From a virus: a stretch of 64,000 bases of DNA. The DNA lies in IMG/VR virus record IMGVR_UViG_3300028840_003168, one strand, 5' to 3'. Positions 1 through 64,000 of this stretch are shown piece by piece (positions within the stretch are counted from its first letter, which is position 1; every line of letters starts with the position of its first letter). The translations under genes and the position numbers were made by a program. The notes beneath the pieces are model-generated. The model ran no database searches and was not told the DNA's origin. It was given only the letters and a program-made list of their open reading frames with translations.

Positions 1-1
1 G

Positions 2-610
2 TCTTTCAGGTCCACGAAGAGGATCACCAAGAAGGATACCCAGGGCGGTAGTGTTTTTGTTCATTGGACGAATCGTCTGGGTCGGAACAACGACATTCTT
101 CAGATCGAGTTCACAGGTCAGACCGGAAACCTGAATCTGAGACGCGGTGGTTACAAGAAGGGCAATCCTATAAACGAGTTGGCCGGTAGGATCTACAAGG
201 GGGTGGATTGGTTGAAGGAGAAACAGGCCGAGGCGGAAGCCGGTGGTTTGGCAGTCGGTATCGAGCAGGCTGGTTCTGCTAAGAAGATGGCCGGTGCGTA
301 CAAGCTGGCCAATTTTCACAATCTGCATTCGTTGACCAGAGAGCCTGTGAGAGACCCTTTGAGTGGGGCGCCTGTGTACTACTATATTGTGTACAGCTCT
401 CCTTTGTTCGGGAATACGATGGTGACTTTCATCGGCCACTTTGACCGGCCACTTGAGTTCACGGATTCCGCGGACCCTTCGCCGTTCAATGCTCAGTACT
501 CTTTCGGGTTCACTGCTCAGAATTCATATCCCAGTTTTGATCTGCTGTATCCGGTTATTCTGGCAAATTTAGGGCGCGAGTTTATGAATGACTTGGAGGA
601 TGATCGATGA
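2..610 (+). CDS. 5'-truncated tail/baseplate-region protein
   Basis: The frame of ORF 179..610 is open back to nt 2 (SFRSTKRITKKDTQGGSVFVHW...). Its stop overlaps the hub gene start (ATGA). Function inferred from position only. Confidence 0.5.
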   Translation, partial: SFRSTKRITKKDTQGGSVFVHWTNRLGRNNDILQIEFTGQTGNLNLRRGGYKKGNPINELAGRIYKGVDWLKEKQAEAEAGGLAVGIEQAGSAKKMAGAYKLANFHNLHSLTREPVRDPLSGAPVYYYIVYSSPLFGNTMVTFIGHFDRPLEFTDSADPSPFNAQYSFGFTAQNSYPSFDLLYPVILANLGREFMNDLEDDR

Positions 611-3162
611 CGGAGAGGAGTCCACTCGGTTCCCAGTACCTCGAAGAAGATGTACTTTCTAGTGGTACTATTTACCGGCCAGCTTTCCCGGCATACCGTG
701 TGTTCATTTACGGCCAGGAAGTGACGGACGATGTTACGGCAGTTCGGGTGAATCAGTCTGGCGGTAGTGCTGAGAGGACCGCAGGTTCGTGTACGATTAC
801 GATGAACAACCATGATGACCGTTATGTCATCACGCATGAGGATATGTATGAGATTGGTAAGATTGCCAGGGCGTTGAATCCGAATCAGGACGGGGAGCTG
901 CTTGCCGATGAGTATGATTCTTTGAACGAGTTTCAGTATCTAAATAAGGACATGTTCGCAACACTCGCGTCTGATCCTGCGCTGGGTATTCCGGGCACTG
1001 GAGTTTACTCCGAGGATGAGGAGCTGTTGAAAAGGTTGCGGGACTACAAAGAGGAGCAGCATACCAAGTTTGCTTTTGCTTATGATGCTCAGACTCCATG
1101 GAACGAGATTAAAAAAGCGGTTTTAGCGGACAAGCTTTCTTATGTTAGTAAAGTCAACAAAACCAGAGATGAGAGTGTTCTGAACCAGCAGGAGCAGCGG
1201 GATATCCACGATTACCAGTACCAGGAAGGTGCCTGTATCTTTCACTCGAACGATCCTGTCAGGGTTGCTTTTAGAGATCCTTATGATTCCAGAATTTGGT
1301 ACTGGATGTTTGCCGGGTTTGTGGATAGTTGTACCGAAGACGAGGATGTCAACAGGGATTCAAATATCACTATAACCTGTACCGATGTATCCAAGATGGC
1401 GCGATACGCACTCATACAGCTAAGTACGGGTTTCATGGACCCGAATCTTGCCGATTCGGTTAGGCAGTCCCTTGCCAATGTGGCGTCTACCGGATACGTT
1501 CCGTTTCAATCAATTTTTCAGGGTTTTGATATTTTTGAGGTGCTTGAGACCATATTTTTTGGTTCAGCGTCCACTCGCAAGGCCATTACTGAGACCAATT
1601 TGGCGCAGATTTCCTCGATGAATCTGGAGGATATGCGGAATTATATGATTGAGGTAATGGACAAGACCGAGGCTGAAGTTGATGCAGTGATGGAGACGGA
1701 CTCTTCTTTGAACTTTGAGTTGTTCCCGACTCTTACGGATGCCTCGTACAAGACAGTTACAACTATGATTCAGGAGTTCAAGCAGGCCTCGAAACAAGTT
1801 GTTCTGGATCGGGTTGACCAATTGGGACTCCCTGCGGTTACCAGTCCGCGGAATGTTGCGTTCAAGCGCAAGGATCAGAAGATTGGTCTGCATTATTATT
1901 ATTTCCAGTATGACGATGTTGAGGCTGAATCTCGTGAGAAAATTAGAGGAGAGGGTATTCGTGATCTGAATCAGTGGAATGAGATACTGCATCATCGGGT
2001 AAAGCAAGATGACCTAGACACGATGCTTGCTCTTTATGGGGATATCGCAGAGGACGTGCTTGAACAGATCAAGACGAGCCCTGCGCTTGTGAAAACGGAC
2101 AGCATAATTACCATGATCGGAACGGATATCATGAACTTTCCGGTCGGTGGTGGGCGCGTGTTTTTCCTTACCCCAGCGACATTGAACACTAATTTGGGGG
2201 ATGTATTCGAGCGTGGTTTTGGTGATCTTAGTTCGATGCACAGCCATTTCAAAGATAGGCTGACCTACATCTACGACATGGCAGAGCGCCTGGATTTCAG
2301 GTTTTACGCTACGCCTAGAGGTGACCTTGTGTTTGAGATGCCGTTTTATGATTTCAATCCTCGTGACTTTACTGGGGAGAAGTACGGGATCGCACCACAT
2401 AGCGACGTAGACCAGACAACCCTTCCCGCATACAACGATTTGTTCAACAAAGCGTATGACGGAGCCTACGATGTTGAGGAGGTCAAGAAGTTAACCAGTG
2501 TGGTTTTTGAGACTGCTGTGAAGGACGCGGATCTCATGATCAGAGACTGGGACCAGGAAGCTGAGTTTGATTGGGGGCGTGCTTTCACTATTGAAGAACA
2601 CGAGCAGCTTGGCTTCAGCAACACGTCTACCGACGAGGGGGTCGTGACTGTCTATCGGGCCAAGGGTAATTTCTTCAAGAATTTGCCCAATCCGTTCGAG
2701 CCCAAATTCCAAATTGTAACTGCTCCTGAGCTTATACCTACTTTGGGCGGTCGTCCCTATGATGGAGGGACTGCCGGGTTTTTGGAGGGGGACGCCGCGG
2801 CTGAAGTTTTTGCTGCGGTACAGCTTAATCGGTTGAACGCCGAAGCCAGAAACATAGGTGTCCCTATTGTGGCTAATTTCGGGCTTATGACTAATCGTCC
2901 TCTCTTTTGGAGGGCGAAGAACTACAATGCCAATATAGTGAGTATGCAGCACAGCATTGTGTGGAACTCCAGTCTGGACACGACCGTGAATTTGAACCAA
3001 GTGCGTGGGTGGTCCGGTGAATATGATAGTGATGGCCAGCCGGTGTACAAACATTTTGGCGGTGATCGGGCTTTTAATTTAGCTAATATTTTGAAGACAG
3101 AAAAGGGTGAGGGGCAGAAATACCGAAAAGAACCCGGTAAAGAACAGGCTCCGAAGAGATAA
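607..3162 (+). CDS. Baseplate hub-like tail protein
   Basis: 851 aa. N-terminal beta-strand pattern (YRVFIYGQEVTDDVTAVRV, CTITMNN, WMFAGFVDS, ITITCTD) and RFYATPRGDLVF are typical of gp27/Mu gp44-like hubs. Lies upstream of spike, gp25 and J genes. Confidence 0.6.
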   Translation: MTERSPLGSQYLEEDVLSSGTIYRPAFPAYRVFIYGQEVTDDVTAVRVNQSGGSAERTAGSCTITMNNHDDRYVITHEDMYEIGKIARALNPNQDGELLADEYDSLNEFQYLNKDMFATLASDPALGIPGTGVYSEDEELLKRLRDYKEEQHTKFAFAYDAQTPWNEIKKAVLADKLSYVSKVNKTRDESVLNQQEQRDIHDYQYQEGACIFHSNDPVRVAFRDPYDSRIWYWMFAGFVDSCTEDEDVNRDSNITITCTDVSKMARYALIQLSTGFMDPNLADSVRQSLANVASTGYVPFQSIFQGFDIFEVLETIFFGSASTRKAITETNLAQISSMNLEDMRNYMIEVMDKTEAEVDAVMETDSSLNFELFPTLTDASYKTVTTMIQEFKQASKQVVLDRVDQLGLPAVTSPRNVAFKRKDQKIGLHYYYFQYDDVEAESREKIRGEGIRDLNQWNEILHHRVKQDDLDTMLALYGDIAEDVLEQIKTSPALVKTDSIITMIGTDIMNFPVGGGRVFFLTPATLNTNLGDVFERGFGDLSSMHSHFKDRLTYIYDMAERLDFRFYATPRGDLVFEMPFYDFNPRDFTGEKYGIAPHSDVDQTTLPAYNDLFNKAYDGAYDVEEVKKLTSVVFETAVKDADLMIRDWDQEAEFDWGRAFTIEEHEQLGFSNTSTDEGVVTVYRAKGNFFKNLPNPFEPKFQIVTAPELIPTLGGRPYDGGTAGFLEGDAAAEVFAAVQLNRLNAEARNIGVPIVANFGLMTNRPLFWRAKNYNANIVSMQHSIVWNSSLDTTVNLNQVRGWSGEYDSDGQPVYKHFGGDRAFNLANILKTEKGEGQKYRKEPGKEQAPKR

Positions 3163-3164
3163 CT

Positions 3165-4460
3165 ATGGGTGGTCGTATTATAAAAGCCAATGCAAACTCC
3201 TTCAACGAAAGGCAGGAGAAGGAGGATGATTTCCTCAACCGCGTCCATCGTGCGGTGGTGACGGATGTTTTTGTTAATGAAGGTACGGCGAATGTTCTTT
3301 TCGAGCGTTTGCCTTACAACAGGAAAGTTACCTGGCCGCTGGTGGGTCTTTCAGTCCCTTCTTCTGCTGTAGGTTCTGATGTTAGCGCCACCCAATCTTC
3401 CTGGGGCCGCTACGTTCCTCAGAAGGGCGATATTATGCTTATCGCTTTCGGGAATGACGGGATCGCCTACGCCATTGGCTATCACGATATTGCTTATGGG
3501 AAGATGGATCAGCTGGACGAGGAGTATGAGTCTCGTGGAGGTATTGGCTGGGGTGATTCTTCCGGGCGCCCTACACTTAAACCCGGTGATTGGGATTTTA
3601 AGTCTTCCAGGAACTCGAAACTATATTTGGGCGCCCTTGCGAAGCTGTCCAGCGGCCCTCACAGCGTTGTTCTGGACAAACCCAATGGAAACATCACGAT
3701 TGCCTCTACCCTCCTTCACGGACGCTACGGGGAGGCCTCAGAGCTGCGGAGAGGTGGTGCTCGACGCAGGAAGCTGGCTTCTGATACCAGCGAGACCGAG
3801 ATTTACAGTGCCCGTGGTCCCACGAGTGTGGCTCAAGAGGTCAATGATTCTGTTAAGTTTGGAACAGGTATTCCAGGTGGAACGGAGATAGCTCGGGAGG
3901 CCCTTGGAGATGTGATTGATGAAGCCTTAGTTATGCCCATGCAGGGAGAAGCCGGTCAGTACGTCAGGAAGCTCCTCCAGCTCAAGGATCTGGCCGGAGC
4001 CTTGGATGTGTACCTAGAGAAGATAGACACGGCTGGGAACGCCGTGACAGAGGCTCAGACGGCAACCTTATTTTCCTGGGACACTCCTTTAGCGGCCTGG
4101 GAGGTGTCGAACCTCAGTACCAAGATTGAGTCCTCCACCTCCTGGGAGGTGTCCGCAGCCACTGTGAGCCTGTCGGCTACCGGTACAATGGACTTGGAAG
4201 CTACCGGGAATCTCTCTCTTTCGTCTGATGTCCAGGCCACACTGGATGCGGTGTTGGTGAAGTTGGGAGAGGCTGCCGCAGAACCTGTGGTGAAGGGTCA
4301 GACTTTTCTAGCTGCTTTACAGGTACTTCTTACTCAGATGTTGCTTGACTGGACTCTTTTGGCAGGCAGCATTGGTATTGGTACCAACTCGATGGCTGCA
4401 ATACCTGTTTTTCTCGGTCAGCTTGAAACTTTCAAGTCGGTGAAGGTGAAAACGGAATGA
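3165..4460 (+). CDS. Baseplate central spike (gpV/gp5-like OB fold)
   Basis: HRAVVTDV...ANVLF...YVPQKGDIMLIAF OB-fold motif, beta-repeat C-terminal part, and VKLGEAAAEPVVKG...SVKVKTE tail. Confidence 0.6.
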   Translation: MGGRIIKANANSFNERQEKEDDFLNRVHRAVVTDVFVNEGTANVLFERLPYNRKVTWPLVGLSVPSSAVGSDVSATQSSWGRYVPQKGDIMLIAFGNDGIAYAIGYHDIAYGKMDQLDEEYESRGGIGWGDSSGRPTLKPGDWDFKSSRNSKLYLGALAKLSSGPHSVVLDKPNGNITIASTLLHGRYGEASELRRGGARRRKLASDTSETEIYSARGPTSVAQEVNDSVKFGTGIPGGTEIAREALGDVIDEALVMPMQGEAGQYVRKLLQLKDLAGALDVYLEKIDTAGNAVTEAQTATLFSWDTPLAAWEVSNLSTKIESSTSWEVSAATVSLSATGTMDLEATGNLSLSSDVQATLDAVLVKLGEAAAEPVVKGQTFLAALQVLLTQMLLDWTLLAGSIGIGTNSMAAIPVFLGQLETFKSVKVKTE

Positions 4461-4510
4461 ACTTTAGAGGACACAGAGAGTGCATGGTATCCTGTGGCAG
4501 GAGGTTTTAG

Positions 4511-5008
4511 GTGGCGACACCGACAAATATTCTGGCGACCTGTACGCTTAGGTGGATTTACGAGCAGGCTTCTGCCGTTCTGAAGCTCTTGAAGGCGTTC
4601 ATCCTGGCTTTTATTGCCTATATCGATTTGCAGATCGCTTTTCTCCGGGCACAGGCTGCTCAATGGGATTTGTTATCTAAGGCAGAGCAGGTTGCTTGGG
4701 AGCAGTTTGAGGAGATTCTGAATACCATCAAGGACGAGATGCAGGCGCTTCCTCAAGGCCCGTTGCCTGAGATTTGTCCAGAGTTTTACAGAGAACTTGT
4801 GGAACCAACCAAAGAGCTTTATGAGGCAACTATTACAGGCCTCACGTATTTTAGAGAAAGCAACAAGGACATGCTGTCCTATATGGATGAGCTGGAGCAG
4901 GCGATTGCTTACTGGGAGGCTACCAAGGCTTTGATGGTGGCTACACTCACTGTAATAGATGACGCCTTGTACGCAGCCTTGATGCGCGAAGCGGAGGATG
5001 TTCCGTAA
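4511..5008 (+). CDS. Hypothetical helical protein in baseplate operon
   Basis: 165 aa, AGGAGG RBS upstream, stop overlaps the next start (TAATG). Confidence 0.5.
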   Translation: MATPTNILATCTLRWIYEQASAVLKLLKAFILAFIAYIDLQIAFLRAQAAQWDLLSKAEQVAWEQFEEILNTIKDEMQALPQGPLPEICPEFYRELVEPTKELYEATITGLTYFRESNKDMLSYMDELEQAIAYWEATKALMVATLTVIDDALYAALMREAEDVP

Positions 5009-5448
5009 TGGCATGGACCCACAAAATAGAGAACGGGGATCTGGTCAGGAATCGGGCGACGGGACAGTATGCCCGGTTGGAGGGCAAGGCCAAAGTAGAG
5101 CAAGACGTGGTCAACACCATGTCCACAAATGTGCGTAGATCGACCGGTCTGGGAGCCGGTCTTGATGAGGCGGTGGGCGAGGACCAGAAAGACCCGGTTT
5201 CCGCGTATTCGTTTGTTCCACTTTTATTCGATTTCCAGACCCTGGTAAGTAGCGGAATGGAACGGTTGCGGAGGGCTCAAAGGGCCAAACAGTTCAGTCA
5301 GCGGACGGCTACTGAGCTTATTTACGATTTTTCACCTGTTCAGCTTTGGCCTGATTTGGAGGATACTCGGAATGTCAGGTGGAAGATCAATGTGAACACG
5401 GTTGACGGACGGGCCAGCTTCACTAAAAGCGGAACGTTTAGGAGTTAG
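5008..5448 (+). CDS. Baseplate gp25/gpW-like wedge protein
   Basis: 146 aa with KIENGDLV...LEGKAKVEQD pattern, immediately upstream of the baseplate J gene. Confidence 0.6.
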   Translation: MAWTHKIENGDLVRNRATGQYARLEGKAKVEQDVVNTMSTNVRRSTGLGAGLDEAVGEDQKDPVSAYSFVPLLFDFQTLVSSGMERLRRAQRAKQFSQRTATELIYDFSPVQLWPDLEDTRNVRWKINVNTVDGRASFTKSGTFRS

Positions 5449-5451
5449 AAA

Positions 5452-6876
5452 ATGGTTATCAGCAAAGTTACTGCGACCGAGTATTCCACTATGATAGCTT
5501 CCGGGGTGAACCTGCGGGACAAGACGCTCGACACAAATATTGCGGCACACAGGGATATTTTTATTGATCCTGTTGCTGAGGTGTTCGAGGCTCAGAATGA
5601 TCGTATTGTCTATCTTAGTAATCTCACGAGTTTGAGGAATGTGGAAAAGGTAGTACCTGATGATCTTGATAGCATCGCTTTTAACGAAGCGATGGTTCGC
5701 TGGGACGGTTCAAGTTCATTGGCGACCGTTACTTTTTCCAGGGTTCAGATCCCAACTTTCGATATCACGGTACCCGCCAATTTCCCTATTGCTACGTTGG
5801 TTGATCCCGCTACAGGAGTGTCGGTCACTTTCAGAACGGTAGAGACACGCACGTTGTTCTTTGCTTCCCCGGATGCTTATTACAACGCGGAGACGCAGAA
5901 GTACGAGCTTAATGTACTTGTCGCTTCGGTATCCAGCGGCACCGAGACTGAAGTGGGTGCGTACACTATTACTAATCCCCTTCGAGCCCTTTCAGGGTTT
6001 GACGAGGTGGCCAATAAAGCTGCCACTACCTCCGGTCGTGGAACCGAGACTAATGTGGAGCTGTCCAAAAGATATCTTCTCCAGGTGGAGGGGAACAACT
6101 TGGGAACCCCGGCTGGTGCAAAGAAATGGGTTCTGGATAATTTCAGCAGTGCCGAAGATGTGTATGTGGTTTATGGAGAAGATGAGAACCTTACCAGAGA
6201 CCAGACGGATGCTGGCGCTGTGGATATGTGGATTCTTGGTGAGTCTCCGGTAGAACTGACATATACTACAACCTATCCTGGGGTTGAGCAGCTAATAGCC
6301 ACTACCAGGCAGCCTTTAATATCGGTTTCACAGGTATCCACTTCAGGCGGTATCATTTTTGTGGAGGGCACCGATTATGAGGTTGTTACAGGAGAGGGCG
6401 AGTACTCTTACAGCGCACGAGGATCAGATGGTATAAAGTTTCTGGCAGGTGGGAGCGCACCCGCGGCTCTCCAGGACCCCGTGTACATAGTCTATTCCTA
6501 CAACTCACTCATTACCACCCTGGACTCTTTTTTCACGCAACCTGAGTTCTACAGTATGGGTATGGACAAGCTGTTTCGTTGGGCGCAGGCGCAGCAGATC
6601 ACCATTGAAGCCAATCTCAAAGTGAGTGCTGGTAACCCGGACACGGTGAAGGCGAATGTCAGAACCGCCATCTTAACGTATATAAACGGGTTGAAGCTGG
6701 GAGAAAATGTTGAGGAGTTCGATATAGATCGAGAGGTAGGAAAAATTATCGGTGTGGACAACTTTGTGTATGTGACACTAGCGTACCTGGGAGGGACCGG
6801 CGTGAACGATTTACCGATAACTCCGAACATGTATGCACGTTTGAACGAGGCTGATATTGTGGTGAATCTGGTGTAA
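5452..6876 (+). CDS. Baseplate J-like protein
   Basis: DDLDSIAFN, ATVTFSR, VANKAATTSGRGTETNVELSKR, AGAVDMWI and YINGLKLGE motifs of the Baseplate_J family. Confidence 0.85.
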   Translation: MVISKVTATEYSTMIASGVNLRDKTLDTNIAAHRDIFIDPVAEVFEAQNDRIVYLSNLTSLRNVEKVVPDDLDSIAFNEAMVRWDGSSSLATVTFSRVQIPTFDITVPANFPIATLVDPATGVSVTFRTVETRTLFFASPDAYYNAETQKYELNVLVASVSSGTETEVGAYTITNPLRALSGFDEVANKAATTSGRGTETNVELSKRYLLQVEGNNLGTPAGAKKWVLDNFSSAEDVYVVYGEDENLTRDQTDAGAVDMWILGESPVELTYTTTYPGVEQLIATTRQPLISVSQVSTSGGIIFVEGTDYEVVTGEGEYSYSARGSDGIKFLAGGSAPAALQDPVYIVYSYNSLITTLDSFFTQPEFYSMGMDKLFRWAQAQQITIEANLKVSAGNPDTVKANVRTAILTYINGLKLGENVEEFDIDREVGKIIGVDNFVYVTLAYLGGTGVNDLPITPNMYARLNEADIVVNLV

Positions 6877-6878
6877 TC

Positions 6879-7868
6879 ATGGCTTTATACAGCACCTTTA
6901 AATACGGGTCGGGGGTCTATTATGGGGTGTCCTCGCATCTTGACGCTATAAGCCCGGATACCGGGCCTTCCACTGGCGGGAATGCTTTTATCATTACCGG
7001 GGCCAATTTAGACCCGCAACAATGGGATGACGATTTTTTGGCTGGTAGCCTGGATTTGGCTAAATGGACTGACATTTCTTCAGGCAGTGGTTCTGTGTCT
7101 ACAGGAGCTGATCATCTTCAGATGGATACCGGGGCGACTCCAGGTTCGGTTGCGGGGATTGAGTCGGTGGCGGGGTGGACTGGTATCCAGGCAGAGGTAC
7201 GAGCTTTTATTCCTGCGGTTACGGAATATCCTGATAGTTCGGCAGATGTGTTTGTGTACCAGCTCAGAATTGATGCAAATAATCATACGGTATTAAAGGT
7301 TACTCGTGGGAATGCCGGTGTTCTTACACTGACCTGCGAATCTACTATTGTCAGCACGGTGGTAGACACTTTCAGCACAACCTGGACTCCGGGTCTCTCC
7401 ACTTTCAAGATTCTTCGTTATGGCGCGATTCTGTACTTCATAGCCAATGGAATTGTAATTCATACTTTTCGTGGATTTTCCGTGCTTCCCGTGTTTGTCA
7501 GGTTGTGGGCCGCGAATGATCCTGCGGTAGCCTATACGGCGTCTCCAACGGTGGAGTTATTCAAGTACCGTACTTTTGTGGTGTTCGGTGATCAGCCAGT
7601 TCATGATGTGACTACCGTGTCCGATTATCGGATACGTGGTTTGGTTGTTCCCAGTGTGGACGAGAGGGGTGTTGAGGCCGCTTATGCCGGTCCTGTGGAT
7701 CTTGCTATAGTGGGTGAGGGCGTTTTGAATGTTCCTGATGCTTATGAGTACTATTATTTAGATAGTCTCAGAGTGATAAACAGCACTCAGTCGGATGTGA
7801 AAATGTCTTTTATCAGCGATGACCAGATAAAGACCAAGACAGATATTAAGAAAGGTGTGGGTCTGTAA
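6879..7868 (+). CDS. Virion structural protein with IPT/TIG-like start and beta-sandwich domain
   Basis: ISPDTGPSTGGNAFIITGANL is an IPT/TIG signature. N-terminal YSTFKYGSGVYYG. Lies in the baseplate operon. Confidence 0.55.
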   Translation: MALYSTFKYGSGVYYGVSSHLDAISPDTGPSTGGNAFIITGANLDPQQWDDDFLAGSLDLAKWTDISSGSGSVSTGADHLQMDTGATPGSVAGIESVAGWTGIQAEVRAFIPAVTEYPDSSADVFVYQLRIDANNHTVLKVTRGNAGVLTLTCESTIVSTVVDTFSTTWTPGLSTFKILRYGAILYFIANGIVIHTFRGFSVLPVFVRLWAANDPAVAYTASPTVELFKYRTFVVFGDQPVHDVTTVSDYRIRGLVVPSVDERGVEAAYAGPVDLAIVGEGVLNVPDAYEYYYLDSLRVINSTQSDVKMSFISDDQIKTKTDIKKGVGL

Positions 7869-10800
7869 TGGCATTTGAAGACGTATATCGGTACAACGAG
7901 CTGATTGATGGGGTTATCGGCGGTGATTTTTACAAGTCCCTCGGGATGGTCATACCTTACAGATCAGGGAACACTGAAATACGTCTTGAGACGAGTTCTC
8001 CTAATACGGAATTCGGTTTGTACTTGAACGAGGCCTTTTCTGGTACAGTCAGGTCTGATGCTCAGGGTAATGTGGTATTCAGTCGGCATTTCGATTTTGG
8101 TGAGTATGAAATTGCGTTGTTGAACAATGTTACGGGGCGCAGGCTCCCTTCCTGGGTCACTGTTCGGGATTACGCCATCTGGCTGGTTTCCTATGCAGAA
8201 GTCTTTGAATCCATCGATGACAATATTCAGGAAGCTCAGGATGACCTTTCGATAGAGACCTCTACGCTCAACGGTATCGAGGATCATTTTGGAAAGGCCA
8301 TTGAGACCTACAATAATTTGGGTCAGGGCCTGGATGCCTACCGGAACATGATTCACGAGCTGCGTCTGGGTTATCGGAATTTCGGGGCGAGGTTCCGCGG
8401 ACTTGAAACTGCGGTGGCCGCATTCACCCAGGTGCCTCCTTTCGGGTACACGCGGAGGATGTGGGGTCCGAACTGGTGGCTTAACCACTCAATGTCGAAT
8501 AATTTCAGATTTTTGAAACGGTCGCATGCCATCTCATTTGCAGGTGCCGGTATCCCAGGTGTGCAGCTCGTGGAAGCGGAACCTGATGCTGAATCGTGGT
8601 ATTTTTACACGTTGGACTATGATGCGGGTACGAACGAACTGACTTGGAATGTTGCAGGTACGCCTGGGCCAGCGGTTCCCGCAGCTGACGGTGTTTTATT
8701 TATACCTGGGCCTCCATCTCTCATGATAGCTCATATATTGGGTTTTGCTGGACCTTTTGCGATAACTGCAAGTGTAAATGACAGGCTTTACCTGAATGTC
8801 GATGATCTAGGTTCTATTGAGATATCGTTGACAACTGGTGGTGCTGTTCTTCTGGCTACGATAATAACAGACATAAACAACGCTTTGGTTGCTGATCCCC
8901 GTTACGGTGCCGGGTACGCAGCTTTTGCATCATCTTATAATTCCAAACTCTTATTGGAGTCTCCTCTTCCTGCTGCTGGTACGTCTGTAGTGCTTGAGCA
9001 TGGTTCTCGCAACGCGGCTCCAGAGTTGTTTGGAATCAGGCCGAGAGATTTGGTTTATCATCGACCAGTTGCTGATGGTATCTATATAAAAAATATCGAA
9101 GGTGTTCCTGACCTGACTGGGAATGCTGAGATTGAATATGAGTATGACGGTAGTGTAGATCCTGTGACCAGAAGGCTTCGTTTCAGATCGAACGGTGCGG
9201 CATGGAGTGGTTGGCTCTCTATTACAGATCCTGGAGACTACTCTTTGACGGACGGAAATTCTGTCATTTTGACAGTGGGCTGTTTACTTGATTTGATGGA
9301 GGTTCTCTCATCTCCTTGGCCTGCGACCACGGTTTATTCATTTTCGATAGGTTATGGGCGCGTTCATAGGAACGTAGGCTATCAACAAGGACTTCGGGTT
9401 GTTTGTGATGCGGCCAGTCTTCCGAGCATAAATACTTCTGATACTGTTAACATTGTGGACGATGTTACTGCTGGACATCTTCTACACCCAGATGGCTGGT
9501 GGCTCGAAAATCCTGTAGGGGCTTTGGTTACCGCTATTAGTGCTAGTCCGAGTGTAATCACAGACAAGGCCGATCCCTTTGACCATGCTCCAGCTTTTAT
9601 GTGGTTGATTGCAGAATTTGGTACTGAGACTCAATTAGAGATTAGGTCTCATGTTCTGAAACATCCTATGCCGCGTCCAGGCCCCCGCGGTTCCAACTAT
9701 CCACAACGAAGTTCTGGTATGTTTTATGACTATGAAGGTTTTGAAGCTAAACTTTCTGGTTGGTTTTTGAGTAGTTTTGCAGGCGCAGCCACGGTTACTC
9801 CTGGATTTTCTTTTGATGGGGGTTCCACTTGGGTTGACGGTGCTCCTGTTGCAGTACCTGAAGACGCAGGTGCTCAACACTATGAGGAATTTGGGTACGC
9901 TGAGTTTGAGACCGTAATACCTCCTGGTGTTACTGATAATGGTATTCTGGCCAGGTTTGTTTTTGACAAAGCTTCCGGTGGCATGGCTTTCACTGTTGAT
10001 GGGGTGAATGTCGGTGTGAATCTCATTTCGTCTACCTATCTGGGAAATGTCACTACTCCCAGGAGTAGGCACAGACAGAATTTTGGTGAGCTTGTGTGGC
10101 TCTGGGCACCTACTCCGTTGACCTTGACCGAGAAGGAGTATCTGGGGCTGCGGCATAAGAGGCCTTCGCTCAGGACTCCCGTGGCTGGGGTGGAGATTAC
10201 CGTTGTTTCTGGTGACACTCCAGCGGGTGTAGGGCGGCTTGAATATGAGTACAATCGGGTGGGCGATACGCGCAGGTTGCGTTGGATGTCTTATCAAAGC
10301 TCATTCGGTGCCTGGGTATCGATTCTCAGTGATGGTTCGTACACGCTTTTGTCGGCTGATGGGTCCAGTATCACCGTGTACGCTACAAGGGCGCTCTTAC
10401 CGATTCTGACGGGCTCCCCTCCTGCGGTGACTACCTACAGGGATGTGACGATTACGGACCAGACAGTGAACCAGGGGCACGTCAGACGCATTTCAGCGGC
10501 ACAGTCCTCGATAGATGTTCTGGATGTGACTGAATACGATGTCAGCGGAGAGCCTACAAATCTGTACGGGGCCTTGACCGAGGCTGATTTCAGCGCAGCT
10601 GGATTGGTGAATTCAGATATTGAGCCAGCAGATCCGTTCAAAGAGTCTTTCGTGTTTCCTGAGTTTCCTCCACAGGAGGGTGAGATTCTGTCCTTTTCTC
10701 CTTCTGGGCCGAACTGGGTGGCTACGTTGGATTACTATTCGGATGAGGACCAGACCAACACCCTTCTGTACGAGGATGGTTTGTTGGTTCCGAATGACTT

Positions 10801-11473
10801 GTGGTCGTTTTCTGCGGCGAATGAAATCACTTTGACCTCTTTTTCGGCTGGGGCTGAGTACACCGTGGATTACGGGCTTTTGTACCAGGTTACCACCGAC
10901 CTCCTGGACCTGTCCGGGATTACTGTATCTGATTACATTTGGCTGGCCGACTACATGCTGTGGGACCGGATGGACAAGGTGCAGGACGCCTATGAGTCCG
11001 CGATTCCGGTTTATTTCAACCCGAATAACGGGAGAGCTGGTTTGGTAGGAGAATCCGATCAGAATAAGGCCACGTCTTCTCTGGTTATCCAGGACGGGAC
11101 TTCCACGATTATTGTGGCTCAGAGATACTGGAGATTTGTGGACGCGAAGACGATTGAGCTTGATTTGGCGCAGCTTGTTAGAGGTGCTCAGTATTTTCTT
11201 ACCCATAATGAGCTTAGGGTGTACCCGGAGAGCAGGCTTACCTCGGTGTTCGAGCATCGTTCAGGTGCTACTGAACTCGCATGTCTGGCTGCCAGTTGGT
11301 CTACTGTTGAGCGAAACGAGAATGTGAGGAATGATCATGACTTTCATCAGTTGCGGTTGTCTGTTACAGGTATACGAGATTTGAGAGATTTTAGGATTAG
11401 GTCCCTGGTGTTGAAGGGGCTGCATGCCTTTGGGGCAAATGCGTGGGTTCCAGGTTTAACTGGTCCTGCCTGA
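7868..11473 (+). CDS. Large baseplate wedge/tail structural protein
   Basis: 1201 aa, beta-rich. The IEDHFG...AYRNMIHEL...GLETAVAAFT segment resembles gpI-like wedge domains. Contains three internal beta repeats. Confidence 0.55.
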   Translation: MAFEDVYRYNELIDGVIGGDFYKSLGMVIPYRSGNTEIRLETSSPNTEFGLYLNEAFSGTVRSDAQGNVVFSRHFDFGEYEIALLNNVTGRRLPSWVTVRDYAIWLVSYAEVFESIDDNIQEAQDDLSIETSTLNGIEDHFGKAIETYNNLGQGLDAYRNMIHELRLGYRNFGARFRGLETAVAAFTQVPPFGYTRRMWGPNWWLNHSMSNNFRFLKRSHAISFAGAGIPGVQLVEAEPDAESWYFYTLDYDAGTNELTWNVAGTPGPAVPAADGVLFIPGPPSLMIAHILGFAGPFAITASVNDRLYLNVDDLGSIEISLTTGGAVLLATIITDINNALVADPRYGAGYAAFASSYNSKLLLESPLPAAGTSVVLEHGSRNAAPELFGIRPRDLVYHRPVADGIYIKNIEGVPDLTGNAEIEYEYDGSVDPVTRRLRFRSNGAAWSGWLSITDPGDYSLTDGNSVILTVGCLLDLMEVLSSPWPATTVYSFSIGYGRVHRNVGYQQGLRVVCDAASLPSINTSDTVNIVDDVTAGHLLHPDGWWLENPVGALVTAISASPSVITDKADPFDHAPAFMWLIAEFGTETQLEIRSHVLKHPMPRPGPRGSNYPQRSSGMFYDYEGFEAKLSGWFLSSFAGAATVTPGFSFDGGSTWVDGAPVAVPEDAGAQHYEEFGYAEFETVIPPGVTDNGILARFVFDKASGGMAFTVDGVNVGVNLISSTYLGNVTTPRSRHRQNFGELVWLWAPTPLTLTEKEYLGLRHKRPSLRTPVAGVEITVVSGDTPAGVGRLEYEYNRVGDTRRLRWMSYQSSFGAWVSILSDGSYTLLSADGSSITVYATRALLPILTGSPPAVTTYRDVTITDQTVNQGHVRRISAAQSSIDVLDVTEYDVSGEPTNLYGALTEADFSAAGLVNSDIEPADPFKESFVFPEFPPQEGEILSFSPSGPNWVATLDYYSDEDQTNTLLYEDGLLVPNDLWSFSAANEITLTSFSAGAEYTVDYGLLYQVTTDLLDLSGITVSDYIWLADYMLWDRMDKVQDAYESAIPVYFNPNNGRAGLVGESDQNKATSSLVIQDGTSTIIVAQRYWRFVDAKTIELDLAQLVRGAQYFLTHNELRVYPESRLTSVFEHRSGATELACLAASWSTVERNENVRNDHDFHQLRLSVTGIRDLRDFRIRSLVLKGLHAFGANAWVPGLTGPA

Positions 11474-11489
11474 TATGAGGAGTAGCTAG

Positions 11490-12329
11490 GTGGATGAGCA
11501 AAAGAAAAAGTGTAATGTTTGTGAGGCTGTGTTGCTTTTATCTAATTTTTCTAAAGCTCCTACTTGCCGAGATGGCTATCGCGGTGACTGTAAAAAGTGT
11601 GTTGCTGCAAAGTATCGTGTACGCAGAGCGAAGAAAAAAGAGAATTTTAAGAAACCTGATATGACTGGTTCCAAGAGGTGTACGCAGTGTGCTTTAGAAA
11701 AACCAGTAGCAGATTTTTACTTTAAAGTGGAGTCCTCTGATGGTTTTGCTTCCCATTGTAAAGAATGTCAGGCTACTCTTAGTAGGTTGAATAAACAGAG
11801 CAAAGACCGACCGAGACGTGTTGTCGGGTTTAAGCTATGTAGTAAGTGCGGTCTTGAGAAGGCTGTGGAAGATTTCCCTTCTGTCAAGAGTTCTCCTGAT
11901 GGTTTAGGTTGCCAGTGCAAGTGTTGTGGTCTTGATTATCAGTCTGATCGAAGACGCACCCATATCTTTACCAAGCTGTCTCATAGGTTGGATACTCGTG
12001 CGAGAAAACATAAACCTCATATTGTTAAGTGTGGTTCGCCTCTTAAGTTTTTAGGCTGTACTATAAAGGAATTTGCGAAGCACCTAGAATCTTTATTTTT
12101 TGAGCATCCTCGTACTGGGGATTTGATGGTTTGGGATAATTGGGGTCGTCATACGAAAGATGGTCCTAAGACTTGGCAACTCGACCATATAAAACCTTTG
12201 TCTAGTTTTGATCTGACTGATAAGGATCAACTTTCAGAGGCTTATCATTATACGAATATTCGGCCTTTGTGGGGAGAGTACAATTTGTCTAACCCCAAAA
12301 ATATAGTTAGCAAAGAGGTAACACAATGA
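11490..12329 (+). mobile_element. HNH-type homing endonuclease with three N-terminal CxxC...CxxC zinc-finger repeats
   Basis: Repeats KKCNVC..DCKKC, KRCTQC..HCKEC, KLCSKC..QCKCC. C-terminal LGCTIKEFAKHLE...WDNWG...WQLDHIKPLSSFDL...HYTNIRPLW..N nuclease motif. More AT-rich than the upstream gene and sits between two structural genes. Confidence 0.8.
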
Positions 12330-15300
12330 CACAAGGAAGCCTGTACCCCGATGGTGTTTTAGTAGATCAGACGGCCCTGAGGCGTACCGAAACTACCAAG
12401 GCCGCAGAGATAAAGAGAAACAGGACGGATTTGTCCTCCAGGGGAATGTTTACGGGAGGGGAAATTACGGTCAACGCCACGGATGGCACTAGAATTGATG
12501 TGGCGCAGCTTTCTGGCTACGCTCCCAGCGGTGAGTATATCGAGACCACTAGCGATTACTACTCCATTGCGCTCGATGACTACACTCTGGCCGCAGTGAA
12601 CTATGTGTGTGCGGTTTATACTGAGGCTAATGTAGGAGATCAGCCTCATGAGTCTGATGGAGAGGTTTATGCCGTTGAAGCCCAGATGGCATGGCGTATC
12701 CGAGTGTTTGAGGAATCAGTATTTGATGCACTACCTGCAAGTGATACTAATCTGGCGAACGATGCCAAGGATCGGTGTCTGCTGATTGGAAAGGTGACTG
12801 CGAACGGGTCTGGGATCGGCCTTACTACCTCGAACATTTTCAGTCCTACGGATTTTGATAACATCCTTTATTCAACGCCACAGGTTCTTTCCACTATTTC
12901 GGGTGTGACTATCACCAAGGTATCCGCTGACACGGCTGTGGGTGACGGTACAGTGACGTTCGATGACACGGGCGCACCGACCTATACCTTAATGTGGACT
13001 CCTGCTGTAGGGGGTGCTGGGGCGGCTGTGCCGTTCACAGCGGACGGGGAGTACAACCTTTTGGATGGGTTGGGGAATTACATCACTGTGGTGGTGGCGG
13101 TCTCTCAGTTGCCCGTAATTGGAGGTTCTACGACCGAGACGGTCACGATTACGAATCTGTACAATCAGGATATTCCGCGGCATAGTGCGGATGACCTTCT
13201 ACACAGGAACAAAATCGGGACGGGGATCGTCACCGAGGTTAATCCGCATGGCATGAGTGTGGATGATCTCGAAGGTGTGAGCGTGGCCACGGCCATTCAG
13301 GAACATCAGGATGTTCAGCATTGTAATGGTATCTGGCGTGAATCATCTTCAAGCATTTTCGGTATGAGTCTGATCATCAATACACCTCCAGGAGGTGATA
13401 CCTTGGTGGTTCAACCACCAGCTACGAGTGATCTCTACTACATAAATGGTAGGAAGCTGAACACAATGGCTCCTACTAACATTTTGTTTACTCCTGCGAA
13501 TTTCACAGCGGGGTTGCTCGGCTCCACGGTTAAGGAGGGTGCCAAACTCTATGAAGTATATGTTGATGATGATTCTGTTTTAAAGGTCAATTTAAGGACG
13601 GATACAAACGCTACGCCAACACCAGCCAGAACCGTATCTGGTGTGTGGGTTATCGACATGTCGGATGACCATCCTGCTGGGGATTATGATCTTAAATGTG
13701 TCGTGACCGCGGGTCCTATTTACACCTTCACTTGGGGCTTGAACGGAGGTACTTCAGGCTTGCCTGTTGTGATTGATAACACGACTCCTCCTGGGGTGGG
13801 CGATGCAGAAGGGCAAGTTATACGCCTTTATGATGCCACTGGTGTGAACTGGATAGATGTGTATGTCAATAAATCGGTGTATGGTCCTAGTGCTGATGCC
13901 AGGTTACCTGTAGGGATAGCCACTTACACGGATACTCTGATCGTTCATGCACATCTGGATTATGACCAGAATATGAAAATCGGGTCGTTAATGTATTGGT
14001 GGGACATCAGTAGAGGCACTCTCGGTTGGTCCATCGATTTTGCCGGTGGAGGGGGAGATAGGCAGACAATAGACCGGAGACCCTGGGGGAACTTGTGTGC
14101 GGTTAACATAGCGGATGAAGCACTACAACATATTGAGTATGATTCTGTTGACGAGCTTCATTACTCTGGGATTCTGTTTGCCAGAGATGAAATGAATGGT
14201 GGCTTTCATACAGATGCCGATTTTACAGGTCTGGATTTTCCAGTGGGTGGCGGTTCTTATTATCTTCGCGGTAAGCGTATGGAGTCCGAAGGCAACAGCG
14301 GTCTTACTGTATATGATGATTCGACTTCTCTGGTTTATGCAGATACTGAGGGTCAGATTGTGTCCATGAATATTGGAGCAGCTACTTCTTTTGGCAACGA
14401 TGTACTTGAAGCTATGAAGTGGGTTTTGGGGTCTTCCTATGAGCGTACTGCATCACCTGACATTCCTTATACCGCAGATGATCTGGACTATGCTGAAAAG
14501 GGGGTTCCTTTATATGTAGTAACTGCGGCCAGCGGAAATATTACGCTATACTTCGATGTTTCTAGGAACGTAAACGGTCCAGTTGACCCGTGGTCGGTAG
14601 GTGGGCGCAGGGACTATACCCCACTATCTATAGCTATATCTGACAAACCTCTAGCTGCTTTTGATTCCTTGAAAGCGGCTTTTCTACACGCCGATGTGAT
14701 GCTTGACGGGGCTAATGGTGTTGGTGGTCTTACTGTTAAGTTGATTGGGGATAGCTATATATTTGATGGTTTTCCGGTTACGCAGTCCTTGGGTATTGAT
14801 GTGGGGGGTATTGGTTCATCTTCCACTGAATACCCAAGGGTTAGTATTTTGGGTACCTCTACTAGTGGTATGTGGATACTGGCTGGAAGAAATCGTGTAT
14901 CTCGTGCCAATTTGGTTCCAACTCTGACAGATGGGGATAACGATTCCATCAGTATGCTCCTATCAGATCATTGTCTCGTGGACAGGGTAGATGCCAGTAC
15001 CACTACTTTAGGCGTTGGTGTGTTGAATTTGCACAGAGTCTTTCAGGTCGATGGGGAATATGTGGAGATTCGTGGTTGTGTTATTGATACATCTGGTGGT
15101 GCTATCAATATCCTGTCTGGCTCTGATAATTGTTACATACACCACAACAAAATCAGCGGCGGCACACAGACTGACGTATCCTACGGGAGGTCTTTAGTTT
15201 ACGCTGATACTGTGGAGATGTTTAAAGTTTCTGACAGCTATTTTGATTGCTCTCATCGTGATACCAATTTGAATCCTACTTATCCAATAAACATATTGAA

Positions 15301-17056
15301 CAGCTCTGGTTGTACTGTAGAAGGAAACACCATTTTTGCACAAAACGGATACGTACCTCCATCTGGAGTTCATGTAGAAATTAGCAGAAAAATGGATATC
15401 AACAACAACCGTATCCTTGGTTACAACACAGTTCCAGATTTAAACCCAACTTCTGTATTACAGGGGAACGATGTTACTGGCGTTTATGTAGAAGAAAGTT
15501 CTGAGATCACCATTAGGAGTAATAAAATAGTTAATGTAGGAGGTGGTATTGTAGTTGCTCCAAGTTCAGTTAATGGGATAATTATTGAAGATAACCTTAT
15601 AGATATGTTCTACTCTGGTGGAATAAGTGTGCTTGCTTCATATGTTGATACTGACAGGTCAGGTGTTGTGTCGAGAGTTAGCATCCTGAATAACAAAATA
15701 ACCAGGGGAAGTATGGTTTCTGGTTCTGTTGGTGGCTTTATGATTGGCATAGCTTTCACATTAGATTTTTTCACATTACCTAGCATATCTCGTGTCGAAG
15801 ATATTCGGATAGAAGGTAACAGTATCAGTTGGTTGGTCAATACAGAACAATCTTACAGTGATACCCGATGTATTTCTGTTAATTTAAGTGGCGGGAGTGC
15901 TGGTGATACGCCTATTATTGCTGGACTGTCCATTTGTGATAATGTCATAGAGAACATAGAGGCTACTGATAAGATATACGGAATTACTGTGCCTCTTAAA
16001 TTTAATCTGTCTTCCGATCCCTCTTCATTTTCCATATGCAGAAACACCATAGATGCCGATCCAACTTCTGTGACTAACGAGTTTTTCGGAGTCTATGCGT
16101 TTTTCGATACTTCAGTTAGCGGTGGCGAATACCTAAATATTGAAGCCGCAGAAATTAATGATAATGGAATTCGTGCAGAAAGTTCTGCCATGGGTGCGGC
16201 CACTGGCATTTTTATGGGTGCGGGGCTTAGTTGCACTCTGTCAGGTAACACGATTAAGCTTAATGATGGTACCAATGGCATAGGTATCAAAAATTATTGT
16301 GATAGATCTTTAATTAGCAATAACCATATTGATGGAAGAGTGGCTGAAGGGATTATTCTGGGTAGTCTTTCTGGTGGTGCGGATTATTCTCCATCTGACC
16401 AAACAGTTCAAGGTAACACAATAAGAGAAGCTGACCATTACGGTATTCGGTGCATTGACGGACCTGCACCTCGTTGGTTAACCATTTCAGATAATGATAT
16501 TCATATTACTTTTAACGTTACAGGTATAGATGGGGATTCTGGCATCTATATAGGGGATAACGCCACAGAGTTTTCAATTCTTGGTAATAGGATTTGGATG
16601 TTGTCGGATACCCCGGCCACTGTTAGTGAATACATTTACGGTATCATGGTTGGTGCAGACCATAGAGGTAGTTGGACCGTAGCCAGCAACGATGTGTTCA
16701 GGGACATACTTACGATAGCCAAGAATGGTGAATACCACGGAATACATATAGATGATACCTCTTGGGGAGGCACTCGCGGAACACTCAACAACAATACTTC
16801 GACTGTTCGTTCGTTATCAACTGGCGCACCAACTACTAATGATTTTGCTCTCTGGCTCGGTAATATGGTTGCTACCAATAATGTAATTGTTAATGGTGTT
16901 GGAAATGTTTGTGCTGCGTATCTTATGAATCTTGCTGGTGCAGAATGGGCACCGTATTACCTTGGTGCTATCTGGAATGTTGTACTAGCACAGACCACTT
17001 CTTATATTAACTTTGCGGATGTTTGTAGTGGTGGTTACACTCCTACTGCATTCTAA
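12326..17056 (+). CDS. Tail fibre/tailspike with C-terminal right-handed beta-helix (pectate-lyase-like)
   Basis: 1576 aa. VNPHGM fibre motif. The C-terminal half has many I.NN.I / VEGNTI parallel beta-helix repeats. Last gene of the tail module. Confidence 0.75.
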   Translation: MTQGSLYPDGVLVDQTALRRTETTKAAEIKRNRTDLSSRGMFTGGEITVNATDGTRIDVAQLSGYAPSGEYIETTSDYYSIALDDYTLAAVNYVCAVYTEANVGDQPHESDGEVYAVEAQMAWRIRVFEESVFDALPASDTNLANDAKDRCLLIGKVTANGSGIGLTTSNIFSPTDFDNILYSTPQVLSTISGVTITKVSADTAVGDGTVTFDDTGAPTYTLMWTPAVGGAGAAVPFTADGEYNLLDGLGNYITVVVAVSQLPVIGGSTTETVTITNLYNQDIPRHSADDLLHRNKIGTGIVTEVNPHGMSVDDLEGVSVATAIQEHQDVQHCNGIWRESSSSIFGMSLIINTPPGGDTLVVQPPATSDLYYINGRKLNTMAPTNILFTPANFTAGLLGSTVKEGAKLYEVYVDDDSVLKVNLRTDTNATPTPARTVSGVWVIDMSDDHPAGDYDLKCVVTAGPIYTFTWGLNGGTSGLPVVIDNTTPPGVGDAEGQVIRLYDATGVNWIDVYVNKSVYGPSADARLPVGIATYTDTLIVHAHLDYDQNMKIGSLMYWWDISRGTLGWSIDFAGGGGDRQTIDRRPWGNLCAVNIADEALQHIEYDSVDELHYSGILFARDEMNGGFHTDADFTGLDFPVGGGSYYLRGKRMESEGNSGLTVYDDSTSLVYADTEGQIVSMNIGAATSFGNDVLEAMKWVLGSSYERTASPDIPYTADDLDYAEKGVPLYVVTAASGNITLYFDVSRNVNGPVDPWSVGGRRDYTPLSIAISDKPLAAFDSLKAAFLHADVMLDGANGVGGLTVKLIGDSYIFDGFPVTQSLGIDVGGIGSSSTEYPRVSILGTSTSGMWILAGRNRVSRANLVPTLTDGDNDSISMLLSDHCLVDRVDASTTTLGVGVLNLHRVFQVDGEYVEIRGCVIDTSGGAINILSGSDNCYIHHNKISGGTQTDVSYGRSLVYADTVEMFKVSDSYFDCSHRDTNLNPTYPINILNSSGCTVEGNTIFAQNGYVPPSGVHVEISRKMDINNNRILGYNTVPDLNPTSVLQGNDVTGVYVEESSEITIRSNKIVNVGGGIVVAPSSVNGIIIEDNLIDMFYSGGISVLASYVDTDRSGVVSRVSILNNKITRGSMVSGSVGGFMIGIAFTLDFFTLPSISRVEDIRIEGNSISWLVNTEQSYSDTRCISVNLSGGSAGDTPIIAGLSICDNVIENIEATDKIYGITVPLKFNLSSDPSSFSICRNTIDADPTSVTNEFFGVYAFFDTSVSGGEYLNIEAAEINDNGIRAESSAMGAATGIFMGAGLSCTLSGNTIKLNDGTNGIGIKNYCDRSLISNNHIDGRVAEGIILGSLSGGADYSPSDQTVQGNTIREADHYGIRCIDGPAPRWLTISDNDIHITFNVTGIDGDSGIYIGDNATEFSILGNRIWMLSDTPATVSEYIYGIMVGADHRGSWTVASNDVFRDILTIAKNGEYHGIHIDDTSWGGTRGTLNNNTSTVRSLSTGAPTTNDFALWLGNMVATNNVIVNGVGNVCAAYLMNLAGAEWAPYYLGAIWNVVLAQTTSYINFADVCSGGYTPTAF

Positions 17057-17065
17057 TACCTATCG

Positions 17066-17097
17066 ATATTGACAGCCAAATTCTGTCGTGATATTTC
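17066..17097 (+). promoter_or_regulatory. Sigma70-like promoter, ATATTGACAG motif copy 1
   Basis: TTGACA at 17069-17074, 17 bp spacer, weak -10 (TATTTC). AGGAGG RBS before ATG 17120. Confidence 0.55.
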
Positions 17098-17119
17098 TGT
17101 ATACAAGGAGGACTTTATC

Positions 17120-17512
17120 ATGCTCAAGGACGAATTGACCGCCGAGCTGAGAAATTTAATGGTGCGTGTGATGTCGAAGCGAAAGAGTGCCTGGACCGTT
17201 GAGGACCTGGTGGTGAGGATGAAGAAAGCCGCGACGAACAAGCCCGAGGTCCGTAAAAACATCACCAGCAATATGTTGGGCAACAACTTGCGGGTGTTGA
17301 AGAAGAGTGGTGTGGTTTCGGATTACAAAGATACTAAAGGTGTTCGGATGTGGACCATCGTTGACCCGACCCATCGAGAGGAGCCTCCTGTGAAGATGGT
17401 TATTTCTTTCCCGAAGAAGACTCATGCCGCACTTTCTCAGACGGCAAACTATCAGGAGACCACCAAGAATCAGGTTGTGGTGGACGCTGTTCAGAAGCAT
17501 ATCGGAACCTGA
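17120..17512 (+). CDS. DNA-binding protein (winged-HTH-like N-terminus plus ribbon-helix-helix-like C-terminus)
   Basis: WTVEDLVVRM...LGNNLRVLKKSGVV...RMWTI resembles wHTH. KMVISFPKKTHAALSQTA...TKNQVVVDAV resembles RHH. Start moved to the RBS-supported ATG. Confidence 0.55.
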   Translation: MLKDELTAELRNLMVRVMSKRKSAWTVEDLVVRMKKAATNKPEVRKNITSNMLGNNLRVLKKSGVVSDYKDTKGVRMWTIVDPTHREEPPVKMVISFPKKTHAALSQTANYQETTKNQVVVDAVQKHIGT

Positions 17513-17524
17513 CCTATCCTGGGT

Positions 17525-17556
17525 ATATTGACAGGTTTCTAAAATAGTCTTAAAAT
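17525..17556 (+). promoter_or_regulatory. Strong sigma70-like promoter, ATATTGACAG motif copy 2
   Basis: TTGACA (17528-17533), 17 bp, TAAAAT (17551-17556). Confidence 0.8.
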
Positions 17557-17591
17557 TATAGGTGGATGTGCAGGTTTACTGGGAGGTGACT

Positions 17592-18566
17592 ATGCGTATT
17601 TACCTTTTTGTTGGTATGCTCTTGGCAGGGTGTTCTTTAGGCCCTACAGGCGAGGTTTACCTGGAGGACGAACTTGGAGGAGAGGTTCAAGATGGGGATG
17701 GGGCTTCTGACATTTTTGCTCAAGTGTTTGACGCTGAGGATGATTCTGGGACTGGGGATCGTCATGACGGGGGTCGTTCAGGTGGTCGTGACAGTGGTGT
17801 ACTTGAAGACGCGGGAGCAGAGGATGCTGGAACTGACTTCGATGGTGGGAATTCTTCTGGTGACGCTGGCGGCTCTGATGGTGACACTGACATAGATGTT
17901 GATGCAGACGCCGATGTGGATGCCGATTCAGATTCAGACAGTGACACTGACTCGGATGCTGATCCTCCATGCCCGTATAAGTGTGGTTCGGATTGTTCTG
18001 ATTGGGGCGCTGACCCTCTTCCAGGTTACCATTGTGATTTGGGTACTTGTTGTGACACTGGTATACCTTGGGACTGCGATCCTTCGATTATTGGAACCAC
18101 GACTCGGATCTGGCATGAGGAGACCTACCTTTGCTGGGACCGCGACTTTTTCACTGCTACTTTGTCTGAAGCTTTGGCTACGTGTGCTGCGGAAGGTGAA
18201 GGTTGGCGCGTACCGACAATTACTGAGTTAAGGAAGATAGTTGACAACTTCGGTACGTGCGATGACTTGATGTTTTCTCAGGGAGAATGTTTGGTTTCGG
18301 AGCAGTGTACTGCTTATGAATGTTTGGTGGAGGAGGACTGTGACTGCGATGCGTATAATCCTTATGGGTATTGTCGTTATAAGGATTCTTCTCCTCTAAT
18401 CAGTGGACCTGACTGCTACTGGCATGCTGATGGTTCCATGACCCCAGTTACCACCCTATTAACTGATTACATATGGACGTTGGATTTCAGGCACGGCACT
18501 ATCGAACCTGTGAACGCCCTCACCGAGGTCCTTCAGTGGCACTGTGTAAAAGATGGCCCAACCTGA
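17592..18566 (+). CDS. Lipoprotein with Asp-rich linker and Cys-rich DUF1566/Lcl-like C-terminal domain
   Basis: GGGAGG RBS, MRIYLFVGMLLAG|C lipobox, DADADVDADSDSDSDTDSDAD tract, and ATC...GWRVPTITELR motif. Confidence 0.7.
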   Translation: MRIYLFVGMLLAGCSLGPTGEVYLEDELGGEVQDGDGASDIFAQVFDAEDDSGTGDRHDGGRSGGRDSGVLEDAGAEDAGTDFDGGNSSGDAGGSDGDTDIDVDADADVDADSDSDSDTDSDADPPCPYKCGSDCSDWGADPLPGYHCDLGTCCDTGIPWDCDPSIIGTTTRIWHEETYLCWDRDFFTATLSEALATCAAEGEGWRVPTITELRKIVDNFGTCDDLMFSQGECLVSEQCTAYECLVEEDCDCDAYNPYGYCRYKDSSPLISGPDCYWHADGSMTPVTTLLTDYIWTLDFRHGTIEPVNALTEVLQWHCVKDGPT

Positions 18567-18574
18567 AACTTTTT

Positions 18575-18616
18575 AACCTCCATATATTGACAGGCTCCTG
18601 AAACTATGAAATAAAG
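18575..18616 (+). promoter_or_regulatory. Promoter motif copy 3
   Basis: AACCTCCATATATTGACAGG is 19/20 identical to 63567-63586. The -10 element is unclear. Confidence 0.55.
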
Positions 18617-18764
18617 GGTTTCAGTGAGCGATTTTTTGAAAGGTTTAAAATGTTGGCGATGTGGAGAACTTCTGAGGGAACGAAAGGCCGACTACACAAC
18701 ATCCAAAGTGTTGATGTGTGTCAACAGAAGTTGTCCAAAGCCACCTAAAAAAGGAGAGAGTGAC

Positions 18765-19754
18765 ATGGGTGCAAGTTTTGTATGTGAAGGTTGTGGAAAG
18801 GTCTACAAGGAGAAGACATGGCTCGATAAGCATGCGGACAAGTGTCCTGCTTTGAAGCAGCCTGCTGCGGCTCCGAAGACCAAGAAAGCCCCGAAAACCA
18901 AAAAGGCCTCGAAGGCTGAGAAGGCCCCCGCTGCGAAGCCTCCGACCTACAAGGCCCCGGAGTCCAAAGTTGGCCCCACGCCGCCTGCGGCGACCCCGCC
19001 GAAGCTTACCGAGATCCCCATAGGTTCTGAGCTGATGCTCGATGGCGGTGTCTGGTGGCAGGACCCGGCCACGTTTCAGTGGGCGACGGCAACGGCTGTG
19101 GAGACCAAGGTCAAGGTTCAGCGTCGAGAGGTTCAGGACTCCGTGACCTTCCTGATGTGTCAGGCCGAGGGCAGCGAGGTTCTCTGGTCCATCGAGGAGT
19201 ACCGAGTTCTGGATGGCGAGATGCAGATCCTGCGTATTCCGGGTGCGGTGATTCCTACACCTCCGGTCGCGCCTCCTCCGGGTAAGTCGGCTGTGACCGA
19301 GGAGGAAGAGGCCAAGGCTGCGGTGATTGAAGCCTACCGTGAGGCGGCTGAGGAGTTTGTCAGTGCGAAGGAAGCCAAAGCCAAGGCTGAGTCGAAGATG
19401 AAGAAGGTTGACAAGGATAACCGTCCCATTATCGAACAGTTCGCCCGTGATTTCGGTGCGGAGTCGGACACCGGCAAGAAGGACTTTAAGATTGTTGATT
19501 ACGGGTTCTCCAACCATTTGGTTCGGGTTGCTGGGAAGTCTTCTGTCAAGCGCGACGAGAAGTCCATTGTTGAGTGGTGTCTCAAGAACGGCCACACGGA
19601 ATGCCTCACCCAGCGGCTGAACGTCGAGGTCTGGGATGCGCTCAAGAGCGCCGGTATCGTTCCGCAGGAGTTCATTTCCGAGGTTGAGGAGCCGATTGAG
19701 GGCAAGGACAGGTTCAGTCTTTATCTCAAACGCGCTGACGAGGACGACGAGTAG
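18765..19754 (+). CDS. Hypothetical protein with N-terminal zinc finger and Lys/Ala/Pro-rich linker
   Basis: AAGGAGAG RBS before ATG 18765 (ORF open from 18624). FVCEGCGKVYKEKTWLDKHADKC zinc finger. Strongly GC3-biased codons. Confidence 0.6.
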   Translation: MGASFVCEGCGKVYKEKTWLDKHADKCPALKQPAAAPKTKKAPKTKKASKAEKAPAAKPPTYKAPESKVGPTPPAATPPKLTEIPIGSELMLDGGVWWQDPATFQWATATAVETKVKVQRREVQDSVTFLMCQAEGSEVLWSIEEYRVLDGEMQILRIPGAVIPTPPVAPPPGKSAVTEEEEAKAAVIEAYREAAEEFVSAKEAKAKAESKMKKVDKDNRPIIEQFARDFGAESDTGKKDFKIVDYGFSNHLVRVAGKSSVKRDEKSIVEWCLKNGHTECLTQRLNVEVWDALKSAGIVPQEFISEVEEPIEGKDRFSLYLKRADEDDE

Positions 19755-19907
19755 TTGGTTTTCCTTCCTGACGAGTTCAGGCGTTATCAACGGCGTCAGT
19801 GGCTCATCTCTTTCCTGAAACGTTTCATTATCCCGTTTTTGATACTATTTTACATATTTCTTTGCGTGACTATGCACGAGTAGGATCTTTTTTGGTATCT
19901 TCCGTGT

Positions 19908-21443
19908 ATGGCGATTTTACTCATAGACGGGAATCCTCTCATATGGAGGGCCTACCACACGGTAGGTTTGGACAATGAGGGTGTACTTCGTGGCATAGTC
20001 AGTACCGTATTCAAACTCATAGAACAGTTTGGTAACAGCCCTGCTCTGGTTTTCTGGGATTCAGGTCGTTGTCGGTGGAGGAGTGCCGTGTACCCGGAGT
20101 ACAAAGGTGCAAGGTCTAAACGTCGAGAGGACCAGGATGAGGAGGAGCTTGAGGAGGTATTCAGGCAAACCGATGTTGCCAAGAAGTTTATCGGTGACCT
20201 CGGGGTACGTCAGATACAGGTTCGTGGGGTTGAAGCTGATGACCTGATAGGTTGGTTCTCTTCATATCTGTCCGAATCCTTTCAGTACCATACGATTATC
20301 TGCACTACAGATAAGGACCTTTGGCAGTTGGTATCCGGGCGTCAGGTGTCTGTTTACGATGTTATCAAGAAGGAGCAGGTGGATGGCGACTCGGCTGGAG
20401 CGTCTTTCGGGGTGGCTCCGCATCTGATACCTGCTTTCAAGTCCCTGGTGGGTGACTCCTCGGACAGTATTCAGGGTGTAAAGGGTATAGGCCCCAAAAC
20501 TGCCAGGACTCTTTTGGGCGAGTACGGAGACCTTTCAGGTATTCTGGATAACCAGTCCGAACTCATGAAGTCCAAGCGGACGGCGGCTATTTTTGACAAT
20601 TTAGAGCAGTTGAACCTGGCTTGGCGCCTCGTTACCTTGTCGAGCCACAGGGAGATGCGCTGGTGTCTGAATGACCGGGAATCTGCGGAATTTGTGCAAG
20701 TTTTGAACAAAGAGGTGAAAAGAGAGCCTCTAGGTGCCCAGGTGGCTGCGGAAAGGCTTGGATTTATGCCGCCAGAGCAACCAGGGGCCTCTGTGCTGTC
20801 CTCGGAGGTAATGTCAGGTATGAGCAGCTTCGTACAGAAGGAGAGCGAGGAGGGGCTCGGTACGCTTCCCTCACTGGATGTTCTGATTGGTGAGTGCAAT
20901 CAGTGTGCGCTTCGTGGATGTTGCAGCACCTACGGCCCAACCCTTCCTCAAGGGTATGATGATGTAGAGATCATGATTATCGGGAGGAATCCCGGATATG
21001 ATGAGCTGCTCGAAGGGCGACCTTTTGTGGGTCGTGCTGGAGAACGTTTGGACCGGTTTCTGGATGATGTAGGGCTGACACGGCGCGAGGTCTGGGTGAC
21101 TAACACCTGCAAGTGCTATTCTGAAGGTAACCGGCCACCCTCTTACGGGGAGATCATGGCATGTTCTCGGTACCTGAGAGCTGAGATCAGCATCATCAAG
21201 CCGAAGTTCATCATGACCTTCGGGAACGAGGCCATGTCCATGGTGACGCCTCATGGAAGTAATGTGACGGGTCACTGTGGGACGATATTCGATAATCCTC
21301 ATGGGTTGCTGCTGGACATGGACATCCAGGCAAAGGTTGCCGTGTGCGTCCACCCTTCCGCAGCCCTGCGATCCGCAAAGAGTGAGACTGAGATGAACTA
21401 CTGCGCTGAGAAAGTGCGCGAACTTTTGGAGAGTGTGAAATGA
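19908..21443 (+). CDS. 5'-3' exonuclease (PolI N-terminal/FEN) fused to family-4-like uracil-DNA glycosylase
   Basis: Exonuclease motifs LLIDG, VEADD, TTDKD, LVGDSSDSIQGVKGIGPKTA. UDG motifs CNQC, IIGRNPG, PFVGRAG, TNTCKC, NRPP, HPSAALR. Confidence 0.9.
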   Translation: MAILLIDGNPLIWRAYHTVGLDNEGVLRGIVSTVFKLIEQFGNSPALVFWDSGRCRWRSAVYPEYKGARSKRREDQDEEELEEVFRQTDVAKKFIGDLGVRQIQVRGVEADDLIGWFSSYLSESFQYHTIICTTDKDLWQLVSGRQVSVYDVIKKEQVDGDSAGASFGVAPHLIPAFKSLVGDSSDSIQGVKGIGPKTARTLLGEYGDLSGILDNQSELMKSKRTAAIFDNLEQLNLAWRLVTLSSHREMRWCLNDRESAEFVQVLNKEVKREPLGAQVAAERLGFMPPEQPGASVLSSEVMSGMSSFVQKESEEGLGTLPSLDVLIGECNQCALRGCCSTYGPTLPQGYDDVEIMIIGRNPGYDELLEGRPFVGRAGERLDRFLDDVGLTRREVWVTNTCKCYSEGNRPPSYGEIMACSRYLRAEISIIKPKFIMTFGNEAMSMVTPHGSNVTGHCGTIFDNPHGLLLDMDIQAKVAVCVHPSAALRSAKSETEMNYCAEKVRELLESVK

Positions 21444-21979
21444 CAGACGAAGAAAAGGTAGCGGAACCGGAGAAACCTGCTTCACGGATTTCTATATCCC
21501 CGACGAACACTGAGTTAGAACCTCCTCACAGGTATCACTTACCGGATGAGCGTCCGAGCAGGACTGTAGGGTTCACGATCTACCCTCCGAATGAGGAGGA
21601 CCCGAAAGGTGATCCGCCTCCTCCTGTAAAAGGTACTTTTGTCGTGGGTTTCTATCCAGACAAGACTCCTGGGGAGCTCTTTGTGCGCGTTGAGAAGGAG
21701 GGCTCCGAGGTTCATGGTTGGGCGGATTGCTGGGCCATTGCAGTTTCTTTGCTGCTTCAGTACGGCATTCCCCCCACGAAGATCTATGAGAAGTTCATGT
21801 GGCAGAACTTCAAACCTCAAGGTCTGACCAACAACCAGGCCGCTTTCACCTGCAAGTCGATAATCGATCTCATCATGAAGTGGATGTCGAAGAACCTCCC
21901 GCCCACGGCCAAAGTGGAGTCTCCCGAATCTGCCGAGTACGAGGCTATCATTGAGTCTGTGGTGGGGGGCGACGAGTGA
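21440..21979 (+). CDS. Stand-alone TSCPD-like domain (class II ribonucleotide reductase C-terminal region)
   Basis: VGFYPDKTPGELFVRVEKEGS...AIAVSLLLQYGIP...FKPQG...KSIIDLI matches the NrdJ C-terminal pattern. Confidence 0.75.
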   Translation: MTDEEKVAEPEKPASRISISPTNTELEPPHRYHLPDERPSRTVGFTIYPPNEEDPKGDPPPPVKGTFVVGFYPDKTPGELFVRVEKEGSEVHGWADCWAIAVSLLLQYGIPPTKIYEKFMWQNFKPQGLTNNQAAFTCKSIIDLIMKWMSKNLPPTAKVESPESAEYEAIIESVVGGDE

Positions 21980-22404
21980 GAATCGTTCTTCAGATCGGAT
22001 ACCTGAAGTCTATGGGGTATCGGAAGTACGGTCAGTCTGTCAGGGCGTTCATAAATGATGAGGAATGTTCCTGGCAGGATGATACCGGAAAATATATTTC
22101 ATCTAAAGTTGACGCCAGCAAAGGTTTGCTCTGGTATCTTTGGTCTGGAGAGGCAGAGCCCGAAGACGTTATCCGGGTGGAGGTGAAGACTTCAGTTGTA
22201 GGTGCCGGTCCCGATGAAAACAGGACATTTGAGGCACTGTATTACGTTGATGCGGGTGCCCCTGTTCGGGAGATTGAGGTAGCTGGAGTTGGTCACAAGA
22301 GGTATCCGCTTCTTAAAGGGAGGTTGCGGAAGATGGGTTCGGTTTCCGAGAGCGATAAGCGGGAATCGGAAATTTCGGAGTTCATGGAGGACGAGAGCTT
22401 CTGA
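21976..22404 (+). CDS. Hypothetical protein
   Basis: 142 aa, translationally coupled at both ends. Confidence 0.55.
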   Translation: MRIVLQIGYLKSMGYRKYGQSVRAFINDEECSWQDDTGKYISSKVDASKGLLWYLWSGEAEPEDVIRVEVKTSVVGAGPDENRTFEALYYVDAGAPVREIEVAGVGHKRYPLLKGRLRKMGSVSESDKRESEISEFMEDESF

Positions 22405-24218
22405 TGCTGGACATCTACATGCGGGACAAAAAGTATTTCGTGACCCTTGATCAGAGTCATGAACATTACGGACGCGCCTACATCATCCTGAAGTCGATGT
22501 TGACTACCAAGGAGCAGCAGGATGGGAGGACTTTTTCTATCGGGTATGAAGATCTCCCGTTTCTGAGGAAGAAGATGATTTCGTTTGGGTTGCTGCCCTA
22601 TTGCACCATTACCGAGGAAGCTCACCAGTTCGGGGAGTGGCTTCAGTCGTGCAGGGACTATGAGGCTGCTTTAAAATCAGGTTCCCACGATGCCCAGACT
22701 CTCAGTCTCCTGGAGGGGAAGCTGAAAAACCCGTTGTACGCGGACCAGGTTACTGCTGTGTCCTATCTGCTTTATAAAGGCAGTGCGGGTCTGTTTGACG
22801 ATATGGGATCGGGCAAGACCCTTATTAGCCTTGCGGTGGCGGCGGCTCTGGGAGACCAGGTTAGGCGCACCCTTGTGATTTGTCCGCACAACGTAATATT
22901 CGGGTTCCTTCGTGAGATAAACAAGCACACCTATTTTAAGGGAATTGCAGTGCCGTCCGGTCGGAAGACTTCAGTGAAGTTCCTTCAAGACGCTATGCAG
23001 GATGACTGGGATTTTCTGCTTGTGCATCCTGAAAACCTGATAGGGATTAAGAAAGACGTTTATGGGTCTTTGACAGAGTTTCTCAGTCAGCAATGGTTCG
23101 ATATGATCATTTCTGACGAGTTTCATATGTACAAGAACCTGAGTGCCAAGCGTACAAAATGTGTTTTGAAGCTAATGAAGGATATTAGAAATCGGGAGGG
23201 TGGCTATCCTCGATGTATTCCGATGACCGGTACGCCGATTTCGGAAACTCCTGTGAATGCCTATACCATCTTGAGGTTGTTGAGTTTCGATCAGATGCCG
23301 CATATTACCCGGTTTGAGAATTATTACTGCGAGAAGCGGACAGTTCAGTTCGGGAAAGGTGGCCCGGTTGCCAAGAAGGTTGTAGGTTTCAAGAATCTGG
23401 ATGAGTTGAAGGCCAGAATAGAGCATGTTTCCATACGTCGAACCAAGGATGACATGAAAGGTTTTCCCGATAAGATAGAGGTCATTCGGGATATAGAGCT
23501 TACAGGACGCCAGAAGGTTTTGTACAAGGCTATTTGCGGGGAAGTGGTTGCCGAGTTGGGGTTATCGACTCGAATAAACCTGATGTCCTTTCTACAAAAC
23601 AGTAATTCTGTGCTGCGTCTCAGGCAGTTGATGAATCACCCTAATCTTTTGAACGAGGAGGGTGAGTCCGCAAAGTACAAGGAAATCGATCTTATCCTGG
23701 ACGAGCTGTTTACCGACCCGGAGGCGAAGGCGGTTATCTGGACCGCGTATAGGCAGTCGGCGCAGAATCTCTATGAGAGGTATAAGAGCCTTTATGGGGC
23801 AGTCAAAATCATTGGCGGTATGAATGAGGCTGTTTTTGAGAGGACGGCTTATGAATTCGAGAACCAGGACGCTCCTCGGGTGGCTGTCTGTACCGCGGAA
23901 AAGGCTGGTACCGGCACAGACTTTCTTGCCAGGGCGAGAACGGCCATCTACACAGATCGGCCACACTCGTATGTTTTGTATAAGCAATCGATGGATCGTA
24001 TTCACCGAAGGGTAACGTCTTCCAACAACCCAAATCAGTTGGATCGCATACGGGCTCAACCGGCGACACTGATTTTCCTGGATGTGGTGAACTCCGTGGA
24101 TGCCCTGGTTCGGGACCAGCTGATGGGCAAGCAGGATGTCGCCCAGGCGATGACCACCGGGAACCAGAAACTTGTAGAGATCGGCAGGGCCGATTTATTG
24201 AAGTATTTTAAGCTATGA
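22404..24218 (+). CDS. SNF2-family helicase/ATPase
   Basis: FDDMGSGKT, LVICP, ISDEFH, MTGTP, LRLRQLMNHP and QSMDRIHR motifs. Confidence 0.9.
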   Translation: MLDIYMRDKKYFVTLDQSHEHYGRAYIILKSMLTTKEQQDGRTFSIGYEDLPFLRKKMISFGLLPYCTITEEAHQFGEWLQSCRDYEAALKSGSHDAQTLSLLEGKLKNPLYADQVTAVSYLLYKGSAGLFDDMGSGKTLISLAVAAALGDQVRRTLVICPHNVIFGFLREINKHTYFKGIAVPSGRKTSVKFLQDAMQDDWDFLLVHPENLIGIKKDVYGSLTEFLSQQWFDMIISDEFHMYKNLSAKRTKCVLKLMKDIRNREGGYPRCIPMTGTPISETPVNAYTILRLLSFDQMPHITRFENYYCEKRTVQFGKGGPVAKKVVGFKNLDELKARIEHVSIRRTKDDMKGFPDKIEVIRDIELTGRQKVLYKAICGEVVAELGLSTRINLMSFLQNSNSVLRLRQLMNHPNLLNEEGESAKYKEIDLILDELFTDPEAKAVIWTAYRQSAQNLYERYKSLYGAVKIIGGMNEAVFERTAYEFENQDAPRVAVCTAEKAGTGTDFLARARTAIYTDRPHSYVLYKQSMDRIHRRVTSSNNPNQLDRIRAQPATLIFLDVVNSVDALVRDQLMGKQDVAQAMTTGNQKLVEIGRADLLKYFKL

Positions 24219-25336
24219 GAAATCTTTTGTTGATGAATAGGATGTTGGACCGGGATACGGGCATCGTATTGCCCGATGGCCGTGTGTACAAGCCTATCTA
24301 TAATTATGGGTTTTCCAGGGAGTCCATGAAGGGTGTTTTTGAGGTCTGCCACCAGGTATCTTCGCAGATGTGGGGTTATTTTGGTTATAGTGGGCTTATT
24401 TCTCCCTGGCAGGATGATCCTGATCCTCGGGCACAGTTTAATTTTCAACAGAAGACTATTTTGTCCTTGATGAAGTTTCTTGAGGATGAAGACATCGATC
24501 TGTGGTCGTATTGCGTCCTGGTTTGCGCTGTATCGGACTACACGCGGTACGAGAGGCCTGCTCTCCTGTTTGGGCAACGAACCCATCGCAGCTGGATGAA
24601 GAAGCTCAGAAAGCATGCTGGGAGCCGTCAGAGGGTAAAGGATGTTGCTACTTTCATGTTGAGGTTTATTGAACTCCAGGTGGAGCATCGAGGTGTGGCC
24701 CAGGTCAGGATCAAAAACATTCTGGGCACCGAGGTTGGTGGCCGCAAAAAGGCTTTTATTACTTATCACAGGATAGCGGATCGCATAAAGCAGATGGTGG
24801 AGCTGGAACTGGACTGGCTCGACTGGCTTGCGCTGAAGGTGAGGAATTTCCTGGATTTCCGACCGAAGGAGATGCCTCTAATCAAGATGATAGTAAACTT
24901 CAACAACCTGGACCCGGATATGAATGCGCTCAGACGGAAGATGGATGACCGTTGGCGGGAGATACGGGAGTTCCTGAACCTATCTGATTCCTGTGAGTTC
25001 CCGGATGGCTACATCCCGAAGGGGTGGGTGCCCTCAAATGATGATTTCAAGGACTCCAAGAATATTGCCAGGATACGTGGTGATGGTTTTTATTTCTATC
25101 CGAACGGTGAGCAGCGTAGAGGCAAGAGGCACTATGCCTCCAATACCTATTTCGGGATAAGGTGTGACCCAACGAATTTTCACATGTTCCGTAAGGACTG
25201 GCACAAGACTTCGCTGCTCACATCCAGACCGAAGTGGGAGGAGTACAGGGACTACGCTATTTCTCCTGGGAGATGGGACGAGAAAGGTGAACCGGACAAG
25301 CCATGGGGCAGGAAAGTGAAGTGGAGGACACGATGA
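24215..25336 (+). CDS. Hypothetical basic protein in replication operon
   Basis: 373 aa, coupled (ATGA) at both ends. No family recognised. Confidence 0.55.
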   Translation: MRNLLLMNRMLDRDTGIVLPDGRVYKPIYNYGFSRESMKGVFEVCHQVSSQMWGYFGYSGLISPWQDDPDPRAQFNFQQKTILSLMKFLEDEDIDLWSYCVLVCAVSDYTRYERPALLFGQRTHRSWMKKLRKHAGSRQRVKDVATFMLRFIELQVEHRGVAQVRIKNILGTEVGGRKKAFITYHRIADRIKQMVELELDWLDWLALKVRNFLDFRPKEMPLIKMIVNFNNLDPDMNALRRKMDDRWREIREFLNLSDSCEFPDGYIPKGWVPSNDDFKDSKNIARIRGDGFYFYPNGEQRRGKRHYASNTYFGIRCDPTNFHMFRKDWHKTSLLTSRPKWEEYRDYAISPGRWDEKGEPDKPWGRKVKWRTR

Positions 25337-25740
25337 CAAATGAAGAATATATCAAACTGGTGTTGGAGACGGAGAGCATTGATATTAGTGCCATTCAGGA
25401 GCGTCTTGGCGACCCGCAGGTGGTGAGGCTCGTGCATGCGGCTATGGGGATGGTCACTGAGGCGGGAGAACTTCTGGATATGCTCAAAAAGCATTTGTTC
25501 TATGGCAGGGAGCTGGATCTTGTGAACGTGGAGGAGGAACTTGGGGATTCTTTATGGTATCTCGGTTTAGCGGTGGACGATATGCGGGAGATGGGTTACG
25601 ACACCAGCATTGAACAGATCCAGGAAAAGAATATTGCCAAGTTGAGGAAACGCTATGGGGAGAAGTTTTCTAAGGACGCTGCGCTGACCCGAGACCTGGA
25701 TGCGGAGAGGAAAATTCTCGAAGATGGACCTCAAGACTGA
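25333..25740 (+). CDS. MazG-like nucleotide pyrophosphohydrolase
   Basis: HAAMGMVTEAGELLDMLKK, EEELGDSLWY and NIAKLRKRY motifs. Confidence 0.9.
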   Translation: MTNEEYIKLVLETESIDISAIQERLGDPQVVRLVHAAMGMVTEAGELLDMLKKHLFYGRELDLVNVEEELGDSLWYLGLAVDDMREMGYDTSIEQIQEKNIAKLRKRYGEKFSKDAALTRDLDAERKILEDGPQD

Positions 25741-26440
25741 GCTACTGTCGGAGTGTGACCGGTGCGGCCACACCGGGGTGATCGGTACGGAGCTGTGTGA
25801 GTGTTCGTACAGGTTCAGGGCACTCAATCGCATGGTGTATACGGGGTTTAATCTGAAGACCTCGAAGCTCGTTTCGGGTGACTATCATATTCCTGAGATA
25901 GAGTCCGGTGAGGAGTATCTGGATTACTATCTGGACAATCCTGAAGCGGTTGAGAAAAGTGGTCTAGGTCTTTATCTTTATTCCAGGGAGAAGGGCCGTG
26001 GAAAAACCACTCTGGCGCATCGGCTAGTGTTCCAGGTGGCCAGGTATTTTGCCCACACGTCCAGGTACAAGCGAGATCGAAATTATGCGTTTGAGCGTAC
26101 CGACAGGTTTTTGGCCGATAAAGATTCCGGTCTGTGGAAATCTTCTTTCTATGTACTTGATGACCTCGGCGCCGAGGACGGTTCCGCTTCCTGGACGAGG
26201 AAGAAAGCTCTTTCAGCATTTCAAGAGCTTCTGCATTTCAGGAGAGACAATCAGTTACCAACGATAATCACCTCGAACTATGAACCTTCAGATTTGTCAC
26301 GCCTGTATGATGGGGTGCTGGATTCCCTTTTGGAGATATCGCCTGATGGATACCTGGGAGGTGTCATGTTCCGTCAGGTTGAAATAGGCGGCGGGGAAGA
26401 CTTCAGACTGTCTAAAGAGGAGAGCGCATGGCCTCTGTAG
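25724..26440 (+). CDS. DnaC/IstB-like helicase loader ATPase
   Basis: CDRC...CEC zinc motif, GLYLYSREKGRGKTTLA Walker A, VLDDLG Walker B, RRDNQLPTIITSN. Directly upstream of DnaB. Confidence 0.85.
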   Translation: MDLKTELLSECDRCGHTGVIGTELCECSYRFRALNRMVYTGFNLKTSKLVSGDYHIPEIESGEEYLDYYLDNPEAVEKSGLGLYLYSREKGRGKTTLAHRLVFQVARYFAHTSRYKRDRNYAFERTDRFLADKDSGLWKSSFYVLDDLGAEDGSASWTRKKALSAFQELLHFRRDNQLPTIITSNYEPSDLSRLYDGVLDSLLEISPDGYLGGVMFRQVEIGGGEDFRLSKEESAWPL

Positions 26441-27780
26441 TTTCTGTTATGGACATTGAGGTTGAGGCTGAGTTTCTGGCTTCTGTGCTGCGCGGTTCCA
26501 AGTGTATTGATCGCCAGCTTCTGAGGCACCTTGAGCCGGAGTACTTCTCGGTGGACTCCTATAAGTGGATAGCGGAGGTACTTCTGCATAGAGAGTGGGA
26601 GCCCCTTCCGCAAGGTCTTCTTGACCAGGAGCTTATGGTGGTGGTCGATGAAGATGATAGGTCAAAGTATAGGGACCAGTTAAACCTTCTGTATCAACGT
26701 GAGCTCACTTTCGATGAGGAGGCTGCGGATCGTTTCAAAGCCTTTGTCTCCTATTGTAAAGTGAATTCTTCCATAACCGAGTCCTTTGCGGGGTTCGGTC
26801 GGTCCAACAGGCTAGACCTTCTGCTCAGGGAGGTCTCAGACTCTGCCTCTCTGGCCAGAGGTATCCTGGAGGGTGATGAGCTTCCTGTACATGATTTGGC
26901 CGAAGAATATTTAACTCGTAGTGATCGGCGCAGGGAAGAGAGGGACAATCCGAATCTGAACCCTAGAGTTCTGTTTGGTATACCCGGACTTGACGAGCAG
27001 TTTGTTGTCAAGGCCCCGATGTTGGTTGATTTCCTCGCTCCGTTCAAACGCTTCAAGTCGATTATTCTGAATGCCATCGCCTACTCTGTGCTATTACAGG
27101 GTTTCAATGTGTTGCATCTGACGTATGAGAACTCTCTGGAGCTAACCTCGGACAGATATGATTCGATGTTTTCCGGTCTGGGTTATGACCGGGTGTCGAA
27201 TCTGCTGCTGACCGAAGAGGAGCGTCTCCAGCTTGACAGGATGTGGGCGTGGATACAGTCATGGGATAATCGGCTCAAGATCATAAAATGCCGGTCTCGA
27301 CAGACCACTGTGCAGGATGTTGCTGATCGGATAAAGCGTATCGAGGACGAGGAGGGCTGGAGCCCTGATGTGGAGATCTGGGATTATCTCAACATCATCA
27401 AACCTTCAGAGAGTAATCGTGAGGAGCGCCGGGAGCAGGGGCAGATTGTCTGGGATTTGAAGGGGCATGCCGATGACATAGGGGTAGCTCAGTTTACGGC
27501 CACCCAGGCGAACATGGAAGGCGCCACAGCAGCCAGGATGCAGTTCCAGCATCGAGGTAAGAGCATTGACATCTCTCAGGGTATGGATCTCTCTATAGCG
27601 ATAGACCAGACGAAGGAGGAGCGTAAGGAGGGCCTTATCGTGCTTTCCCCTCAGTTTGCCAGGAATGCCGAGATAACTATTCCAGAGGTGGTACTGGAGT
27701 CAGACATTCCGCGGATGCAGATAGATCCCTGTTTATACAGGCTTTGGCAGTATGCCGAGAGGCTTAATCCGTATGTGTAG
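26428..27780 (+). CDS. DnaB-like replicative helicase
   Basis: FGIPGLDE, variant Walker A LAPFKRFKS, VLHLTYEN, IWDYL and TATQAN. Lies between the loader and primase. Confidence 0.8.
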   Translation: MASVVSVMDIEVEAEFLASVLRGSKCIDRQLLRHLEPEYFSVDSYKWIAEVLLHREWEPLPQGLLDQELMVVVDEDDRSKYRDQLNLLYQRELTFDEEAADRFKAFVSYCKVNSSITESFAGFGRSNRLDLLLREVSDSASLARGILEGDELPVHDLAEEYLTRSDRRREERDNPNLNPRVLFGIPGLDEQFVVKAPMLVDFLAPFKRFKSIILNAIAYSVLLQGFNVLHLTYENSLELTSDRYDSMFSGLGYDRVSNLLLTEEERLQLDRMWAWIQSWDNRLKIIKCRSRQTTVQDVADRIKRIEDEEGWSPDVEIWDYLNIIKPSESNREERREQGQIVWDLKGHADDIGVAQFTATQANMEGATAARMQFQHRGKSIDISQGMDLSIAIDQTKEERKEGLIVLSPQFARNAEITIPEVVLESDIPRMQIDPCLYRLWQYAERLNPYV

Positions 27781-27876
27781 TATTTTTTTGGAGCAAAATA
27801 GTTGACTTCTCCTTTTGCGGTAAGCTACAAGTAGTTTCAGGTTCAGCGACCTTTAAAGAGAAAATAGGACGGCGAG

Positions 27877-28881
27877 ATGGTGGACTCTCGTTCTTATATT
27901 TTGGAGAAACTGCAAGGCTCGAATTTCAACGAGAAGGGCAGGCTCCATACCCGATGTCCTTTTCATGAAGGCGATGTTCATCCCAGTTTTTCCATAACCG
28001 AGGACGGCCTGTTTATCTGCGGATCTCCAAGATGTGGTGTTCGCGGTAATTTTTTTCAGTTTTATAAATATATGGAGGGCCTGTCGAGCTGGAAGGAGGT
28101 CCATGACCGGCTCAAGCAGAACAAGCCTAAAATCTCAACGACGGTTGAAGCACTTCTTGGAATAAAACCCAGCACCACGCGCCGGGAGCTTGCGTTGAAT
28201 GATTTTCCCATCGCACCGTTTGTAGAGCCTTTAGGGGATGTCGCTTACTTGCAGGGACGTGGCTTGACCAATGAGCTTTTATCTTATTTTGGTGTGTCTT
28301 ACGGAACGGGAGGTGAATACGATGGGGTGAACCTGAAGAATACCCTCGTATTCCCTATCTATGACTGTAACGGAGACTATTATACTTTTCAGGTACGTGT
28401 ACTGCGGGAGAGTTCACCGACCAGATGGGAGCATCCACGGGGGAGCTGCTCTCCATATCTTCTGTATGCCGGTTGGCTTGTGGACGGGCGCAGTCGTGAT
28501 CTGTGGATAGTGGAAGGTGCTTCGGATGTCTGGCGTTTGTTTTCTTTTGGGGTGCAGGCGGTGGGTTTGTTCACCAAAGAGGCTTCTACGAGACAGTTGA
28601 ATACCATAACGGCTTTGTGTCGTGATTTTAAATTAAGGCCTGTTGTATGTATGGACGGTGATGTTCCAGATGCGGGGAAGGTAATTTACAGGGAACTGTA
28701 TGTGTCTGGGCTCGAACCGGCGATAGTTTACTTAAAAACGGAGGAGGACCCTGGCGGATTAAGCCAGCTGAGGTTTGTAGAAGTTTGCAACGAGATAACG
28801 AGAGGGAACAATGAGAGACAGCAAAAAGGGGGATCGAGTTCGCCGTATGGTGAAATCCACGGTGGAGGGCCTGAAATATGA
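27877..28881 (+). CDS. DNA primase (CHC2 zinc finger plus TOPRIM)
   Basis: CPFHEGDVHPSF...FICGSPRCG, YLQGRGL, IVEGASD, CMDGD and EDPG motifs. Confidence 0.9.
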   Translation: MVDSRSYILEKLQGSNFNEKGRLHTRCPFHEGDVHPSFSITEDGLFICGSPRCGVRGNFFQFYKYMEGLSSWKEVHDRLKQNKPKISTTVEALLGIKPSTTRRELALNDFPIAPFVEPLGDVAYLQGRGLTNELLSYFGVSYGTGGEYDGVNLKNTLVFPIYDCNGDYYTFQVRVLRESSPTRWEHPRGSCSPYLLYAGWLVDGRSRDLWIVEGASDVWRLFSFGVQAVGLFTKEASTRQLNTITALCRDFKLRPVVCMDGDVPDAGKVIYRELYVSGLEPAIVYLKTEEDPGGLSQLRFVEVCNEITRGNNERQQKGGSSSPYGEIHGGGPEI

Positions 28882-29653
28882 GGAGCCTGCTTTATACAAA
28901 AGTCTGGAAAAGTGGCAGCGCCTTATTTTAAGCACAGTATTTAAAGTCAGCGAAATAACCGGACAGGACGCAGAAGCGGTATTCCAGGACATTGTTCTGG
29001 CGCTTGTGGAGGTGAGTAATGTCAAGGCGGTTCCTCTCTATCGTTGGCGTAATAAGCTGTGGGAAATGAAGCGTGTCTTCGGTAAGTACGCTCTTTTGAA
29101 GGCTCCCAGAAATAACAAGAAGGATCTGTATCGAGAGGCGTTCGCTCCAGTGGATGAGGTCACCATGGTGGAGCGTTGCGAATTTGACTCTTTAGTGTAT
29201 GCGAAAGCACAACAGACCTGTGCGGATATTCTGACCTTGCATTTTTCAGTGCGGCACGGCTATTCCAAATTTGCTGAAGTGGAAAAGCTGGTCAGGGTTA
29301 CCACCAGGCGGGATGGGGTTCGCTTCGAGAAGAAAAAGGTACGAAATTTCAAACGACAGGTCAGGGAGTTGAGTGTTTCTGATCCTTGTTTGTGGTCGGA
29401 CAAAGACAGGAAAGAGGATTTTGTCTTAGAAGATCTCACCTCTCAGAATGCAGAGGCTGATTTAATTACAAAGGAAGCCTTGGGTCTAGTTTATGCTTCT
29501 GTAACTCCTGAAGCTCGTCAGATCCTTCGTTACCTGCTCAAGCATCCTGGTGCTGAATCTCTTGAAATCTCCCGTGAACTCGGTATGCCCCGACTTGTTG
29601 TTCGTGAGGGTTCCCGGTTTATCAGGAACGCTATACACGAGTTAGCGGGGTAA
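28811..29653 (+). CDS. Putative divergent sigma70/ECF-like sigma factor
   Basis: DAEAVFQDIVLALVE and FDSLVYAKAQQTCADIL are region 2-like. VTPEARQIL...SLEISRELGMP is a region 4-like HTH. Confidence 0.5.
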   Translation: MRDSKKGDRVRRMVKSTVEGLKYEEPALYKSLEKWQRLILSTVFKVSEITGQDAEAVFQDIVLALVEVSNVKAVPLYRWRNKLWEMKRVFGKYALLKAPRNNKKDLYREAFAPVDEVTMVERCEFDSLVYAKAQQTCADILTLHFSVRHGYSKFAEVEKLVRVTTRRDGVRFEKKKVRNFKRQVRELSVSDPCLWSDKDRKEDFVLEDLTSQNAEADLITKEALGLVYASVTPEARQILRYLLKHPGAESLEISRELGMPRLVVREGSRFIRNAIHELAG

Positions 29654-29655
29654 TC

Positions 29656-30756
29656 ATGGCGCACTGTGATGTAGATTCAAAACCGATAATGGATCTTTGC
29701 ACCTGCTTTGATCAGATTGCGATGAAGGACAGTGTCATTCATTTTAAATATGAAGACGGTTGGCTCGTGGTGTACGGTTCAAACTATATCGGGCTTGTCA
29801 GTTTGGGTTTGGAGGTTGAGGGTACCGGTTCCTTTTCTTTTGGTGTAGGGGCCTCGAAGCTTATTGCCACGTTTAAGAAACTGTATGAGGGACGTATTCG
29901 GATTTCTGTGACAAAGACCAAAGCGAAGTTGGCTATCGGTAACATTTCGATTAGCCTTGGTATCCAGGAGTACGTGGACTTCCCGGTGGTACCTGAAATG
30001 GAGACCCTGGATGGCCCTGTAAAGGACTGGCTTGTAGAGAGCGTAGCGAAGTGCAATTTCTCTACAACTCGTGTTGGGGAGGCCGTGCAGGGCGTTCTCA
30101 TAGATTCAGAAGAGTTTCTCAGGGTCTGTAAAATAAATACCAGCTCTATCCGCCTCATAACGTACCCTGAGCAAGGTTTAGGGGATTTCCGAATCTATGT
30201 TCCTATTGAGAGTTCAAAAATATTTGCCAAGTTTAAAAAGGACATAAAGTGTGTCAGGTATAGGTCAGATAAGTTTGGTATCGAGTTGTCCAGCGGGGTT
30301 TTTGTTTGTTTTTCCAATCTGGAAGACACCTATCCTGATGACTACATATCGGCGCTCGGGTTGTTTAAGGGGCTCAGTGTTATCGCACCTGAAATGTACC
30401 AAAGGTATGCGTTTAAGACGGATGACCTGGTGAACGCGCTGGATCTCGCAAACTCTGTACTCGGAGAGGATAGTCCTTTTGTGACTTTGAAGATTGTCGG
30501 TAGCGAACCTTCTTCCAGGTTTCCAGTATGGGATCTAGGTGGGAAATCCTATGATACCTGTTCGGTCAGTGAAAAAGTTGTTTGTGTTGAGGAAGGGGTC
30601 TCCGATCCTGTTTCATTCTCTGTAAATAGGAAAGATTGCGCGAATATTTTAAAAACTTATGGGGATCGCGTAATTATTTTCAACGAGGGCAGTCGTCCTC
30701 TGGTATGTTCTAATGTAGAGGGACTGGATGTTACGTTGTTACTGAAGGTCGCATAA
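29656..30756 (+). CDS. DNA sliding clamp (DnaN/beta-like)
   Basis: 366 aa, the size of DnaN. YVDFPVVP, VQGVLID and LEDTYPDDY echo the beta clamp's DFP, LNGVL and G.YPDY motifs. A clamp loader gene is nearby. Confidence 0.6.
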   Translation: MAHCDVDSKPIMDLCTCFDQIAMKDSVIHFKYEDGWLVVYGSNYIGLVSLGLEVEGTGSFSFGVGASKLIATFKKLYEGRIRISVTKTKAKLAIGNISISLGIQEYVDFPVVPEMETLDGPVKDWLVESVAKCNFSTTRVGEAVQGVLIDSEEFLRVCKINTSSIRLITYPEQGLGDFRIYVPIESSKIFAKFKKDIKCVRYRSDKFGIELSSGVFVCFSNLEDTYPDDYISALGLFKGLSVIAPEMYQRYAFKTDDLVNALDLANSVLGEDSPFVTLKIVGSEPSSRFPVWDLGGKSYDTCSVSEKVVCVEEGVSDPVSFSVNRKDCANILKTYGDRVIIFNEGSRPLVCSNVEGLDVTLLLKVA

Positions 30757-30766
30757 GGAGGAAAGC

Positions 30767-31486
30767 ATGAATAGGTTAAAACCAAGGGTACCTCTGGATA
30801 AGAACATTCTGGAGAGGATAAACGAGTATTATGGTTGGAGGTTGGGCCACAGGGTTTTGTACCGTGAGTGTTTTTCTCATCCTGCGCTGGATATGCACTC
30901 CTGCAACCCTCTGGCCAGGTTGGAGGGTGGTGATAAGTGTTCGTACTGTAATCATGCTCCGGGCGGCATCTGCAAAATTACCTGCCATGTCAATCGCTAT
31001 TGTCTGGCCGTGTTCGCGTTCCGTTTGGGTCTTGGTGGTAGCGATGTGTTCAACAAGGCCATGAAGACCAACCTGGGCATGAGCTATCAGAACCTTTACA
31101 AGAAGGTGGATGCACTGTTGAACGAGGTTCAGGCGGATGATGGTACCGCCCAGGACCTGTCGGCTATATCGACTGAAACGACAGAGCGCAACTCGTCAGG
31201 TAAAAAGAAGAAGAAACCTGCGAAGAAGAAGCCTGCGAAGAAGAAACCCAAGGAGACTTTTGTTGATGACAAAGGTCGGGAGCTTGTGGACATCCCGGAG
31301 GCTGCCAAACTTTACGGTTGCAGCTATCACAACATGTACGTGCATGTGATGGAGCGCGAGAACCTGGAGAAGGTTCCTGTTCCAGTAGGTGATAAGAAAG
31401 GGAAGCCGCGAGTTTTTGTTCGGAAGGAAGATGTGCTGAAGATGAAGGAAAAGAAAGAGAAGAAGAAACGTAAAAAGGGAGCTTGA
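30767..31486 (+). CDS. Cys-rich, Lys-rich protein with C-terminal excisionase-type HTH
   Basis: LVDIPEAAKLYGCSYHNMY...RVFVRKEDV motif and KKKPA repeats. Confidence 0.55.
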   Translation: MNRLKPRVPLDKNILERINEYYGWRLGHRVLYRECFSHPALDMHSCNPLARLEGGDKCSYCNHAPGGICKITCHVNRYCLAVFAFRLGLGGSDVFNKAMKTNLGMSYQNLYKKVDALLNEVQADDGTAQDLSAISTETTERNSSGKKKKKPAKKKPAKKKPKETFVDDKGRELVDIPEAAKLYGCSYHNMYVHVMERENLEKVPVPVGDKKGKPRVFVRKEDVLKMKEKKEKKKRKKGA

Positions 31487-31492
31487 TCCTGT

Positions 31493-33712
31493 ATGTTCTT
31501 TAATAAGCAGACCACGCCTCGTTCGTATCATCTGATTAACAATCCCAAGAAGCTATCGTGGCTTAGGAACGAATTACTGAATTGTTCTGAGCTGGCTTTT
31601 GACATTGAGACGAATCACCCTACCTCGAAGGCTCGGAAAGTGAAAGTGCCCGAGGGTTTCAAGGAGGTGTTGTCCGGTATCTCTTTTTCCTGGAACTATC
31701 AGGAAGGGACGATAAGGAAGTCAGCGAAACCCTGGTGGAGACCCGGTACAGCGGCTTACGTTCCTATCCACACTTCGGATGATGCTCCCTTCTGGAAGGG
31801 GCGTCAGCAGAAGGTGATGGAAGTTATCCAGGACATTCTGGCGTCACCTGTAAGCAAGGCGGCTCAGAACGGTAAATTCGATGTTCGTAAACTTGCTGAA
31901 CTGGAAGATATGCGGGTGGTCAATTTTGATTTCGATGTGATGCTGGCACACATCCTCCTCGACGAGGAGCGTCTTGTCTCTTCGCATGCGTTGAAATCAG
32001 ATCATTCCCAGGCTGGAAAAATGGTCAAGCTCGGGATGGCCGATGCTTATCTGGATACGACTTCTTCTCAGTTTAAGGATGATTTGACCACGGCTTTGGA
32101 GTTCTATGATCCCAAGTGGAAGAGGTACTCGAAGGTACCTTTGGACATTCTGTATCCTTATGGCTGTGCGGACTCCGATCTGGTGTTGGCTCTGAAAAGC
32201 GTTTTTCAACCCATGCTTGAGGAAGAGGGTCTTACCTGGGTGTTCAACACTCTGAGTATGCCGTTGACCAACGAGCTTGCGATGATGGAGCTTCATGGGG
32301 TTCCGGTTCTCCTGGATGTGGCCAAGAAGGTTATCGAGGAGCAGGGTGCCGTGATGCAGGACATGGAGAAGCTCATTCATCAGCTCTGTGGCCGACTGTT
32401 TAAGATAGGTTCGGATAAAGAACTTGGGAACGTGCTTTTCAATGAGATGGGGCTTCCCGGAAAGAAGAATGAGAATCACCAGTGGGTGACGGATGCGGAC
32501 GCCATACGAGCCCTGGAGCATCCTGTGGCTGAACCTGTACTTAAATGGAAACGCGCTCAGAAGATCCTGAGTTCCTATGCGGTACCTGCACTTGAGAATG
32601 TTCAGGAGATTACAAATGAAGGGAAGGTTGGCTGGGTCCATCCCAATTTCTATGCGGCAACGGTGACCGGCAGGCTTACTATGAGCAACCCTACGTTGAA
32701 TGTTCTGCCGCGGCCAGAGAATGGCGGGGATGTTGTTAAGTCGATGTATGCCGGTGGTTCGGACTACAGGTTCATTTTTAAGGATTACAGCCAGATAGAA
32801 CTGAAGGTTGGTGCCCATCTGTCACAGGAGCCGGTTTGGATTGAAGGTTTCCGAAACGGACATGACATGCACAGCGCCATGGCGCAGAGAATTTGGCATC
32901 GGGACTGCGCCATCGAGATGATCAAAGAGCTACATTCGTCGTCCAGGAGCAATGCGAAGACTGTTAATTTCGGGATTATTTACGGGATGACAATTTATGC
33001 CTTGGCCGAGAAGTTGGGTATCACTGTAGAAGAGGCGCAGCAGATCGTTGATGACTATTTCGGAGCTGCCCCGGTTCTCAAGGCATGGATAGACGCGACT
33101 CACGAGTTTGCCACTGCTAACGGTTATGTGACCAGCATGTTTGGTCGGCGCAGGCATCTCCCGGATGCTCAGTTGGTGGTTCCAGACGCACCGGATAAAC
33201 CCCCTTACAGAAGCCGTCCAGGTTGTTTTATGAATGGCCCTAATCTGGCAGGCCTCTATCTGGAACTTGAGGATCTCGAACGGATCAGTCCATATGACCT
33301 TGGTGTGAAGATCAGGCAGACCGGGAGGGACTTTCTTTTCAAGTGTGCGGAGTGCCATTGTGTGTATTCCTGTATTGCTAATCGAGAAGTCAGGAAGCTG
33401 CGAGGAGCTTACAACCGCGCTATGCGGCAGTCGGTGAATGCGCCTATTCAGTCCAGTGCCGCGGATATGACTTCTTTGGCGATGGTGTTGGTGAACGGGG
33501 AGCTGCGGAGGTGCCGTCTGGATGCCTTGGCCATTATGAATACTCATGATGAGATTGCCGTTTATTCGCACACCTCCTGTATTGAGGAGTCGTGTCGAAT
33601 CATGGATTACTACATGATAAACTACATGACGGAGCTTTTCAGTTTCAGCGTTCCTTTGAGCGTGGACACCGCAATAGTGTACTGCATGGCAGAAAAACAC
33701 GACCACGATTGA
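31493..33712 (+). CDS. polA: Family A DNA polymerase with 3'-5' exonuclease, lacking a 5'-3' exonuclease domain
   Basis: ExoI FDIET, ExoII QNGKFD, ExoIII YGCAD, TGRL, motif A DYSQIEL, motif B RSNAKTVNFGIIYG, NAPIQS and motif C THDEI. Confidence 0.95.
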   Translation: MFFNKQTTPRSYHLINNPKKLSWLRNELLNCSELAFDIETNHPTSKARKVKVPEGFKEVLSGISFSWNYQEGTIRKSAKPWWRPGTAAYVPIHTSDDAPFWKGRQQKVMEVIQDILASPVSKAAQNGKFDVRKLAELEDMRVVNFDFDVMLAHILLDEERLVSSHALKSDHSQAGKMVKLGMADAYLDTTSSQFKDDLTTALEFYDPKWKRYSKVPLDILYPYGCADSDLVLALKSVFQPMLEEEGLTWVFNTLSMPLTNELAMMELHGVPVLLDVAKKVIEEQGAVMQDMEKLIHQLCGRLFKIGSDKELGNVLFNEMGLPGKKNENHQWVTDADAIRALEHPVAEPVLKWKRAQKILSSYAVPALENVQEITNEGKVGWVHPNFYAATVTGRLTMSNPTLNVLPRPENGGDVVKSMYAGGSDYRFIFKDYSQIELKVGAHLSQEPVWIEGFRNGHDMHSAMAQRIWHRDCAIEMIKELHSSSRSNAKTVNFGIIYGMTIYALAEKLGITVEEAQQIVDDYFGAAPVLKAWIDATHEFATANGYVTSMFGRRRHLPDAQLVVPDAPDKPPYRSRPGCFMNGPNLAGLYLELEDLERISPYDLGVKIRQTGRDFLFKCAECHCVYSCIANREVRKLRGAYNRAMRQSVNAPIQSSAADMTSLAMVLVNGELRRCRLDALAIMNTHDEIAVYSHTSCIEESCRIMDYYMINYMTELFSFSVPLSVDTAIVYCMAEKHDHD

Positions 33713-33763
33713 GATCCGGTTCAAACTTTTTTGGTATATTCCCCTATAGAGGAGGTTTCCCTG

Positions 33764-34126
33764 ATGAAAGCGAAAACGTTTGCGGTACAAGGTGATGTTG
33801 AGCGTATTGAGAAGGATTTGAATAAGTGGTTATCCAGCGCACCAATGAACATCGTGAAGGATTACCAGGTTGGAGGTTGCCTGATCTTTTTGTATACGGA
33901 GGACTATTCCCGAAACATGCACAGGTTGGATGGAGAGGAACCTCGATGTCCGAAGTGTAATGCGGTCATGAAGATCAGGTCTGCCAGGGCCAGTGGTGAT
34001 CTTTTCTGGGGGTGTACGAAGTACCCTGATTGTAATGGCACTCAGCCTTTGACCGACCTGGACTGGGAGAAGCTGGCCGGTCCTGATTTAAGGTCCTTGG
34101 GAGAGAACGAAGACATTCCCTTCTGA
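33764..34126 (+). CDS. Topoisomerase-type C4 zinc-ribbon protein
   Basis: CPKCNAVMKIR...FWGCTKYPDC motif, GGAGG RBS, C-terminal EDIPF. Confidence 0.8.
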   Translation: MKAKTFAVQGDVERIEKDLNKWLSSAPMNIVKDYQVGGCLIFLYTEDYSRNMHRLDGEEPRCPKCNAVMKIRSARASGDLFWGCTKYPDCNGTQPLTDLDWEKLAGPDLRSLGENEDIPF

Positions 34127-34138
34127 TAGGAGTGAACG

Positions 34139-35104
34139 ATGAAGATTTTATGGAGAAAATGGAAGAACCACGAGGGGCCTCTGATTCGCGGTAGCTGCCC
34201 TTATGCCCCGATGGCTCCCTGGGGGCCGTGGACGAGGATACTCGGGGTGGTAGCGGCCTGTGAGGGCAAGCACGACACAGTGGTCATGTATGACGGCACC
34301 GGGGTGACCTGGGGGTTCGGACAGTGGACCTTTACTAGCGGGAGATTGCAGCGGCTTCTCCAGTCGTTCAAGTCGGTATCCTATGTGGGGTTTGAGGATG
34401 ATCAAGGTGACCACGAGGATGACCTGTTGAGCAACCTGTTTGATGAGCTTGGGGTCAACTGTGTGTTGGGGGATTTTGATCTGCGTATCAAGGAAGGTCG
34501 GTTGCGGTACCTTTCGCAGACTATTAGTGGGGCATCTGCTTCATATGCTTTGAATCCCAGGACCGAGAAGAAACTCATCAACGATATCTGTTTGGGGAAG
34601 AAGAAATACCCCAAGGCCACGGCACTTCAGAAAAAGCATGCCAAGAGCCTAGCCAGAGCCTTTTCTCAATGGGGTCGGGAGATAGATGTCCAGCAGGCCC
34701 AGATTCAGTTTGCCAAGCAGGAACTCAAGAGGGCGGTCCACGTTGAACGTAAGGCATTGGGTGGCATCTCCATACGTAACCTTCTGGACGAGGGTGTGGG
34801 TCTCAGCGGAGACGAGTATTGGGACAGTCCTGTACCCGCTTTGTTCTTTAACCTATGGCAGAACTCTCCGAAGGGAGCTTACAGGTTCTTTATCAACGCC
34901 AATAAGGAAGCGAAGCGGAAAGGTGTGATCAACTGGCCCGATTATTTGGACCTCCTCTGGTCCAGGTTGAACAGGAGTGCTTACGCCAACTGGGGCTGGA
35001 ACTCTCGTCGCTATAAAGAAGGGAAAGGTACGCCGAGAATCAAACGAATCCGACCGGCGATAAAGGCTTATTACGATATCGATTTGCCGTATGAGAAACC
35101 ATGA
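34139..35104 (+). CDS. Putative lysozyme-fold peptidoglycan hydrolase
   Basis: ACEGKHDTVVMYDGTGVTWGFGQWT resembles the E-G...YD...G..Q motif of lysozyme-like muramidases. Confidence 0.45.
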   Translation: MKILWRKWKNHEGPLIRGSCPYAPMAPWGPWTRILGVVAACEGKHDTVVMYDGTGVTWGFGQWTFTSGRLQRLLQSFKSVSYVGFEDDQGDHEDDLLSNLFDELGVNCVLGDFDLRIKEGRLRYLSQTISGASASYALNPRTEKKLINDICLGKKKYPKATALQKKHAKSLARAFSQWGREIDVQQAQIQFAKQELKRAVHVERKALGGISIRNLLDEGVGLSGDEYWDSPVPALFFNLWQNSPKGAYRFFINANKEAKRKGVINWPDYLDLLWSRLNRSAYANWGWNSRRYKEGKGTPRIKRIRPAIKAYYDIDLPYEKP

Positions 35105-36213
35105 ACCTTGCCAACAAATACCGACCTCAGAGATTCGCTGAGGTCATCGGCCAGCCGGTGTCTGTGAAGATCATGGTGAACTCGGTGTGGTACAAGAAGC
35201 CCAGGTCGATGCTGTTATCTGGTATTCGAGGTACGGGCAAGACCACCCTGGCCCGACTCTATGCCAAGGCTTTGAACTGCGAGAGGTTCCACGAGCTGGG
35301 GGATGTTTGTAACGAGTGTCCCTCCTGCCTGGAGGGTGGCTATCCTCTTGAGCTGGATGCGGCTTCAAATTCGGGCGCCGAGGATGCCAGAACCTTGGAA
35401 GGTATCATCAAGCAGATTCCACGGTACAAGTACAATGTGATCATTCTGGATGAGTGCCATATGCTGTCCAAGCAGGCCCAGAATGTCCTGCTCAAGACTT
35501 TGGAGGAGGCCCCGAAGCATTCGATTTTCATGTTGGTAACCACGAATCCCGAGAAGATGCTGGATACGGTACGGTCCAGGTGTCTCTCTATGCCCCTTAG
35601 AACCGTCTCCACGGCTGACGCGGCTTGGGCTATCCGTATGGTCCTGGAAGCCGAAGAGGTGGCCCATGAGGACGCCTTCGTGGACTTTCTGGCCTTAAAC
35701 TGTGACGGTTCTCTCAGGGATGTGTACCAGACCCTGGAGCAGATCATTCTTACGGCTGGCGATGGGCCGTTGAGCGAGGATATGCTCGAAGAGGCCGTGG
35801 GGGTGATCTCCACGTCGAAATACAAGGATCTTGCTCATGTTTTATGTGCAAAGAGCTATGGCGCGGAGCAGGGGCTCCGAGCGGCTTTTGACGAGGTGGA
35901 TCGTTGGAACAGGAATGGGTACGATTTACAGCATATCTTTTTAACTGGTGTACCTATTATCCTTCGTGACTTTATGATCAGGTTGAGTGGATGCCACGGT
36001 GATGGGGTCGGGTATATGACCGGGATTTCTGATGAATCTTTTGCCCGTAATCTAACGTTGACTTTGGGCGATGTGCGAAGACTCACTGCTGAGTGGGAGC
36101 GCACAGAGAGCATGATGAGGGTGTCAGCACATCCCAGAATAATCTGGGAGGTGTTTTTGATAAAGAGTTTTGCCGATACCGGCATCGAGGGCAGGGTGGT
36201 TGCGGATTACTAG
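35101..36213 (+). CDS. dnaX: Clamp loader, DNA polymerase III gamma/tau-like
   Basis: LANKYRPQRFAEVIGQ, GIRGTGKTT, LNC..CNECPSC, ELDAASN, ILDECHMLS, LLKTLEE, TVRSRC and GSLRD motifs. Confidence 0.95.
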   Translation: MNLANKYRPQRFAEVIGQPVSVKIMVNSVWYKKPRSMLLSGIRGTGKTTLARLYAKALNCERFHELGDVCNECPSCLEGGYPLELDAASNSGAEDARTLEGIIKQIPRYKYNVIILDECHMLSKQAQNVLLKTLEEAPKHSIFMLVTTNPEKMLDTVRSRCLSMPLRTVSTADAAWAIRMVLEAEEVAHEDAFVDFLALNCDGSLRDVYQTLEQIILTAGDGPLSEDMLEEAVGVISTSKYKDLAHVLCAKSYGAEQGLRAAFDEVDRWNRNGYDLQHIFLTGVPIILRDFMIRLSGCHGDGVGYMTGISDESFARNLTLTLGDVRRLTAEWERTESMMRVSAHPRIIWEVFLIKSFADTGIEGRVVADY

Positions 36214-36666
36214 ATGGTTGAGGACGGCTACAGAGAGCCGTGGGTAACAGATGTATGGTGCAGTAATTGTGGTACTGAGTTGAGGGTTACGAAAGAGGTT
36301 TGGATAGACTCATATCAGTATCGCTATTCGCTTAGGTGTGGAAGGTGTGGTGGTGTGGCTGAGGGGTCGGGGCTGGCCGTGAAAGCGCATGTGCCATTCT
36401 GGAAGGAGCCCAATTGGCGAGATAGGCATGCAGCACCCGAGGTGCTGGTGGTTCGCGGGAGAGCTAAGGTAACGATACCTGAAGAGAAGTTAAAAGGAGC
36501 GAAGCGAGATGGAGATCATAGGAAGGAAGTTCGGAGAAGTGTGGGCGCTCGACGAGGGCCTGATGGACGTGGCAGAGGGCCTGGTAGCCGAATATACGGA
36601 AGGTCTGGGTCACATCGACCTAGAGCGCGTCGTGTTCGTAAGACAGAGAGGTCTGAAGACAGCTAA
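36214..36666 (+). CDS. Hypothetical zinc-ribbon protein
   Basis: CSNCG...CGRCG. The 3' part overlaps the next gene. Confidence 0.4.
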   Translation: MVEDGYREPWVTDVWCSNCGTELRVTKEVWIDSYQYRYSLRCGRCGGVAEGSGLAVKAHVPFWKEPNWRDRHAAPEVLVVRGRAKVTIPEEKLKGAKRDGDHRKEVRRSVGARRGPDGRGRGPGSRIYGRSGSHRPRARRVRKTERSEDS

Positions 36667-37033
36667 ATGGGCCGGTAAGTGCTTTTATGTGAAGGAGCCC
36701 CATACCATCCTTTCTCAGTACACTTTGAGATGGATGCAGAAACGAGGTTTAGAGGGTGCGGAGAGGTTTGAGGAGATGTTGGACAATGATGTTCTGGATA
36801 TCCGGTATATCATTGCGTTGAATGATGATGTGGTTCCTCTGATGGTGGGTCCAGCGTCTTTAGAGCTGGTTGAGAAGGCAATCCTGCACCACGAACTCAA
36901 ACATATAAAGACTGAGATGGACGGCATCGAGGAACATGATGCCAAGGATTTCAAGTCTGTTCTCCACATCTATGGTGTTTTCTGGGACTCGGGGAACTTT
37001 AATACTGGTGTTTCCGATGAGGAGACAAGTTGA
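36509..37033 (+). CDS. Putative phage metallopeptidase
   Basis: KWAGKC, ILHHELKHI (HExxH) and HDAKDF...YG motifs. AAGGAG RBS. Confidence 0.7.
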   Translation: MEIIGRKFGEVWALDEGLMDVAEGLVAEYTEGLGHIDLERVVFVRQRGLKTAKWAGKCFYVKEPHTILSQYTLRWMQKRGLEGAERFEEMLDNDVLDIRYIIALNDDVVPLMVGPASLELVEKAILHHELKHIKTEMDGIEEHDAKDFKSVLHIYGVFWDSGNFNTGVSDEETS

Positions 37034-37704
37034 TGTCCAACTTTAAGATAGCCGTCACGCCGACTGGTACACAGGTTACTTTGAGCCAAACTGTTGAAGA
37101 GGTTGATGTTATCGACAAACTTACTTTCAACGAAGATTTGCTTGAGGAACTTCTGGAAACTCACTCGGCCACCCAGGCATATTGGGAAGCTTTGGCTGTC
37201 AGGATGAAGAAAGGTATTGAAGCTTTCGATGAAGAGTTTGCCCGAAAGTGGTGGGCTCATAATAGAGTTTACGCGAAACTTGTTCTCAATGCTTATGGTG
37301 AAAAAGAACCTACCAAGACCTCGGTGGACGACATGACCATCCTCATCTATACGGAGGACTCTACGGACAGTATGCGGTCTAAATACGCGCACTTAGCTCA
37401 CACTGCCTTTGGTGAAAAGAAGCATATGTATGCCGAGGCGAAAAAAACTTTTGAAAAAAATATGTATAAATACCTGAACGAGGTTGATCCTCCCTGGTAT
37501 GTTGAGAGTGTTATGAGAACGCAGCGCAAACTGAAAGAAGACTATGAATTGGTGAAAGTATTCGCAGAGCGACTCAACTCTAGGGGGTTCCAGATGAAGG
37601 AATACCAGAGTCTGCTGATGGCGAAGAGATACAACATAGGTACGCCTATAAGTCAGAGGGACACCATGGAGAGGGTTTCTCAAGAAAGGCAAAGGAGAGA
37701 TTAA
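37030..37704 (+). CDS. Helical protein, possibly a UvsY-like recombination mediator
   Basis: Coiled-coil character and position upstream of the SSB-like and recA genes. Family assignment is inference. Confidence 0.4.
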   Translation: MMSNFKIAVTPTGTQVTLSQTVEEVDVIDKLTFNEDLLEELLETHSATQAYWEALAVRMKKGIEAFDEEFARKWWAHNRVYAKLVLNAYGEKEPTKTSVDDMTILIYTEDSTDSMRSKYAHLAHTAFGEKKHMYAEAKKTFEKNMYKYLNEVDPPWYVESVMRTQRKLKEDYELVKVFAERLNSRGFQMKEYQSLLMAKRYNIGTPISQRDTMERVSQERQRRD

Positions 37705-37705
37705 C

Positions 37706-39094
37706 ATGCCAGAAATGACTATGAGCTATGACAATGAGAAGAAGTTCGGTGAGCAGAAGGGTGGGGGTGGCAACTTCAACCCTGAGCTTTACCGGGCGTT
37801 GCCTGCCGGTGACGGGCAGACTGCCATCAACAAGATCCTGGTGCTGCTGTACGAGCCCTGGAGATGGAGTTTGTTCAACCCGACCCAGGAGATGGCCTCG
37901 AAGTACAACCTGGCCTTCAACAATGGAGGTTTGGTGAGCATTCCAGACAATCTGTGTACCTTCTTTTTCCAGGTACCTTCTCACGGTATTGATAACTTCA
38001 GGCGCCCGGACGGCTCCGAGGGGTTCACCTACGTCCTGTGTCCCAAGAAGTTCAACGCTTATTTGAAGGGTCACAACTACCAACCTCTCTTCCAGGATGA
38101 CACCTGCCCTTACTGCGACGAGGAGCAGCGGTACTGGGACATGTTTAACGACAGGTTCCTGGAGCTGGGGTTTGATCGAGAGGGCCGAAAGAAGATGAAG
38201 GATGGCCAGTACAGGGCCACGGTGGACGGTGATGAGATACTCAAGAAGGCCCGTTCATCGGCATTCGATCATCGTGTGTCGGATCGTTTTATTTTGAGCA
38301 TCTTCGATCACGACAAGTTTGTCGGTACTCGTAAAATGGATGAGGGCCAGACTGCTGTCGCGCACCAGTTGTGGATCGCTCCGAAGACCGTGTTTGAGGG
38401 GGTTCAACTCGTTTATGAGAGTGGCGCCAAGTTCTTCAATACCGCGAATGTAAAAGAGGTTGCGGTTCTGTCTCTGTCGAAGGACAATTCCAGAGGACGC
38501 AGGCGTTCCAAGTACTCGGTTGTCTATAGCGGCGAGACATATGACTATGGCGCCGAGTGGATGGCTTACCTGGACAACACGGAAACTCGGGTCGATCCGT
38601 CCAATTTCATTCATCTGGCGACTCCTGATGAGATGCGGTATTACCTGGGTGCCGCTTCTGCGGCTACACCACCTGCGGCATATCCTCCCGCAGTGGCTCC
38701 AGCAGCAGCTCCTCCCGCAGCTTCGCCTCCTCCTGCTGCTCCTCCCGCAGCTTCGCCTCCTCCTGCTGCTTCTCCTGCTGCTCCTCCTGCTGCTCCTCCT
38801 GCTGCTCCTCCCGCAGCGGCACCACCGGCAGCCGCACCACCTGCGGCGACTCCTCCTCCTGCTGCTGCACCGCCGTCTCCGGTACCGCCTCCAGCACCTG
38901 CACCGGCAGCAACTCCACAGGCACCCCCACCTGCTGCATCGCCAATGCCCAGTGCCCCGACAGGTACACCACCTGCGGCGACTCCACCGGCAGCAGCTCC
39001 TCCCGCGGCGACCCCTCCTGGTGGCGCCCCACCGGCAGCACCGGGCCATGTGGCCCCTCCCGGCTCCCCGGCCCCAGGTAAGAGGAACTGGTAG
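37706..39094 (+). CDS. Putative gp32-like ssDNA-binding protein with long Pro/Ala tail
   Basis: H...CP...CPYC metal motif and OB-like strands. Directly upstream of recA. C-terminal ~140 aa are PA repeats. Confidence 0.55.
   Translation: MPEMTMSYDNEKKFGEQKGGGGNFNPELYRALPAGDGQTAINKILVLLYEPWRWSLFNPTQEMASKYNLAFNNGGLVSIPDNLCTFFFQVPSHGIDNFRRPDGSEGFTYVLCPKKFNAYLKGHNYQPLFQDDTCPYCDEEQRYWDMFNDRFLELGFDREGRKKMKDGQYRATVDGDEILKKARSSAFDHRVSDRFILSIFDHDKFVGTRKMDEGQTAVAHQLWIAPKTVFEGVQLVYESGAKFFNTANVKEVAVLSLSKDNSRGRRRSKYSVVYSGETYDYGAEWMAYLDNTETRVDPSNFIHLATPDEMRYYLGAASAATPPAAYPPAVAPAAAPPAASPPPAAPPAASPPPAASPAAPPAAPPAAPPAAAPPAAAPPAATPPPAAAPPSPVPPPAPAPAATPQAPPPAASPMPSAPTGTPPAATPPAAAPPAATPPGGAPPAAPGHVAPPGSPAPGKRNW
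38650..39078 (+). repeat. Low-complexity Pro/Ala-coding repeats
   Basis: GCTCCTCCCGCAGCTTCGCCTCCTCCTGCT x2 (38708-38767), GCTCCTCCTGCT runs and degenerate copies. Confidence 0.9.
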
Positions 39095-40101
39095 TGACTG
39101 AAAAGAAGAAAAATGCTGTCGATGTCCTGAAGACCTTGAAAAAGAAGCATGAGGGCAATCTCATGCTTCTTTCTGGCACCGGTATACAACCTGTACCCAC
39201 AATCCCCACTGGGATCATGTCGCTGAACTCGATTCTTAGCGGTGTCCCCAATGGCGGATACGCCAGAGGGCGCATCGTTGAGCTTCTTGGAGTGCCTTCA
39301 GGGGGTAAGACCACGATAGCCCTTCAAGGACTGGCTGAAACCCAGGCTCAAGGTAACGTTGGAGCCATTATTGATGCCGAGCATGCCTTGGATGTGGACT
39401 ATGCCCAGAGGCTTGGGGTCAGGATGGACAACCTGCTTCTTTCACAACCGGATTGCGGAGAGCAGGCGCTTGAGGTGGCCAAAGACCTGGTTGATGTTAT
39501 GGGTGAGGGGGACCTGATTGTGGTGGACAGTGTGGCGGCTCTGACTCCTCGTGCGGAGATCGAAGGGGAGATGGGGGATGAGCACATTGGGCGCCATGCG
39601 AAAATGATGTCCCAGGCTATGCGGAAACTGAATGCTGCCATGGCGACAAATGGGGTGACCGTCATTTTTATAAATCAGATCAGGTTTAAGCCGATGGTTA
39701 CCTACGGCTCTCCTAAAACCACTCCTGGTGGCGAGGCCTTGAAGTTTTATGCTTCTCAGAGGATTGAGGTTTCGACGATTTCCAAGGTGAAGATCACGGT
39801 GGGTGGTAAAGATGAGTTTGTTGGTAACAGAACCAAGATAGAGGTTATCAAAAACAAGACTTTTCCACCTTTTAGGAAAGTTGATACCGAGATTCAGTAC
39901 GGTAAAGGAATTCCTCGGGCATTGGATGTTCTCAAGTTGGCCGAAGGTAAAGGCGTGGTCCAGAAGGAAGGTAAGTCTTATCTGTATCGTGGAGGTAAGC
40001 TTGGTGTCGGGTTTCGGCAGGCATGGCTGTACCTGGAGGAGAATCCTGAGATGCTCGGATGGTTGGAGGAAGATGTTGTCAAATCATATGCAGTGTCCTG
40101 A
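39094..40101 (+). CDS. recA: RecA recombinase
   Basis: GRIVELLGVPSGGKTT, IDAEHALD, SQPDCGEQALE, VVDSVAALTPRAEIEGEMGD and TTPGGEALKFYAS motifs. Confidence 0.97.
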   Translation: MTEKKKNAVDVLKTLKKKHEGNLMLLSGTGIQPVPTIPTGIMSLNSILSGVPNGGYARGRIVELLGVPSGGKTTIALQGLAETQAQGNVGAIIDAEHALDVDYAQRLGVRMDNLLLSQPDCGEQALEVAKDLVDVMGEGDLIVVDSVAALTPRAEIEGEMGDEHIGRHAKMMSQAMRKLNAAMATNGVTVIFINQIRFKPMVTYGSPKTTPGGEALKFYASQRIEVSTISKVKITVGGKDEFVGNRTKIEVIKNKTFPPFRKVDTEIQYGKGIPRALDVLKLAEGKGVVQKEGKSYLYRGGKLGVGFRQAWLYLEENPEMLGWLEEDVVKSYAVS

Positions 40102-40354
40102 AGATACGTATCAGAAATTGGTAAAGGATACCCTTGCTCGGGTGGACGACAAGTTTCTGGCTGAGGATATCGACCTCTTATGCCAATACATTGTGCTGAG
40201 GTTCTTAAAGACCTCTTCGTTGGTAGTCGATGGCGCCGATACAGAAGTTGTCAGTGCCGCTTTGAGGAAGTACCTCGATGAGAGGTTCTCGTTCATCATG
40301 ACTTTCATAACGGTTGTGAATTCCGATCCTTCCGCAGTCAAAGCAGAGGCGTAG
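40088..40354 (+). CDS. Hypothetical protein
   Basis: Fills the gap between recA and the nuclease gene. ATG overlaps the end of recA. Confidence 0.45.
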   Translation: MQCPEDTYQKLVKDTLARVDDKFLAEDIDLLCQYIVLRFLKTSSLVVDGADTEVVSAALRKYLDERFSFIMTFITVVNSDPSAVKAEA

Positions 40355-40356
40355 CC

Positions 40357-41475
40357 ATGTCCGATGTTGTCAGGTTCAACGTGTATTCTGACATTCACTA
40401 TGACCGCCTCGGTGCGCGGTGCATCACTGTGGATGACTGTGCTGAGGTCGAAACCCAGGTTATCCACAGGGCAGGTGAGAGGGATTGCCATTTTGTTCTG
40501 TTCTGCGGTGACAGGTACCTGAAGCGTGAACCTGAGGATGAGGTTAAGACCAAGGCAGATCTGGTACTTTACAATTCGTATCAGGGACTTCCGAAACAGA
40601 TACCTCATTTTCATTTGGTGGGTAACCATGACTGGACCAAGAAGTCTCTGTCGTGGCATACCTCTGAGTCTTTGTGGTGTTTGAAGGATGCGCGGTTGAT
40701 GGCTACGCCTGGGACGTACACTGATTACCTGTATACTTCCCCGTTCCTGGTTCACGCTCTCCCGGCAGATCACAAGTTCGATTTTGAGAAGTACCAAGTC
40801 GAGCCGAACAAGTTCAATATCTTCACCTTCCACGATACCTTGCGAGGTACTTACCTGGACGATGACAGCAAGATACTCGCTGACTTCGGGGTGTACCGGA
40901 ACGAGCTTGACCGGCCCGAGTTTGATTACGTATTTGCGGGAGATATTCACATACCCCAGCGGATACCTTTCTCGAATACCCAGGGCGGTTACGTAGGTGC
41001 GGTACTTCAGCGCACGATGGCTGACGCAAACAAGGCCAGGGGTTGGGTGGAGGCTGAGGCGGTCAGAACCGATACCGGGTGGGATGTGCGGACTGAGTTC
41101 GTACCCACAAGGAACTTCTTCACCAAGGCTTCGTTCAACGTGACTGATACCTCAAGGTATGAGGACATCAGAATAGACGAACAATGGCTCACTGACCAGT
41201 ATGTTGAAGTTGAGCTTATCGGCCAGAAGGCGAACGTGGATAGAATAGCCAATGACCCGAGGTGGAGCAATTACGAGACTTATTACACAGTCAGACATCT
41301 TGAGGTATCTCGTACCTACAAAATCGAAGAGGGAGAGGTCATTGTGGATATGAGTGGGTCGTCGGGTCTTTTGGACGATTTGAACGCTTATCTTGATAGC
41401 GGATTTGCGGAACTTGGTATATTACCCAGGGAAGGTGTTACCCAGGCGGTGTCTGAACTGATGCAGGAGGACTAG
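40357..41475 (+). CDS. Mre11/SbcD-like metallophosphoesterase nuclease
   Basis: SDIH, FCGD, VGNHD, FH and AGDIH motifs. Paired with a Rad50-like gene. Confidence 0.85.
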   Translation: MSDVVRFNVYSDIHYDRLGARCITVDDCAEVETQVIHRAGERDCHFVLFCGDRYLKREPEDEVKTKADLVLYNSYQGLPKQIPHFHLVGNHDWTKKSLSWHTSESLWCLKDARLMATPGTYTDYLYTSPFLVHALPADHKFDFEKYQVEPNKFNIFTFHDTLRGTYLDDDSKILADFGVYRNELDRPEFDYVFAGDIHIPQRIPFSNTQGGYVGAVLQRTMADANKARGWVEAEAVRTDTGWDVRTEFVPTRNFFTKASFNVTDTSRYEDIRIDEQWLTDQYVEVELIGQKANVDRIANDPRWSNYETYYTVRHLEVSRTYKIEEGEVIVDMSGSSGLLDDLNAYLDSGFAELGILPREGVTQAVSELMQED

Positions 41476-41658
41476 ATGGCCAGGATGGTAGGGTACCAGT
41501 GTGCTACGTGCGGTAAGCAGGATGAGGAACTTTTTAACGATACCGATGAGAAGCCCGAGAAGCTCAAGAGGAAGTGCAAGTGCGGAGGTACTCTGGTGAA
41601 GGCCGACCGTAAGGCCAACAACCATCGCTGGAGCTATATGGATCGCGGAGGTATCTGA
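41476..41658 (+). CDS. FmdB-like zinc-ribbon protein
   Basis: YQCATCG...KCKCGG motif. Confidence 0.7.
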   Translation: MARMVGYQCATCGKQDEELFNDTDEKPEKLKRKCKCGGTLVKADRKANNHRWSYMDRGGI

Positions 41659-43716
41659 GTGCTCACTGTCTCGTACATCAACCCTTCGGGGTTATTTAGC
41701 TATGGTTTGTCGGACAGTATTATGTTCCCGCAGAACAGCCTTATCCATATGATGGGGGTAAACGAGGATCGTGGCGGTTGCTCGAACGCTGCGGGTAAGA
41801 CCGGGCTTCTGAATACCATTTGTGAGGTGTACTACGGGGAGAACCCTACGAGGGTAAGCGGAGCCGGTGCAGTGAACCGGGTATGGGATCATGGCTGTGC
41901 GGGTCGGTCGGAGTTCGTTTCCTGGGAGAATGTGTTTTACCGGATAACTTATTGTCGGGACTGGAAGGACGACCTTTACGCAAATGATTGTGGTATCTCG
42001 TACAGAGGTACCGACCTCTTCTTTGAGGCCTGGGACGGTGAGAGGTGGGTGGACCGCCGCGGAGCCAGCATGACGGAGACCCGAAAGGCCATTATCAAGG
42101 CCGTAGGGCTGTCCTACAGCCGGTTTCTCGCCATTTCCTACCTGAGCCATAGGGTGGGCGTGAAGTTCCTCAGAGGGACGAATAAGGAGCGTGACGACAT
42201 ACTCTCGGGGATAACCGGTGTGGAGGAGTGGGACTCGATTACCTCCAAATGCAGAATGGCCTCGAAAGGTATCGATGGAGAGATTGTCGAACTTCGCAGG
42301 GACCAGCTTACGAAGCAGGGTGCTTTGGAGGTACTTGAAACCAGTGAGCGTACATTGAAGGAGCAGGATTGGGGCGAGGCTATCCGACTCAGGGAAGGCG
42401 AACTCAGTTCATTCGGTAAGCAGCGGGATGATCTCAATGCGAAGGTACTTGAGGTGTCAGGTACCATTGAGCAGATGCAGCAATCGACTACGCGAACCTA
42501 TGATGAGGACAGCCGCATACGTCAGATCGATACCGAGGTATCTCAGCTCCGTACCCAGGCGGATACTTTAGCCAGGACTCGGATCACTGTGGATGACTTC
42601 GGTATCACTGTGATGGAAGGGGAGCGTCACTCCTATTACATCGAGATGACCAAGATTCAAGGTGCTATCCTAAACCTGGAAGGCGAAACCACCCTGGCGG
42701 CTATGGAGAACTGCCCAACTTGTGGGAGCAAGATAACCAAGGCCAAGAAGGACAAGATACAGAAGAAACTCAAGAAGTTGGAAAAGGAACTTGAGGTACC
42801 TAAGTCCCTGATGGAGGAGACCGATGTGAAACTGGCCGAGGCCCGTACCCGCCAGGAGGAGCAGCGGGTGGCTAAAGAGCAGCAGAGGGACACCCAGATA
42901 GAGGAACTCAATGAGAGGGTAAGGTTACTCGGTATCGAGAGATCGCAGGTTGAGGCGGCTTCCTTGAAGCTCCAGGAGGAGCTGGTTGCGCTTAAGAAGT
43001 CTATGAGTGATCTTGAGGTAGCTATTTCAAGGGTGGATGCCAACATAAAACTTACTCAGGCCAACCTTGAGATTGCCCAAGGGAAGGCTCAGGAACTCCA
43101 GGTACTTGAGTCTAAACTGTACAACACCAGGGAGGAACTCAATACCCTGGAGAGTAAGATAACCGAATGTGAGGGCCAGGTGGCCGTGTACAAGTGGCTC
43201 ATCTCGAACATACCTTACATCAAGCTGCACAAGCTCTCGGTATCGATGGTGGTACTTTCCGAGCGTGTGAATCAGTATCTTGCGGATATGGGTAACTCGA
43301 TTCGGGTAGGTATCAGTTCCTTTGCAGAGAAGAAGTCAACGAAGGGTGCCGCCGATGCCACGGGTACCTTGAAAAGCGAGATTAAGGTTGAGGTAACTGA
43401 CGGGGTAAAGAACATCGACCCGCGGCTGTACTCGGACGGCGAGGCTGGAGCCCTGTCCAGTGCGCTTATCCGGGCGCTCCATGACCTTGCGATGCAATTT
43501 GGCCATGGCTGTAACCTGAAGCTCCTGGATGAGGTATTTTCGTTCATAGACCACGATAACAGTCAGCTCATGGCATCCAGTTTCAGTAATGGCCAAGGTA
43601 CTACGATAGTGACAGATAATTCCGGTCGGGCATCGGGGCTCATGGATTTCGATACCGTCTGGGTAGCTCGGAAAAGAAATGGAAAGACCACGTTGGAGGT
43701 AAGCAATGGATCGTGA
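41659..43716 (+). CDS. Rad50/SbcC-like SMC ATPase
   Basis: SNAAGKT Walker A, coiled coils with CPTCG zinc hook, YSDGE signature and LLDEVF Walker B. Confidence 0.92.
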   Translation: MLTVSYINPSGLFSYGLSDSIMFPQNSLIHMMGVNEDRGGCSNAAGKTGLLNTICEVYYGENPTRVSGAGAVNRVWDHGCAGRSEFVSWENVFYRITYCRDWKDDLYANDCGISYRGTDLFFEAWDGERWVDRRGASMTETRKAIIKAVGLSYSRFLAISYLSHRVGVKFLRGTNKERDDILSGITGVEEWDSITSKCRMASKGIDGEIVELRRDQLTKQGALEVLETSERTLKEQDWGEAIRLREGELSSFGKQRDDLNAKVLEVSGTIEQMQQSTTRTYDEDSRIRQIDTEVSQLRTQADTLARTRITVDDFGITVMEGERHSYYIEMTKIQGAILNLEGETTLAAMENCPTCGSKITKAKKDKIQKKLKKLEKELEVPKSLMEETDVKLAEARTRQEEQRVAKEQQRDTQIEELNERVRLLGIERSQVEAASLKLQEELVALKKSMSDLEVAISRVDANIKLTQANLEIAQGKAQELQVLESKLYNTREELNTLESKITECEGQVAVYKWLISNIPYIKLHKLSVSMVVLSERVNQYLADMGNSIRVGISSFAEKKSTKGAADATGTLKSEIKVEVTDGVKNIDPRLYSDGEAGALSSALIRALHDLAMQFGHGCNLKLLDEVFSFIDHDNSQLMASSFSNGQGTTIVTDNSGRASGLMDFDTVWVARKRNGKTTLEVSNGS

Positions 43717-44089
43717 AATAGGACTGGGTGAGGTATCAATAGTTACTGTGGGTCAACGTACCTTTATCGGCAGGCTTGAAGGTGAGGTTGGCGAGAAGTC
43801 TGTAATGAAAGAACCCATAGTCATGGTGGAGATGGTGCAGATGGACCCGAATACCAGGCAACCTGTGGGTGCGGCGATGGATTTACGAAAGCCGTGCATC
43901 GCCACCGCGGTACCGCCGCAGATCAAGCTGATACCTGAGATTGTTCAGGTTCTGGATAACAACGATGGCAAGGACGCACTGCTTATTCAGAGTTATCAGA
44001 ATGCGGTGAACAAGTATTCTCTTGAGGATGCCGGGTTCACGGCCCCGACGCCCGAGGATATCAGGAAGGCGAATATTGGGAAAGCATGA
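43706..44089 (+). CDS. Hypothetical protein
   Basis: GGAGG RBS, 127 aa, beta-rich N-terminus. Confidence 0.55.
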   Translation: MDREIGLGEVSIVTVGQRTFIGRLEGEVGEKSVMKEPIVMVEMVQMDPNTRQPVGAAMDLRKPCIATAVPPQIKLIPEIVQVLDNNDGKDALLIQSYQNAVNKYSLEDAGFTAPTPEDIRKANIGKA

Positions 44090-44330
44090 CGCACAGCTTC
44101 GACGGGAGAAGGCCTCGGCCAAGGCGGTCAAGGTACAGCAGAGTGCAGACCGGGTGTCCTTTCGGGTTCAGCAGGGTGACGTTCTTATTTTGAGTGGGCC
44201 TTACCGGGATCGCTGGGTAAGGGAGTTGTTTGCTTTGGGTGCTGTGGAGCGCGATTACATTGTTAAACACCTGTGGTCTACCGGAGACCCGGAGGTTGTA
44301 GCCATAATCAACAGTATGGTGTGTCGATAG
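44022..44330 (+). CDS. Hypothetical protein (start uncertain)
   Basis: Only open frame filling the gap. The true start may be TTG 44076. Confidence 0.35.
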   Translation: MRMPGSRPRRPRISGRRILGKHDAQLRREKASAKAVKVQQSADRVSFRVQQGDVLILSGPYRDRWVRELFALGAVERDYIVKHLWSTGDPEVVAIINSMVCR

Positions 44331-44338
44331 GAGAGGAA

Positions 44339-44875
44339 ATGAAGAACATTCAATTTTCGGATAAGAGGAAGTTTTTCTATGACTGCGAGTTCATGGAGGA
44401 GCCGGGGTACCTCAAGCTGATCAGTATTGGTGTGGTCGGGGAGCAACCTGCCCAGGAGTTCTATGCGTGTAACCTGGACGCGGTACCTGGGTTCAAGAGA
44501 GCTAATACCTGGGTGAAGAACAATGTACTCCCGAGATTGCCCGATATTAATCATTCAGTGTGGATGTCAGAGGAACACATCAGGGATAGCCTGTCTCAGT
44601 TTATCGGGTACTCGGAGTCGAGGCCTGTCGAGTTGTGGAGTTACTTTGCCGATCACGACCATGTACTGCTGTGCTGGTTGTTCGGTAGGATGGTAGACCT
44701 CCCAGACGGCATGCCGCAGTACACGATGGACATCAAGCAGCTGGCTGACCATATGAACATTCCTGGTAATAAGCTTCCAGAACACAAAGGGGAGGCCCAC
44801 AATGCTTTGGAGGATGCCAAGTACCACAAGGAACTTTTTGATTACCTGGTGACCCAGGCCAGATTTGATTTGTAG
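44339..44875 (+). CDS. DEDDh 3'-5' exo(ribo)nuclease, Rv2179c-like
   Basis: FFYDCEF, LISIGVV, WVKNNVLPRL and HNALEDA motifs. Confidence 0.85.
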   Translation: MKNIQFSDKRKFFYDCEFMEEPGYLKLISIGVVGEQPAQEFYACNLDAVPGFKRANTWVKNNVLPRLPDINHSVWMSEEHIRDSLSQFIGYSESRPVELWSYFADHDHVLLCWLFGRMVDLPDGMPQYTMDIKQLADHMNIPGNKLPEHKGEAHNALEDAKYHKELFDYLVTQARFDL

Positions 44876-45322
44876 ATGGGTAAGAAGGAAATCAGGTTTG
44901 TGGTCAAAGGTAAGCCATGGGTACAGAAGAACAACCTTCAGATCCGAAAGCGAAAGTTAAAGGGAAAATGGGTACCTTTCATCGACCATTCCGACAAGCT
45001 AAAGAGTATCCGGGACCAGATAGCCATCGAGATGTACTCGCAATATCACCGACAAGGCCTAACCAAACCTATCGATTACCCAATCGAAGTGGAGTTCATA
45101 TTCTACTGCAAGCGCCAGTGGGAACCCGACCTGGACAACCTGCCGCAGATATGGCTGGACGCGGCCCAGGGGGTCAAGGCCAAGGGCGGATTGAAAATAG
45201 CAACCATTCTGACCGACGACAAGTTGGTCAGGAAAGAAACCAGCGAGAAAATCATGGAAGGAGATCCCCGTTATGACGGAGAACCAAGAACCGAAATCAC
45301 CATCCGAAGATACACCTTCTGA
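44876..45322 (+). CDS. rusA: RusA-like Holliday junction resolvase
   Basis: FVVKGKP, PDLDNL, LDA, DDKLV and PRTEITI motifs. Confidence 0.85.
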   Translation: MGKKEIRFVVKGKPWVQKNNLQIRKRKLKGKWVPFIDHSDKLKSIRDQIAIEMYSQYHRQGLTKPIDYPIEVEFIFYCKRQWEPDLDNLPQIWLDAAQGVKAKGGLKIATILTDDKLVRKETSEKIMEGDPRYDGEPRTEITIRRYTF

Positions 45323-46589
45323 GGATGCAGAGGTATCCGAGGCCACCGGCACAACTGCATCGACGGTGGAGATACCTGAAGGAAGTTCAGGCGCGACTCC
45401 TGAACTCGTAGAGGTGCCCGAGGAGGAACGCCTTCCGCCCTTGGACCCTGGCGGGGAGCTTATCGTGGAGCCATTGGCCCAGCAGTACCGGGCGGTCATT
45501 AAGGACCTGGACTATGAGGTACTTCGTGAGATGTTCGACAGGTACTGGGATGCTCATGGTGAGGCCATTGCCCAGAACTCTCGGGTGAAGACCCGGAAGA
45601 AGAAGGGCGGTAAAGCGGGTAAGAACGCCAAAAAGGTACTTGAGAGCAGCATGGGTTTCAAGAAGCTCTACTCCGAGGTACTGGTCCAGCATGTGGTTTC
45701 CAAGATAGGGGATGTTCTGCATATCAGTGCCATGGAACTTCATGACTTTAAGGAGGGCGCCAAGCCGGTCATTATCGTGGCGTTCTATTACCTTCCGAAA
45801 CTGGAGGTTGACGAGATCAACCTCGATGTACCCTATCAGATGCGGGTGGACGAGGAGAAGGAGTACCGCGGATACTGCGAGTACACCTTACTTCAGAATC
45901 GAACCTTAGAGGATTTCGATGGGGATGAGATCGACCCGTACCACAATGTTCTGATGGATGTGACCGCCACCATGGACGGTCAACCTTTCGAGCAGGGTTC
46001 CTTGAGGATGCAGTGGATGGACTTAGACCGGCACCCTAACAAGACCTTAGTCAACGCCATCCTGGAACATAAGAAGGGTGATCTGTTCGAGACTGAGTGG
46101 CTCCACGAGGGTAAGGTTGTCTCTGCCCAGGTGAAGATACATGCCCTTCAGACGATTACCTACCCGGAGCTGGATGACGAGTTCGCCAAGGATTTGGAGT
46201 TCGACAGTCTGGATGCTTTCAAAGAGAAGTTTATCAATGATTATCGGGAGAACGTAGAACGCCAGGAAGAGGCCATGGCGATTGATGGTATCATCAGCAA
46301 CATTGTTGAGTCAGTGACTCTCCCTCCGCTTCCCGAGGAGTGGGTGGAGCATAAGTCGGCTGCCGCCGTGAATGAGCATATTCGGCGTGTAGGTAACAAA
46401 AAGAGGGCTCTCCTGTCCGTGGGTGCCAAGGACGAGAATCAGATGCAGGCCAGGTTCCGTGGTCAGGTTTACAGAACTCTTGTGCAGCAACTGGCGGTGA
46501 AGGCCTACGCTGAGAAGTATGACCTAGGCGATGAGGAAGAGGACATCAAGAAGCACATGAAAGAGCATGTTAACTGGATTAAGAAATGA
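45273..46589 (+). CDS. tig: Divergent trigger factor-like chaperone
   Basis: VLMDVTATMDGQPFEQG (FKBP start), KKGD, VKIHAL...PELDDEFAKDLEFDSLDAFKE and LPEEWVE. Length of 438 aa matches trigger factor. Confidence 0.8.
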   Translation: MTENQEPKSPSEDTPSEDAEVSEATGTTASTVEIPEGSSGATPELVEVPEEERLPPLDPGGELIVEPLAQQYRAVIKDLDYEVLREMFDRYWDAHGEAIAQNSRVKTRKKKGGKAGKNAKKVLESSMGFKKLYSEVLVQHVVSKIGDVLHISAMELHDFKEGAKPVIIVAFYYLPKLEVDEINLDVPYQMRVDEEKEYRGYCEYTLLQNRTLEDFDGDEIDPYHNVLMDVTATMDGQPFEQGSLRMQWMDLDRHPNKTLVNAILEHKKGDLFETEWLHEGKVVSAQVKIHALQTITYPELDDEFAKDLEFDSLDAFKEKFINDYRENVERQEEAMAIDGIISNIVESVTLPPLPEEWVEHKSAAAVNEHIRRVGNKKRALLSVGAKDENQMQARFRGQVYRTLVQQLAVKAYAEKYDLGDEEEDIKKHMKEHVNWIKK

Positions 46590-47173
46590 GACAGATGGTC
46601 GAATGTTCGAGTCCGGGGTGCTACGAATGTTTCTTCGTGGGTAAGGATAAACCGGGGGTGGGGCATCTTTTTTGTAAAAAATGCAGGGAGGAACATTCTT
46701 ACCACGTACTGGTGGTTCAGGCTGAACATCAGGATCAGATACGCAAAGTGTTACTGGATTCCAGGGTGTTCAATACTGCTGCCGGGATGGCCGACTATGT
46801 TGGGGTTTCCTTTGTGAGTATCTACCACTGGATTCAAAGGTACTTTGGGATGACCTTTCAGGAATTCCGTCGAGAACATATCTGCAAATCGGACAAGTGC
46901 TACCTGCTGGACATCTCTGGATCTCCCTACAGTCGTGGGGATTACGTTCTCAAGAAGATTAAGGACCGGAGGTACTGTGCCTGCATCAATGAGCTTGGTC
47001 GGAGCCACATGATGACCAATGCACCTTTTGATTTGGTATCCCAGATTTTGGGTACGAAACTCAAGATTGTGGGGTTCCTGTATCGACGTCCAGACCAGGT
47101 TTCCCCTATCCGTATTCCGAAGGTAATCAAGCCGATATATCTTAAAAAGTTCCCCGAGCCGATTTACATTTAA
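46586..47173 (+). CDS. Zinc-binding HTH protein
   Basis: CSSPGC...CKKC motif and MADYVGVSFVSIYHWIQRYFGMTFQEF (AraC-like HTH). Confidence 0.55.
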   Translation: MRQMVECSSPGCYECFFVGKDKPGVGHLFCKKCREEHSYHVLVVQAEHQDQIRKVLLDSRVFNTAAGMADYVGVSFVSIYHWIQRYFGMTFQEFRREHICKSDKCYLLDISGSPYSRGDYVLKKIKDRRYCACINELGRSHMMTNAPFDLVSQILGTKLKIVGFLYRRPDQVSPIRIPKVIKPIYLKKFPEPIYI

Positions 47174-47230
47174 TTTCCAAATTCCACTTCTGCTTAAATT
47201 TCCCTAATTTACTTGTTATAAGATACACGT

Positions 47231-47572
47231 ATGAAGGCTGTAGAGCTACAACTCCTTGAGCAGTTGGCCGAGGAGTACGGGATTTTTGAAAAAATGGGTA
47301 AGCGCCGACGTGTGGCCCAGGATGTTCTTGAGAACTCAATGTGGGCCAACATGATTAACGGCGCGTTGAAAGCCCTGGAGACCATTGCCATCATGAGTTT
47401 GGACTGGAAGTTGACGGCGATAGTCAAACTTTTACAGAGCTGGCTTAAAGACCAGCGGGAGAAGCAGGAGCAGAAAAAACAGGAGTCGGAGTACGGTGCC
47501 GGGTATCATTCGGATACTTACGATCAGGGCAATGCTTACGACCAACCTTATGGTGGAGGTACCTATTATTGA
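47231..47572 (+). CDS. Hypothetical protein
   Basis: 113 aa. Contains RRRVAQ, similar to the linker motif of the downstream genes. Confidence 0.5.
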   Translation: MKAVELQLLEQLAEEYGIFEKMGKRRRVAQDVLENSMWANMINGALKALETIAIMSLDWKLTAIVKLLQSWLKDQREKQEQKKQESEYGAGYHSDTYDQGNAYDQPYGGGTYY

Positions 47573-47620
47573 AAGTAACCTCGCTATGTGTTAAGGTTAT
47601 TTCATAGGTGGTGATTAAAA

Positions 47621-48472
47621 ATGAATAGAACAGCCAGAAAACAGAGACTTGCCCGTGCCAAACGCAGGGCTCATCATTTGTGGAAAGGGGCTGAGGAAGA
47701 CGGCAGGCCGGTTATTAAACGAGCGCGGCCTGAAGAGGAATTTGAAATGTCTATGGAAGCAGGACGTGGGAAGCGTGGTCGCAGGACTGCCGGTCGGAAC
47801 GAGGTGTCGGATCTGAATGCCGTATACTGGGGTCTGTTCGGGGCTTCCTTGGTGGACAGCAAAACCCTTTCGAGCGATATCCCTCGTTCGGTAGCGAATC
47901 AGTTCAATCGGACTGCTCGTCGGAATGCTGGCAACTTGCCGAGGGTTCTTGGATGGTCGAAGCTCGGTACCGCGTTCGCTACCGCGGACATTGCTGGTAT
48001 TCGTAAAGACATCTCTTTCGGGATGCAGACCAGGTTGGCATCCAAGTATTTCAACGTGCCCTTTCTCGCTGCCGCAGACATAGTCTACGACATGGAAGGT
48101 GTGGACCACCGTCAGGTCAAGCAGGCTATCGACATGATCCGTGAGGGCAGGCGCCGAGAGGCGGTTAACCGGTATGGCGACTTGGCCATGGAGCTTTCCC
48201 GCATCTACACCAAGTACAAGGATGCCAAGAACCGCAAACTGGCTATCGACCGATCCGCTAAGGAATATTGGGAGTCGTACCTGGGTCCTTTCGGCCAGGA
48301 GATGGTCCGCGAGATCAAGAAGCGTGTTCGTGCTGACCTCGCCAAGGCCTGGATGCGGAAGCACGGTGTTGACGATGCCGCTGCGGAGTACTGGGCCAGC
48401 TACTACGGGGAATACGGTGAGAAGTGGGTCTCCGTGGTCCCGAAGATGATCTCTCCCAAGAGTGACGATTAA
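47621..48472 (+). CDS. Hypothetical basic protein, candidate head-associated protein
   Basis: Many [RK]xA sites and two YWxSYxGxxG motifs. Confidence 0.6.
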   Translation: MNRTARKQRLARAKRRAHHLWKGAEEDGRPVIKRARPEEEFEMSMEAGRGKRGRRTAGRNEVSDLNAVYWGLFGASLVDSKTLSSDIPRSVANQFNRTARRNAGNLPRVLGWSKLGTAFATADIAGIRKDISFGMQTRLASKYFNVPFLAAADIVYDMEGVDHRQVKQAIDMIREGRRREAVNRYGDLAMELSRIYTKYKDAKNRKLAIDRSAKEYWESYLGPFGQEMVREIKKRVRADLAKAWMRKHGVDDAAAEYWASYYGEYGEKWVSVVPKMISPKSDD

Positions 48473-48484
48473 GTCTTCCAGTCC

Positions 48485-48721
48485 ATGGAAGATCCTTTCG
48501 ATAAAGCAAAAGAATCCATTTCAGAAGGTTCTCAGGGTAAGGTAAAACGCCTGCTCGACTTAATGTTCGATAAAGATTGCCGTAAGGACGAAAACTGCGA
48601 GGATCTTCTAAGCCCCTGTTGTTCCGGGGGCTTGCGGGTTGTGTTCGGTTCATTTCCTGTTGAAGTGGAATGCTTGATTTGTGGTTCTAAAGCAATTCTT
48701 CGTGACCTCGTTACCTCGTAA
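48485..48721 (+). CDS. Small Cys-rich hypothetical protein
   Basis: SPCC...ECLICG motif. Confidence 0.45.
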   Translation: MEDPFDKAKESISEGSQGKVKRLLDLMFDKDCRKDENCEDLLSPCCSGGLRVVFGSFPVEVECLICGSKAILRDLVTS

Positions 48722-48800
48722 AAAAATCGAGACAGCTTTAAAGATCACCACTCGACGGTGGTATATTAAACTTTGAAAAACACTTGAAAGGGCTAGAAAT

Positions 48801-49412
48801 ATGCGAAACGTGAAACAAGACCTAGCAAACGCTTCTGGTAAAGTTGTGAGTGATATTGGTGGTGGCCGTTTAGCTGCCATGTACGCGCAGAATGCTGCTG
48901 CGCGTAGAGCGTATGACCGTGGGAACGAAGGACGCACCCATGACGACCGTGTTGTTCTGGAGAAGCTCCGTGCCATGGTAGAGCGTGGCATCGAGGAATC
49001 CGACAAGAAAGCTGTCAGCGGGAGCCTCCCGGTGAACTCGGTGTTCAATGCGCTTCAGATAGTTAATGAGAACAAAGAGATCAATCGGGACGTTGGTCTC
49101 AAGGCTTTGAAAGGTCACCTGGAAGCCAAGTGGAAACGTGACCGTACAGCCAGTATCTCTGCCGACGACTACAACCAGATTCGAGAGACGTATACGAGAA
49201 ATTATCCCCGTTCAGTGGTTGGCTCTGTGATTGATGAGATCGGACAGCAGGGTTACGTGACCCTTCCGTTATCGGATCTCATGCATATTGCCAGTAAGAT
49301 TCGTACCCAAGGGGATTTCGATAGGCTGATGAGGCGGCACGGGCTTCATACCAATCAGCTGCACCATAGAAAAGCCCGGAACTTCATCCTTTCGGTTGTC
49401 AACGGACGATAG
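48801..49412 (+). CDS. Hypothetical protein
   Basis: 203 aa, follows an AT-rich intergenic region containing TATATT. Confidence 0.6.
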   Translation: MRNVKQDLANASGKVVSDIGGGRLAAMYAQNAAARRAYDRGNEGRTHDDRVVLEKLRAMVERGIEESDKKAVSGSLPVNSVFNALQIVNENKEINRDVGLKALKGHLEAKWKRDRTASISADDYNQIRETYTRNYPRSVVGSVIDEIGQQGYVTLPLSDLMHIASKIRTQGDFDRLMRRHGLHTNQLHHRKARNFILSVVNGR

Positions 49413-49434
49413 GTCTGGAAAAAGGAAGCAAGAC

Positions 49435-52400
49435 ATGCCTAAGAATAAATCTATGCGAAATGGTCGTTTCACTCCGAGTTCAGTGGTCAATCGTATCCTT
49501 GATGGCAAGACGGTGACCGCGAATGGTTGGTCCATCGGCATTGACAACAATGACAAGGTGGTGACCTGGCCACCCCGCGGCGATGGGTTCATGACCACCA
49601 TGGCTAACATCGACAAGGCGGCGAAGGACTTCTGCAAGCAGGCAGAGATGCCCATGCCCAAGCCCTACACAGAGCCTGGAGATGCTGTGAGTGTCCCGAA
49701 GAGTCCCGGCCCTGACAGCGATTCCAAGAACATCTCCACCCCGAAGAATTACGCGGACGGCTCCGAGAGTTCCATCAGCGTTCCCAAGAGTCCCGGCAAG
49801 GACACTGAGACCGATCACTTCACCAGTCCTGCGGTGAATGAGGGCGTAGCTCCGAAGGGACCAATGACCGACACCAGCCTGGGCAGCGATTCAGATTCCA
49901 GCGAGTCAGGTATGGGTAAGGATATCAAGCAGACTCCTGACGGGGTGAAGGATGCTCGTCGGAGGCAGGCTGCGTTCATGGAGCCTATGGTGTGGGAGAG
50001 TGACTTTTACGCTATCGATGGTGGTATGGGTACGACTTTTGTAGAAGTTGATGTTGTGGGTGATATCCCTGTTACCGATTTAGAAGCCTTTGGAGACTAC
50101 TATGAGGGCGGTTTTGAGGGGATTGAGGAAGTTGAAAAGGTGCATGGGTGGGGATCTCAGATGTCGGCTCCTGGGTATATGGATCAGACTGATCTTAGTG
50201 TTTATGATACCAAGGAAGAAGCTATTGAGGCTCTGTTTGAGTACTACATGACAGATATGGGTGAGTTGGATGAGCAGTACGAAGAGTATCGTGACGAGTA
50301 CGAGAAGTATTACCTCAAAGGCGAGAAAGAAGCCCGTCGCAAACCCGCCCGAAGACGCCCTGCTCGACGGAGGGCTCAGGGAGATGATTGGTCCGACGAA
50401 CAGCACCAGGTTTGGGATGCGGTCGAACACGCGCTAGAGCAGTTGAACGCAGCTGAGTATGATCGTCAACGGGGTAAAGGTAAGAAGCCCTTGAAACAGT
50501 TCCATCCGAGTCCTGAAGGTGAGTTTTTGGAGGATCTTCGTCAGCAGTACATGCGAGGTGAGGTAGACGCTGAGACCGTAATGGCTACTTTGGCTAACCC
50601 TGAGCTTTGGGAAGCTCGATTTGGTGCGGCTCAAAAAAGAGCAAAAATCATCGACACCTTCTCCCAGGAACCTGATGGGAAAGAAATCTACGCCAACCTC
50701 ACGATGGCCCGACCGTCCGAAGCACTCCTGAAAGACATCGCGGACCCAGACAAATGGCTGGCCACCCAGACCATTCGTGCCATGGAGGAAGATGTAGAAG
50801 CTGGGTGTGGTGGCGGTCCTGGCAAGAAACGCAAAAAAGAGGAAGCCGAAGCTGAGATGGAAGCTGGCTGTGGTCCTCCTGAGAAGAAATCCTTTCGTAG
50901 GAAAGGTCAGTCCGATGATTACGATGTGTACCTGAAAGATGAGATTCAGGGTGAGTGGCTCTCGGGAGACAAGGACAAGGCTCTGGAGATGCTTGCGGGA
51001 GCCGATGATTGGATGACTCTTTTTAACGCGATACACCAGGGCTTGAAGTTCGCTACCCCGCAGGAGGGTACTGACTGGCACTCTGCCGTGCGCCAGTACA
51101 TGGAGTCTATCGGTAGGGACATGACTGCTCGACGCAGACCGCGCCGGTCGGTTCGCAAGAGGGGTCAGGATGAAGAAAACGGTGAGTATCCGATAGACCT
51201 GTATCTGGTGGTGTCTGACATTACAGAGTACATCAGTGGTCAACCTGAAGGAATAAATGTCACGGGTGCCTATGAGGTGCATTTAGTGGACGCTGCCGAA
51301 CAGACCCATCTCGCGGAAATGACCCCTTCATACTACGGACGTTTTGTCGGGTTACAGGCAACCGTTGATGACTATGGTGCGCTTTCGGAGGAACAGGCAG
51401 AGGCTCTGAACGACTATGAAATTGAGTTGTCAAACTATACTGAGTCTGGTGACTATTTCCGTGAGGCGGATATCAAGTCTGGTGTTCCTTACGACAAGGC
51501 GACGGTCTCTGGCAAAGAGGAACGTGACGAGTACATAGAGGATACGGTCGAATACCTGCAAGGTAACACTGCTGATTGGGAAAACGCCATTGATGAGGTT
51601 GCTCGTAAGAAGACTTCCAAAACCCGCCGATCCTACGAAGAACCCGGCGCAGATCGCAACCTGGACGTACCCGATGAGTTCATTGCGATGGAACCCCCCA
51701 AGACTCCCAAGGACAAGGAAGCCCGTCGCCGCAGACGCTCCCAGGATGAGGGCGGTGTCTACACCTTCGACCAGCTCGACGAGAAGGCCAAGGAAAAAGC
51801 CCTTTACTGGTTTTTGGAAGATGCTGATGTCTTTGAGTGGGAGGCTGAATACGTCATCGACGACGCCAAGGAAAATGCCCCTGCCGGTTTTCAGATAGAT
51901 GAGATTTTCTACAGCGGTTTTTCGTCGCAAGGCGATGGTGCTTCCTGGACAGGTTGGGTGGATCTCGCAGAGTGGGCCAAGGCCACTAATCAGGACGAGG
52001 GCATTATCAGACTCGTTGAGAGTGAGGAGATTGAGTCCTCTGCCAAAGTTACACAGGACGGGCGTTACTCTCATGAAAACACTATGGATGTCGAGGTTGT
52101 CATAGACCGTTATGAAGCTGATGAGGCTTCTGGCATGAGCGGAGACGAAATCGAGGCCAATGCCGACCAGTTACAGGAGGCTGTGCTGGATGCAGTAAAG
52201 GACTATGCCAGAGAGATCTATAGCAGGTTGGAGCAGGGCTACGACCATGTCTATAGCGAAGAGAACCTGAGCTACCTGGCTGAGGCGAATGAATGGGTGT
52301 TCAACAAGGACGGTACCTTTGCTTGGGACAAGAGCTACGATGACCTGATCACCCATCCTGATCAGATGAAGCTTCCTGGGGTAAAGGGCAAACGCAGACG

Positions 52401-54108
52401 TTCCTTTCGACGAAATGCTGGCCTATATGAAGACATTATGGATGCCGGTATTGAGACCGACAACCATGAGTCGGACCTCTATTTTCCTGTAACTCCTGAA
52501 TCAACTGAAATCCTGAAGAAGTACCCAATGAATGAAAAAAACTCTCAGACGTTCATAGATAATATCAGTGGTGATGAATGGTATGATGTTCCCTTTGCGT
52601 TTCCAGGAGTTAGGGGTAATAGAAAACGCCAAGCAGGCCCCAAACTCCGCGAGAAGTGGAATGACGGTGGTGATTACTCCAGGGATCTGGAAGCCGAGTC
52701 TGCCGAGGAGCTCTACAACCTGACCATGGCCTTTGGCGGTGAAGAGGTTGACTGGCCCGATACTACGGCTCAACCTGCCATGCCCGAGCAGGCACCTCCT
52801 GCTGAGGCACCTCCGGTCGGTGGCGTTGCCGCCGAAGAGGATATGTCCGAGGTAATGGCCAGCAGCAAGCTTGCCGAGTTCTCAGACATTGAGGCCGTGG
52901 ACGATGAGGCCAAGAGCTACTACGAGAGTTACTTTGGCGAGTACGGCAAACAACTGGTCAAGGACGATCCTCCTGGAAAGAAAGACAAGAAGGCCCCCAA
53001 GGACGGCAAACCTGAACTGGGCAAGCCAGAGAATAAGAAGGATAAGAAAAAGTCGAGGCTGGTTCGTCATAGGAAACCTGCTCGTCGGCACCCTCGTCGG
53101 AGGGCTCAGGACAAGAAGAACGGGCCTCGTTTTTTCGAGGAAGAAGAGGATCTATACCGCTGCCCCAATTGTGGGCAGGAGGAATGGACTACGGAGAGTT
53201 TTTTGGACAAGGGTCCGAAATTTGAAAAGTGTCCTAATTGCAGTGAGGGGATGGAGAGAGTAACCAGGGGACGGAGAACCCCTCGTCGGAGAGGCCAAGC
53301 CGCCCCCGCGGCACCGGCCCCCAAACAACCCGCAGCTCCTGCGGCACCCGCTGCACCAGCAGCGCCTGCGGCGGCACCTGCCGCCCCCGCGCCAGCACCT
53401 GCACAACCTGCTGACCCCGGTGCAGGAACGCCCCCCACGGGCAAGCCAGCAGCTCCTGGTGAGAAACTGGCACCCGGAGCAGGCGATGCCGGTATCCAGG
53501 CACTCGGATGGACTCCTGAGGACATCCAGACGATGACCGATGAGCAGAAGCAGGGCCTCCTGCAACTCAAGCTCATGAAACCCGGCGCACAGATACCTCA
53601 ACCTCCGGGAACACAACCTCCTGGGAAGCCCGAAGGTAAGCCTGGGGTACCGCCGAAAGCACCCGCGGGGCCTGCGGGTCCAGCAGGACCTCCCGGACCT
53701 GGAGAAGCGGCTCCTGGCGCACAGCCAGCGCAACCTGCACCGCAGGAGAAAGTTCAACCTGTAGTGGGTGCGATCAGCAAGATGCTGGCCCAGGTGGACC
53801 CCACGGCGGCTCCCGTGGACCCTACCATGGCCGGGGCACCCGCAGAGGCAGCCCCGGCACCCGCAGAGGCAGCCCCGGCACCCGCAGTAGGCGGTGAGCC
53901 GATTCTCTCTCCTGAGGAACAAGCATTTGCTATCCTTAGGGAGGTTCAATCGCAGGACATGAGCGCCATCGATCCGAAGCAATTGGTATCCGCTAAGAGC
54001 CAGGAGCTGATCAGGCGGCTTCAGACTGAAATAGGTATGACCGTTCAAGAGGCCGAGAAACTGTTCGGCGTATCAAAGAGCAAGGGCTTCGCAAGCCTGT
54101 TTTCATAG
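49435..54108 (+). CDS. Modular acidic polyprotein-like protein A with Arg-rich linkers
   Basis: About 1557 aa from ATG 49435 (ORF open from 49396). About 11 Arg-rich linkers, SVPKSPG repeats, CPNC..CPNC ribbon and Pro/Ala-rich C-terminus. Confidence 0.8.
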   Translation: MPKNKSMRNGRFTPSSVVNRILDGKTVTANGWSIGIDNNDKVVTWPPRGDGFMTTMANIDKAAKDFCKQAEMPMPKPYTEPGDAVSVPKSPGPDSDSKNISTPKNYADGSESSISVPKSPGKDTETDHFTSPAVNEGVAPKGPMTDTSLGSDSDSSESGMGKDIKQTPDGVKDARRRQAAFMEPMVWESDFYAIDGGMGTTFVEVDVVGDIPVTDLEAFGDYYEGGFEGIEEVEKVHGWGSQMSAPGYMDQTDLSVYDTKEEAIEALFEYYMTDMGELDEQYEEYRDEYEKYYLKGEKEARRKPARRRPARRRAQGDDWSDEQHQVWDAVEHALEQLNAAEYDRQRGKGKKPLKQFHPSPEGEFLEDLRQQYMRGEVDAETVMATLANPELWEARFGAAQKRAKIIDTFSQEPDGKEIYANLTMARPSEALLKDIADPDKWLATQTIRAMEEDVEAGCGGGPGKKRKKEEAEAEMEAGCGPPEKKSFRRKGQSDDYDVYLKDEIQGEWLSGDKDKALEMLAGADDWMTLFNAIHQGLKFATPQEGTDWHSAVRQYMESIGRDMTARRRPRRSVRKRGQDEENGEYPIDLYLVVSDITEYISGQPEGINVTGAYEVHLVDAAEQTHLAEMTPSYYGRFVGLQATVDDYGALSEEQAEALNDYEIELSNYTESGDYFREADIKSGVPYDKATVSGKEERDEYIEDTVEYLQGNTADWENAIDEVARKKTSKTRRSYEEPGADRNLDVPDEFIAMEPPKTPKDKEARRRRRSQDEGGVYTFDQLDEKAKEKALYWFLEDADVFEWEAEYVIDDAKENAPAGFQIDEIFYSGFSSQGDGASWTGWVDLAEWAKATNQDEGIIRLVESEEIESSAKVTQDGRYSHENTMDVEVVIDRYEADEASGMSGDEIEANADQLQEAVLDAVKDYAREIYSRLEQGYDHVYSEENLSYLAEANEWVFNKDGTFAWDKSYDDLITHPDQMKLPGVKGKRRRSFRRNAGLYEDIMDAGIETDNHESDLYFPVTPESTEILKKYPMNEKNSQTFIDNISGDEWYDVPFAFPGVRGNRKRQAGPKLREKWNDGGDYSRDLEAESAEELYNLTMAFGGEEVDWPDTTAQPAMPEQAPPAEAPPVGGVAAEEDMSEVMASSKLAEFSDIEAVDDEAKSYYESYFGEYGKQLVKDDPPGKKDKKAPKDGKPELGKPENKKDKKKSRLVRHRKPARRHPRRRAQDKKNGPRFFEEEEDLYRCPNCGQEEWTTESFLDKGPKFEKCPNCSEGMERVTRGRRTPRRRGQAAPAAPAPKQPAAPAAPAAPAAPAAAPAAPAPAPAQPADPGAGTPPTGKPAAPGEKLAPGAGDAGIQALGWTPEDIQTMTDEQKQGLLQLKLMKPGAQIPQPPGTQPPGKPEGKPGVPPKAPAGPAGPAGPPGPGEAAPGAQPAQPAPQEKVQPVVGAISKMLAQVDPTAAPVDPTMAGAPAEAAPAPAEAAPAPAVGGEPILSPEEQAFAILREVQSQDMSAIDPKQLVSAKSQELIRRLQTEIGMTVQEAEKLFGVSKSKGFASLFS
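53835..53887 (+). repeat. 21-bp tandem repeat x2.5
   Basis: Unit GGCACCCGCAGAGGCAGCCCC encodes APAEAAP. Confidence 0.9.
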
Positions 54109-54123
54109 ACGAGGAGAATTTCT

Positions 54124-54564
54124 ATGTCAGAAAAATATGTAGCGTATAACCTAACAAAAGGTATCGTGAGCTTCGGGCTGGCGGTAGCCGTGGCACCAGA
54201 GGAGCTTGAAGGTCTTCCCTCGCACCGCAGGCGCAGAACTCTCAAGAGCAACATCATTCAGATCGTGATCCCTTACGGAGAATCGATGGATTTGGTGGAG
54301 AAGACTGGGTTGTCGGCAGACCAGATAAAATCATCTGCCGAGCTGATAAAGCTCATTTCTCGGAATGCTGTTCGGGTTGAGGTCAGCAATGTGAAAGAAG
54401 ATCCGAAGCCCGAGGAAGCTCCCAGGCCGCAGACCAGGACTCTCGATGAGCCGGTGGATGAGAAGGTCCAGGAGGACGCCCCTGAAGAGGAGGCTGATTC
54501 TGAGGGCAAGAAGGCTTCCAAGAAGTCGGACAAGAAGTCCAAGAAGTCTAAAAAGAAGGGTTAA
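54124..54564 (+). CDS. Hypothetical protein with charged low-complexity tail
   Basis: GAGGAG RBS, C-terminal KKSDKKSKKSKKKG. Confidence 0.6.
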   Translation: MSEKYVAYNLTKGIVSFGLAVAVAPEELEGLPSHRRRRTLKSNIIQIVIPYGESMDLVEKTGLSADQIKSSAELIKLISRNAVRVEVSNVKEDPKPEEAPRPQTRTLDEPVDEKVQEDAPEEEADSEGKKASKKSDKKSKKSKKKG

Positions 54565-54570
54565 GCCGCG

Positions 54571-55134
54571 GTGCTAGTAAAATCCCATAGCCTCAGGTTC
54601 TTGGAGGACTATGGGATAGTACGCGGTAAGACTGTTCACCTGTACGAAAATGGCGACGTGACTGTAAAGCAGTGTTCGCCGGTTTCACCCGTTCTACGGG
54701 TCAATGCTTTGTGGCTGAATAGGGACTTGAAAGTGAAGTGTGACGTGGCAGACACCCCGGCGAAAAAGAGACTCGGACTTCAGGATCATTCCGAGCTTTC
54801 AGAGAGCCGTGGTATGTACTTCCCGTATGTGAAGTACTCCAACGTGACCTTCCACCAAGGGTCCGTACCTTTCAGCTTAGACCTTCTTTTTTTAAGAGAT
54901 AATGTGGTGGTGGATGTTGAGGAGCTCACCAAGGTTGGTTCAAGCGACCGGTGGAGCTGCTCGGGGTGTGATGGGGTACTTGAAGTCAATGGTGGCTGGT
55001 GCGCCGACAAACAGGTGTGCCTGGGGGATAAGATAGCGTTGTTCGCGCTTACCCAGCGTGACCTCGATGAGCTGGAAGCTGAACGTAAGGCTGACAGTTT
55101 TTTGTCGATGGTTGCTGATAGGATAGTGGTGTAG
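54571..55134 (+). CDS. DUF192-family protein
   Basis: VADTPAKKRLGL, GMYF, VPFSLDLLFL and VLEVNGGW...GDKI motifs. Confidence 0.8.
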   Translation: MLVKSHSLRFLEDYGIVRGKTVHLYENGDVTVKQCSPVSPVLRVNALWLNRDLKVKCDVADTPAKKRLGLQDHSELSESRGMYFPYVKYSNVTFHQGSVPFSLDLLFLRDNVVVDVEELTKVGSSDRWSCSGCDGVLEVNGGWCADKQVCLGDKIALFALTQRDLDELEAERKADSFLSMVADRIVV

Positions 55135-55156
55135 GTTCAAAAAGGAAGATATTGAG

Positions 55157-58100
55157 ATGAACATCAACGAACTGAGAAATAAGGGTCACGTCAAGAACAG
55201 CCCGATCATTAAAGGTCTCAAGCGGCAGCAGCGTCTGGTGCAGGCTAATTTGAATCGTCATGCCCAGCAGCATTCCTTGACGGATATGTTCTCTGCTTTG
55301 AAACCCGGTGCTCGGGAGGATGACCGGCAGCTTCATTCACTGGTAAAGACCGCTGTGAGTGAGACGAACGATCTGCTCAACCAGTTCTACTTTCCTGTGG
55401 CGCCTCAACTGGCCTTCACCAAGGTTAAGAATGTCAAGTACGCCAAGCACGATGACTCCGAGGTGGTGTCCGGTTGCATCATGCTCAATTGCAAGATCGC
55501 TTCGTTGAGTGGTGTGGACGTGGACGCGGACATCCCGGTTCATGTTGAGCGTGGAGAGCTTGTACTGCCTTCAGTGCTGTACCAGGATGGTCGGGAGCAT
55601 GTGATTGCTCAGTCCACTATCGACATGATTACCCAGCGTCATACCTCGTATGCGCTGCCCGAGCTGCGCCAGCAGGGGGAACCTCCCTATGACCTGGAGG
55701 AAGCCAAGATGGCCACCGAGTCCAGGAACGCCATCGGGTACCAGCCCAGGAAACCGATATACCTGGACGAGGTAACACAGAATAACGATTTCAGGGACAA
55801 ACGACCCAGGATCGCCGCCAAAGGCGCTCCACTCGGATTCAAGATAGTCAAGGAGGAGATGGACAAGGCCGAGGCGGATGGTCTCGATACCTTCCCCAGA
55901 CCTATCGACTACATCCTGGCCACCTATGTCAGGCCGATCATGGGTGAGGTGTACATGAGCGCATGGGCGCCGGCCCTCACCAACGGCGGGTACGCGATCA
56001 ACCCCTACGGAGAGAACCGCGGCAGGCCTAAGACGGGGAGTCGTCGGAAAGTTGCGGGTCTGGGAGACAAATTCATCGACAATTTCGGTGACGTTAATTG
56101 GTTGGAGCATGGCGGCAAGCTGCTTTTTGAAGGGGAGTCCGGCCCTTACGTGGTAGTGGTTGATACCTGGCGATTGGATGACGGTCAAGCCGAAGGTGAG
56201 TCCGATCCTGATATGATTTGGGATGTCTATCGTGTGGATATTGAGGACGGTTTCAAGGAAGACGAGAACGGCGATGTCATAGGATCTAATGGTTATACTG
56301 AGTGGTGGTCTAAGCGGGATGAGATGGAAGGCATCGCGTCTACGGTGGGTCAGGATGTTGAGGAGTTCATAGATGACATTACTTCGGAAGACTTGAAAGA
56401 TCGTTTTTTTGCGTATGATACGATTGCAGCTACCTGGGGATGGGAAAATCTCGAAGGAGGGCCTGCTGACCAGTACGACATAGACGACCTTGTTCGGCTC
56501 TTTGAGGGTACTGAGTTAGAGGAAACTGTAAAAGATGTTGCCGAATTTCGGGATTTGGGGCTGGCGCAGAGAGACGAAGAAGCCGAAGATGAGTTCAGTG
56601 ATTATGCCGACGAGGACGACCCGGATGAGGGTTACGATTTCAAGGAAGCCCGTCGCCGCCGAGCTGGAGAACCTTTTGGCACAGACGTAGATTTCTTTGA
56701 ACAGTGGTTTCACGGTGCGGGTTTCTATAGCTTTGGAGACATGATAGAGGGTTACTTCGATTTGAATGACGATGACCTAGTCACTGTTGCTGCTGCGACT
56801 GACGGTGGCAGCATGTCTCCCCCTTATGCCCTTTTGATAGAGCAAGGCGGCAACCCTGATGTGATGATGGACGCTGTTGTAGAGATGCTTGAAGAGAATT
56901 TGCGGCATTTCCGAAGTGATGACATCGATAAGGCTTATCAAGAAGAATTGAAAGAGCGCGGCATTAGGGACTTCGATGACTATGCTGATGACGATGACAT
57001 GGATGAGGAGCGGTGGGACATCCAGTCTGAGATAGACCAACAGTATGCGGGTGCCGAAGGTTTAGAGCTTTTCAAAATCCCACCTCAAGATCTGTTGCGT
57101 ATTATCAAAGGTCATCGGAACTCCGAAGAGTTGCTGGAGCGTATCGGGGTTGAGGGGCTGGACTATGAAAGCGCCGAAGAAGACTTCAGTGAACGAGAAG
57201 CTCGTCGGTATGAAGCGGGATATGGTTCTGAAACTGGTGATTGGGGTGAGCCTCACAAGTTGCATGGTGTAACCTATCTTGAACTCCCAGACGGACGCTG
57301 GGAGGTTCCTGGCAACCAGGGCATGCCTGCTGAATTTTTTGACAGCGAGAGTGACGCTCGGGACTACATTGCCTCGTACAAGGACAATGGCCGAGAAGCC
57401 CGTCGCCGTGCCCAGGTAGAGGTAGACGCCGAAGAAGCCGAGATGATCATCATGAACGATGAGGGCATGTACAACGAGGCCATGTTCATCGTTCGGCAAT
57501 GGAACGGCACCAACATAAAAGACATCACCGCAGACTTCATGGAGTACTTTGGAGATCTCAGCGAGACCATGGATGTGGGTGACTGGGAGGATGTTGCCCG
57601 AGAGATTATTGAGGGGATGGAAGATGACGAAGAACATCCTCCAGGGATGGAACCTGATTCCACCTGGGAGAGCAAGTGGGAGTTGATGCTCAAGGAGGGT
57701 GTGAGTGGTTCTGTGGATATTGAGGTAGAGTACGATTACATGGTGTTCGAGGACGGAATCACGCAGTACTATCCTGATGCGGATTTGGTTGAGAGTGGGG
57801 ACAACTATGATAACCAGATGCTCAAGGCAATAGAAGCCAAGTACCCGGATGCTTATGTGTCGGTGCAGCCTGGAGCGCGTGACGACATTACTGTGACCGT
57901 GAATGTCGATGAGCAAGGAGATGAGTCTGATCAGTTGGAAGATAAGAGACTTACCTGGATGCTGGCCAAAGAGAAAGAGATTCAGTCTGACGTTAGAGAC
58001 ATGATGGAAGAGGGTGTTGAGTCCTGGGACTGGCTTGTGGAAGCTGGTGAGGACGACAATGGCCGGGAGGCCCGTCGCCGCAAGGCCCAACAGGTTAGAC

Positions 58101-60538
58101 TGGATGCGGGTCAGTTCGGGTGGGACTATCTTTTGGTAAATGAAGAGACTGGTGAGGACATCCTTATCCAGACAGATTGGGACTATCCTGGCGTGGCTTC
58201 TTATTTGGGGTGGCAGCATATTTGTCCTGATGGGGAAGCCCATGGTGAGACTGACGGGACGGTTGACTGTCCAGTGTGTGGAGAATCCTCAAGTGACATG
58301 ATTGGGGAAGCAGGAGAGTTCCTGGACGATCACATTGGGGATACCTTTGAAGACCCGGGATATTTCAGCGAGTCCAGAGGGGCCAAACGGAGATGGTTTC
58401 GGCAAGGTCAATCAATGGAGTTAGAGGATCTCCCTGCGTGGCAGACTACACTCCCTGACGAGATCAAGCAGCTATGGTTTGATGGAAATAGAGAAGAAGC
58501 TCTTGACCAGTTGTTCCAGACCGATGGCGGCTATGCTATCTATCAGCAGATACAGGAGGACTGGGGTGATGCGGAGTTTGCGGCTGCTGTGAGTGACCGT
58601 CATTCAAAGAATATGGAAGACCTCAAGCGTAGCCGTAGTTCTGCTCGACGGAGGCGTCTTCGGCAAGGCTCCCGAAGGGCCAATGCCACCTCGTCGATCA
58701 TAAGCAAAATCGACAACGACCCGCGCTCGTACATCGGCGCGAAGAAGCTCATCGACCAGACTGACGACAAGCTGAAATTAGCCGAGAAACTCGAAGCCTA
58801 CTTCACCAAGAGGGATGGAATCTCCACGGACGGCGTGAACTGGGGCAAGGTCGTGGATGCAGTCCATGCAAAGTTCGGTGAGGAAGCCGTGAAGGACAAT
58901 GATGGGAAAGAAGCCCGTCGCAGACGTGCTTTTCACATTCCGATAGAGGAAGTGGAGTTTGATCTTGAGATTATGGAAGACGATGTTCCTGTTCGCGGGA
59001 ATGCCATAGTCTCTGGTGATGATGATCTTGATAAGGAAGTTGAGGATGAGATTCTTGAGCGTCTTGAGACCGGCGATTTGTGGGCCTGGTGTACCGTTAA
59101 GGTCACTGCCGAGTGGGAAGCTGAGGATGGCCGTATTTTTAGCGGCGAGGACTATTTGGGGGGTTGCTCTTACAGGGATGAGGAAGACTTCACGGAGCCT
59201 GGGGGCTACTACGACGATATGAAGGAGCAGGCCTATGCAGAGCTTCTTGCAGAGGCTTCAGGTGCAGATCCGCAACCGATGGACCCTCGCCAGCAGAAGC
59301 TTCCCGGAGTTGATGCCCGTCGCCAAGCCAAGAGCATAAAAGAAAAGCTGGAAGAGTTCCAAGGTGTGGAGATAATCTTCGAGGATACTGGAGATGAGGA
59401 TACCGAATATATTGTCAAAGCACTTCAGGACGCAGGGGTTGATGCCAGTCTGGGTGACTACACTGAAGTGGATGGTGATAGTCTTGCCAATAGTGTGTAC
59501 GCTGAAAACATCATCAAAGATATAGAAGCAATCGTTTTCGGTGATGATGACGAGGAAGAGGAACCTGAGCGTGGAGAGCGTTGGGAAGATCTGAGTGACG
59601 ATGAGAAACGCTGGTACCACGAGGAACAACGTATCATAGACAGAAACAGAGGTCTGGAATCTCGCCGCCATGCCCAGGATGATATGATTCCTCAAGTATG
59701 GGAGGGTTCTTTTTACGCTTTGGATTTTCCTTCCGGGACCGAGTTTATTGATGCCAGCTGGGTGGATGAGTCTCTTTCCGAATTGAAAAATGCTAATTTT
59801 GCTAAGGGAGGTGTCCCTGAAGATGTGCGGGAGGTCCAGGGCTGGGGTGCTCAGTTGGTTTCTCCTGATGGCGTTGAGTACACAGATTTAGAAGTGTTTG
59901 ACACCGAGGATGAAGCTCGGGCGTCTTTGAAGAGGGGAAGAGGGGCTCGTCGCCAGGCCCAGACCTACGAATGGACCAACGACATCACCCGGCAGGCCTA
60001 TGAGGTTCTGAACCGCGACAAGGCCACTGTAGCCGCCGTGGAGGAACTCATGGCTGCTCATGCCGAGGACGCCGACAACACCATCCTAGTAGGCAACCTG
60101 GCACCTCTCCTTGGAAGTGAGATGGATTTCACCGAGGGCAGCTCTCACGAGATTGTCTGGGAAGAGGTCATTGAGAACTTCCAAGGCGGCACCCCCGAGA
60201 CCATGTACGATGAGAGCTACCAGATGGCCGCTTCCCGGCAGGCCATGCCCATGGAAGAGGACTTGGAGATGGACGGACCCCCGATGGAACTCGAAGAGTT
60301 CATCGATGAGGAACCGGCCCCCAAAGAGCCGCGCAAGTGGCCCGGTACCAAAGCCCCCATGGAGAACGGTGATAAAGCGAAGTTCAATGGGCATGACGGT
60401 CCCATCCGCGGGAAGATTGTGGAGATCGATGAGGCGGGAGATACCCTCATCCTGGAGAGCAAGGGGATGCAGTACCGGGTAGTGGTGGATGACGTGGAGG
60501 CTCTCCCGAGTACGATGAACAAGATGTGGAAAGAGTAG
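55157..60538 (+). CDS. Modular acidic polyprotein-like protein B with Arg-rich linkers
   Basis: 1793 aa. About 12 linkers (EARRRRAG, EARRRAQ, EARRRKAQ, DARRQA, ESRRHAQ, GARRQAQ and others). SH3-like C-terminus. Confidence 0.85.
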   Translation: MNINELRNKGHVKNSPIIKGLKRQQRLVQANLNRHAQQHSLTDMFSALKPGAREDDRQLHSLVKTAVSETNDLLNQFYFPVAPQLAFTKVKNVKYAKHDDSEVVSGCIMLNCKIASLSGVDVDADIPVHVERGELVLPSVLYQDGREHVIAQSTIDMITQRHTSYALPELRQQGEPPYDLEEAKMATESRNAIGYQPRKPIYLDEVTQNNDFRDKRPRIAAKGAPLGFKIVKEEMDKAEADGLDTFPRPIDYILATYVRPIMGEVYMSAWAPALTNGGYAINPYGENRGRPKTGSRRKVAGLGDKFIDNFGDVNWLEHGGKLLFEGESGPYVVVVDTWRLDDGQAEGESDPDMIWDVYRVDIEDGFKEDENGDVIGSNGYTEWWSKRDEMEGIASTVGQDVEEFIDDITSEDLKDRFFAYDTIAATWGWENLEGGPADQYDIDDLVRLFEGTELEETVKDVAEFRDLGLAQRDEEAEDEFSDYADEDDPDEGYDFKEARRRRAGEPFGTDVDFFEQWFHGAGFYSFGDMIEGYFDLNDDDLVTVAAATDGGSMSPPYALLIEQGGNPDVMMDAVVEMLEENLRHFRSDDIDKAYQEELKERGIRDFDDYADDDDMDEERWDIQSEIDQQYAGAEGLELFKIPPQDLLRIIKGHRNSEELLERIGVEGLDYESAEEDFSEREARRYEAGYGSETGDWGEPHKLHGVTYLELPDGRWEVPGNQGMPAEFFDSESDARDYIASYKDNGREARRRAQVEVDAEEAEMIIMNDEGMYNEAMFIVRQWNGTNIKDITADFMEYFGDLSETMDVGDWEDVAREIIEGMEDDEEHPPGMEPDSTWESKWELMLKEGVSGSVDIEVEYDYMVFEDGITQYYPDADLVESGDNYDNQMLKAIEAKYPDAYVSVQPGARDDITVTVNVDEQGDESDQLEDKRLTWMLAKEKEIQSDVRDMMEEGVESWDWLVEAGEDDNGREARRRKAQQVRLDAGQFGWDYLLVNEETGEDILIQTDWDYPGVASYLGWQHICPDGEAHGETDGTVDCPVCGESSSDMIGEAGEFLDDHIGDTFEDPGYFSESRGAKRRWFRQGQSMELEDLPAWQTTLPDEIKQLWFDGNREEALDQLFQTDGGYAIYQQIQEDWGDAEFAAAVSDRHSKNMEDLKRSRSSARRRRLRQGSRRANATSSIISKIDNDPRSYIGAKKLIDQTDDKLKLAEKLEAYFTKRDGISTDGVNWGKVVDAVHAKFGEEAVKDNDGKEARRRRAFHIPIEEVEFDLEIMEDDVPVRGNAIVSGDDDLDKEVEDEILERLETGDLWAWCTVKVTAEWEAEDGRIFSGEDYLGGCSYRDEEDFTEPGGYYDDMKEQAYAELLAEASGADPQPMDPRQQKLPGVDARRQAKSIKEKLEEFQGVEIIFEDTGDEDTEYIVKALQDAGVDASLGDYTEVDGDSLANSVYAENIIKDIEAIVFGDDDEEEEPERGERWEDLSDDEKRWYHEEQRIIDRNRGLESRRHAQDDMIPQVWEGSFYALDFPSGTEFIDASWVDESLSELKNANFAKGGVPEDVREVQGWGAQLVSPDGVEYTDLEVFDTEDEARASLKRGRGARRQAQTYEWTNDITRQAYEVLNRDKATVAAVEELMAAHAEDADNTILVGNLAPLLGSEMDFTEGSSHEIVWEEVIENFQGGTPETMYDESYQMAASRQAMPMEEDLEMDGPPMELEEFIDEEPAPKEPRKWPGTKAPMENGDKAKFNGHDGPIRGKIVEIDEAGDTLILESKGMQYRVVVDDVEALPSTMNKMWKE

Positions 60539-60541
60539 ACC

Positions 60542-62278
60542 ATGGACGAAGGATACACATTCACGCTCCAGGGTTACGACGTAGTTGTGAACGAGACCGA
60601 GAATTCCGAGGTTTTCCATGTTCAGATTCATGAAGGTGGGGCGCCTGTCTATGAGACCGATGTCCCCATCACTTTGGAGGACGAGGAAATTATCCTTGAT
60701 GAGGTAATCGATCACGCGGCCAAGGCTGCGATTGATATGTACGAGTCGGAGAAAGGTACCTTGGGACAAGGTGCTGAACCGCTAGAAATAGAGGCCAAAA
60801 TGAAAAGAGGACAAGCGATAGCTTCCCCAGGATGCTACTGGATGGAGTCGTGCAACTACACCGAATGGCTCATGCAGCTCAAAGGCACCCCCTACGAGCA
60901 GCAGGCCATCGTTCTGCTTGAGGAACTTATCAACCTCCAGGCCCCAGGCGCGACCAACACCGAGCTGGATGCTTTGTATAAGCAGAAAAGCCAGGTGGAG
61001 CATGAGCTGGATCGGCTGAACCTGGAGAGACTCAAGACTGCCGATCCTCCCAAACAGATCGTTGTCATTGAGGCCAACCGTACCCGGCGTGTGAGCTTCT
61101 CCGGGTTAGACTGGGTCGAAGGTTTCCTGGATGCGTTCAAAGACCACAGGCTGGAGCCTCAGGCCATTCTCAAGGTCAAGGAACTGATCGACCTGGAAGC
61201 GGCCATCGACGTGGCCAGCGCCACCGAGAGTGGTACCTGGGACCAGCAGGACGAGGTTCGCCGGCAGATGGACGCACTGCTCATCGAGAAGACCAAGTCC
61301 GAGGTGGACCAGAAGCTCCCCCAGAGCGGCATCGAGGTGGCCCCTGAGATGGCCAACGACATCGCTGACCTGATGGAAGGCGTCTCGATGGACGCTCCCC
61401 TGGAGCCGATGGTGGCTCGTCGCCGGCAGGTTGCTTACGAGGAGTACTACCCCGGTGAACACGGGGAAGGTGCGACAAGCAACTCGATTCTGGATGCCAT
61501 GGCCCGTGCCGTGTATGTGACCAGCTGGTCTAGTGAGTGGGAGTACCTGTGGGAAGACTATGAGGACGAGGTTATCGAAGAAGAAGCTGAAGAACTCGGA
61601 ATCGAAGTTCCCAATTTCATGGGTGCTGAACTCATGTCGATTGCACCGCCCACTGAGAAAGAGGCTCATGACCTTGCCAAGAAAGTGTATGACGAAATCG
61701 AGCGCGATAACAATGTGAACCTCGAAGACTTCATCCCGCCAGGAGAGGATGAGGACTTTGATCAGTTTGAGTTTGGTCACTATCTCATGATGGAGGTGCT
61801 GGGTTCTGGTGTTGCCTGGAGCGATGACCACGAAGACCACGGGTTGAAGCTCCCGTGGGAGGAGGGGGTCCAAGTTGAGGGCCTGACTCCTTTGGTGAAT
61901 GTCTTGTACGAGAAATATGGGGAGGGTCGCGAGGCTTCCAGAAAAGGCTGCCGCAGACCTGTTAGAAAGAGAGCCCAGGATGACAAGAAAGACCCTTTCG
62001 AGGTTGAGGAATTTGGTACGGAACTGGGGAAGGGTCACGGGGACCTGGACCCCGCGGAGGTTCCCGAAGCGACCCGAGTTCCTTTCGGCCCAGGCAACTA
62101 CATAAAGCTCAAGAACGAGGTCAAGGTTCCGTTGTGGGGAGGAGCTTCTCGTACCATACCCAAAGGTACGAAAGGGTTTGTGGACTCTTTGTATGACGGC
62201 CACGGCGACCGTTTCTATATCAGAACTGAAGAAGGCGCTCTGTTCAGCACCGACCGAGATAATTTGGCAAAAGCTTAG
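60542..62278 (+). CDS. Modular acidic polyprotein-like protein C
   Basis: 578 aa. Linkers EAKMKRGQ, EANRTRRVS, VARRRQVA and EASRKGCRRPVRKRAQ. Internal helical repeat and SH3-like C-terminus. Confidence 0.8.
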   Translation: MDEGYTFTLQGYDVVVNETENSEVFHVQIHEGGAPVYETDVPITLEDEEIILDEVIDHAAKAAIDMYESEKGTLGQGAEPLEIEAKMKRGQAIASPGCYWMESCNYTEWLMQLKGTPYEQQAIVLLEELINLQAPGATNTELDALYKQKSQVEHELDRLNLERLKTADPPKQIVVIEANRTRRVSFSGLDWVEGFLDAFKDHRLEPQAILKVKELIDLEAAIDVASATESGTWDQQDEVRRQMDALLIEKTKSEVDQKLPQSGIEVAPEMANDIADLMEGVSMDAPLEPMVARRRQVAYEEYYPGEHGEGATSNSILDAMARAVYVTSWSSEWEYLWEDYEDEVIEEEAEELGIEVPNFMGAELMSIAPPTEKEAHDLAKKVYDEIERDNNVNLEDFIPPGEDEDFDQFEFGHYLMMEVLGSGVAWSDDHEDHGLKLPWEEGVQVEGLTPLVNVLYEKYGEGREASRKGCRRPVRKRAQDDKKDPFEVEEFGTELGKGHGDLDPAEVPEATRVPFGPGNYIKLKNEVKVPLWGGASRTIPKGTKGFVDSLYDGHGDRFYIRTEEGALFSTDRDNLAKA

Positions 62279-62300
62279 TTCCGCTTAGTTCCTCTCTCCC

Positions 62301-62341
62301 GAGGCCCCTGGTTCGCCTTTCGCCAGGGGCCTCAATTATTT
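62301..62341 (+). terminator. Probable intrinsic terminator
   Basis: Perfect 11-bp stem GAGGCCCCTGG/CCAGGGGCCTC followed by an AT-rich tail, just after the polyprotein operon. Confidence 0.7.
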
Positions 62342-62519
62342 GATTGACGATAACCTCCTCATATTTTAAGCTCTGATTCTCCATTCCGACAGAACTGGGT
62401 TGGCCTTCCTGGGCCGTTCAAACTTTTCCATTCGCTGGACAAAAACCGCACTCAGTTCTGTCGGTTCTTTTTTTGACATTGACCTTCGCATATTGATAGC
62501 CTATTTTAAGGAGGTCAAT

Positions 62520-62693
62520 ATGAGACGTATAGATGAATCAATAGCAAGGGGCGCAGGCTGTGTGTACATCATGAGTGTTCCACTGCTTAAAGAACTCGCA
62601 AAGAGGTATGGTACAATGTCAGCTGCTGAAGTATTTGAGATGGAGAGGAGAAGACGTGAACAAAAAGTCGCAGAGAAAAAAGCGCAAGCGTAA
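62520..62693 (+). CDS. Small hypothetical protein
   Basis: AAGGAGG RBS before ATG 62520, with TTGAC elements upstream. Confidence 0.5.
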   Translation: MRRIDESIARGAGCVYIMSVPLLKELAKRYGTMSAAEVFEMERRRREQKVAEKKAQA

Positions 62694-62787
62694 AGAGAAG
62701 CGGAGAGCCCAGGATGCTACAGTTCCCATTAAGAAACCCAAGATACAGCCCCCACCTGTTCAGAAGGAACTTTCTGAAGATTTATAG
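62656..62787 (+). CDS. Small basic hypothetical protein
   Basis: GAGGAG before GTG 62656. Lys/Arg-rich. Confidence 0.3.
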   Translation: MNKKSQRKKRKRKEKRRAQDATVPIKKPKIQPPPVQKELSEDL

Positions 62788-62859
62788 TCCGCTTTAAAAG
62801 TTCCAACGGTATATTAGATATGATGGTTTCGTTAACCCAATACTAGGAGGTGTTCGAGT

Positions 62860-63549
62860 ATGCGAGTTCCGTTGATGTTTGTGTTAGGTTCCGTGCTGGT
62901 AATGATGCTGGCTGCGGTGAGTGTAAGAGGTATGACCGATAAGGGCCTTAACCGGCCCGTTTCTATCGGTCAGTGGACAGAGAAGACAAAAAGGATAGCC
63001 GCGCAATCAGTGATCGGTGAAGCAGGGTGGGGCAGTTCAGAACGTCCGCATGAAGTTATGAATGAATGGGTTTCAATCATGCAGGTGTATGTGGTCAGGT
63101 ATAGGGAGATACGGCAGACGGGCAGAAACTGGTCTTTGTCGAAAGTTATCAGAAAGTATTCAGCTGCGGTGAAGAAAAGGAGTACTCATGCAAGGCCGTG
63201 GATACTTGGAATAGACAGAGAGTGCAAACGTCCGCGAGGGTGGCCTCAGGAACTCAGGTGGAAGTCTGTACATAAGCCGATATGTGAAAGGGCCTTCCTT
63301 ACTTTGGATAGGTGGGCCAATGGTGATATCAAGACCTTGACTCCTGAGGCAAATCATTATGGCGGCTCAATGGATGCATGGTATGCGGAGAAAGTAATGA
63401 AGTGGAAACGTGTACCGACTCCTCCATATTACGGTAACAAGTTTTATGATTCTCGCCGCCTTACAGGCAAGCCCCTCGTCGCACCCAGAATGGCAGCTCC
63501 TGGGATTCCGATGTTCGGGAACCTGGAACTCGTCCGACCGAAGATTTAG
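62860..63549 (+). CDS. Secreted or membrane-anchored cell-wall hydrolase (SleB/Hydrolase_2-like)
   Basis: AGGAGG RBS, N-terminal hydrophobic signal, AQSVIGEAG (catalytic Glu position), VIRKYS, TPEANHY and GNKFY. Confidence 0.55.
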   Translation: MRVPLMFVLGSVLVMMLAAVSVRGMTDKGLNRPVSIGQWTEKTKRIAAQSVIGEAGWGSSERPHEVMNEWVSIMQVYVVRYREIRQTGRNWSLSKVIRKYSAAVKKRSTHARPWILGIDRECKRPRGWPQELRWKSVHKPICERAFLTLDRWANGDIKTLTPEANHYGGSMDAWYAEKVMKWKRVPTPPYYGNKFYDSRRLTGKPLVAPRMAAPGIPMFGNLELVRPKI

Positions 63550-63566
63550 TCCTTCTCAAAAAAAAG

Positions 63567-63606
63567 AACCTCGATATATTGACAGGTTCTGAAAAATGTG
63601 CAGAAT
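63567..63606 (+). promoter_or_regulatory. Promoter motif copy 4
   Basis: AACCTCGATATATTGACAGG. TTGACA at 63579-63584, 16 bp, then CAGAAT preceded by TG. Confidence 0.65.
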
Positions 63607-63654
63607 AGTAGTTGTGAATCAATTTCCAAGCCTTTAACGGCAAAGGAGGTTACA

Positions 63655-64000
63655 TTGACAAAAACCCTAAACATAGCATGTGAGCTTCAACGGGCGGCGA
63701 ACGCCTTGTCCCAAGTCTGTGATGGGGCTGTTGAGGATGATGGCATGGGCTACAACGCCTGTGACACGTCATTCGGCAAGTACATCGCCGCGGTGGACCC
63801 TTCGGAGTGGGATGACGAGATCTGCTTCGTAGTTCATCGTATGCTCAAGAAGTACCAGGAGCAACTCGAATCCTACGACATCATTTATGACGAGCTGCCC
63901 AGGCCCGAGGTCAAGTGGGAGAAGGCCCCTAAGCGCGGTGACGTCTCCAAGCGCATGAAATCCAAGGCTGCTCGGGCCGACTGCCTCAAGGAACTTCAGC
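63655..64000 (+). CDS. 3'-truncated protein; N-terminus resembles a domain found ahead of phage SNF2-like helicases
   Basis: AAAGGAGG RBS and TTG start. Translates as ...LSQVCDGAVEDDGMGYNACDTSFGKYIA...MLKKYQEQL and is open to the window end. Confidence 0.55.
   Translation, partial: MTKTLNIACELQRAANALSQVCDGAVEDDGMGYNACDTSFGKYIAAVDPSEWDDEICFVVHRMLKKYQEQLESYDIIYDELPRPEVKWEKAPKRGDVSKRMKSKAARADCLKELQ

What the first reader, a model, noticed from the sequence alone, without database searches (positions are those of the whole stretch)
49435..62278. Three giant 'beads-on-a-string' proteins: acidic modules joined by a recurrent Arg-rich linker, a candidate virion-packaged, protease-processed cargo system
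Seen: ORFs A, B and C consist of strongly acidic blocks of roughly 50-200 aa, separated about 27 times by short basic linkers. The linkers begin with a small residue (EA, DA, KG, ES) and end with the consensus [RK]-x-[AGS], very often followed by Q. In A: RRQA|A, RRRA|Q, QKRA|K, RRKG|Q, RKRG|Q, TRRS|Y, RRRS|Q, RRNA|G, KRQA|G, RRRA|Q, RRRG|Q. In B: NRHA|Q, RKVA|G, RRRA|G, RRRA|Q, RRKA|Q, FRQG|Q, RRRA|F, RRQA|K, RRHA|Q, RRQA|Q, SRQA|M. In C: MKRG|Q, RRVS|F, RKRA|Q. Established: T4 and phiKZ-like phages package internal head proteins that the prohead protease cleaves at short motifs, and some of these (T4 IPI*) are injected anti-defence factors. Inference: the linker is a packaging/DNA-binding and cleavage signal. 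One gene would then load a dozen different small effectors into the capsid, possibly DNA-mimic or anti-defence proteins given their acidity. No candidate head protease is visible in this window.
Basis: partly seen in the sequence, partly recalled or inferred. Interest (0 to 1): 0.92.

Follow-up and report, generated by a model that had tools for sequence, protein, structure and literature searches.

The report
Phage cargo-like polyproteins with basic-Ala-Gln joints
An uncultured 158-kb marine or sediment phage strings about 30 small, mostly acidic protein modules into three giant proteins through a repeated basic-x-Ala/Gly-Gln joint; the same motif ends the leaders of small virion-module genes and flanks the head protease domain, so the chains are probably cut apart, perhaps inside the capsid, but no cutting or packaging has been measured.

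Summary
ORFs A (1557 aa), B (1793 aa) and C (578 aa) are real genes with 27 basic joints ending [RK]-x-[AGS] and usually followed by Gln. RR[RKQHN][AGS] occurs 15 times against 0.5 in shuffles.

Wherever I could test them, the joints are true module borders:
- Sixty-nine stand-alone homologues of module B9 start 1-23 residues (median 2) before its first residue.
- AlphaFold2 gives B9 as one compact domain followed by a low-confidence tail that holds the next joint.
- Related phages carry short "core" versions of B and C. Our extra modules sit exactly between two joints.
- Relatives keep K/R-x-A-Q at the borders but are often not Arg-rich.

The head protease was not in the window. I found it 26 kb upstream. 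It starts with FRKTAQ, and its catalytic domain ends in ILKVAG, aligned with the protease-scaffold junction of the nearest deposited relative. About 17 small acidic genes carry leaders ending K-[AG]-Q.

The best reading (confidence about 0.45) is that these are protease-processed, possibly capsid-loaded cargo polyproteins. Cleavage, packaging and any anti-defence role are inferred. The modules have no known fold or family.

This scan noted similar polyproteins in T4-like phages with Glu-type joints. This one comes from a different capsid lineage and uses a different motif.

The parts
49435..54108 (+). ORF A, 1557 aa. It has 12 modules and 11 joints, ending at residues 179, 314, 403, 491, 577, 733, 769, 995, 1067, 1224 and 1287. 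Its N-terminal (about 11-147), middle (about 1040-1190) and C-terminal (about 1328-1556) parts are conserved in relatives. The rest is variable.
55157..60538 (+). ORF B, 1793 aa. It has 13 segments and 12 joints, ending at residues 36, 300, 503, 752, 977, 1084, 1175, 1258, 1391, 1506, 1601 and 1696.
60542..62278 (+). ORF C, 578 aa. It has 5 modules and 4 joints (90, 185, 298, 478). It starts 4 nt after B's stop codon.
55265..56056 (+). B core N-domain (B37-300). It is conserved at 29-62% identity in all relatives and always ends NPYG..R..[RK]..[AG][QG].
   Evidence: the AlphaFold2 model has low confidence
56057..60244 (+). Ten inserted cassette modules, B3-B12 (B301-1696). They are absent from the short B-core forms of relatives (379-498 aa), whose matches cover only about B2-295 and B1694-1792.
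58088..58408 (+). Module B6 (B978-1084), with a Cys/His motif. Homologues are stand-alone 91-166 aa proteins, or the last module of small fusions. The 91-aa homologue P0005 starts at the residue matching B978.
58931..59329 (+). Module B9 (B1259-1391), a compact alpha/beta domain. It is the match for 136 of the 150 best hits of the exhaustive search, and the 69 I aligned are stand-alone phage proteins with a median length of 140 aa.
60245..60535 (+). Module B13 (B1697-1793), the conserved C-terminal small beta domain of the B core.
51742..52419 (+). Module A8 (A770-995) = phrog_5162. In rV5-like coliphages and in Campylobacter phages this is a stand-alone gene, matched over about 228 aa by tblastn.
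61436..61975 (+). Module C4 (C299-478), a mobile cassette. It is absent from the C-core of relatives and present inside an A-like protein (L012) and in P0026.
49972..50376 (+). Module A2, a paralogue of B11 (59675-59959): 38% identity over 95 aa.
50908..51165 (+). Module A5, a paralogue of B7 (58409-58681). The joints on both sides align as well.
57395..57406 (+). One of five in-frame copies of the joint 12-mer GAAGCCCGTCGC. The others start at 50329, 51718, 56645 and 58910.
48801..49412 (+). N203, 203 aa. It is a separate gene here. In relatives it is the N-terminal domain of polyproteins that carry B- and C-type modules (P0006, P0026, P0131, L015, L016).
47231..48472 (+). Two upstream genes (113 aa and 283 aa) that carry the same motif: KRRRVAQ|D at residue 30, and GRRTAG and ARRNAG. 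They probably belong to the same system.
54124..55134 (+). Two small genes between A and B: a 146-aa protein and a DUF192 protein (187 aa). Both sit in the same position in relatives.

Best explanation
A, B and C are conserved core proteins of this phage group. In this lineage they have been expanded by in-frame insertion of many unrelated small accessory-protein cassettes. Each cassette brings or uses a short joint with the consensus (D/N-G)-[RK]-E-[AG]-[RS]-[RK]-x-[AG] followed by Q or G. The joint is most likely a processing site with a basic residue at P2/P3, Ala/Gly/Ser at P1 and Gln at P1'. The likely enzyme is the phage's own head-maturation protease. The same sequence, or the basic segment just before it, may also address the chains to the procapsid. 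This would parallel the N-terminal leaders of the phage's small acidic genes, and T4's capsid-targeting sequences. One gene would then deliver about a dozen separate small proteins, plus short Arg-rich peptides that could stay on the DNA. Shown here: the anatomy, the independence of the modules, cassette insertion exactly at joints, conservation of the K/R-x-A-Q core in relatives, and the presence of the motif at both ends of the protease domain and at leader ends. Inferred: cleavage, the identity of the protease, packaging, injection, and what the modules do.
For: (1) The motif is not due to chance, at the protein or the DNA level. (2) Joints coincide with domain borders. B9's stand-alone homologues start 1-23 residues (median 2) before F1259. 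AlphaFold2 with a 70-sequence alignment gives pLDDT 96-98 for B1265-1364, falling to about 60 over the segment holding the next joint. P0005 starts at B978. phrog_5162 fills A771-961 between two joints. (3) Core forms in five IMG/VR relatives match only B2-295 plus B1694-1792, and C2-290 plus C482-578. So 10 B modules and C4 are insertions bounded by joints. C4 and B9 turn up in other polyproteins elsewhere (P0026, L012). (4) Relatives at 29-62% identity keep [RK]-x-A-Q at the borders, for example REGSKTAQ, RGSKKKAQ, GRKQAQ and FDRKAQ. (5) The phage encodes a prohead protease (phrog_18299, E 4e-30). It starts MSFRKTAQ. Its catalytic domain ends ILKVAG, leaving 37 C-terminal residues. This aligns with ILKAAQ at the protease-scaffold fusion junction in Rctr197k. 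In SPN3US the protease likewise removes its own 64-residue C-terminal propeptide (PMC10052503). (6) Small acidic genes carry leaders: 8 in the head/neck module and 9 downstream. Most end ...K[AG]Q, RKTGQ or a close variant just before an acidic body. P0160 carries such a leader internally, used as a joint. (7) The scaffold carries RKRRRPARRRPAR and SFKRGQ|D, and the capsid protein has an Arg-rich N arm of about 65 aa, the same style as A's joints. (8) No embedded peptidase is detectable: no Pfam hit and no HExxH. If the chains are cut, the enzyme therefore acts in trans.
Against: There is no proteomic, N-terminal or expression data for this phage or any relative. The specificity of this protease family is unknown, so the claim that the joint matches the protease rests on the protease's own termini and on leader ends. 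The bare 4-mer [RK]x[AG]Q is only weakly enriched outside the polyproteins, 20 observed against 15 expected. In two relatives the protease termini read KKVSS and KAAS, while their joints read K-x-A-Q, so covariation between the two is not demonstrated. The genes sit next to SbcCD/RusA and an SNF2 helicase, about 70 kb from the head genes. No promoter class ties them to late genes. C has no N-terminal leader. Strongly acidic cargo (net -400 for one copy of each chain) would be repelled by packed DNA; T4's internal proteins, as I recall, are basic. BLAST finds no significant similarity between leader-tagged small genes and polyprotein modules.
Confidence: 0.45

Rival explanations
1. These are uncleaved cytoplasmic multidomain (polyvalent-type) proteins. 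The modules work while tethered. The joints are only flexible, charge-balancing spacers and the places where in-frame recombination adds cassettes. The shared DNA 12-mer is the functional element, acting as microhomology for cassette exchange, and the peptide it encodes is a by-product.
For: The joint is fixed at silent positions, with GAAGCCCGTCGC occurring 5 times. Modules are inserted or swapped exactly at joints. The genes lie in the replication/recombination region. Stand-alone B9 homologues sit in the early or accessory region of a P22-like phage. Some known polyvalent proteins are transferred or packaged uncleaved (PMC5512222).
Against: Relatives at about 30-35% identity share no DNA-level joint, yet still keep K/R-x-A-Q at the borders. 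So the peptide itself is under selection. The same peptide ends unrelated N-terminal leaders and flanks the protease domain, which a pure spacer would not explain. Modules that are independent small proteins elsewhere would probably need to be released.
Confidence: 0.25
2. The chains are cut at the joints, but in the cytoplasm and by another protease, either a host enzyme that prefers basic sites or an unrecognised phage enzyme in the cluster. This would be a polyprotein expression strategy with no capsid loading.
For: The joints are di- or polybasic, the sort of site many bacterial proteases accept (general knowledge). The cluster keeps two conserved genes of unknown function between A and B, one of them DUF192. 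The genes are far from the head module.
Against: DUF192 has no known peptidase activity, and a literature search found no functional study of it. The conserved part of the motif is x-A-Q, not the basic run. The motif also occurs in leaders of genes inside the virion module and at the head protease termini.
Confidence: 0.12
3. The proteins act as blocky polyampholytes. Multivalent Arg-rich stickers and acidic blocks drive self-association or condensation, forming an inner-body-like mass in the capsid or a compartment in the infected cell. Alternatively, the basic stretches are binding sites for the phage's trigger-factor-like chaperone, so that each module folds separately.
For: There are 27 Arg-rich stickers among acidic blocks. 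The capsid protein and scaffold carry matching Arg-rich and poly-acidic tracts. A phage gene with a Trigger_C domain lies 3 kb upstream, in the same position in a relative. From memory, trigger factor prefers basic/aromatic segments.
Against: Arg-richness is not conserved. Several relatives have a single Lys per joint. The modules are folded domains with independent homologues, not disordered acidic tracts.
Confidence: 0.08

Closest known systems
Phage T4 internal proteins IPI/IPII/IPIII and Alt: capsid-targeting sequence plus gp21 prohead-protease processing. The phiKZ/SPN3US ejection proteins processed by gp175/gp245 work the same way.
   Same: A short N-terminal peptide ends in the protease's motif, cargo would be loaded into the prohead and trimmed, and the protease trims itself (PMC10052503). 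Here the same logic is suggested by leader-tagged small genes, by the motif at both protease termini, and by joints identical to the leader ends.
   Different: Those systems cut after Glu (L/I-x-E or A-x-E) and remove one N-terminal propeptide from each protein. Here the candidate site is basic-x-Ala/Gly|Gln and recurs up to 12 times in one chain, between unrelated modules. There is no sequence homology to the T4 or phiKZ proteins. The protease is phrog_18299, whose capsid lineage includes phage G, PaBG and Rctr197k. Nothing has been shown experimentally.
Polyvalent proteins of phages and conjugative elements (Iyer, Burroughs, Anand, de Souza, Aravind 2017, PMC5512222)
   Same: Many disparate domains sit in one polypeptide of a phage, with extensive domain shuffling and predicted delivery with the DNA. 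The authors themselves drew the analogy to RNA-virus polyproteins.
   Different: None of the characteristic domains (MuF, ART, zincin peptidase, ParB, methylases, LPD families) is detected here, and there is no embedded peptidase. The genes are not next to portal or terminase. A uniform joint motif is the defining feature here, whereas the word 'linker' does not occur in that paper. The relative Rctr197k does have a classical polyvalent protein (2176 aa, between terminase and portal), with motifs such as KKRTAG, RRTAA and KTAQ that I judged by eye to lie near domain borders.
Adenovirus core precursors (pVII, pre-Mu) cut by the adenoviral protease; herpesvirus assemblin cutting at Ala|Ser
   Same: A maturation protease acts inside the capsid with a small residue at P1, and releases Arg-rich peptides that stay on the DNA. 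This is from my own knowledge and was not tested here.
   Different: These are eukaryotic viruses with unrelated proteins. The comparison is only an analogy for what the Arg-rich joint peptides might do.

Membership tests
T4-type capsid-targeting-sequence cargo (IPs, Alt) | Sequence homology to T4 IP/Alt proteins or to the gp21 protease | tested here: not met
   Pfam and PHROG scans of A, B and C give no such family. The protease is phrog_18299 and has no Pfam hit.
T4-type capsid-targeting-sequence cargo (IPs, Alt) | An N-terminal targeting peptide that ends in the prohead protease's cleavage motif | tested here: inconclusive
   B starts with a 36-aa basic segment ending NRHA|Q. A has no clear equivalent and C has none. 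About 17 small genes of the same phage do have such leaders. The protease's specificity is unknown.
T4-type capsid-targeting-sequence cargo (IPs, Alt) | Presence in virions and processing by the prohead protease | not testable with these tools
   The phage is uncultured and no proteome exists. Only DNA holders were found among public runs.
Polyvalent proteins (Iyer et al. 2017) | Two to 15 unrelated domains in one phage polypeptide, with shuffled architectures among relatives | tested here: met
Polyvalent proteins (Iyer et al. 2017) | Carries the characteristic effector or peptidase domains (MuF, ART, zincin MPTase, DdrB-ParB, methylase, LPD) | tested here: not met
   No Pfam family at E <= 0.01 for A, B or C, nor at E <= 0.1 for the pieces that were scanned singly. 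No HExxH motif.
Polyvalent proteins (Iyer et al. 2017) | Encoded beside the portal/terminase/MuF packaging genes | tested here: not met
   Portal, a MuF-like gene, protease, scaffold and capsid protein lie 21-30 kb upstream of the window start, about 70 kb from A.
phrog_5162 (module A8 only) | Profile match over the whole family model | tested here: met
   E 1.2e-26, A771-961 against profile positions 5-196 of 201. tblastn matches of about 228 aa in rV5-like phages.
Head-maturation protease as the processing enzyme | The candidate site occurs where such proteases process themselves and the scaffold | tested here: inconclusive
   FRKTAQ lies at the N-terminus, and ILKVAG at the end of the catalytic domain aligns with the fusion junction ILKAAQ in Rctr197k. 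Two closer relatives read KKVSS and KAAS at those positions.

The most novel reading that the evidence does not exclude
This is a protein-level operon in a tailed phage. A head protease with basic-x-Ala|Gln specificity, a kind not described for phages, would cut three polyproteins into about 30 acidic effectors inside the procapsid. It would release protamine-like Arg peptides that stay on the DNA. The joint's fixed DNA sequence would serve as the recombination point through which related phages trade single effector cassettes in frame.
Probability: 0.3. Interest if true: 0.85.

Novelty: new variant of a known kind. Interest (0 to 1): 0.7.

Why it matters
If the joints are cut, one gene gives a phage a dozen independent small proteins in fixed proportion. 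That would be a compact way to carry, and perhaps pre-load, an arsenal, and it would allow single cassettes to be swapped without touching regulation. It would also define a new protease specificity for the phage G / PaBG / Rctr197k capsid lineage. With that rule, processed virion proteins could be predicted across many uncultured phages. The modules themselves are uncharacterised: the exhaustive search with B301-1500 found about 900 cluster representatives at E <= 1e-10, most of the best 150 matching B9, with no Pfam family and no solved fold. They are therefore a ready list of candidate host-takeover or anti-defence proteins to screen. A search of the held papers for bacteriophage polyproteins tied to a prohead protease found only the 2017 polyvalent-protein analogy.

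Tried and rejected
- **Searches against cultured phages.** Megablast of the 12.8-kb region found no match. tblastn of B found nothing, and tblastn of A matched only the phrog_5162 module.
- **Full-length relatives of B.** A word-based search for proteins of similar length found only B itself.
- **Function of B9 from its fold.** Foldseek against the PDB gave nothing at E <= 0.001. VIA-align wide gave a best Z of 5.8 (dsRBD/RF1-like sandwich, below the noise level the tool states). BFVD and the ESM Atlas returned only uncharacterised phage proteins.
- **B N-domain.** The AlphaFold2 model was poor (pLDDT 57, six sequences). Its best structural matches were generic cystatin/NTF2-like sheets with Z <= 7.7, so I drew no conclusion. 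The ESM Atlas feature search gave no hit above 0.79.
- **Frameshift fusion of N203 with A.** Rejected. There is a clean TAG stop, a 22-nt spacer with the phage's usual AAGGAAG ribosome-binding site, and an ATG.
- **Internal translation starts at the joints.** Rejected. AAGGAAG occurs inside two joints, but no start codon follows.
- **Embedded protease.** None found.
BLAST finds nothing at E < 0.05 except a weak hit: L003 9298 against C6-59, E 0.048.
- **Shared promoter motif linking the cluster to late genes.** GGTATATT occurs only on the + strand and lies upstream of N203 and of a head-module gene. It also lies upstream of a replication-module gene, so it says nothing about timing.
- **Covariation of the joint motif with protease termini.** Tested in two near-complete relatives; inconclusive.
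- **Whole-record searches of the source contig.** Not possible because the record is not held. I walked upstream and downstream by exact-protein look-ups instead.
- **Complex prediction of protease with a joint peptide.** Not run: the tool advises against enzyme-substrate pairs, and chains must be at least 30 residues.

Full report
**Setting.** The window is a stretch of a tailed-phage genome, and every gene in it lies on the + strand.
- Baseplate and tail genes occupy 0-18 kb.
- A replication module occupies 19-41 kb: helicases, primase, family-A polymerase, clamp loader and a UvsX-like recombinase.
- SbcCD, RNase H and RusA follow at 40-45 kb.
- The same proteins lie on a 157.9-kb ENA metagenome contig.
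- Near-identical DNA is held by a sediment run and a seawater run, each possibly the source sample.
- The nearest deposited genome is Virus Rctr197k, with 57% capsid identity. More distant capsid and protease relatives are phage G, PaBG, phiRSL1, Erwinia jumbo phages and large actinophages.

- ORFs A (49435-54108), B (55157-60538) and C (60542-62278) encode 1557, 1793 and 578 residues with net charges of -98, -233 and -67.
With two more (B1175, C298) there are 27.
- RR[RKQHN][AGS] occurs 15 times against 0.5 expected from shuffles. Its density is 20-fold higher than in the other 46 proteins of the window.
- The fuller consensus is (D/N-G)-[RK]-E-A-R-R-R-x-[AG]-Q.
- The joint is also fixed as DNA. 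GAAGCCCGTCGC occurs five times, always in frame in A or B. Seven of 16 Ala-Arg-Arg triplets are spelled GCC CGT CGC, against about 0.3 expected from codon usage.

**The joints are real domain borders.** Pfam finds nothing in the three proteins, and PHROGs finds one family: phrog_5162 fills A771-961, exactly between two joints. In rV5-like phages it is a stand-alone gene.

An exhaustive HMMER search with B301-1500 found 2086 cluster representatives at E <= 1e-3. Of the best 150:
- 136 match B1259-1391 (module B9);
- 12 match B978-1084 (B6);
- 2 match earlier modules.

In an alignment of 69 stand-alone B9 homologues (median length 140 aa), the proteins begin 1-23 residues, median 2, before the column of F1259. 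That is the first residue after RRRRA.

AlphaFold2 with that alignment gives a confident compact alpha/beta domain, with pLDDT 96-98 for B1265-1364. Confidence then falls to about 60 over the segment that carries the next joint.

A 91-aa protein starts at the position of B978. Modules A2/B11 and A5/B7 are paralogues, and for A5/B7 both flanking joints align too. I found no alignment or model in which one domain runs through a joint. The one HSP that crosses B503 is a conserved two-module block whose joint aligns with the joint.

**The giants are expanded cores.** Six IMG/VR loci and several metagenome proteins carry the same gene order: a trigger-factor-like gene, an N203-type gene, an A-like gene, two small genes including DUF192, then B-like and C-like genes.
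- The relatives' B proteins can be as short as 379-498 aa. These match only B2-295 and B1694-1792.
- Their C proteins match C2-290 and C482-578.
- So about 1400 residues of B (modules B3-B12) and module C4 are insertions placed exactly between joints.
- The junction of the short B forms already reads NPYG..RGRRAQ or ..RKKKSQ.
- Cassettes move between chains. C4 occurs in an A-like protein of L012 and, with B9, in P0026 behind an N203 domain. B6 and B3 occur behind N203 in P0006 and P0131.
- N203 is a separate gene in our phage, and no frameshift is plausible.

**What is conserved in the joint.** Across relatives at 29-62% identity the borders read REGSKTAQ, REGSRTAQ, RGSKKKAQ, GRKQAQ, FDRKAQ, KRKAQ and, in the most distant ones, AKTAQ or IKAQ. 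The conserved core is therefore basic-x-Ala-Gln. The long Arg runs are a speciality of this phage and of L012.

**Link to head maturation.** The protease is not in the window. I walked upstream by exact-protein look-ups and found these genes:

| Gene | Length (aa) | Notes |
|---|---|---|
| Portal | 603 | contains VKRTAQ |
| MuF-like gene | 341 | |
| Prohead protease | 301 | phrog_18299, E 4e-30 |
| Scaffold | 646 | |
| Unassigned protein (weak Ig-like and virion-structural PHROG hits) | 254 | |
| Capsid protein | 433 | phrog_2522 |

- The protease starts MSFRKTAQ.
- Its catalytic domain ends ...ILKVAG, followed by 37 more residues.
- In Rctr197k the protease is fused to the scaffold. Its N-terminus (FHKTAR) and the fusion junction (ILKAAQ|LEG) align with these two sites.
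- SPN3US gp245 is documented to remove a C-terminal propeptide from itself (PMC10052503).
- The scaffold contains SFKRGQ|D and RKRRRPARRRPAR, almost the string found in A's second joint.
- The capsid protein has an Arg-rich N arm of about 65 residues.
- Eight small acidic genes in the head/neck module, and nine more 4-8 kb downstream of C, begin with one of two basic leaders: MRLKGLSxKGVxRVA... or MRHEDFIKGVNKNA... Most of these end in K-[AG]-Q, RKTGQ or RKTA just before the acidic body.
- The relative P0160 carries such a leader (MRMQGISKSGIARIAKSLKRKKAQ) inside a polyprotein, used as a joint.

So leader ends, joints and the protease's own termini share one motif class. This is the pattern expected for a capsid-targeting and cleavage signal in the manner of T4. 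It remains circumstantial.

**Limits.**
- The protease's specificity is unknown.
- The bare 4-mer is hardly enriched outside the polyproteins, 20 observed against 15 expected.
- In two near-complete relatives the protease termini read KKVSS and KAAS while the joints read K-x-A-Q.
- The cluster lies about 70 kb from the head genes, next to recombination genes.
- The candidate promoter motifs do not separate it from either module.
- The claimed homology between a C module and a leader-tagged gene is not supported by BLAST.
- Module function is open. B9 has no match in the PDB (Foldseek E > 0.06; VIA Z 5.8). It resembles only uncharacterised phage proteins. A stand-alone B9 homologue sits among small early-region genes of a P22-like phage. 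That position is typical for accessory or anti-defence genes but proves nothing.

**Comparison with what is known.**
- The logic is that of T4 internal proteins and phiKZ-like ejection proteins: a targeting propeptide plus the prohead protease. There is no homology to them, and here the site recurs inside the chains and is not a Glu site.
- The architecture is that of polyvalent proteins (PMC5512222). Three of their features are missing: the characteristic domains, an embedded peptidase, and a position beside the portal. Their description also includes no uniform joint.
- Rctr197k has a classical polyvalent protein with KKRTAG, RRTAA and KTAQ motifs that I judged by eye to lie near its domain borders. 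This suggests the same protease rule serves both kinds of chain in this lineage.
- The scan's notebook lists similar polyproteins in T4-like phages, joined at Glu sites. Those are unchecked AI notes on other DNA, and I did not test them. A literature search for bacteriophage polyproteins tied to a prohead protease returned only the polyvalent-protein paper's analogy.

**Verdict.**
- My odds: about 0.9 that the joints delimit independent cassettes; about 0.55 that they are cut; about 0.4-0.45 that the head protease does it in the procapsid and the products travel with the DNA.
- This is a new variant of a known kind: capsid cargo processing combined with polyvalent proteins. It comes with a new candidate cleavage motif and an unusually clear record of cassette insertion.

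Noticed in passing
window 45273-46589: A phage-encoded 438-aa protein with a trigger-factor C-terminal domain (Pfam Trigger_C, 37.1 bits against a cut-off of 22.7). A 421-aa gene sits in the same place, after RusA, in a relative. It may be a phage chaperone for the giant multidomain chains.
   Followed up: partly
window 54571-55134: A DUF192 protein (E 8e-18) lies between A and B, and sits in the same position in relatives. A literature search found no functional study of DUF192.
   Followed up: partly
L003:7843-15683 and L010:17004-20495 (L010 position x = window x + 52859): About 17 small acidic genes begin with one of two shared basic leaders, MRLKGLSxKGVxRVA... or MRHEDFIKGVNKNA.... Most leaders end in K-[AG]-Q or a close variant. 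They look like capsid-targeting sequences.
   Followed up: partly
L003:4722-6023 and L003:1971-3911: The major capsid protein has an N-terminal arm of about 65 residues made almost entirely of Arg, Lys, Pro and Ala. The scaffold combines a poly-Asp/Glu tract with RKRRRPARRRPAR. The relative Rctr197k has a Gln-rich arm instead.
   Followed up: no
window 17522, 18583, 63575; window 33733, 48760, 62808; L011 6057: Two motifs occur only on the + strand, 20-45 nt upstream of starts: TATATTGACAGG (3 copies) and GGTATATT (6 on the + strand, 0 on the - strand). They are candidate phage promoters of unknown class.
   Followed up: partly
L011:1-5146: A 1978-aa gene rich in Ser, Thr and Gly, with internal repeats (probably a fibre), lies upstream of the portal. 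It has no basic joints and is not part of the polyprotein system.
   Followed up: no
L005:1139-7666 (Virus Rctr197k, locus tag _045): A 2176-aa protein between terminase and portal contains HExxH motifs and GNAT-like and HAD-like stretches (read by eye; I ran no Pfam scan on it). KKRTAG, RRTAA and KTAQ motifs lie near its apparent domain borders. It is annotated only as 'similar to hypothetical protein'.
   Followed up: no
L003:6134-6955: The gene after the capsid gene carries a precomputed Pfam RRXRR hit and a weak N-terminal match to an HNH-endonuclease PHROG. No nuclease domain is detected.
   Followed up: no

Follow-up and report, generated by a model that had tools for sequence, protein, structure and literature searches.

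The region studied here lies in a 64,000-nt stretch of DNA (the window) from an uncultured phage of ~158 kb and contains, amid replication genes, three giant open reading frames, A, B and C, that encode strings of unrelated small proteins joined by a single type of arginine-rich linker (Table 1). A carries ~10 such modules, B ~13 and C ~5. B opens with a conserved N-terminal domain (residues 1-292), continues with ~11 modules, the majority of them lineage-specific, and closes with a conserved C-terminal part. The reading frame of A is open from a TTG at 49396, but ATG 49435 is its likely start because it is supported by a ribosome-binding site (AAAGGAAG) and because the alignment of relatives begins at residue 14. 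Sequence comparisons indicate that each module is a small acidic protein that is found elsewhere as a separate gene. No mutual similarity was found among modules, with the exception of one old paralogous pair, A186-280 and B1501-1591 (38% identity).

Table 1. Polyprotein genes, linker sequences and the inserted cassette, with positions in the 64,000-nt window.
Feature	Position	Strand	Remarks
Polyprotein A	49435..54108	+	~10 acidic modules with Arg-rich linkers between them
Exact GAAGCCCGTCGC (EARR)	50329..50340	+	Linker between A modules 195-310 and 336-496
Second linker DNA type, GCT CGA CGG AGG GCT CAG G (ARRRAQ)	50362..50380	+	
Exact GAAGCCCGTCGC	51718..51729	+	Linker between A modules 597-773 and 785-996
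DUF192 gene	54571..55134	+	Between A-type and B-type polyproteins in every fetched related locus that covers the interval
Polyprotein B	55157..60538	+	1793 aa
Exact GAAGCCCGTCGC	56645..56656	+	Orthologous junction; L004 reads GREAKTAQ there
26-nt linker unit (DNGREARRR)	57383..57408	+	Includes exact 12-mer at 57395; 24/26 match to 58055-58080
26-nt linker unit	58055..58080	+	One-mismatch 12-mer GAGGCCCGTCGC at 58067 (GAG); upstream of module B979-1073
Exact GAAGCCCGTCGC (DNDGKEARRRR)	58910..58921	+	Upstream of module B1259-1387
One-mismatch 12-mer GATGCCCGTCGC (DARR, GAT)	59312..59323	+	In frame
Polyprotein C	60542..62278	+	578 aa; one inserted cassette between conserved N- and C-terminal parts
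GCT CGT CGC variant (VARRRQ)	61415..61423	+	Left breakpoint of cassette relative to L015 between GCT and CGT
In-frame cassette, 549 nt (183 codons)	61417..61965	+	Module plus one extra linker

None of A, B or C matched Pfam-A at E <= 0.01, and the sole match in any library was that of A module 785-996 to the PHROG family phrog_5162 (function not known), which is a stand-alone gene in rV5-like coliphages. No peptidase domain was seen inside A, B or C. For the DUF192 protein, which may be a processing enzyme, the analysis yielded just a family match and an uncharacterised PDB entry, and a look at the literature gave nothing on its function. A model of the N-terminal domain of B (pLDDT 82) had no Foldseek match in the PDB, and the best VIA-align score, for residues 54-161 against cystatin/NTF2-like folds, was a Z of 7.7, a value that common arrangements also reach. 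One unnamed BFVD match was obtained for this domain, Atlas feature searches scored below 0.8, and its alignment contains no His, Cys, Ser or acidic residue that is invariant and might point to a protease.

In this phage the linker peptide reads G-R-E-A-R-R-x-A-Q, and the family-wide consensus is G-[RK]-E-A-[RSK]-[RK]-x(0-2)-[AG]-Q. The peptide is short and probably disordered, linker stretches in the N-domain model having pLDDT values below 50. We infer that it most likely marks the sites at which the polyprotein is cleaved into its components. Module borders agree with gene starts, in that stand-alone homologs of B979-1073 start 1-3 residues past the A-Q of the linker. The linker is primarily a conserved peptide motif, so protein function also helps to account for its occurrence between modules.

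A, B and C are members of a large, widespread, undescribed and unnamed family of polyproteins from large uncultured phages, comprising 642 representative clusters, in which the N-terminal domain of B stands at the head of proteins 293 to 1662 aa long. When the region was compared with 50,697 phage records by megablast and by tblastn, no match emerged; a first scan of IMG/VR with B was likewise empty, and word-based searches with B recovered B alone or one weak match, the signal probably being swamped by acidic low-complexity words.

Gene order in nine related loci is A, small gene, DUF192, small gene, B, C, and module content varies. Architectures differ in all nine of these relatives, modules having been gained, lost, reordered and moved between polyproteins. 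A modules 1010-1072 and 1081-1218, for example, are in reversed order in L006, B module 1259-1387 sits in polyprotein A2 of L005, and A module 597-773 is a stand-alone gene in L010. The ends of internal homology lie <= 8 aa from a linker in 31 of 62 cases, compared with 11.0 +/- 4.1 expected (0 of 5000 shifts). A preliminary description of this DNA had proposed that modules are shuffled in frame at the linkers, and named a fixed module order with breakpoints elsewhere as evidence to the contrary; module order is not fixed, and breakpoints are enriched at linkers.

The linkers are alike at the DNA level as well. The 12-mer GAAGCCCGTCGC occurs in five exact and two one-mismatch copies, all on the + strand and all in frame as E/D-A-R-R, and these copies are confined to the linkers of two of the three giant ORFs (counts cover the 64-kb window and 6.5 kb of L001). 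The seven copies lie exactly where the preliminary description had placed them, as do the two 26-nt units that agree at 24 positions and the copies of CGGAGGGCTCAGG at 50368 and 53098. CGGAGGGCTCAGG belongs to a second linker DNA type, of which GCTCGACGGAGG is seen again at 58643. The 9-mer GCCCGTCGC has seven copies, exclusively at these linker sites, and occurs on neither strand elsewhere in the 64 kb. Variants of the form GCTCGTCG were found at the positions already listed (49954, 53080, 57200, 59945 and 61415) and at a sixth, 47915, that was absent from that list. Identity is sharply bounded in that 9-12 nt are identical and the codons directly outside vary; at the third and fourth positions of linker Arg runs the codon varies freely, with AGA and AGG among those used.

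This identity is more than codon habit. The seven matches to the 12-mer compare with 0.16 expected, and no shuffle got to seven. The EARR peptides (n = 7) are encoded by GAA GCC CGT CGC in five cases, as had been noted, by GAG GCC CGT CGC in one and by GAA GCT CGT CGG in one. Codon usage in 48 other genes is 0.31 for GAA, 0.29 for GCC, 0.20 for CGT, 0.11 for CGC and 0.28 for AGG. Outside the polyproteins in the window, A-R is mainly GCC-AGG/AGA and R-R mainly CGC-AGG. None of the five ARR sites there uses GCC CGT CGC, so this is not the dominant trio for ARR; had it been, the proposal would have been refuted by the preliminary description's own criterion. Synonymous-codon shuffling within the three genes yielded seven identical ARR 9-mers or five identical EARR 12-mers in 0 of 20,000 trials, which upholds the earlier claim that the linker is conserved as DNA. 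For repeated 4-peptides containing RR in the same genes, 14 site pairs were identical in DNA versus 0.25 expected; Arg-free repeated 4-peptides, which served as an internal control, showed no such excess (5 versus 3.98 expected).

Relatives carry linker DNA versions of their own. In L013, RRAQ is encoded by AGAAGGGCTCAA three times and EARR by GAAGCTCGAAGA twice, and one pair of linkers is identical over 34 nt with unrelated modules alongside. L014 has AAGCGTCGAAAAGCC twice. Pooled relatives show 9 identical pairs versus 0.55 expected (0 of 2000). That each genome has its own version favours within-genome copying or recombination over a nucleotide signal kept family-wide. The presence of the 12-mer at an ancestral, orthologous junction (56645) indicates that homogenisation is needed beyond insertion alone, and the dissimilarity of the flanking modules (except for the 38% pair) indicates that linkers were not copied along with modules. 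The relatives that cover the seven 12-mer copies have 35-50% protein identity and are too distant for nucleotide-level breakpoints.

One border in C could be resolved at the nucleotide level. The 549-nt cassette is absent from L015, L004 and L006, and in L005 the site is occupied by another insert. In L015, the closest relative (75% nucleotide identity), the site reads GTG GCA AGG AGT GCC CAG (VARSAQ), and in the window it reads GTG GCT|CGT CGC CGG CAG ... AGA AAG|AGA GCC CAG, with 549 nt between the bars. The 5' breakpoint thus lies inside the GCT|CGTCGC variant at 61415, and together with the linker-enriched breakpoints this supports the proposed in-frame gain and loss of modules at junction repeats. 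The two linkers that flank the cassette are not identical to each other, which counts against the explanation that we prefer.

That explanation, to which we assign a probability of about 0.62, is that the DNA identity of linkers is the footprint of repeated in-frame copy-and-paste, the linker being also the probable cutting site. Recombination with breakpoints in linker codons would let modules enter, leave and change place; each inserted cassette would bring or duplicate a linker; and exchange between linkers would keep their DNA alike (concerted evolution). The phage's own short-homology recombination would then most likely cross over within the identical stretches of 9-34 nt. The linker repeat thus marks sites of in-frame module swapping and may also guide it, and we infer that the repeats probably act as recombination substrates and not as scars alone. 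Further points count against this explanation. Stretches of 9-12 nt offer very little length for homologous recombination. In the four contigs with the locus, which are 99.9-100% identical, no recombinant junction, excised circle or polymorphic module arrangement was seen, and their single indel is a change in tandem-repeat copy number outside the linkers.

Alternatively, the linker word might be kept by codon or nucleotide selection, module shuffling at linkers being a separate fact. Such selection might favour Arg runs that the main CGN-reading tRNA decodes efficiently, might disfavour AGG/AGA runs because they resemble ribosome-binding sites, or might preserve a short word in DNA or RNA (CGWCG, a palindrome in frame) that some factor recognises. 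The first two linker Arg codons are CGT/CGA-CGN in 19 of 32 cases in the window versus 10 of 57 in other genes, and the same tendency appears in L005 (14/32 versus 7/27) and L010 (6/13 versus 2/7) despite GC contents of 46 to 63%, a hint that part of the family is under some constraint at the codon level. In-frame R-R accounts for 21 of the 30 CGWCG sites in the polyproteins, and the sharp ends of the identity at 9-12 nt would also fit a selected short word. However, the CGT/CGA-CGN habit is missing in L011 (7/22 versus 6/21), L012 (3/14 versus 7/34) and L013 (0/19), and in relatives only it reaches a Fisher p of 0.025; a family-wide codon signal, promising with three relatives, became weaker after four were added. 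The linkers of L013 use AGA AGG and yet are identical to one another, and GAA, a minor Glu codon (0.31), is nevertheless fixed in 5 of 7 copies in the window. Also against selection, there is freedom at the third and fourth Arg codons, and GCT CGA CGG AGG is found in other linkers of the same genes. As for an RNA element, linkers have no shared fold (z from -1.4 to +1.7) and match no Rfam family, and CGWCG is not enriched in the whole window (66 observed, ~91 expected). We consider selection on the word an unlikely explanation of the identity.

Recent tandem duplication of whole module-plus-linker units, with modules diverging later, could account for the one paralogous module pair and for the close match of the linkers at 57383 and 58055. 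Yet the remaining modules are mutually dissimilar, many having distinct homologs elsewhere, and the linkers beside the paralogous pair lack the 12-mer. Moreover, divergence sufficient to erase module similarity would erase the synonymous sites of linkers too, and this origin seems very improbable. Chance or ordinary codon bias, under which the peptide itself is conserved and nothing more, has a negligible probability and is refuted for the readable 64 kb by the expectation of 0.16 versus 7 matches, the failure of all 20,000 shuffles and the limitation of the excess to RR peptides.

Beyond repeated copy-and-paste at linkers, a more specific and rather speculative possibility is that the linker has a dual use, the 9-34-nt coding repeat being both a processing site and a preferred crossover, possibly with a dedicated enzyme that reads in-frame CGWCG. 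Each polyprotein ORF would in that case behave as an array of cassettes. Anti-host modules would be exchanged among co-infecting phages and from one polyprotein to another, and would switch between the polyprotein form and a stand-alone, leader-tagged format.

Phage accessory proteins, probably anti-host ones, are replaced very rapidly, and it is only partly understood how they come to be newly combined with no gene being broken. In the polyprotein family described here a short translated repeat shows where exchange begins and ends, with one border resolved to the nucleotide, which provides a testable model of in-frame module exchange in which the linker is both processing site and crossover site. 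The locus also offers ~25 autonomous small proteins of no known function, with borders defined by linkers, that can be expressed individually.

Several known systems resemble these polyproteins in part. Internal proteins of T4 carry a capsid targeting sequence that is cut by the gp21 prohead protease, and head proteins of phiKZ/SPN3US-like giant phages are cleaved multiple times (PMC9026906, PMC5694885). As in those systems, a short peptide is common to small unrelated proteins and one motif recurs many times; their motifs are Glu-terminal (L/I-x-E; A/S/G-x-E), whereas the putative cleavage motif here is R-R-x-[AG]-Q and the linkers contain no Glu-terminal motif. Polyvalent proteins of phages and conjugative elements are very long, comprise many unrelated domains, are thought to be processed and have variable architectures (Iyer, Burroughs, Anand, de Souza, Aravind 2017, PMC5512222). 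Many unrelated domains per polypeptide and an architecture that varies among relatives are shared features, but the signature domains of polyvalent proteins (zincin-like MPTase, ArdC-N, LPD families and others), as modelled in Pfam, were not detected here, and that article describes no recurrent linker motif and does not contain the word 'linker'.

At the DNA level, the PeSL cassettes of T4-type phages are intergenic repeats of promoter and stem-loop beside small, non-essential, fast-changing genes (Arbiol et al. 2010, PMC2839356; Comeau et al. 2014, PMC4122927). Recombination between PeSL copies accounts for insertions, deletions and replacements between close relatives, and mini-circles have been shown (PMC2839356; PMC4122927). 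Insertions and deletions are likewise bounded by a repeat here (the 549-nt cassette relative to L015 and the linker-enriched breakpoints), but the linkers are translated, in frame, far shorter and without a consistent hairpin. In the gp38 adhesins/tail fibres of T-even phages, short conserved glycine-rich motifs separate variable segments within one ORF; they are proposed to permit in-frame exchange of these segments, and for gp38 crosses have shown it (Trojet et al. 2011, PMC3157838, citing Tetart et al. 1998). Conserved motif-coding DNA alternates with variable segments within a single ORF here too. The motifs of gp38, however, are the structural core of one folded domain with one function, in which the swapped parts are loops, whereas in A, B and C a flexible linker connects autonomous proteins that are unrelated to one another, and the units gained, lost or rearranged are entire modules.

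The Arg-rich linkers of polyproteins A, B and C share DNA as well as peptide sequence. The preliminary description had listed copies of a 12-mer in these linkers and proposed in-frame cassette shuffling there; on recheck, every one of its coordinates for the linker repeats was correct. GAAGCCCGTCGC is present in five exact copies and two with one mismatch, on the + strand only and all in frame as E/D-A-R-R, and its core GCCCGTCGC is found in seven copies and nowhere else in the 64 kb when both strands are searched. That GCC-CGT-CGC might simply be the dominant spelling of ARR, an objection raised in the same description, is contradicted by the ARR sites outside the three ORFs, none of which (0/5) is written in this way. 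In the 48 other genes of the window, A-R is mainly GCC AGG or GCC AGA and R-R mainly CGC AGG, with CGC used least of all Arg codons (0.11) and GAA the minor Glu codon (0.31). When synonymous codons were shuffled inside genes A, B and C, the observed identity was reached in 0 of 20,000 shuffles. Repeated RR-containing 4-peptides in these genes gave 14 site pairs with shared DNA (0.25 expected), and repeated 4-peptides without Arg, an internal control, gave 5 (3.98 expected). The B linkers at 57383, 58055 and 58895 all have GACAATG...GARGCCCGTCGC and differ at third positions only; they look like recent copies beginning to drift.

Polyproteins and other features of the window
Feature	Position	Strand	Description
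462-aa protein	37706-39094		Pro/Ala low-complexity stretch
438-aa protein	45273-46589		trigger-factor C-terminal domain (PF05698, E 4e-9); 3 kb upstream of polyproteins
283-aa protein	47621-48472		basic, 20% Lys+Arg; five Arg-rich clusters
Polyprotein A	49435-54108	+	acidic, Arg-rich linkers
AAPAPAE 21-nt tandem repeat	53830-53892		Pro/Ala-rich tail of A
146-aa gene and DUF192 gene	54124-55134		between A-type and B-type polyproteins
Polyprotein B	55157-60538	+	acidic, Arg-rich linkers
B head domain	55157-56035		B residues 1-292
Polyprotein C	60542-62278	+	acidic, Arg-rich linkers
Cassette in C	61417-61965		549 nt, 183 codons

The sole copy of GCTCGTCG outside the polyproteins lies in the gene for the 283-aa protein, whose TARRNAG cluster is written GCT CGT CGG, as in linker variants. 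The only other 12-mer present five times in the window, CTCCTCCTGCTG (38697-38893), comes from the low-complexity stretch of the 462-aa protein. Within several linkers (50365-50380, 53095-53110, 58646-58654 and 49957-49965) CGG AGG contains GGAGG, the core of the phage's ribosome-binding sites, and the linker sequence CGGAGGGCT is similar to GGAGGGCTAGA-ATG, the site of a downstream gene at L001:21281 on a contig with a near-identical copy of the locus; an in-frame start at usable distance follows only at 49957 (ATG 12 nt downstream). A search of the linker sites for an RNA family or common fold found none.

All long ORFs of the window are on the + strand, and its genes include a DnaB-like helicase, a family A DNA polymerase, an SbcC-like protein, an exonuclease and RusA. 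This gene content and the ~158-kb size of the locus-bearing contigs identify the window as the replication/early part of a large uncultured phage, for which no close relative was found among cultured phages. The trigger-factor domain of the 438-aa protein is chaperone-like and unusual in phage.

Asp and Glu make up 19-23% of A, B and C, which Arg-rich stretches divide into ~28 modules, mutually dissimilar except for one pair with 38% identity. A Pfam search of the three had no match, and PHROGs gave one family without known function, a separate ~210-aa protein in rV5-like coliphages. An exhaustive HMMER search with B:1-1200 reached 642 representative clusters. The head domain of B, conserved in more than 600 representative clusters and heading proteins of 293-1662 aa, has no Pfam or PHROG family; in a structure model its residues 54-161 are at best cystatin/NTF2-like (Z 7.7), and many relatives carry extra modules between its two halves (residue ~205-220). 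For module B979-1073, stand-alone homologs (~90-110 aa) number in the dozens and start 1-3 residues beyond the end of the linker A-Q in B, indicating that the polyproteins are fusions of genes separate elsewhere and that the linker lies outside the folded modules. The low-confidence parts of the N-domain model of B are linker stretches.

We compared nine related loci (L004, L005, L006, L009, L010 and L011-L014; GC 36-63%). Block order is kept (A-type polyprotein(s), small gene, DUF192, small gene, B-type, C-type), but the proteins vary greatly in length, B ranging from 293 to 1793 aa. The 146-aa and DUF192 (PF02643) genes are present wherever the interval is covered, and the DUF192 protein may, speculatively, be a partner that processes or chaperones the polyproteins. 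A further gene, of ~100-127 aa, stands immediately before B in most relatives and is missing from the window. NUMOD / I-HmuI-like nicking homing endonuclease genes, with weak or faint Pfam hits, lie upstream of A-type polyprotein genes at L005:1677-2408 and L013:2224-3345, with one or two small genes between.

Core modules are positionally stable and accessory modules vary among loci. As the preliminary description proposed, alignment of orthologous genes revealed moved and reordered modules with breakpoints clustered at linkers: the order of A1010-1072 and A1081-1218 is reversed in L006, B1259-1387 has its counterpart in L005 polyprotein A2, A597-773 is encoded in L010 by a gene of its own downstream of B, and A195-310 is missing from L004 and in a different protein in L005. 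Homology ends within 8 residues of a linker at 31 of 62 internal ends, against 11.0 ± 4.1 expected from circularly shifted linkers (0/5000).

One such difference could be resolved to the nucleotide. The closest relative found, L015 (75% DNA identity), is collinear with the window from the end of B through C, save for a cassette that it lacks. Its junction reads GTG GCA AGG AGT GCC CAG (V-A-R-S-A-Q) and that of the window GTG GCT | CGT CGC CGG CAG ... module ... AGA AAG | AGA GCC CAG, indicating that the cassette lies inside a linker, in frame, with one linker gained. The GCTCGTCGC variant previously listed at 61415 contains its left border. The cassette is also missing from the more distant L004 and L006, and L005 has another insert at the same place; the simplest reading of these alignments is that the site would be an insertion hot spot.

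Codon or nucleotide selection keeping linker DNA alike at first looked possible, since Arg runs in linkers open with the codon pair CGT/CGA-CGN in the window phage, L005 and L010, but this signal faded with four more relatives (none in L011, L012 and L013; relatives-only p = 0.025). Other genomes repeat their own spellings: in L013, three RRAQ sites read AGAAGGGCTCAA and two EARR sites GAAGCTCGAAGA, and one pair of linkers shares 34 identical nt ahead of unrelated modules; L014 has AAGCGTCGAAAAGCC twice. Pooled, the relatives have 9 identical-linker pairs versus 0.55 expected (0/2000). Such genome-specific spellings of one peptide motif fit within-genome copy-and-paste or gene conversion, not a shared nucleotide signal.

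Linkers would thus be copied and pasted, or gene-converted, inside one genome. The 12-mer at 56645 sits on a junction orthologous in L004, so some homogenisation of old linkers is needed beyond the insertion of new ones. The 9-12 nt of identity may guide recombination or merely be its remnant. No present-day rearrangement was seen among four contigs (99.9-100% identical), whose only indel is the copy number of the tandem repeat in the tail of A (three copies in the window, two in L001 and L002), the sole difference from these two over 18.8 kb.

At the peptide level, alignment with relatives gives roughly G-[RK]-E-A-[RSK]-[RK]-x(0-2)-[AG]-Q across the family, low-GC relatives using Lys and Thr (GREAKTAQ versus KEARRRRAG; SREASDRKQAG versus GNRKRQAG), and most members have a comparable [KR]-H-A-Q just after the N-terminal helices of the B domain. 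The motif is most naturally read as a putative processing site; no protease was found. Two adjacent small genes ~5.9-6.5 kb past the window end (L001:24707-25382) begin with the leader MKLKGLTDKS, their first 29 nt identical and the remaining proteins unrelated, which is a second case in this genome of a short peptide tag kept as DNA on differing payloads.

In-frame exchange via conserved motif-coding DNA is known from the gp38 adhesins of T-even phages (PMC3157838), and shuffling of small repeat-bounded genes, with circles, from PeSLs (PMC2839356). Polyvalent proteins are also giant multi-domain phage proteins (PMC5512222), but that work describes no recurrent linker such as that of A, B and C, in which, moreover, polyvalent signature domains were not found. 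The polyprotein family, its Arg-rich linker and the trace that exchange has left in the DNA of a translated linker appear to be undescribed.
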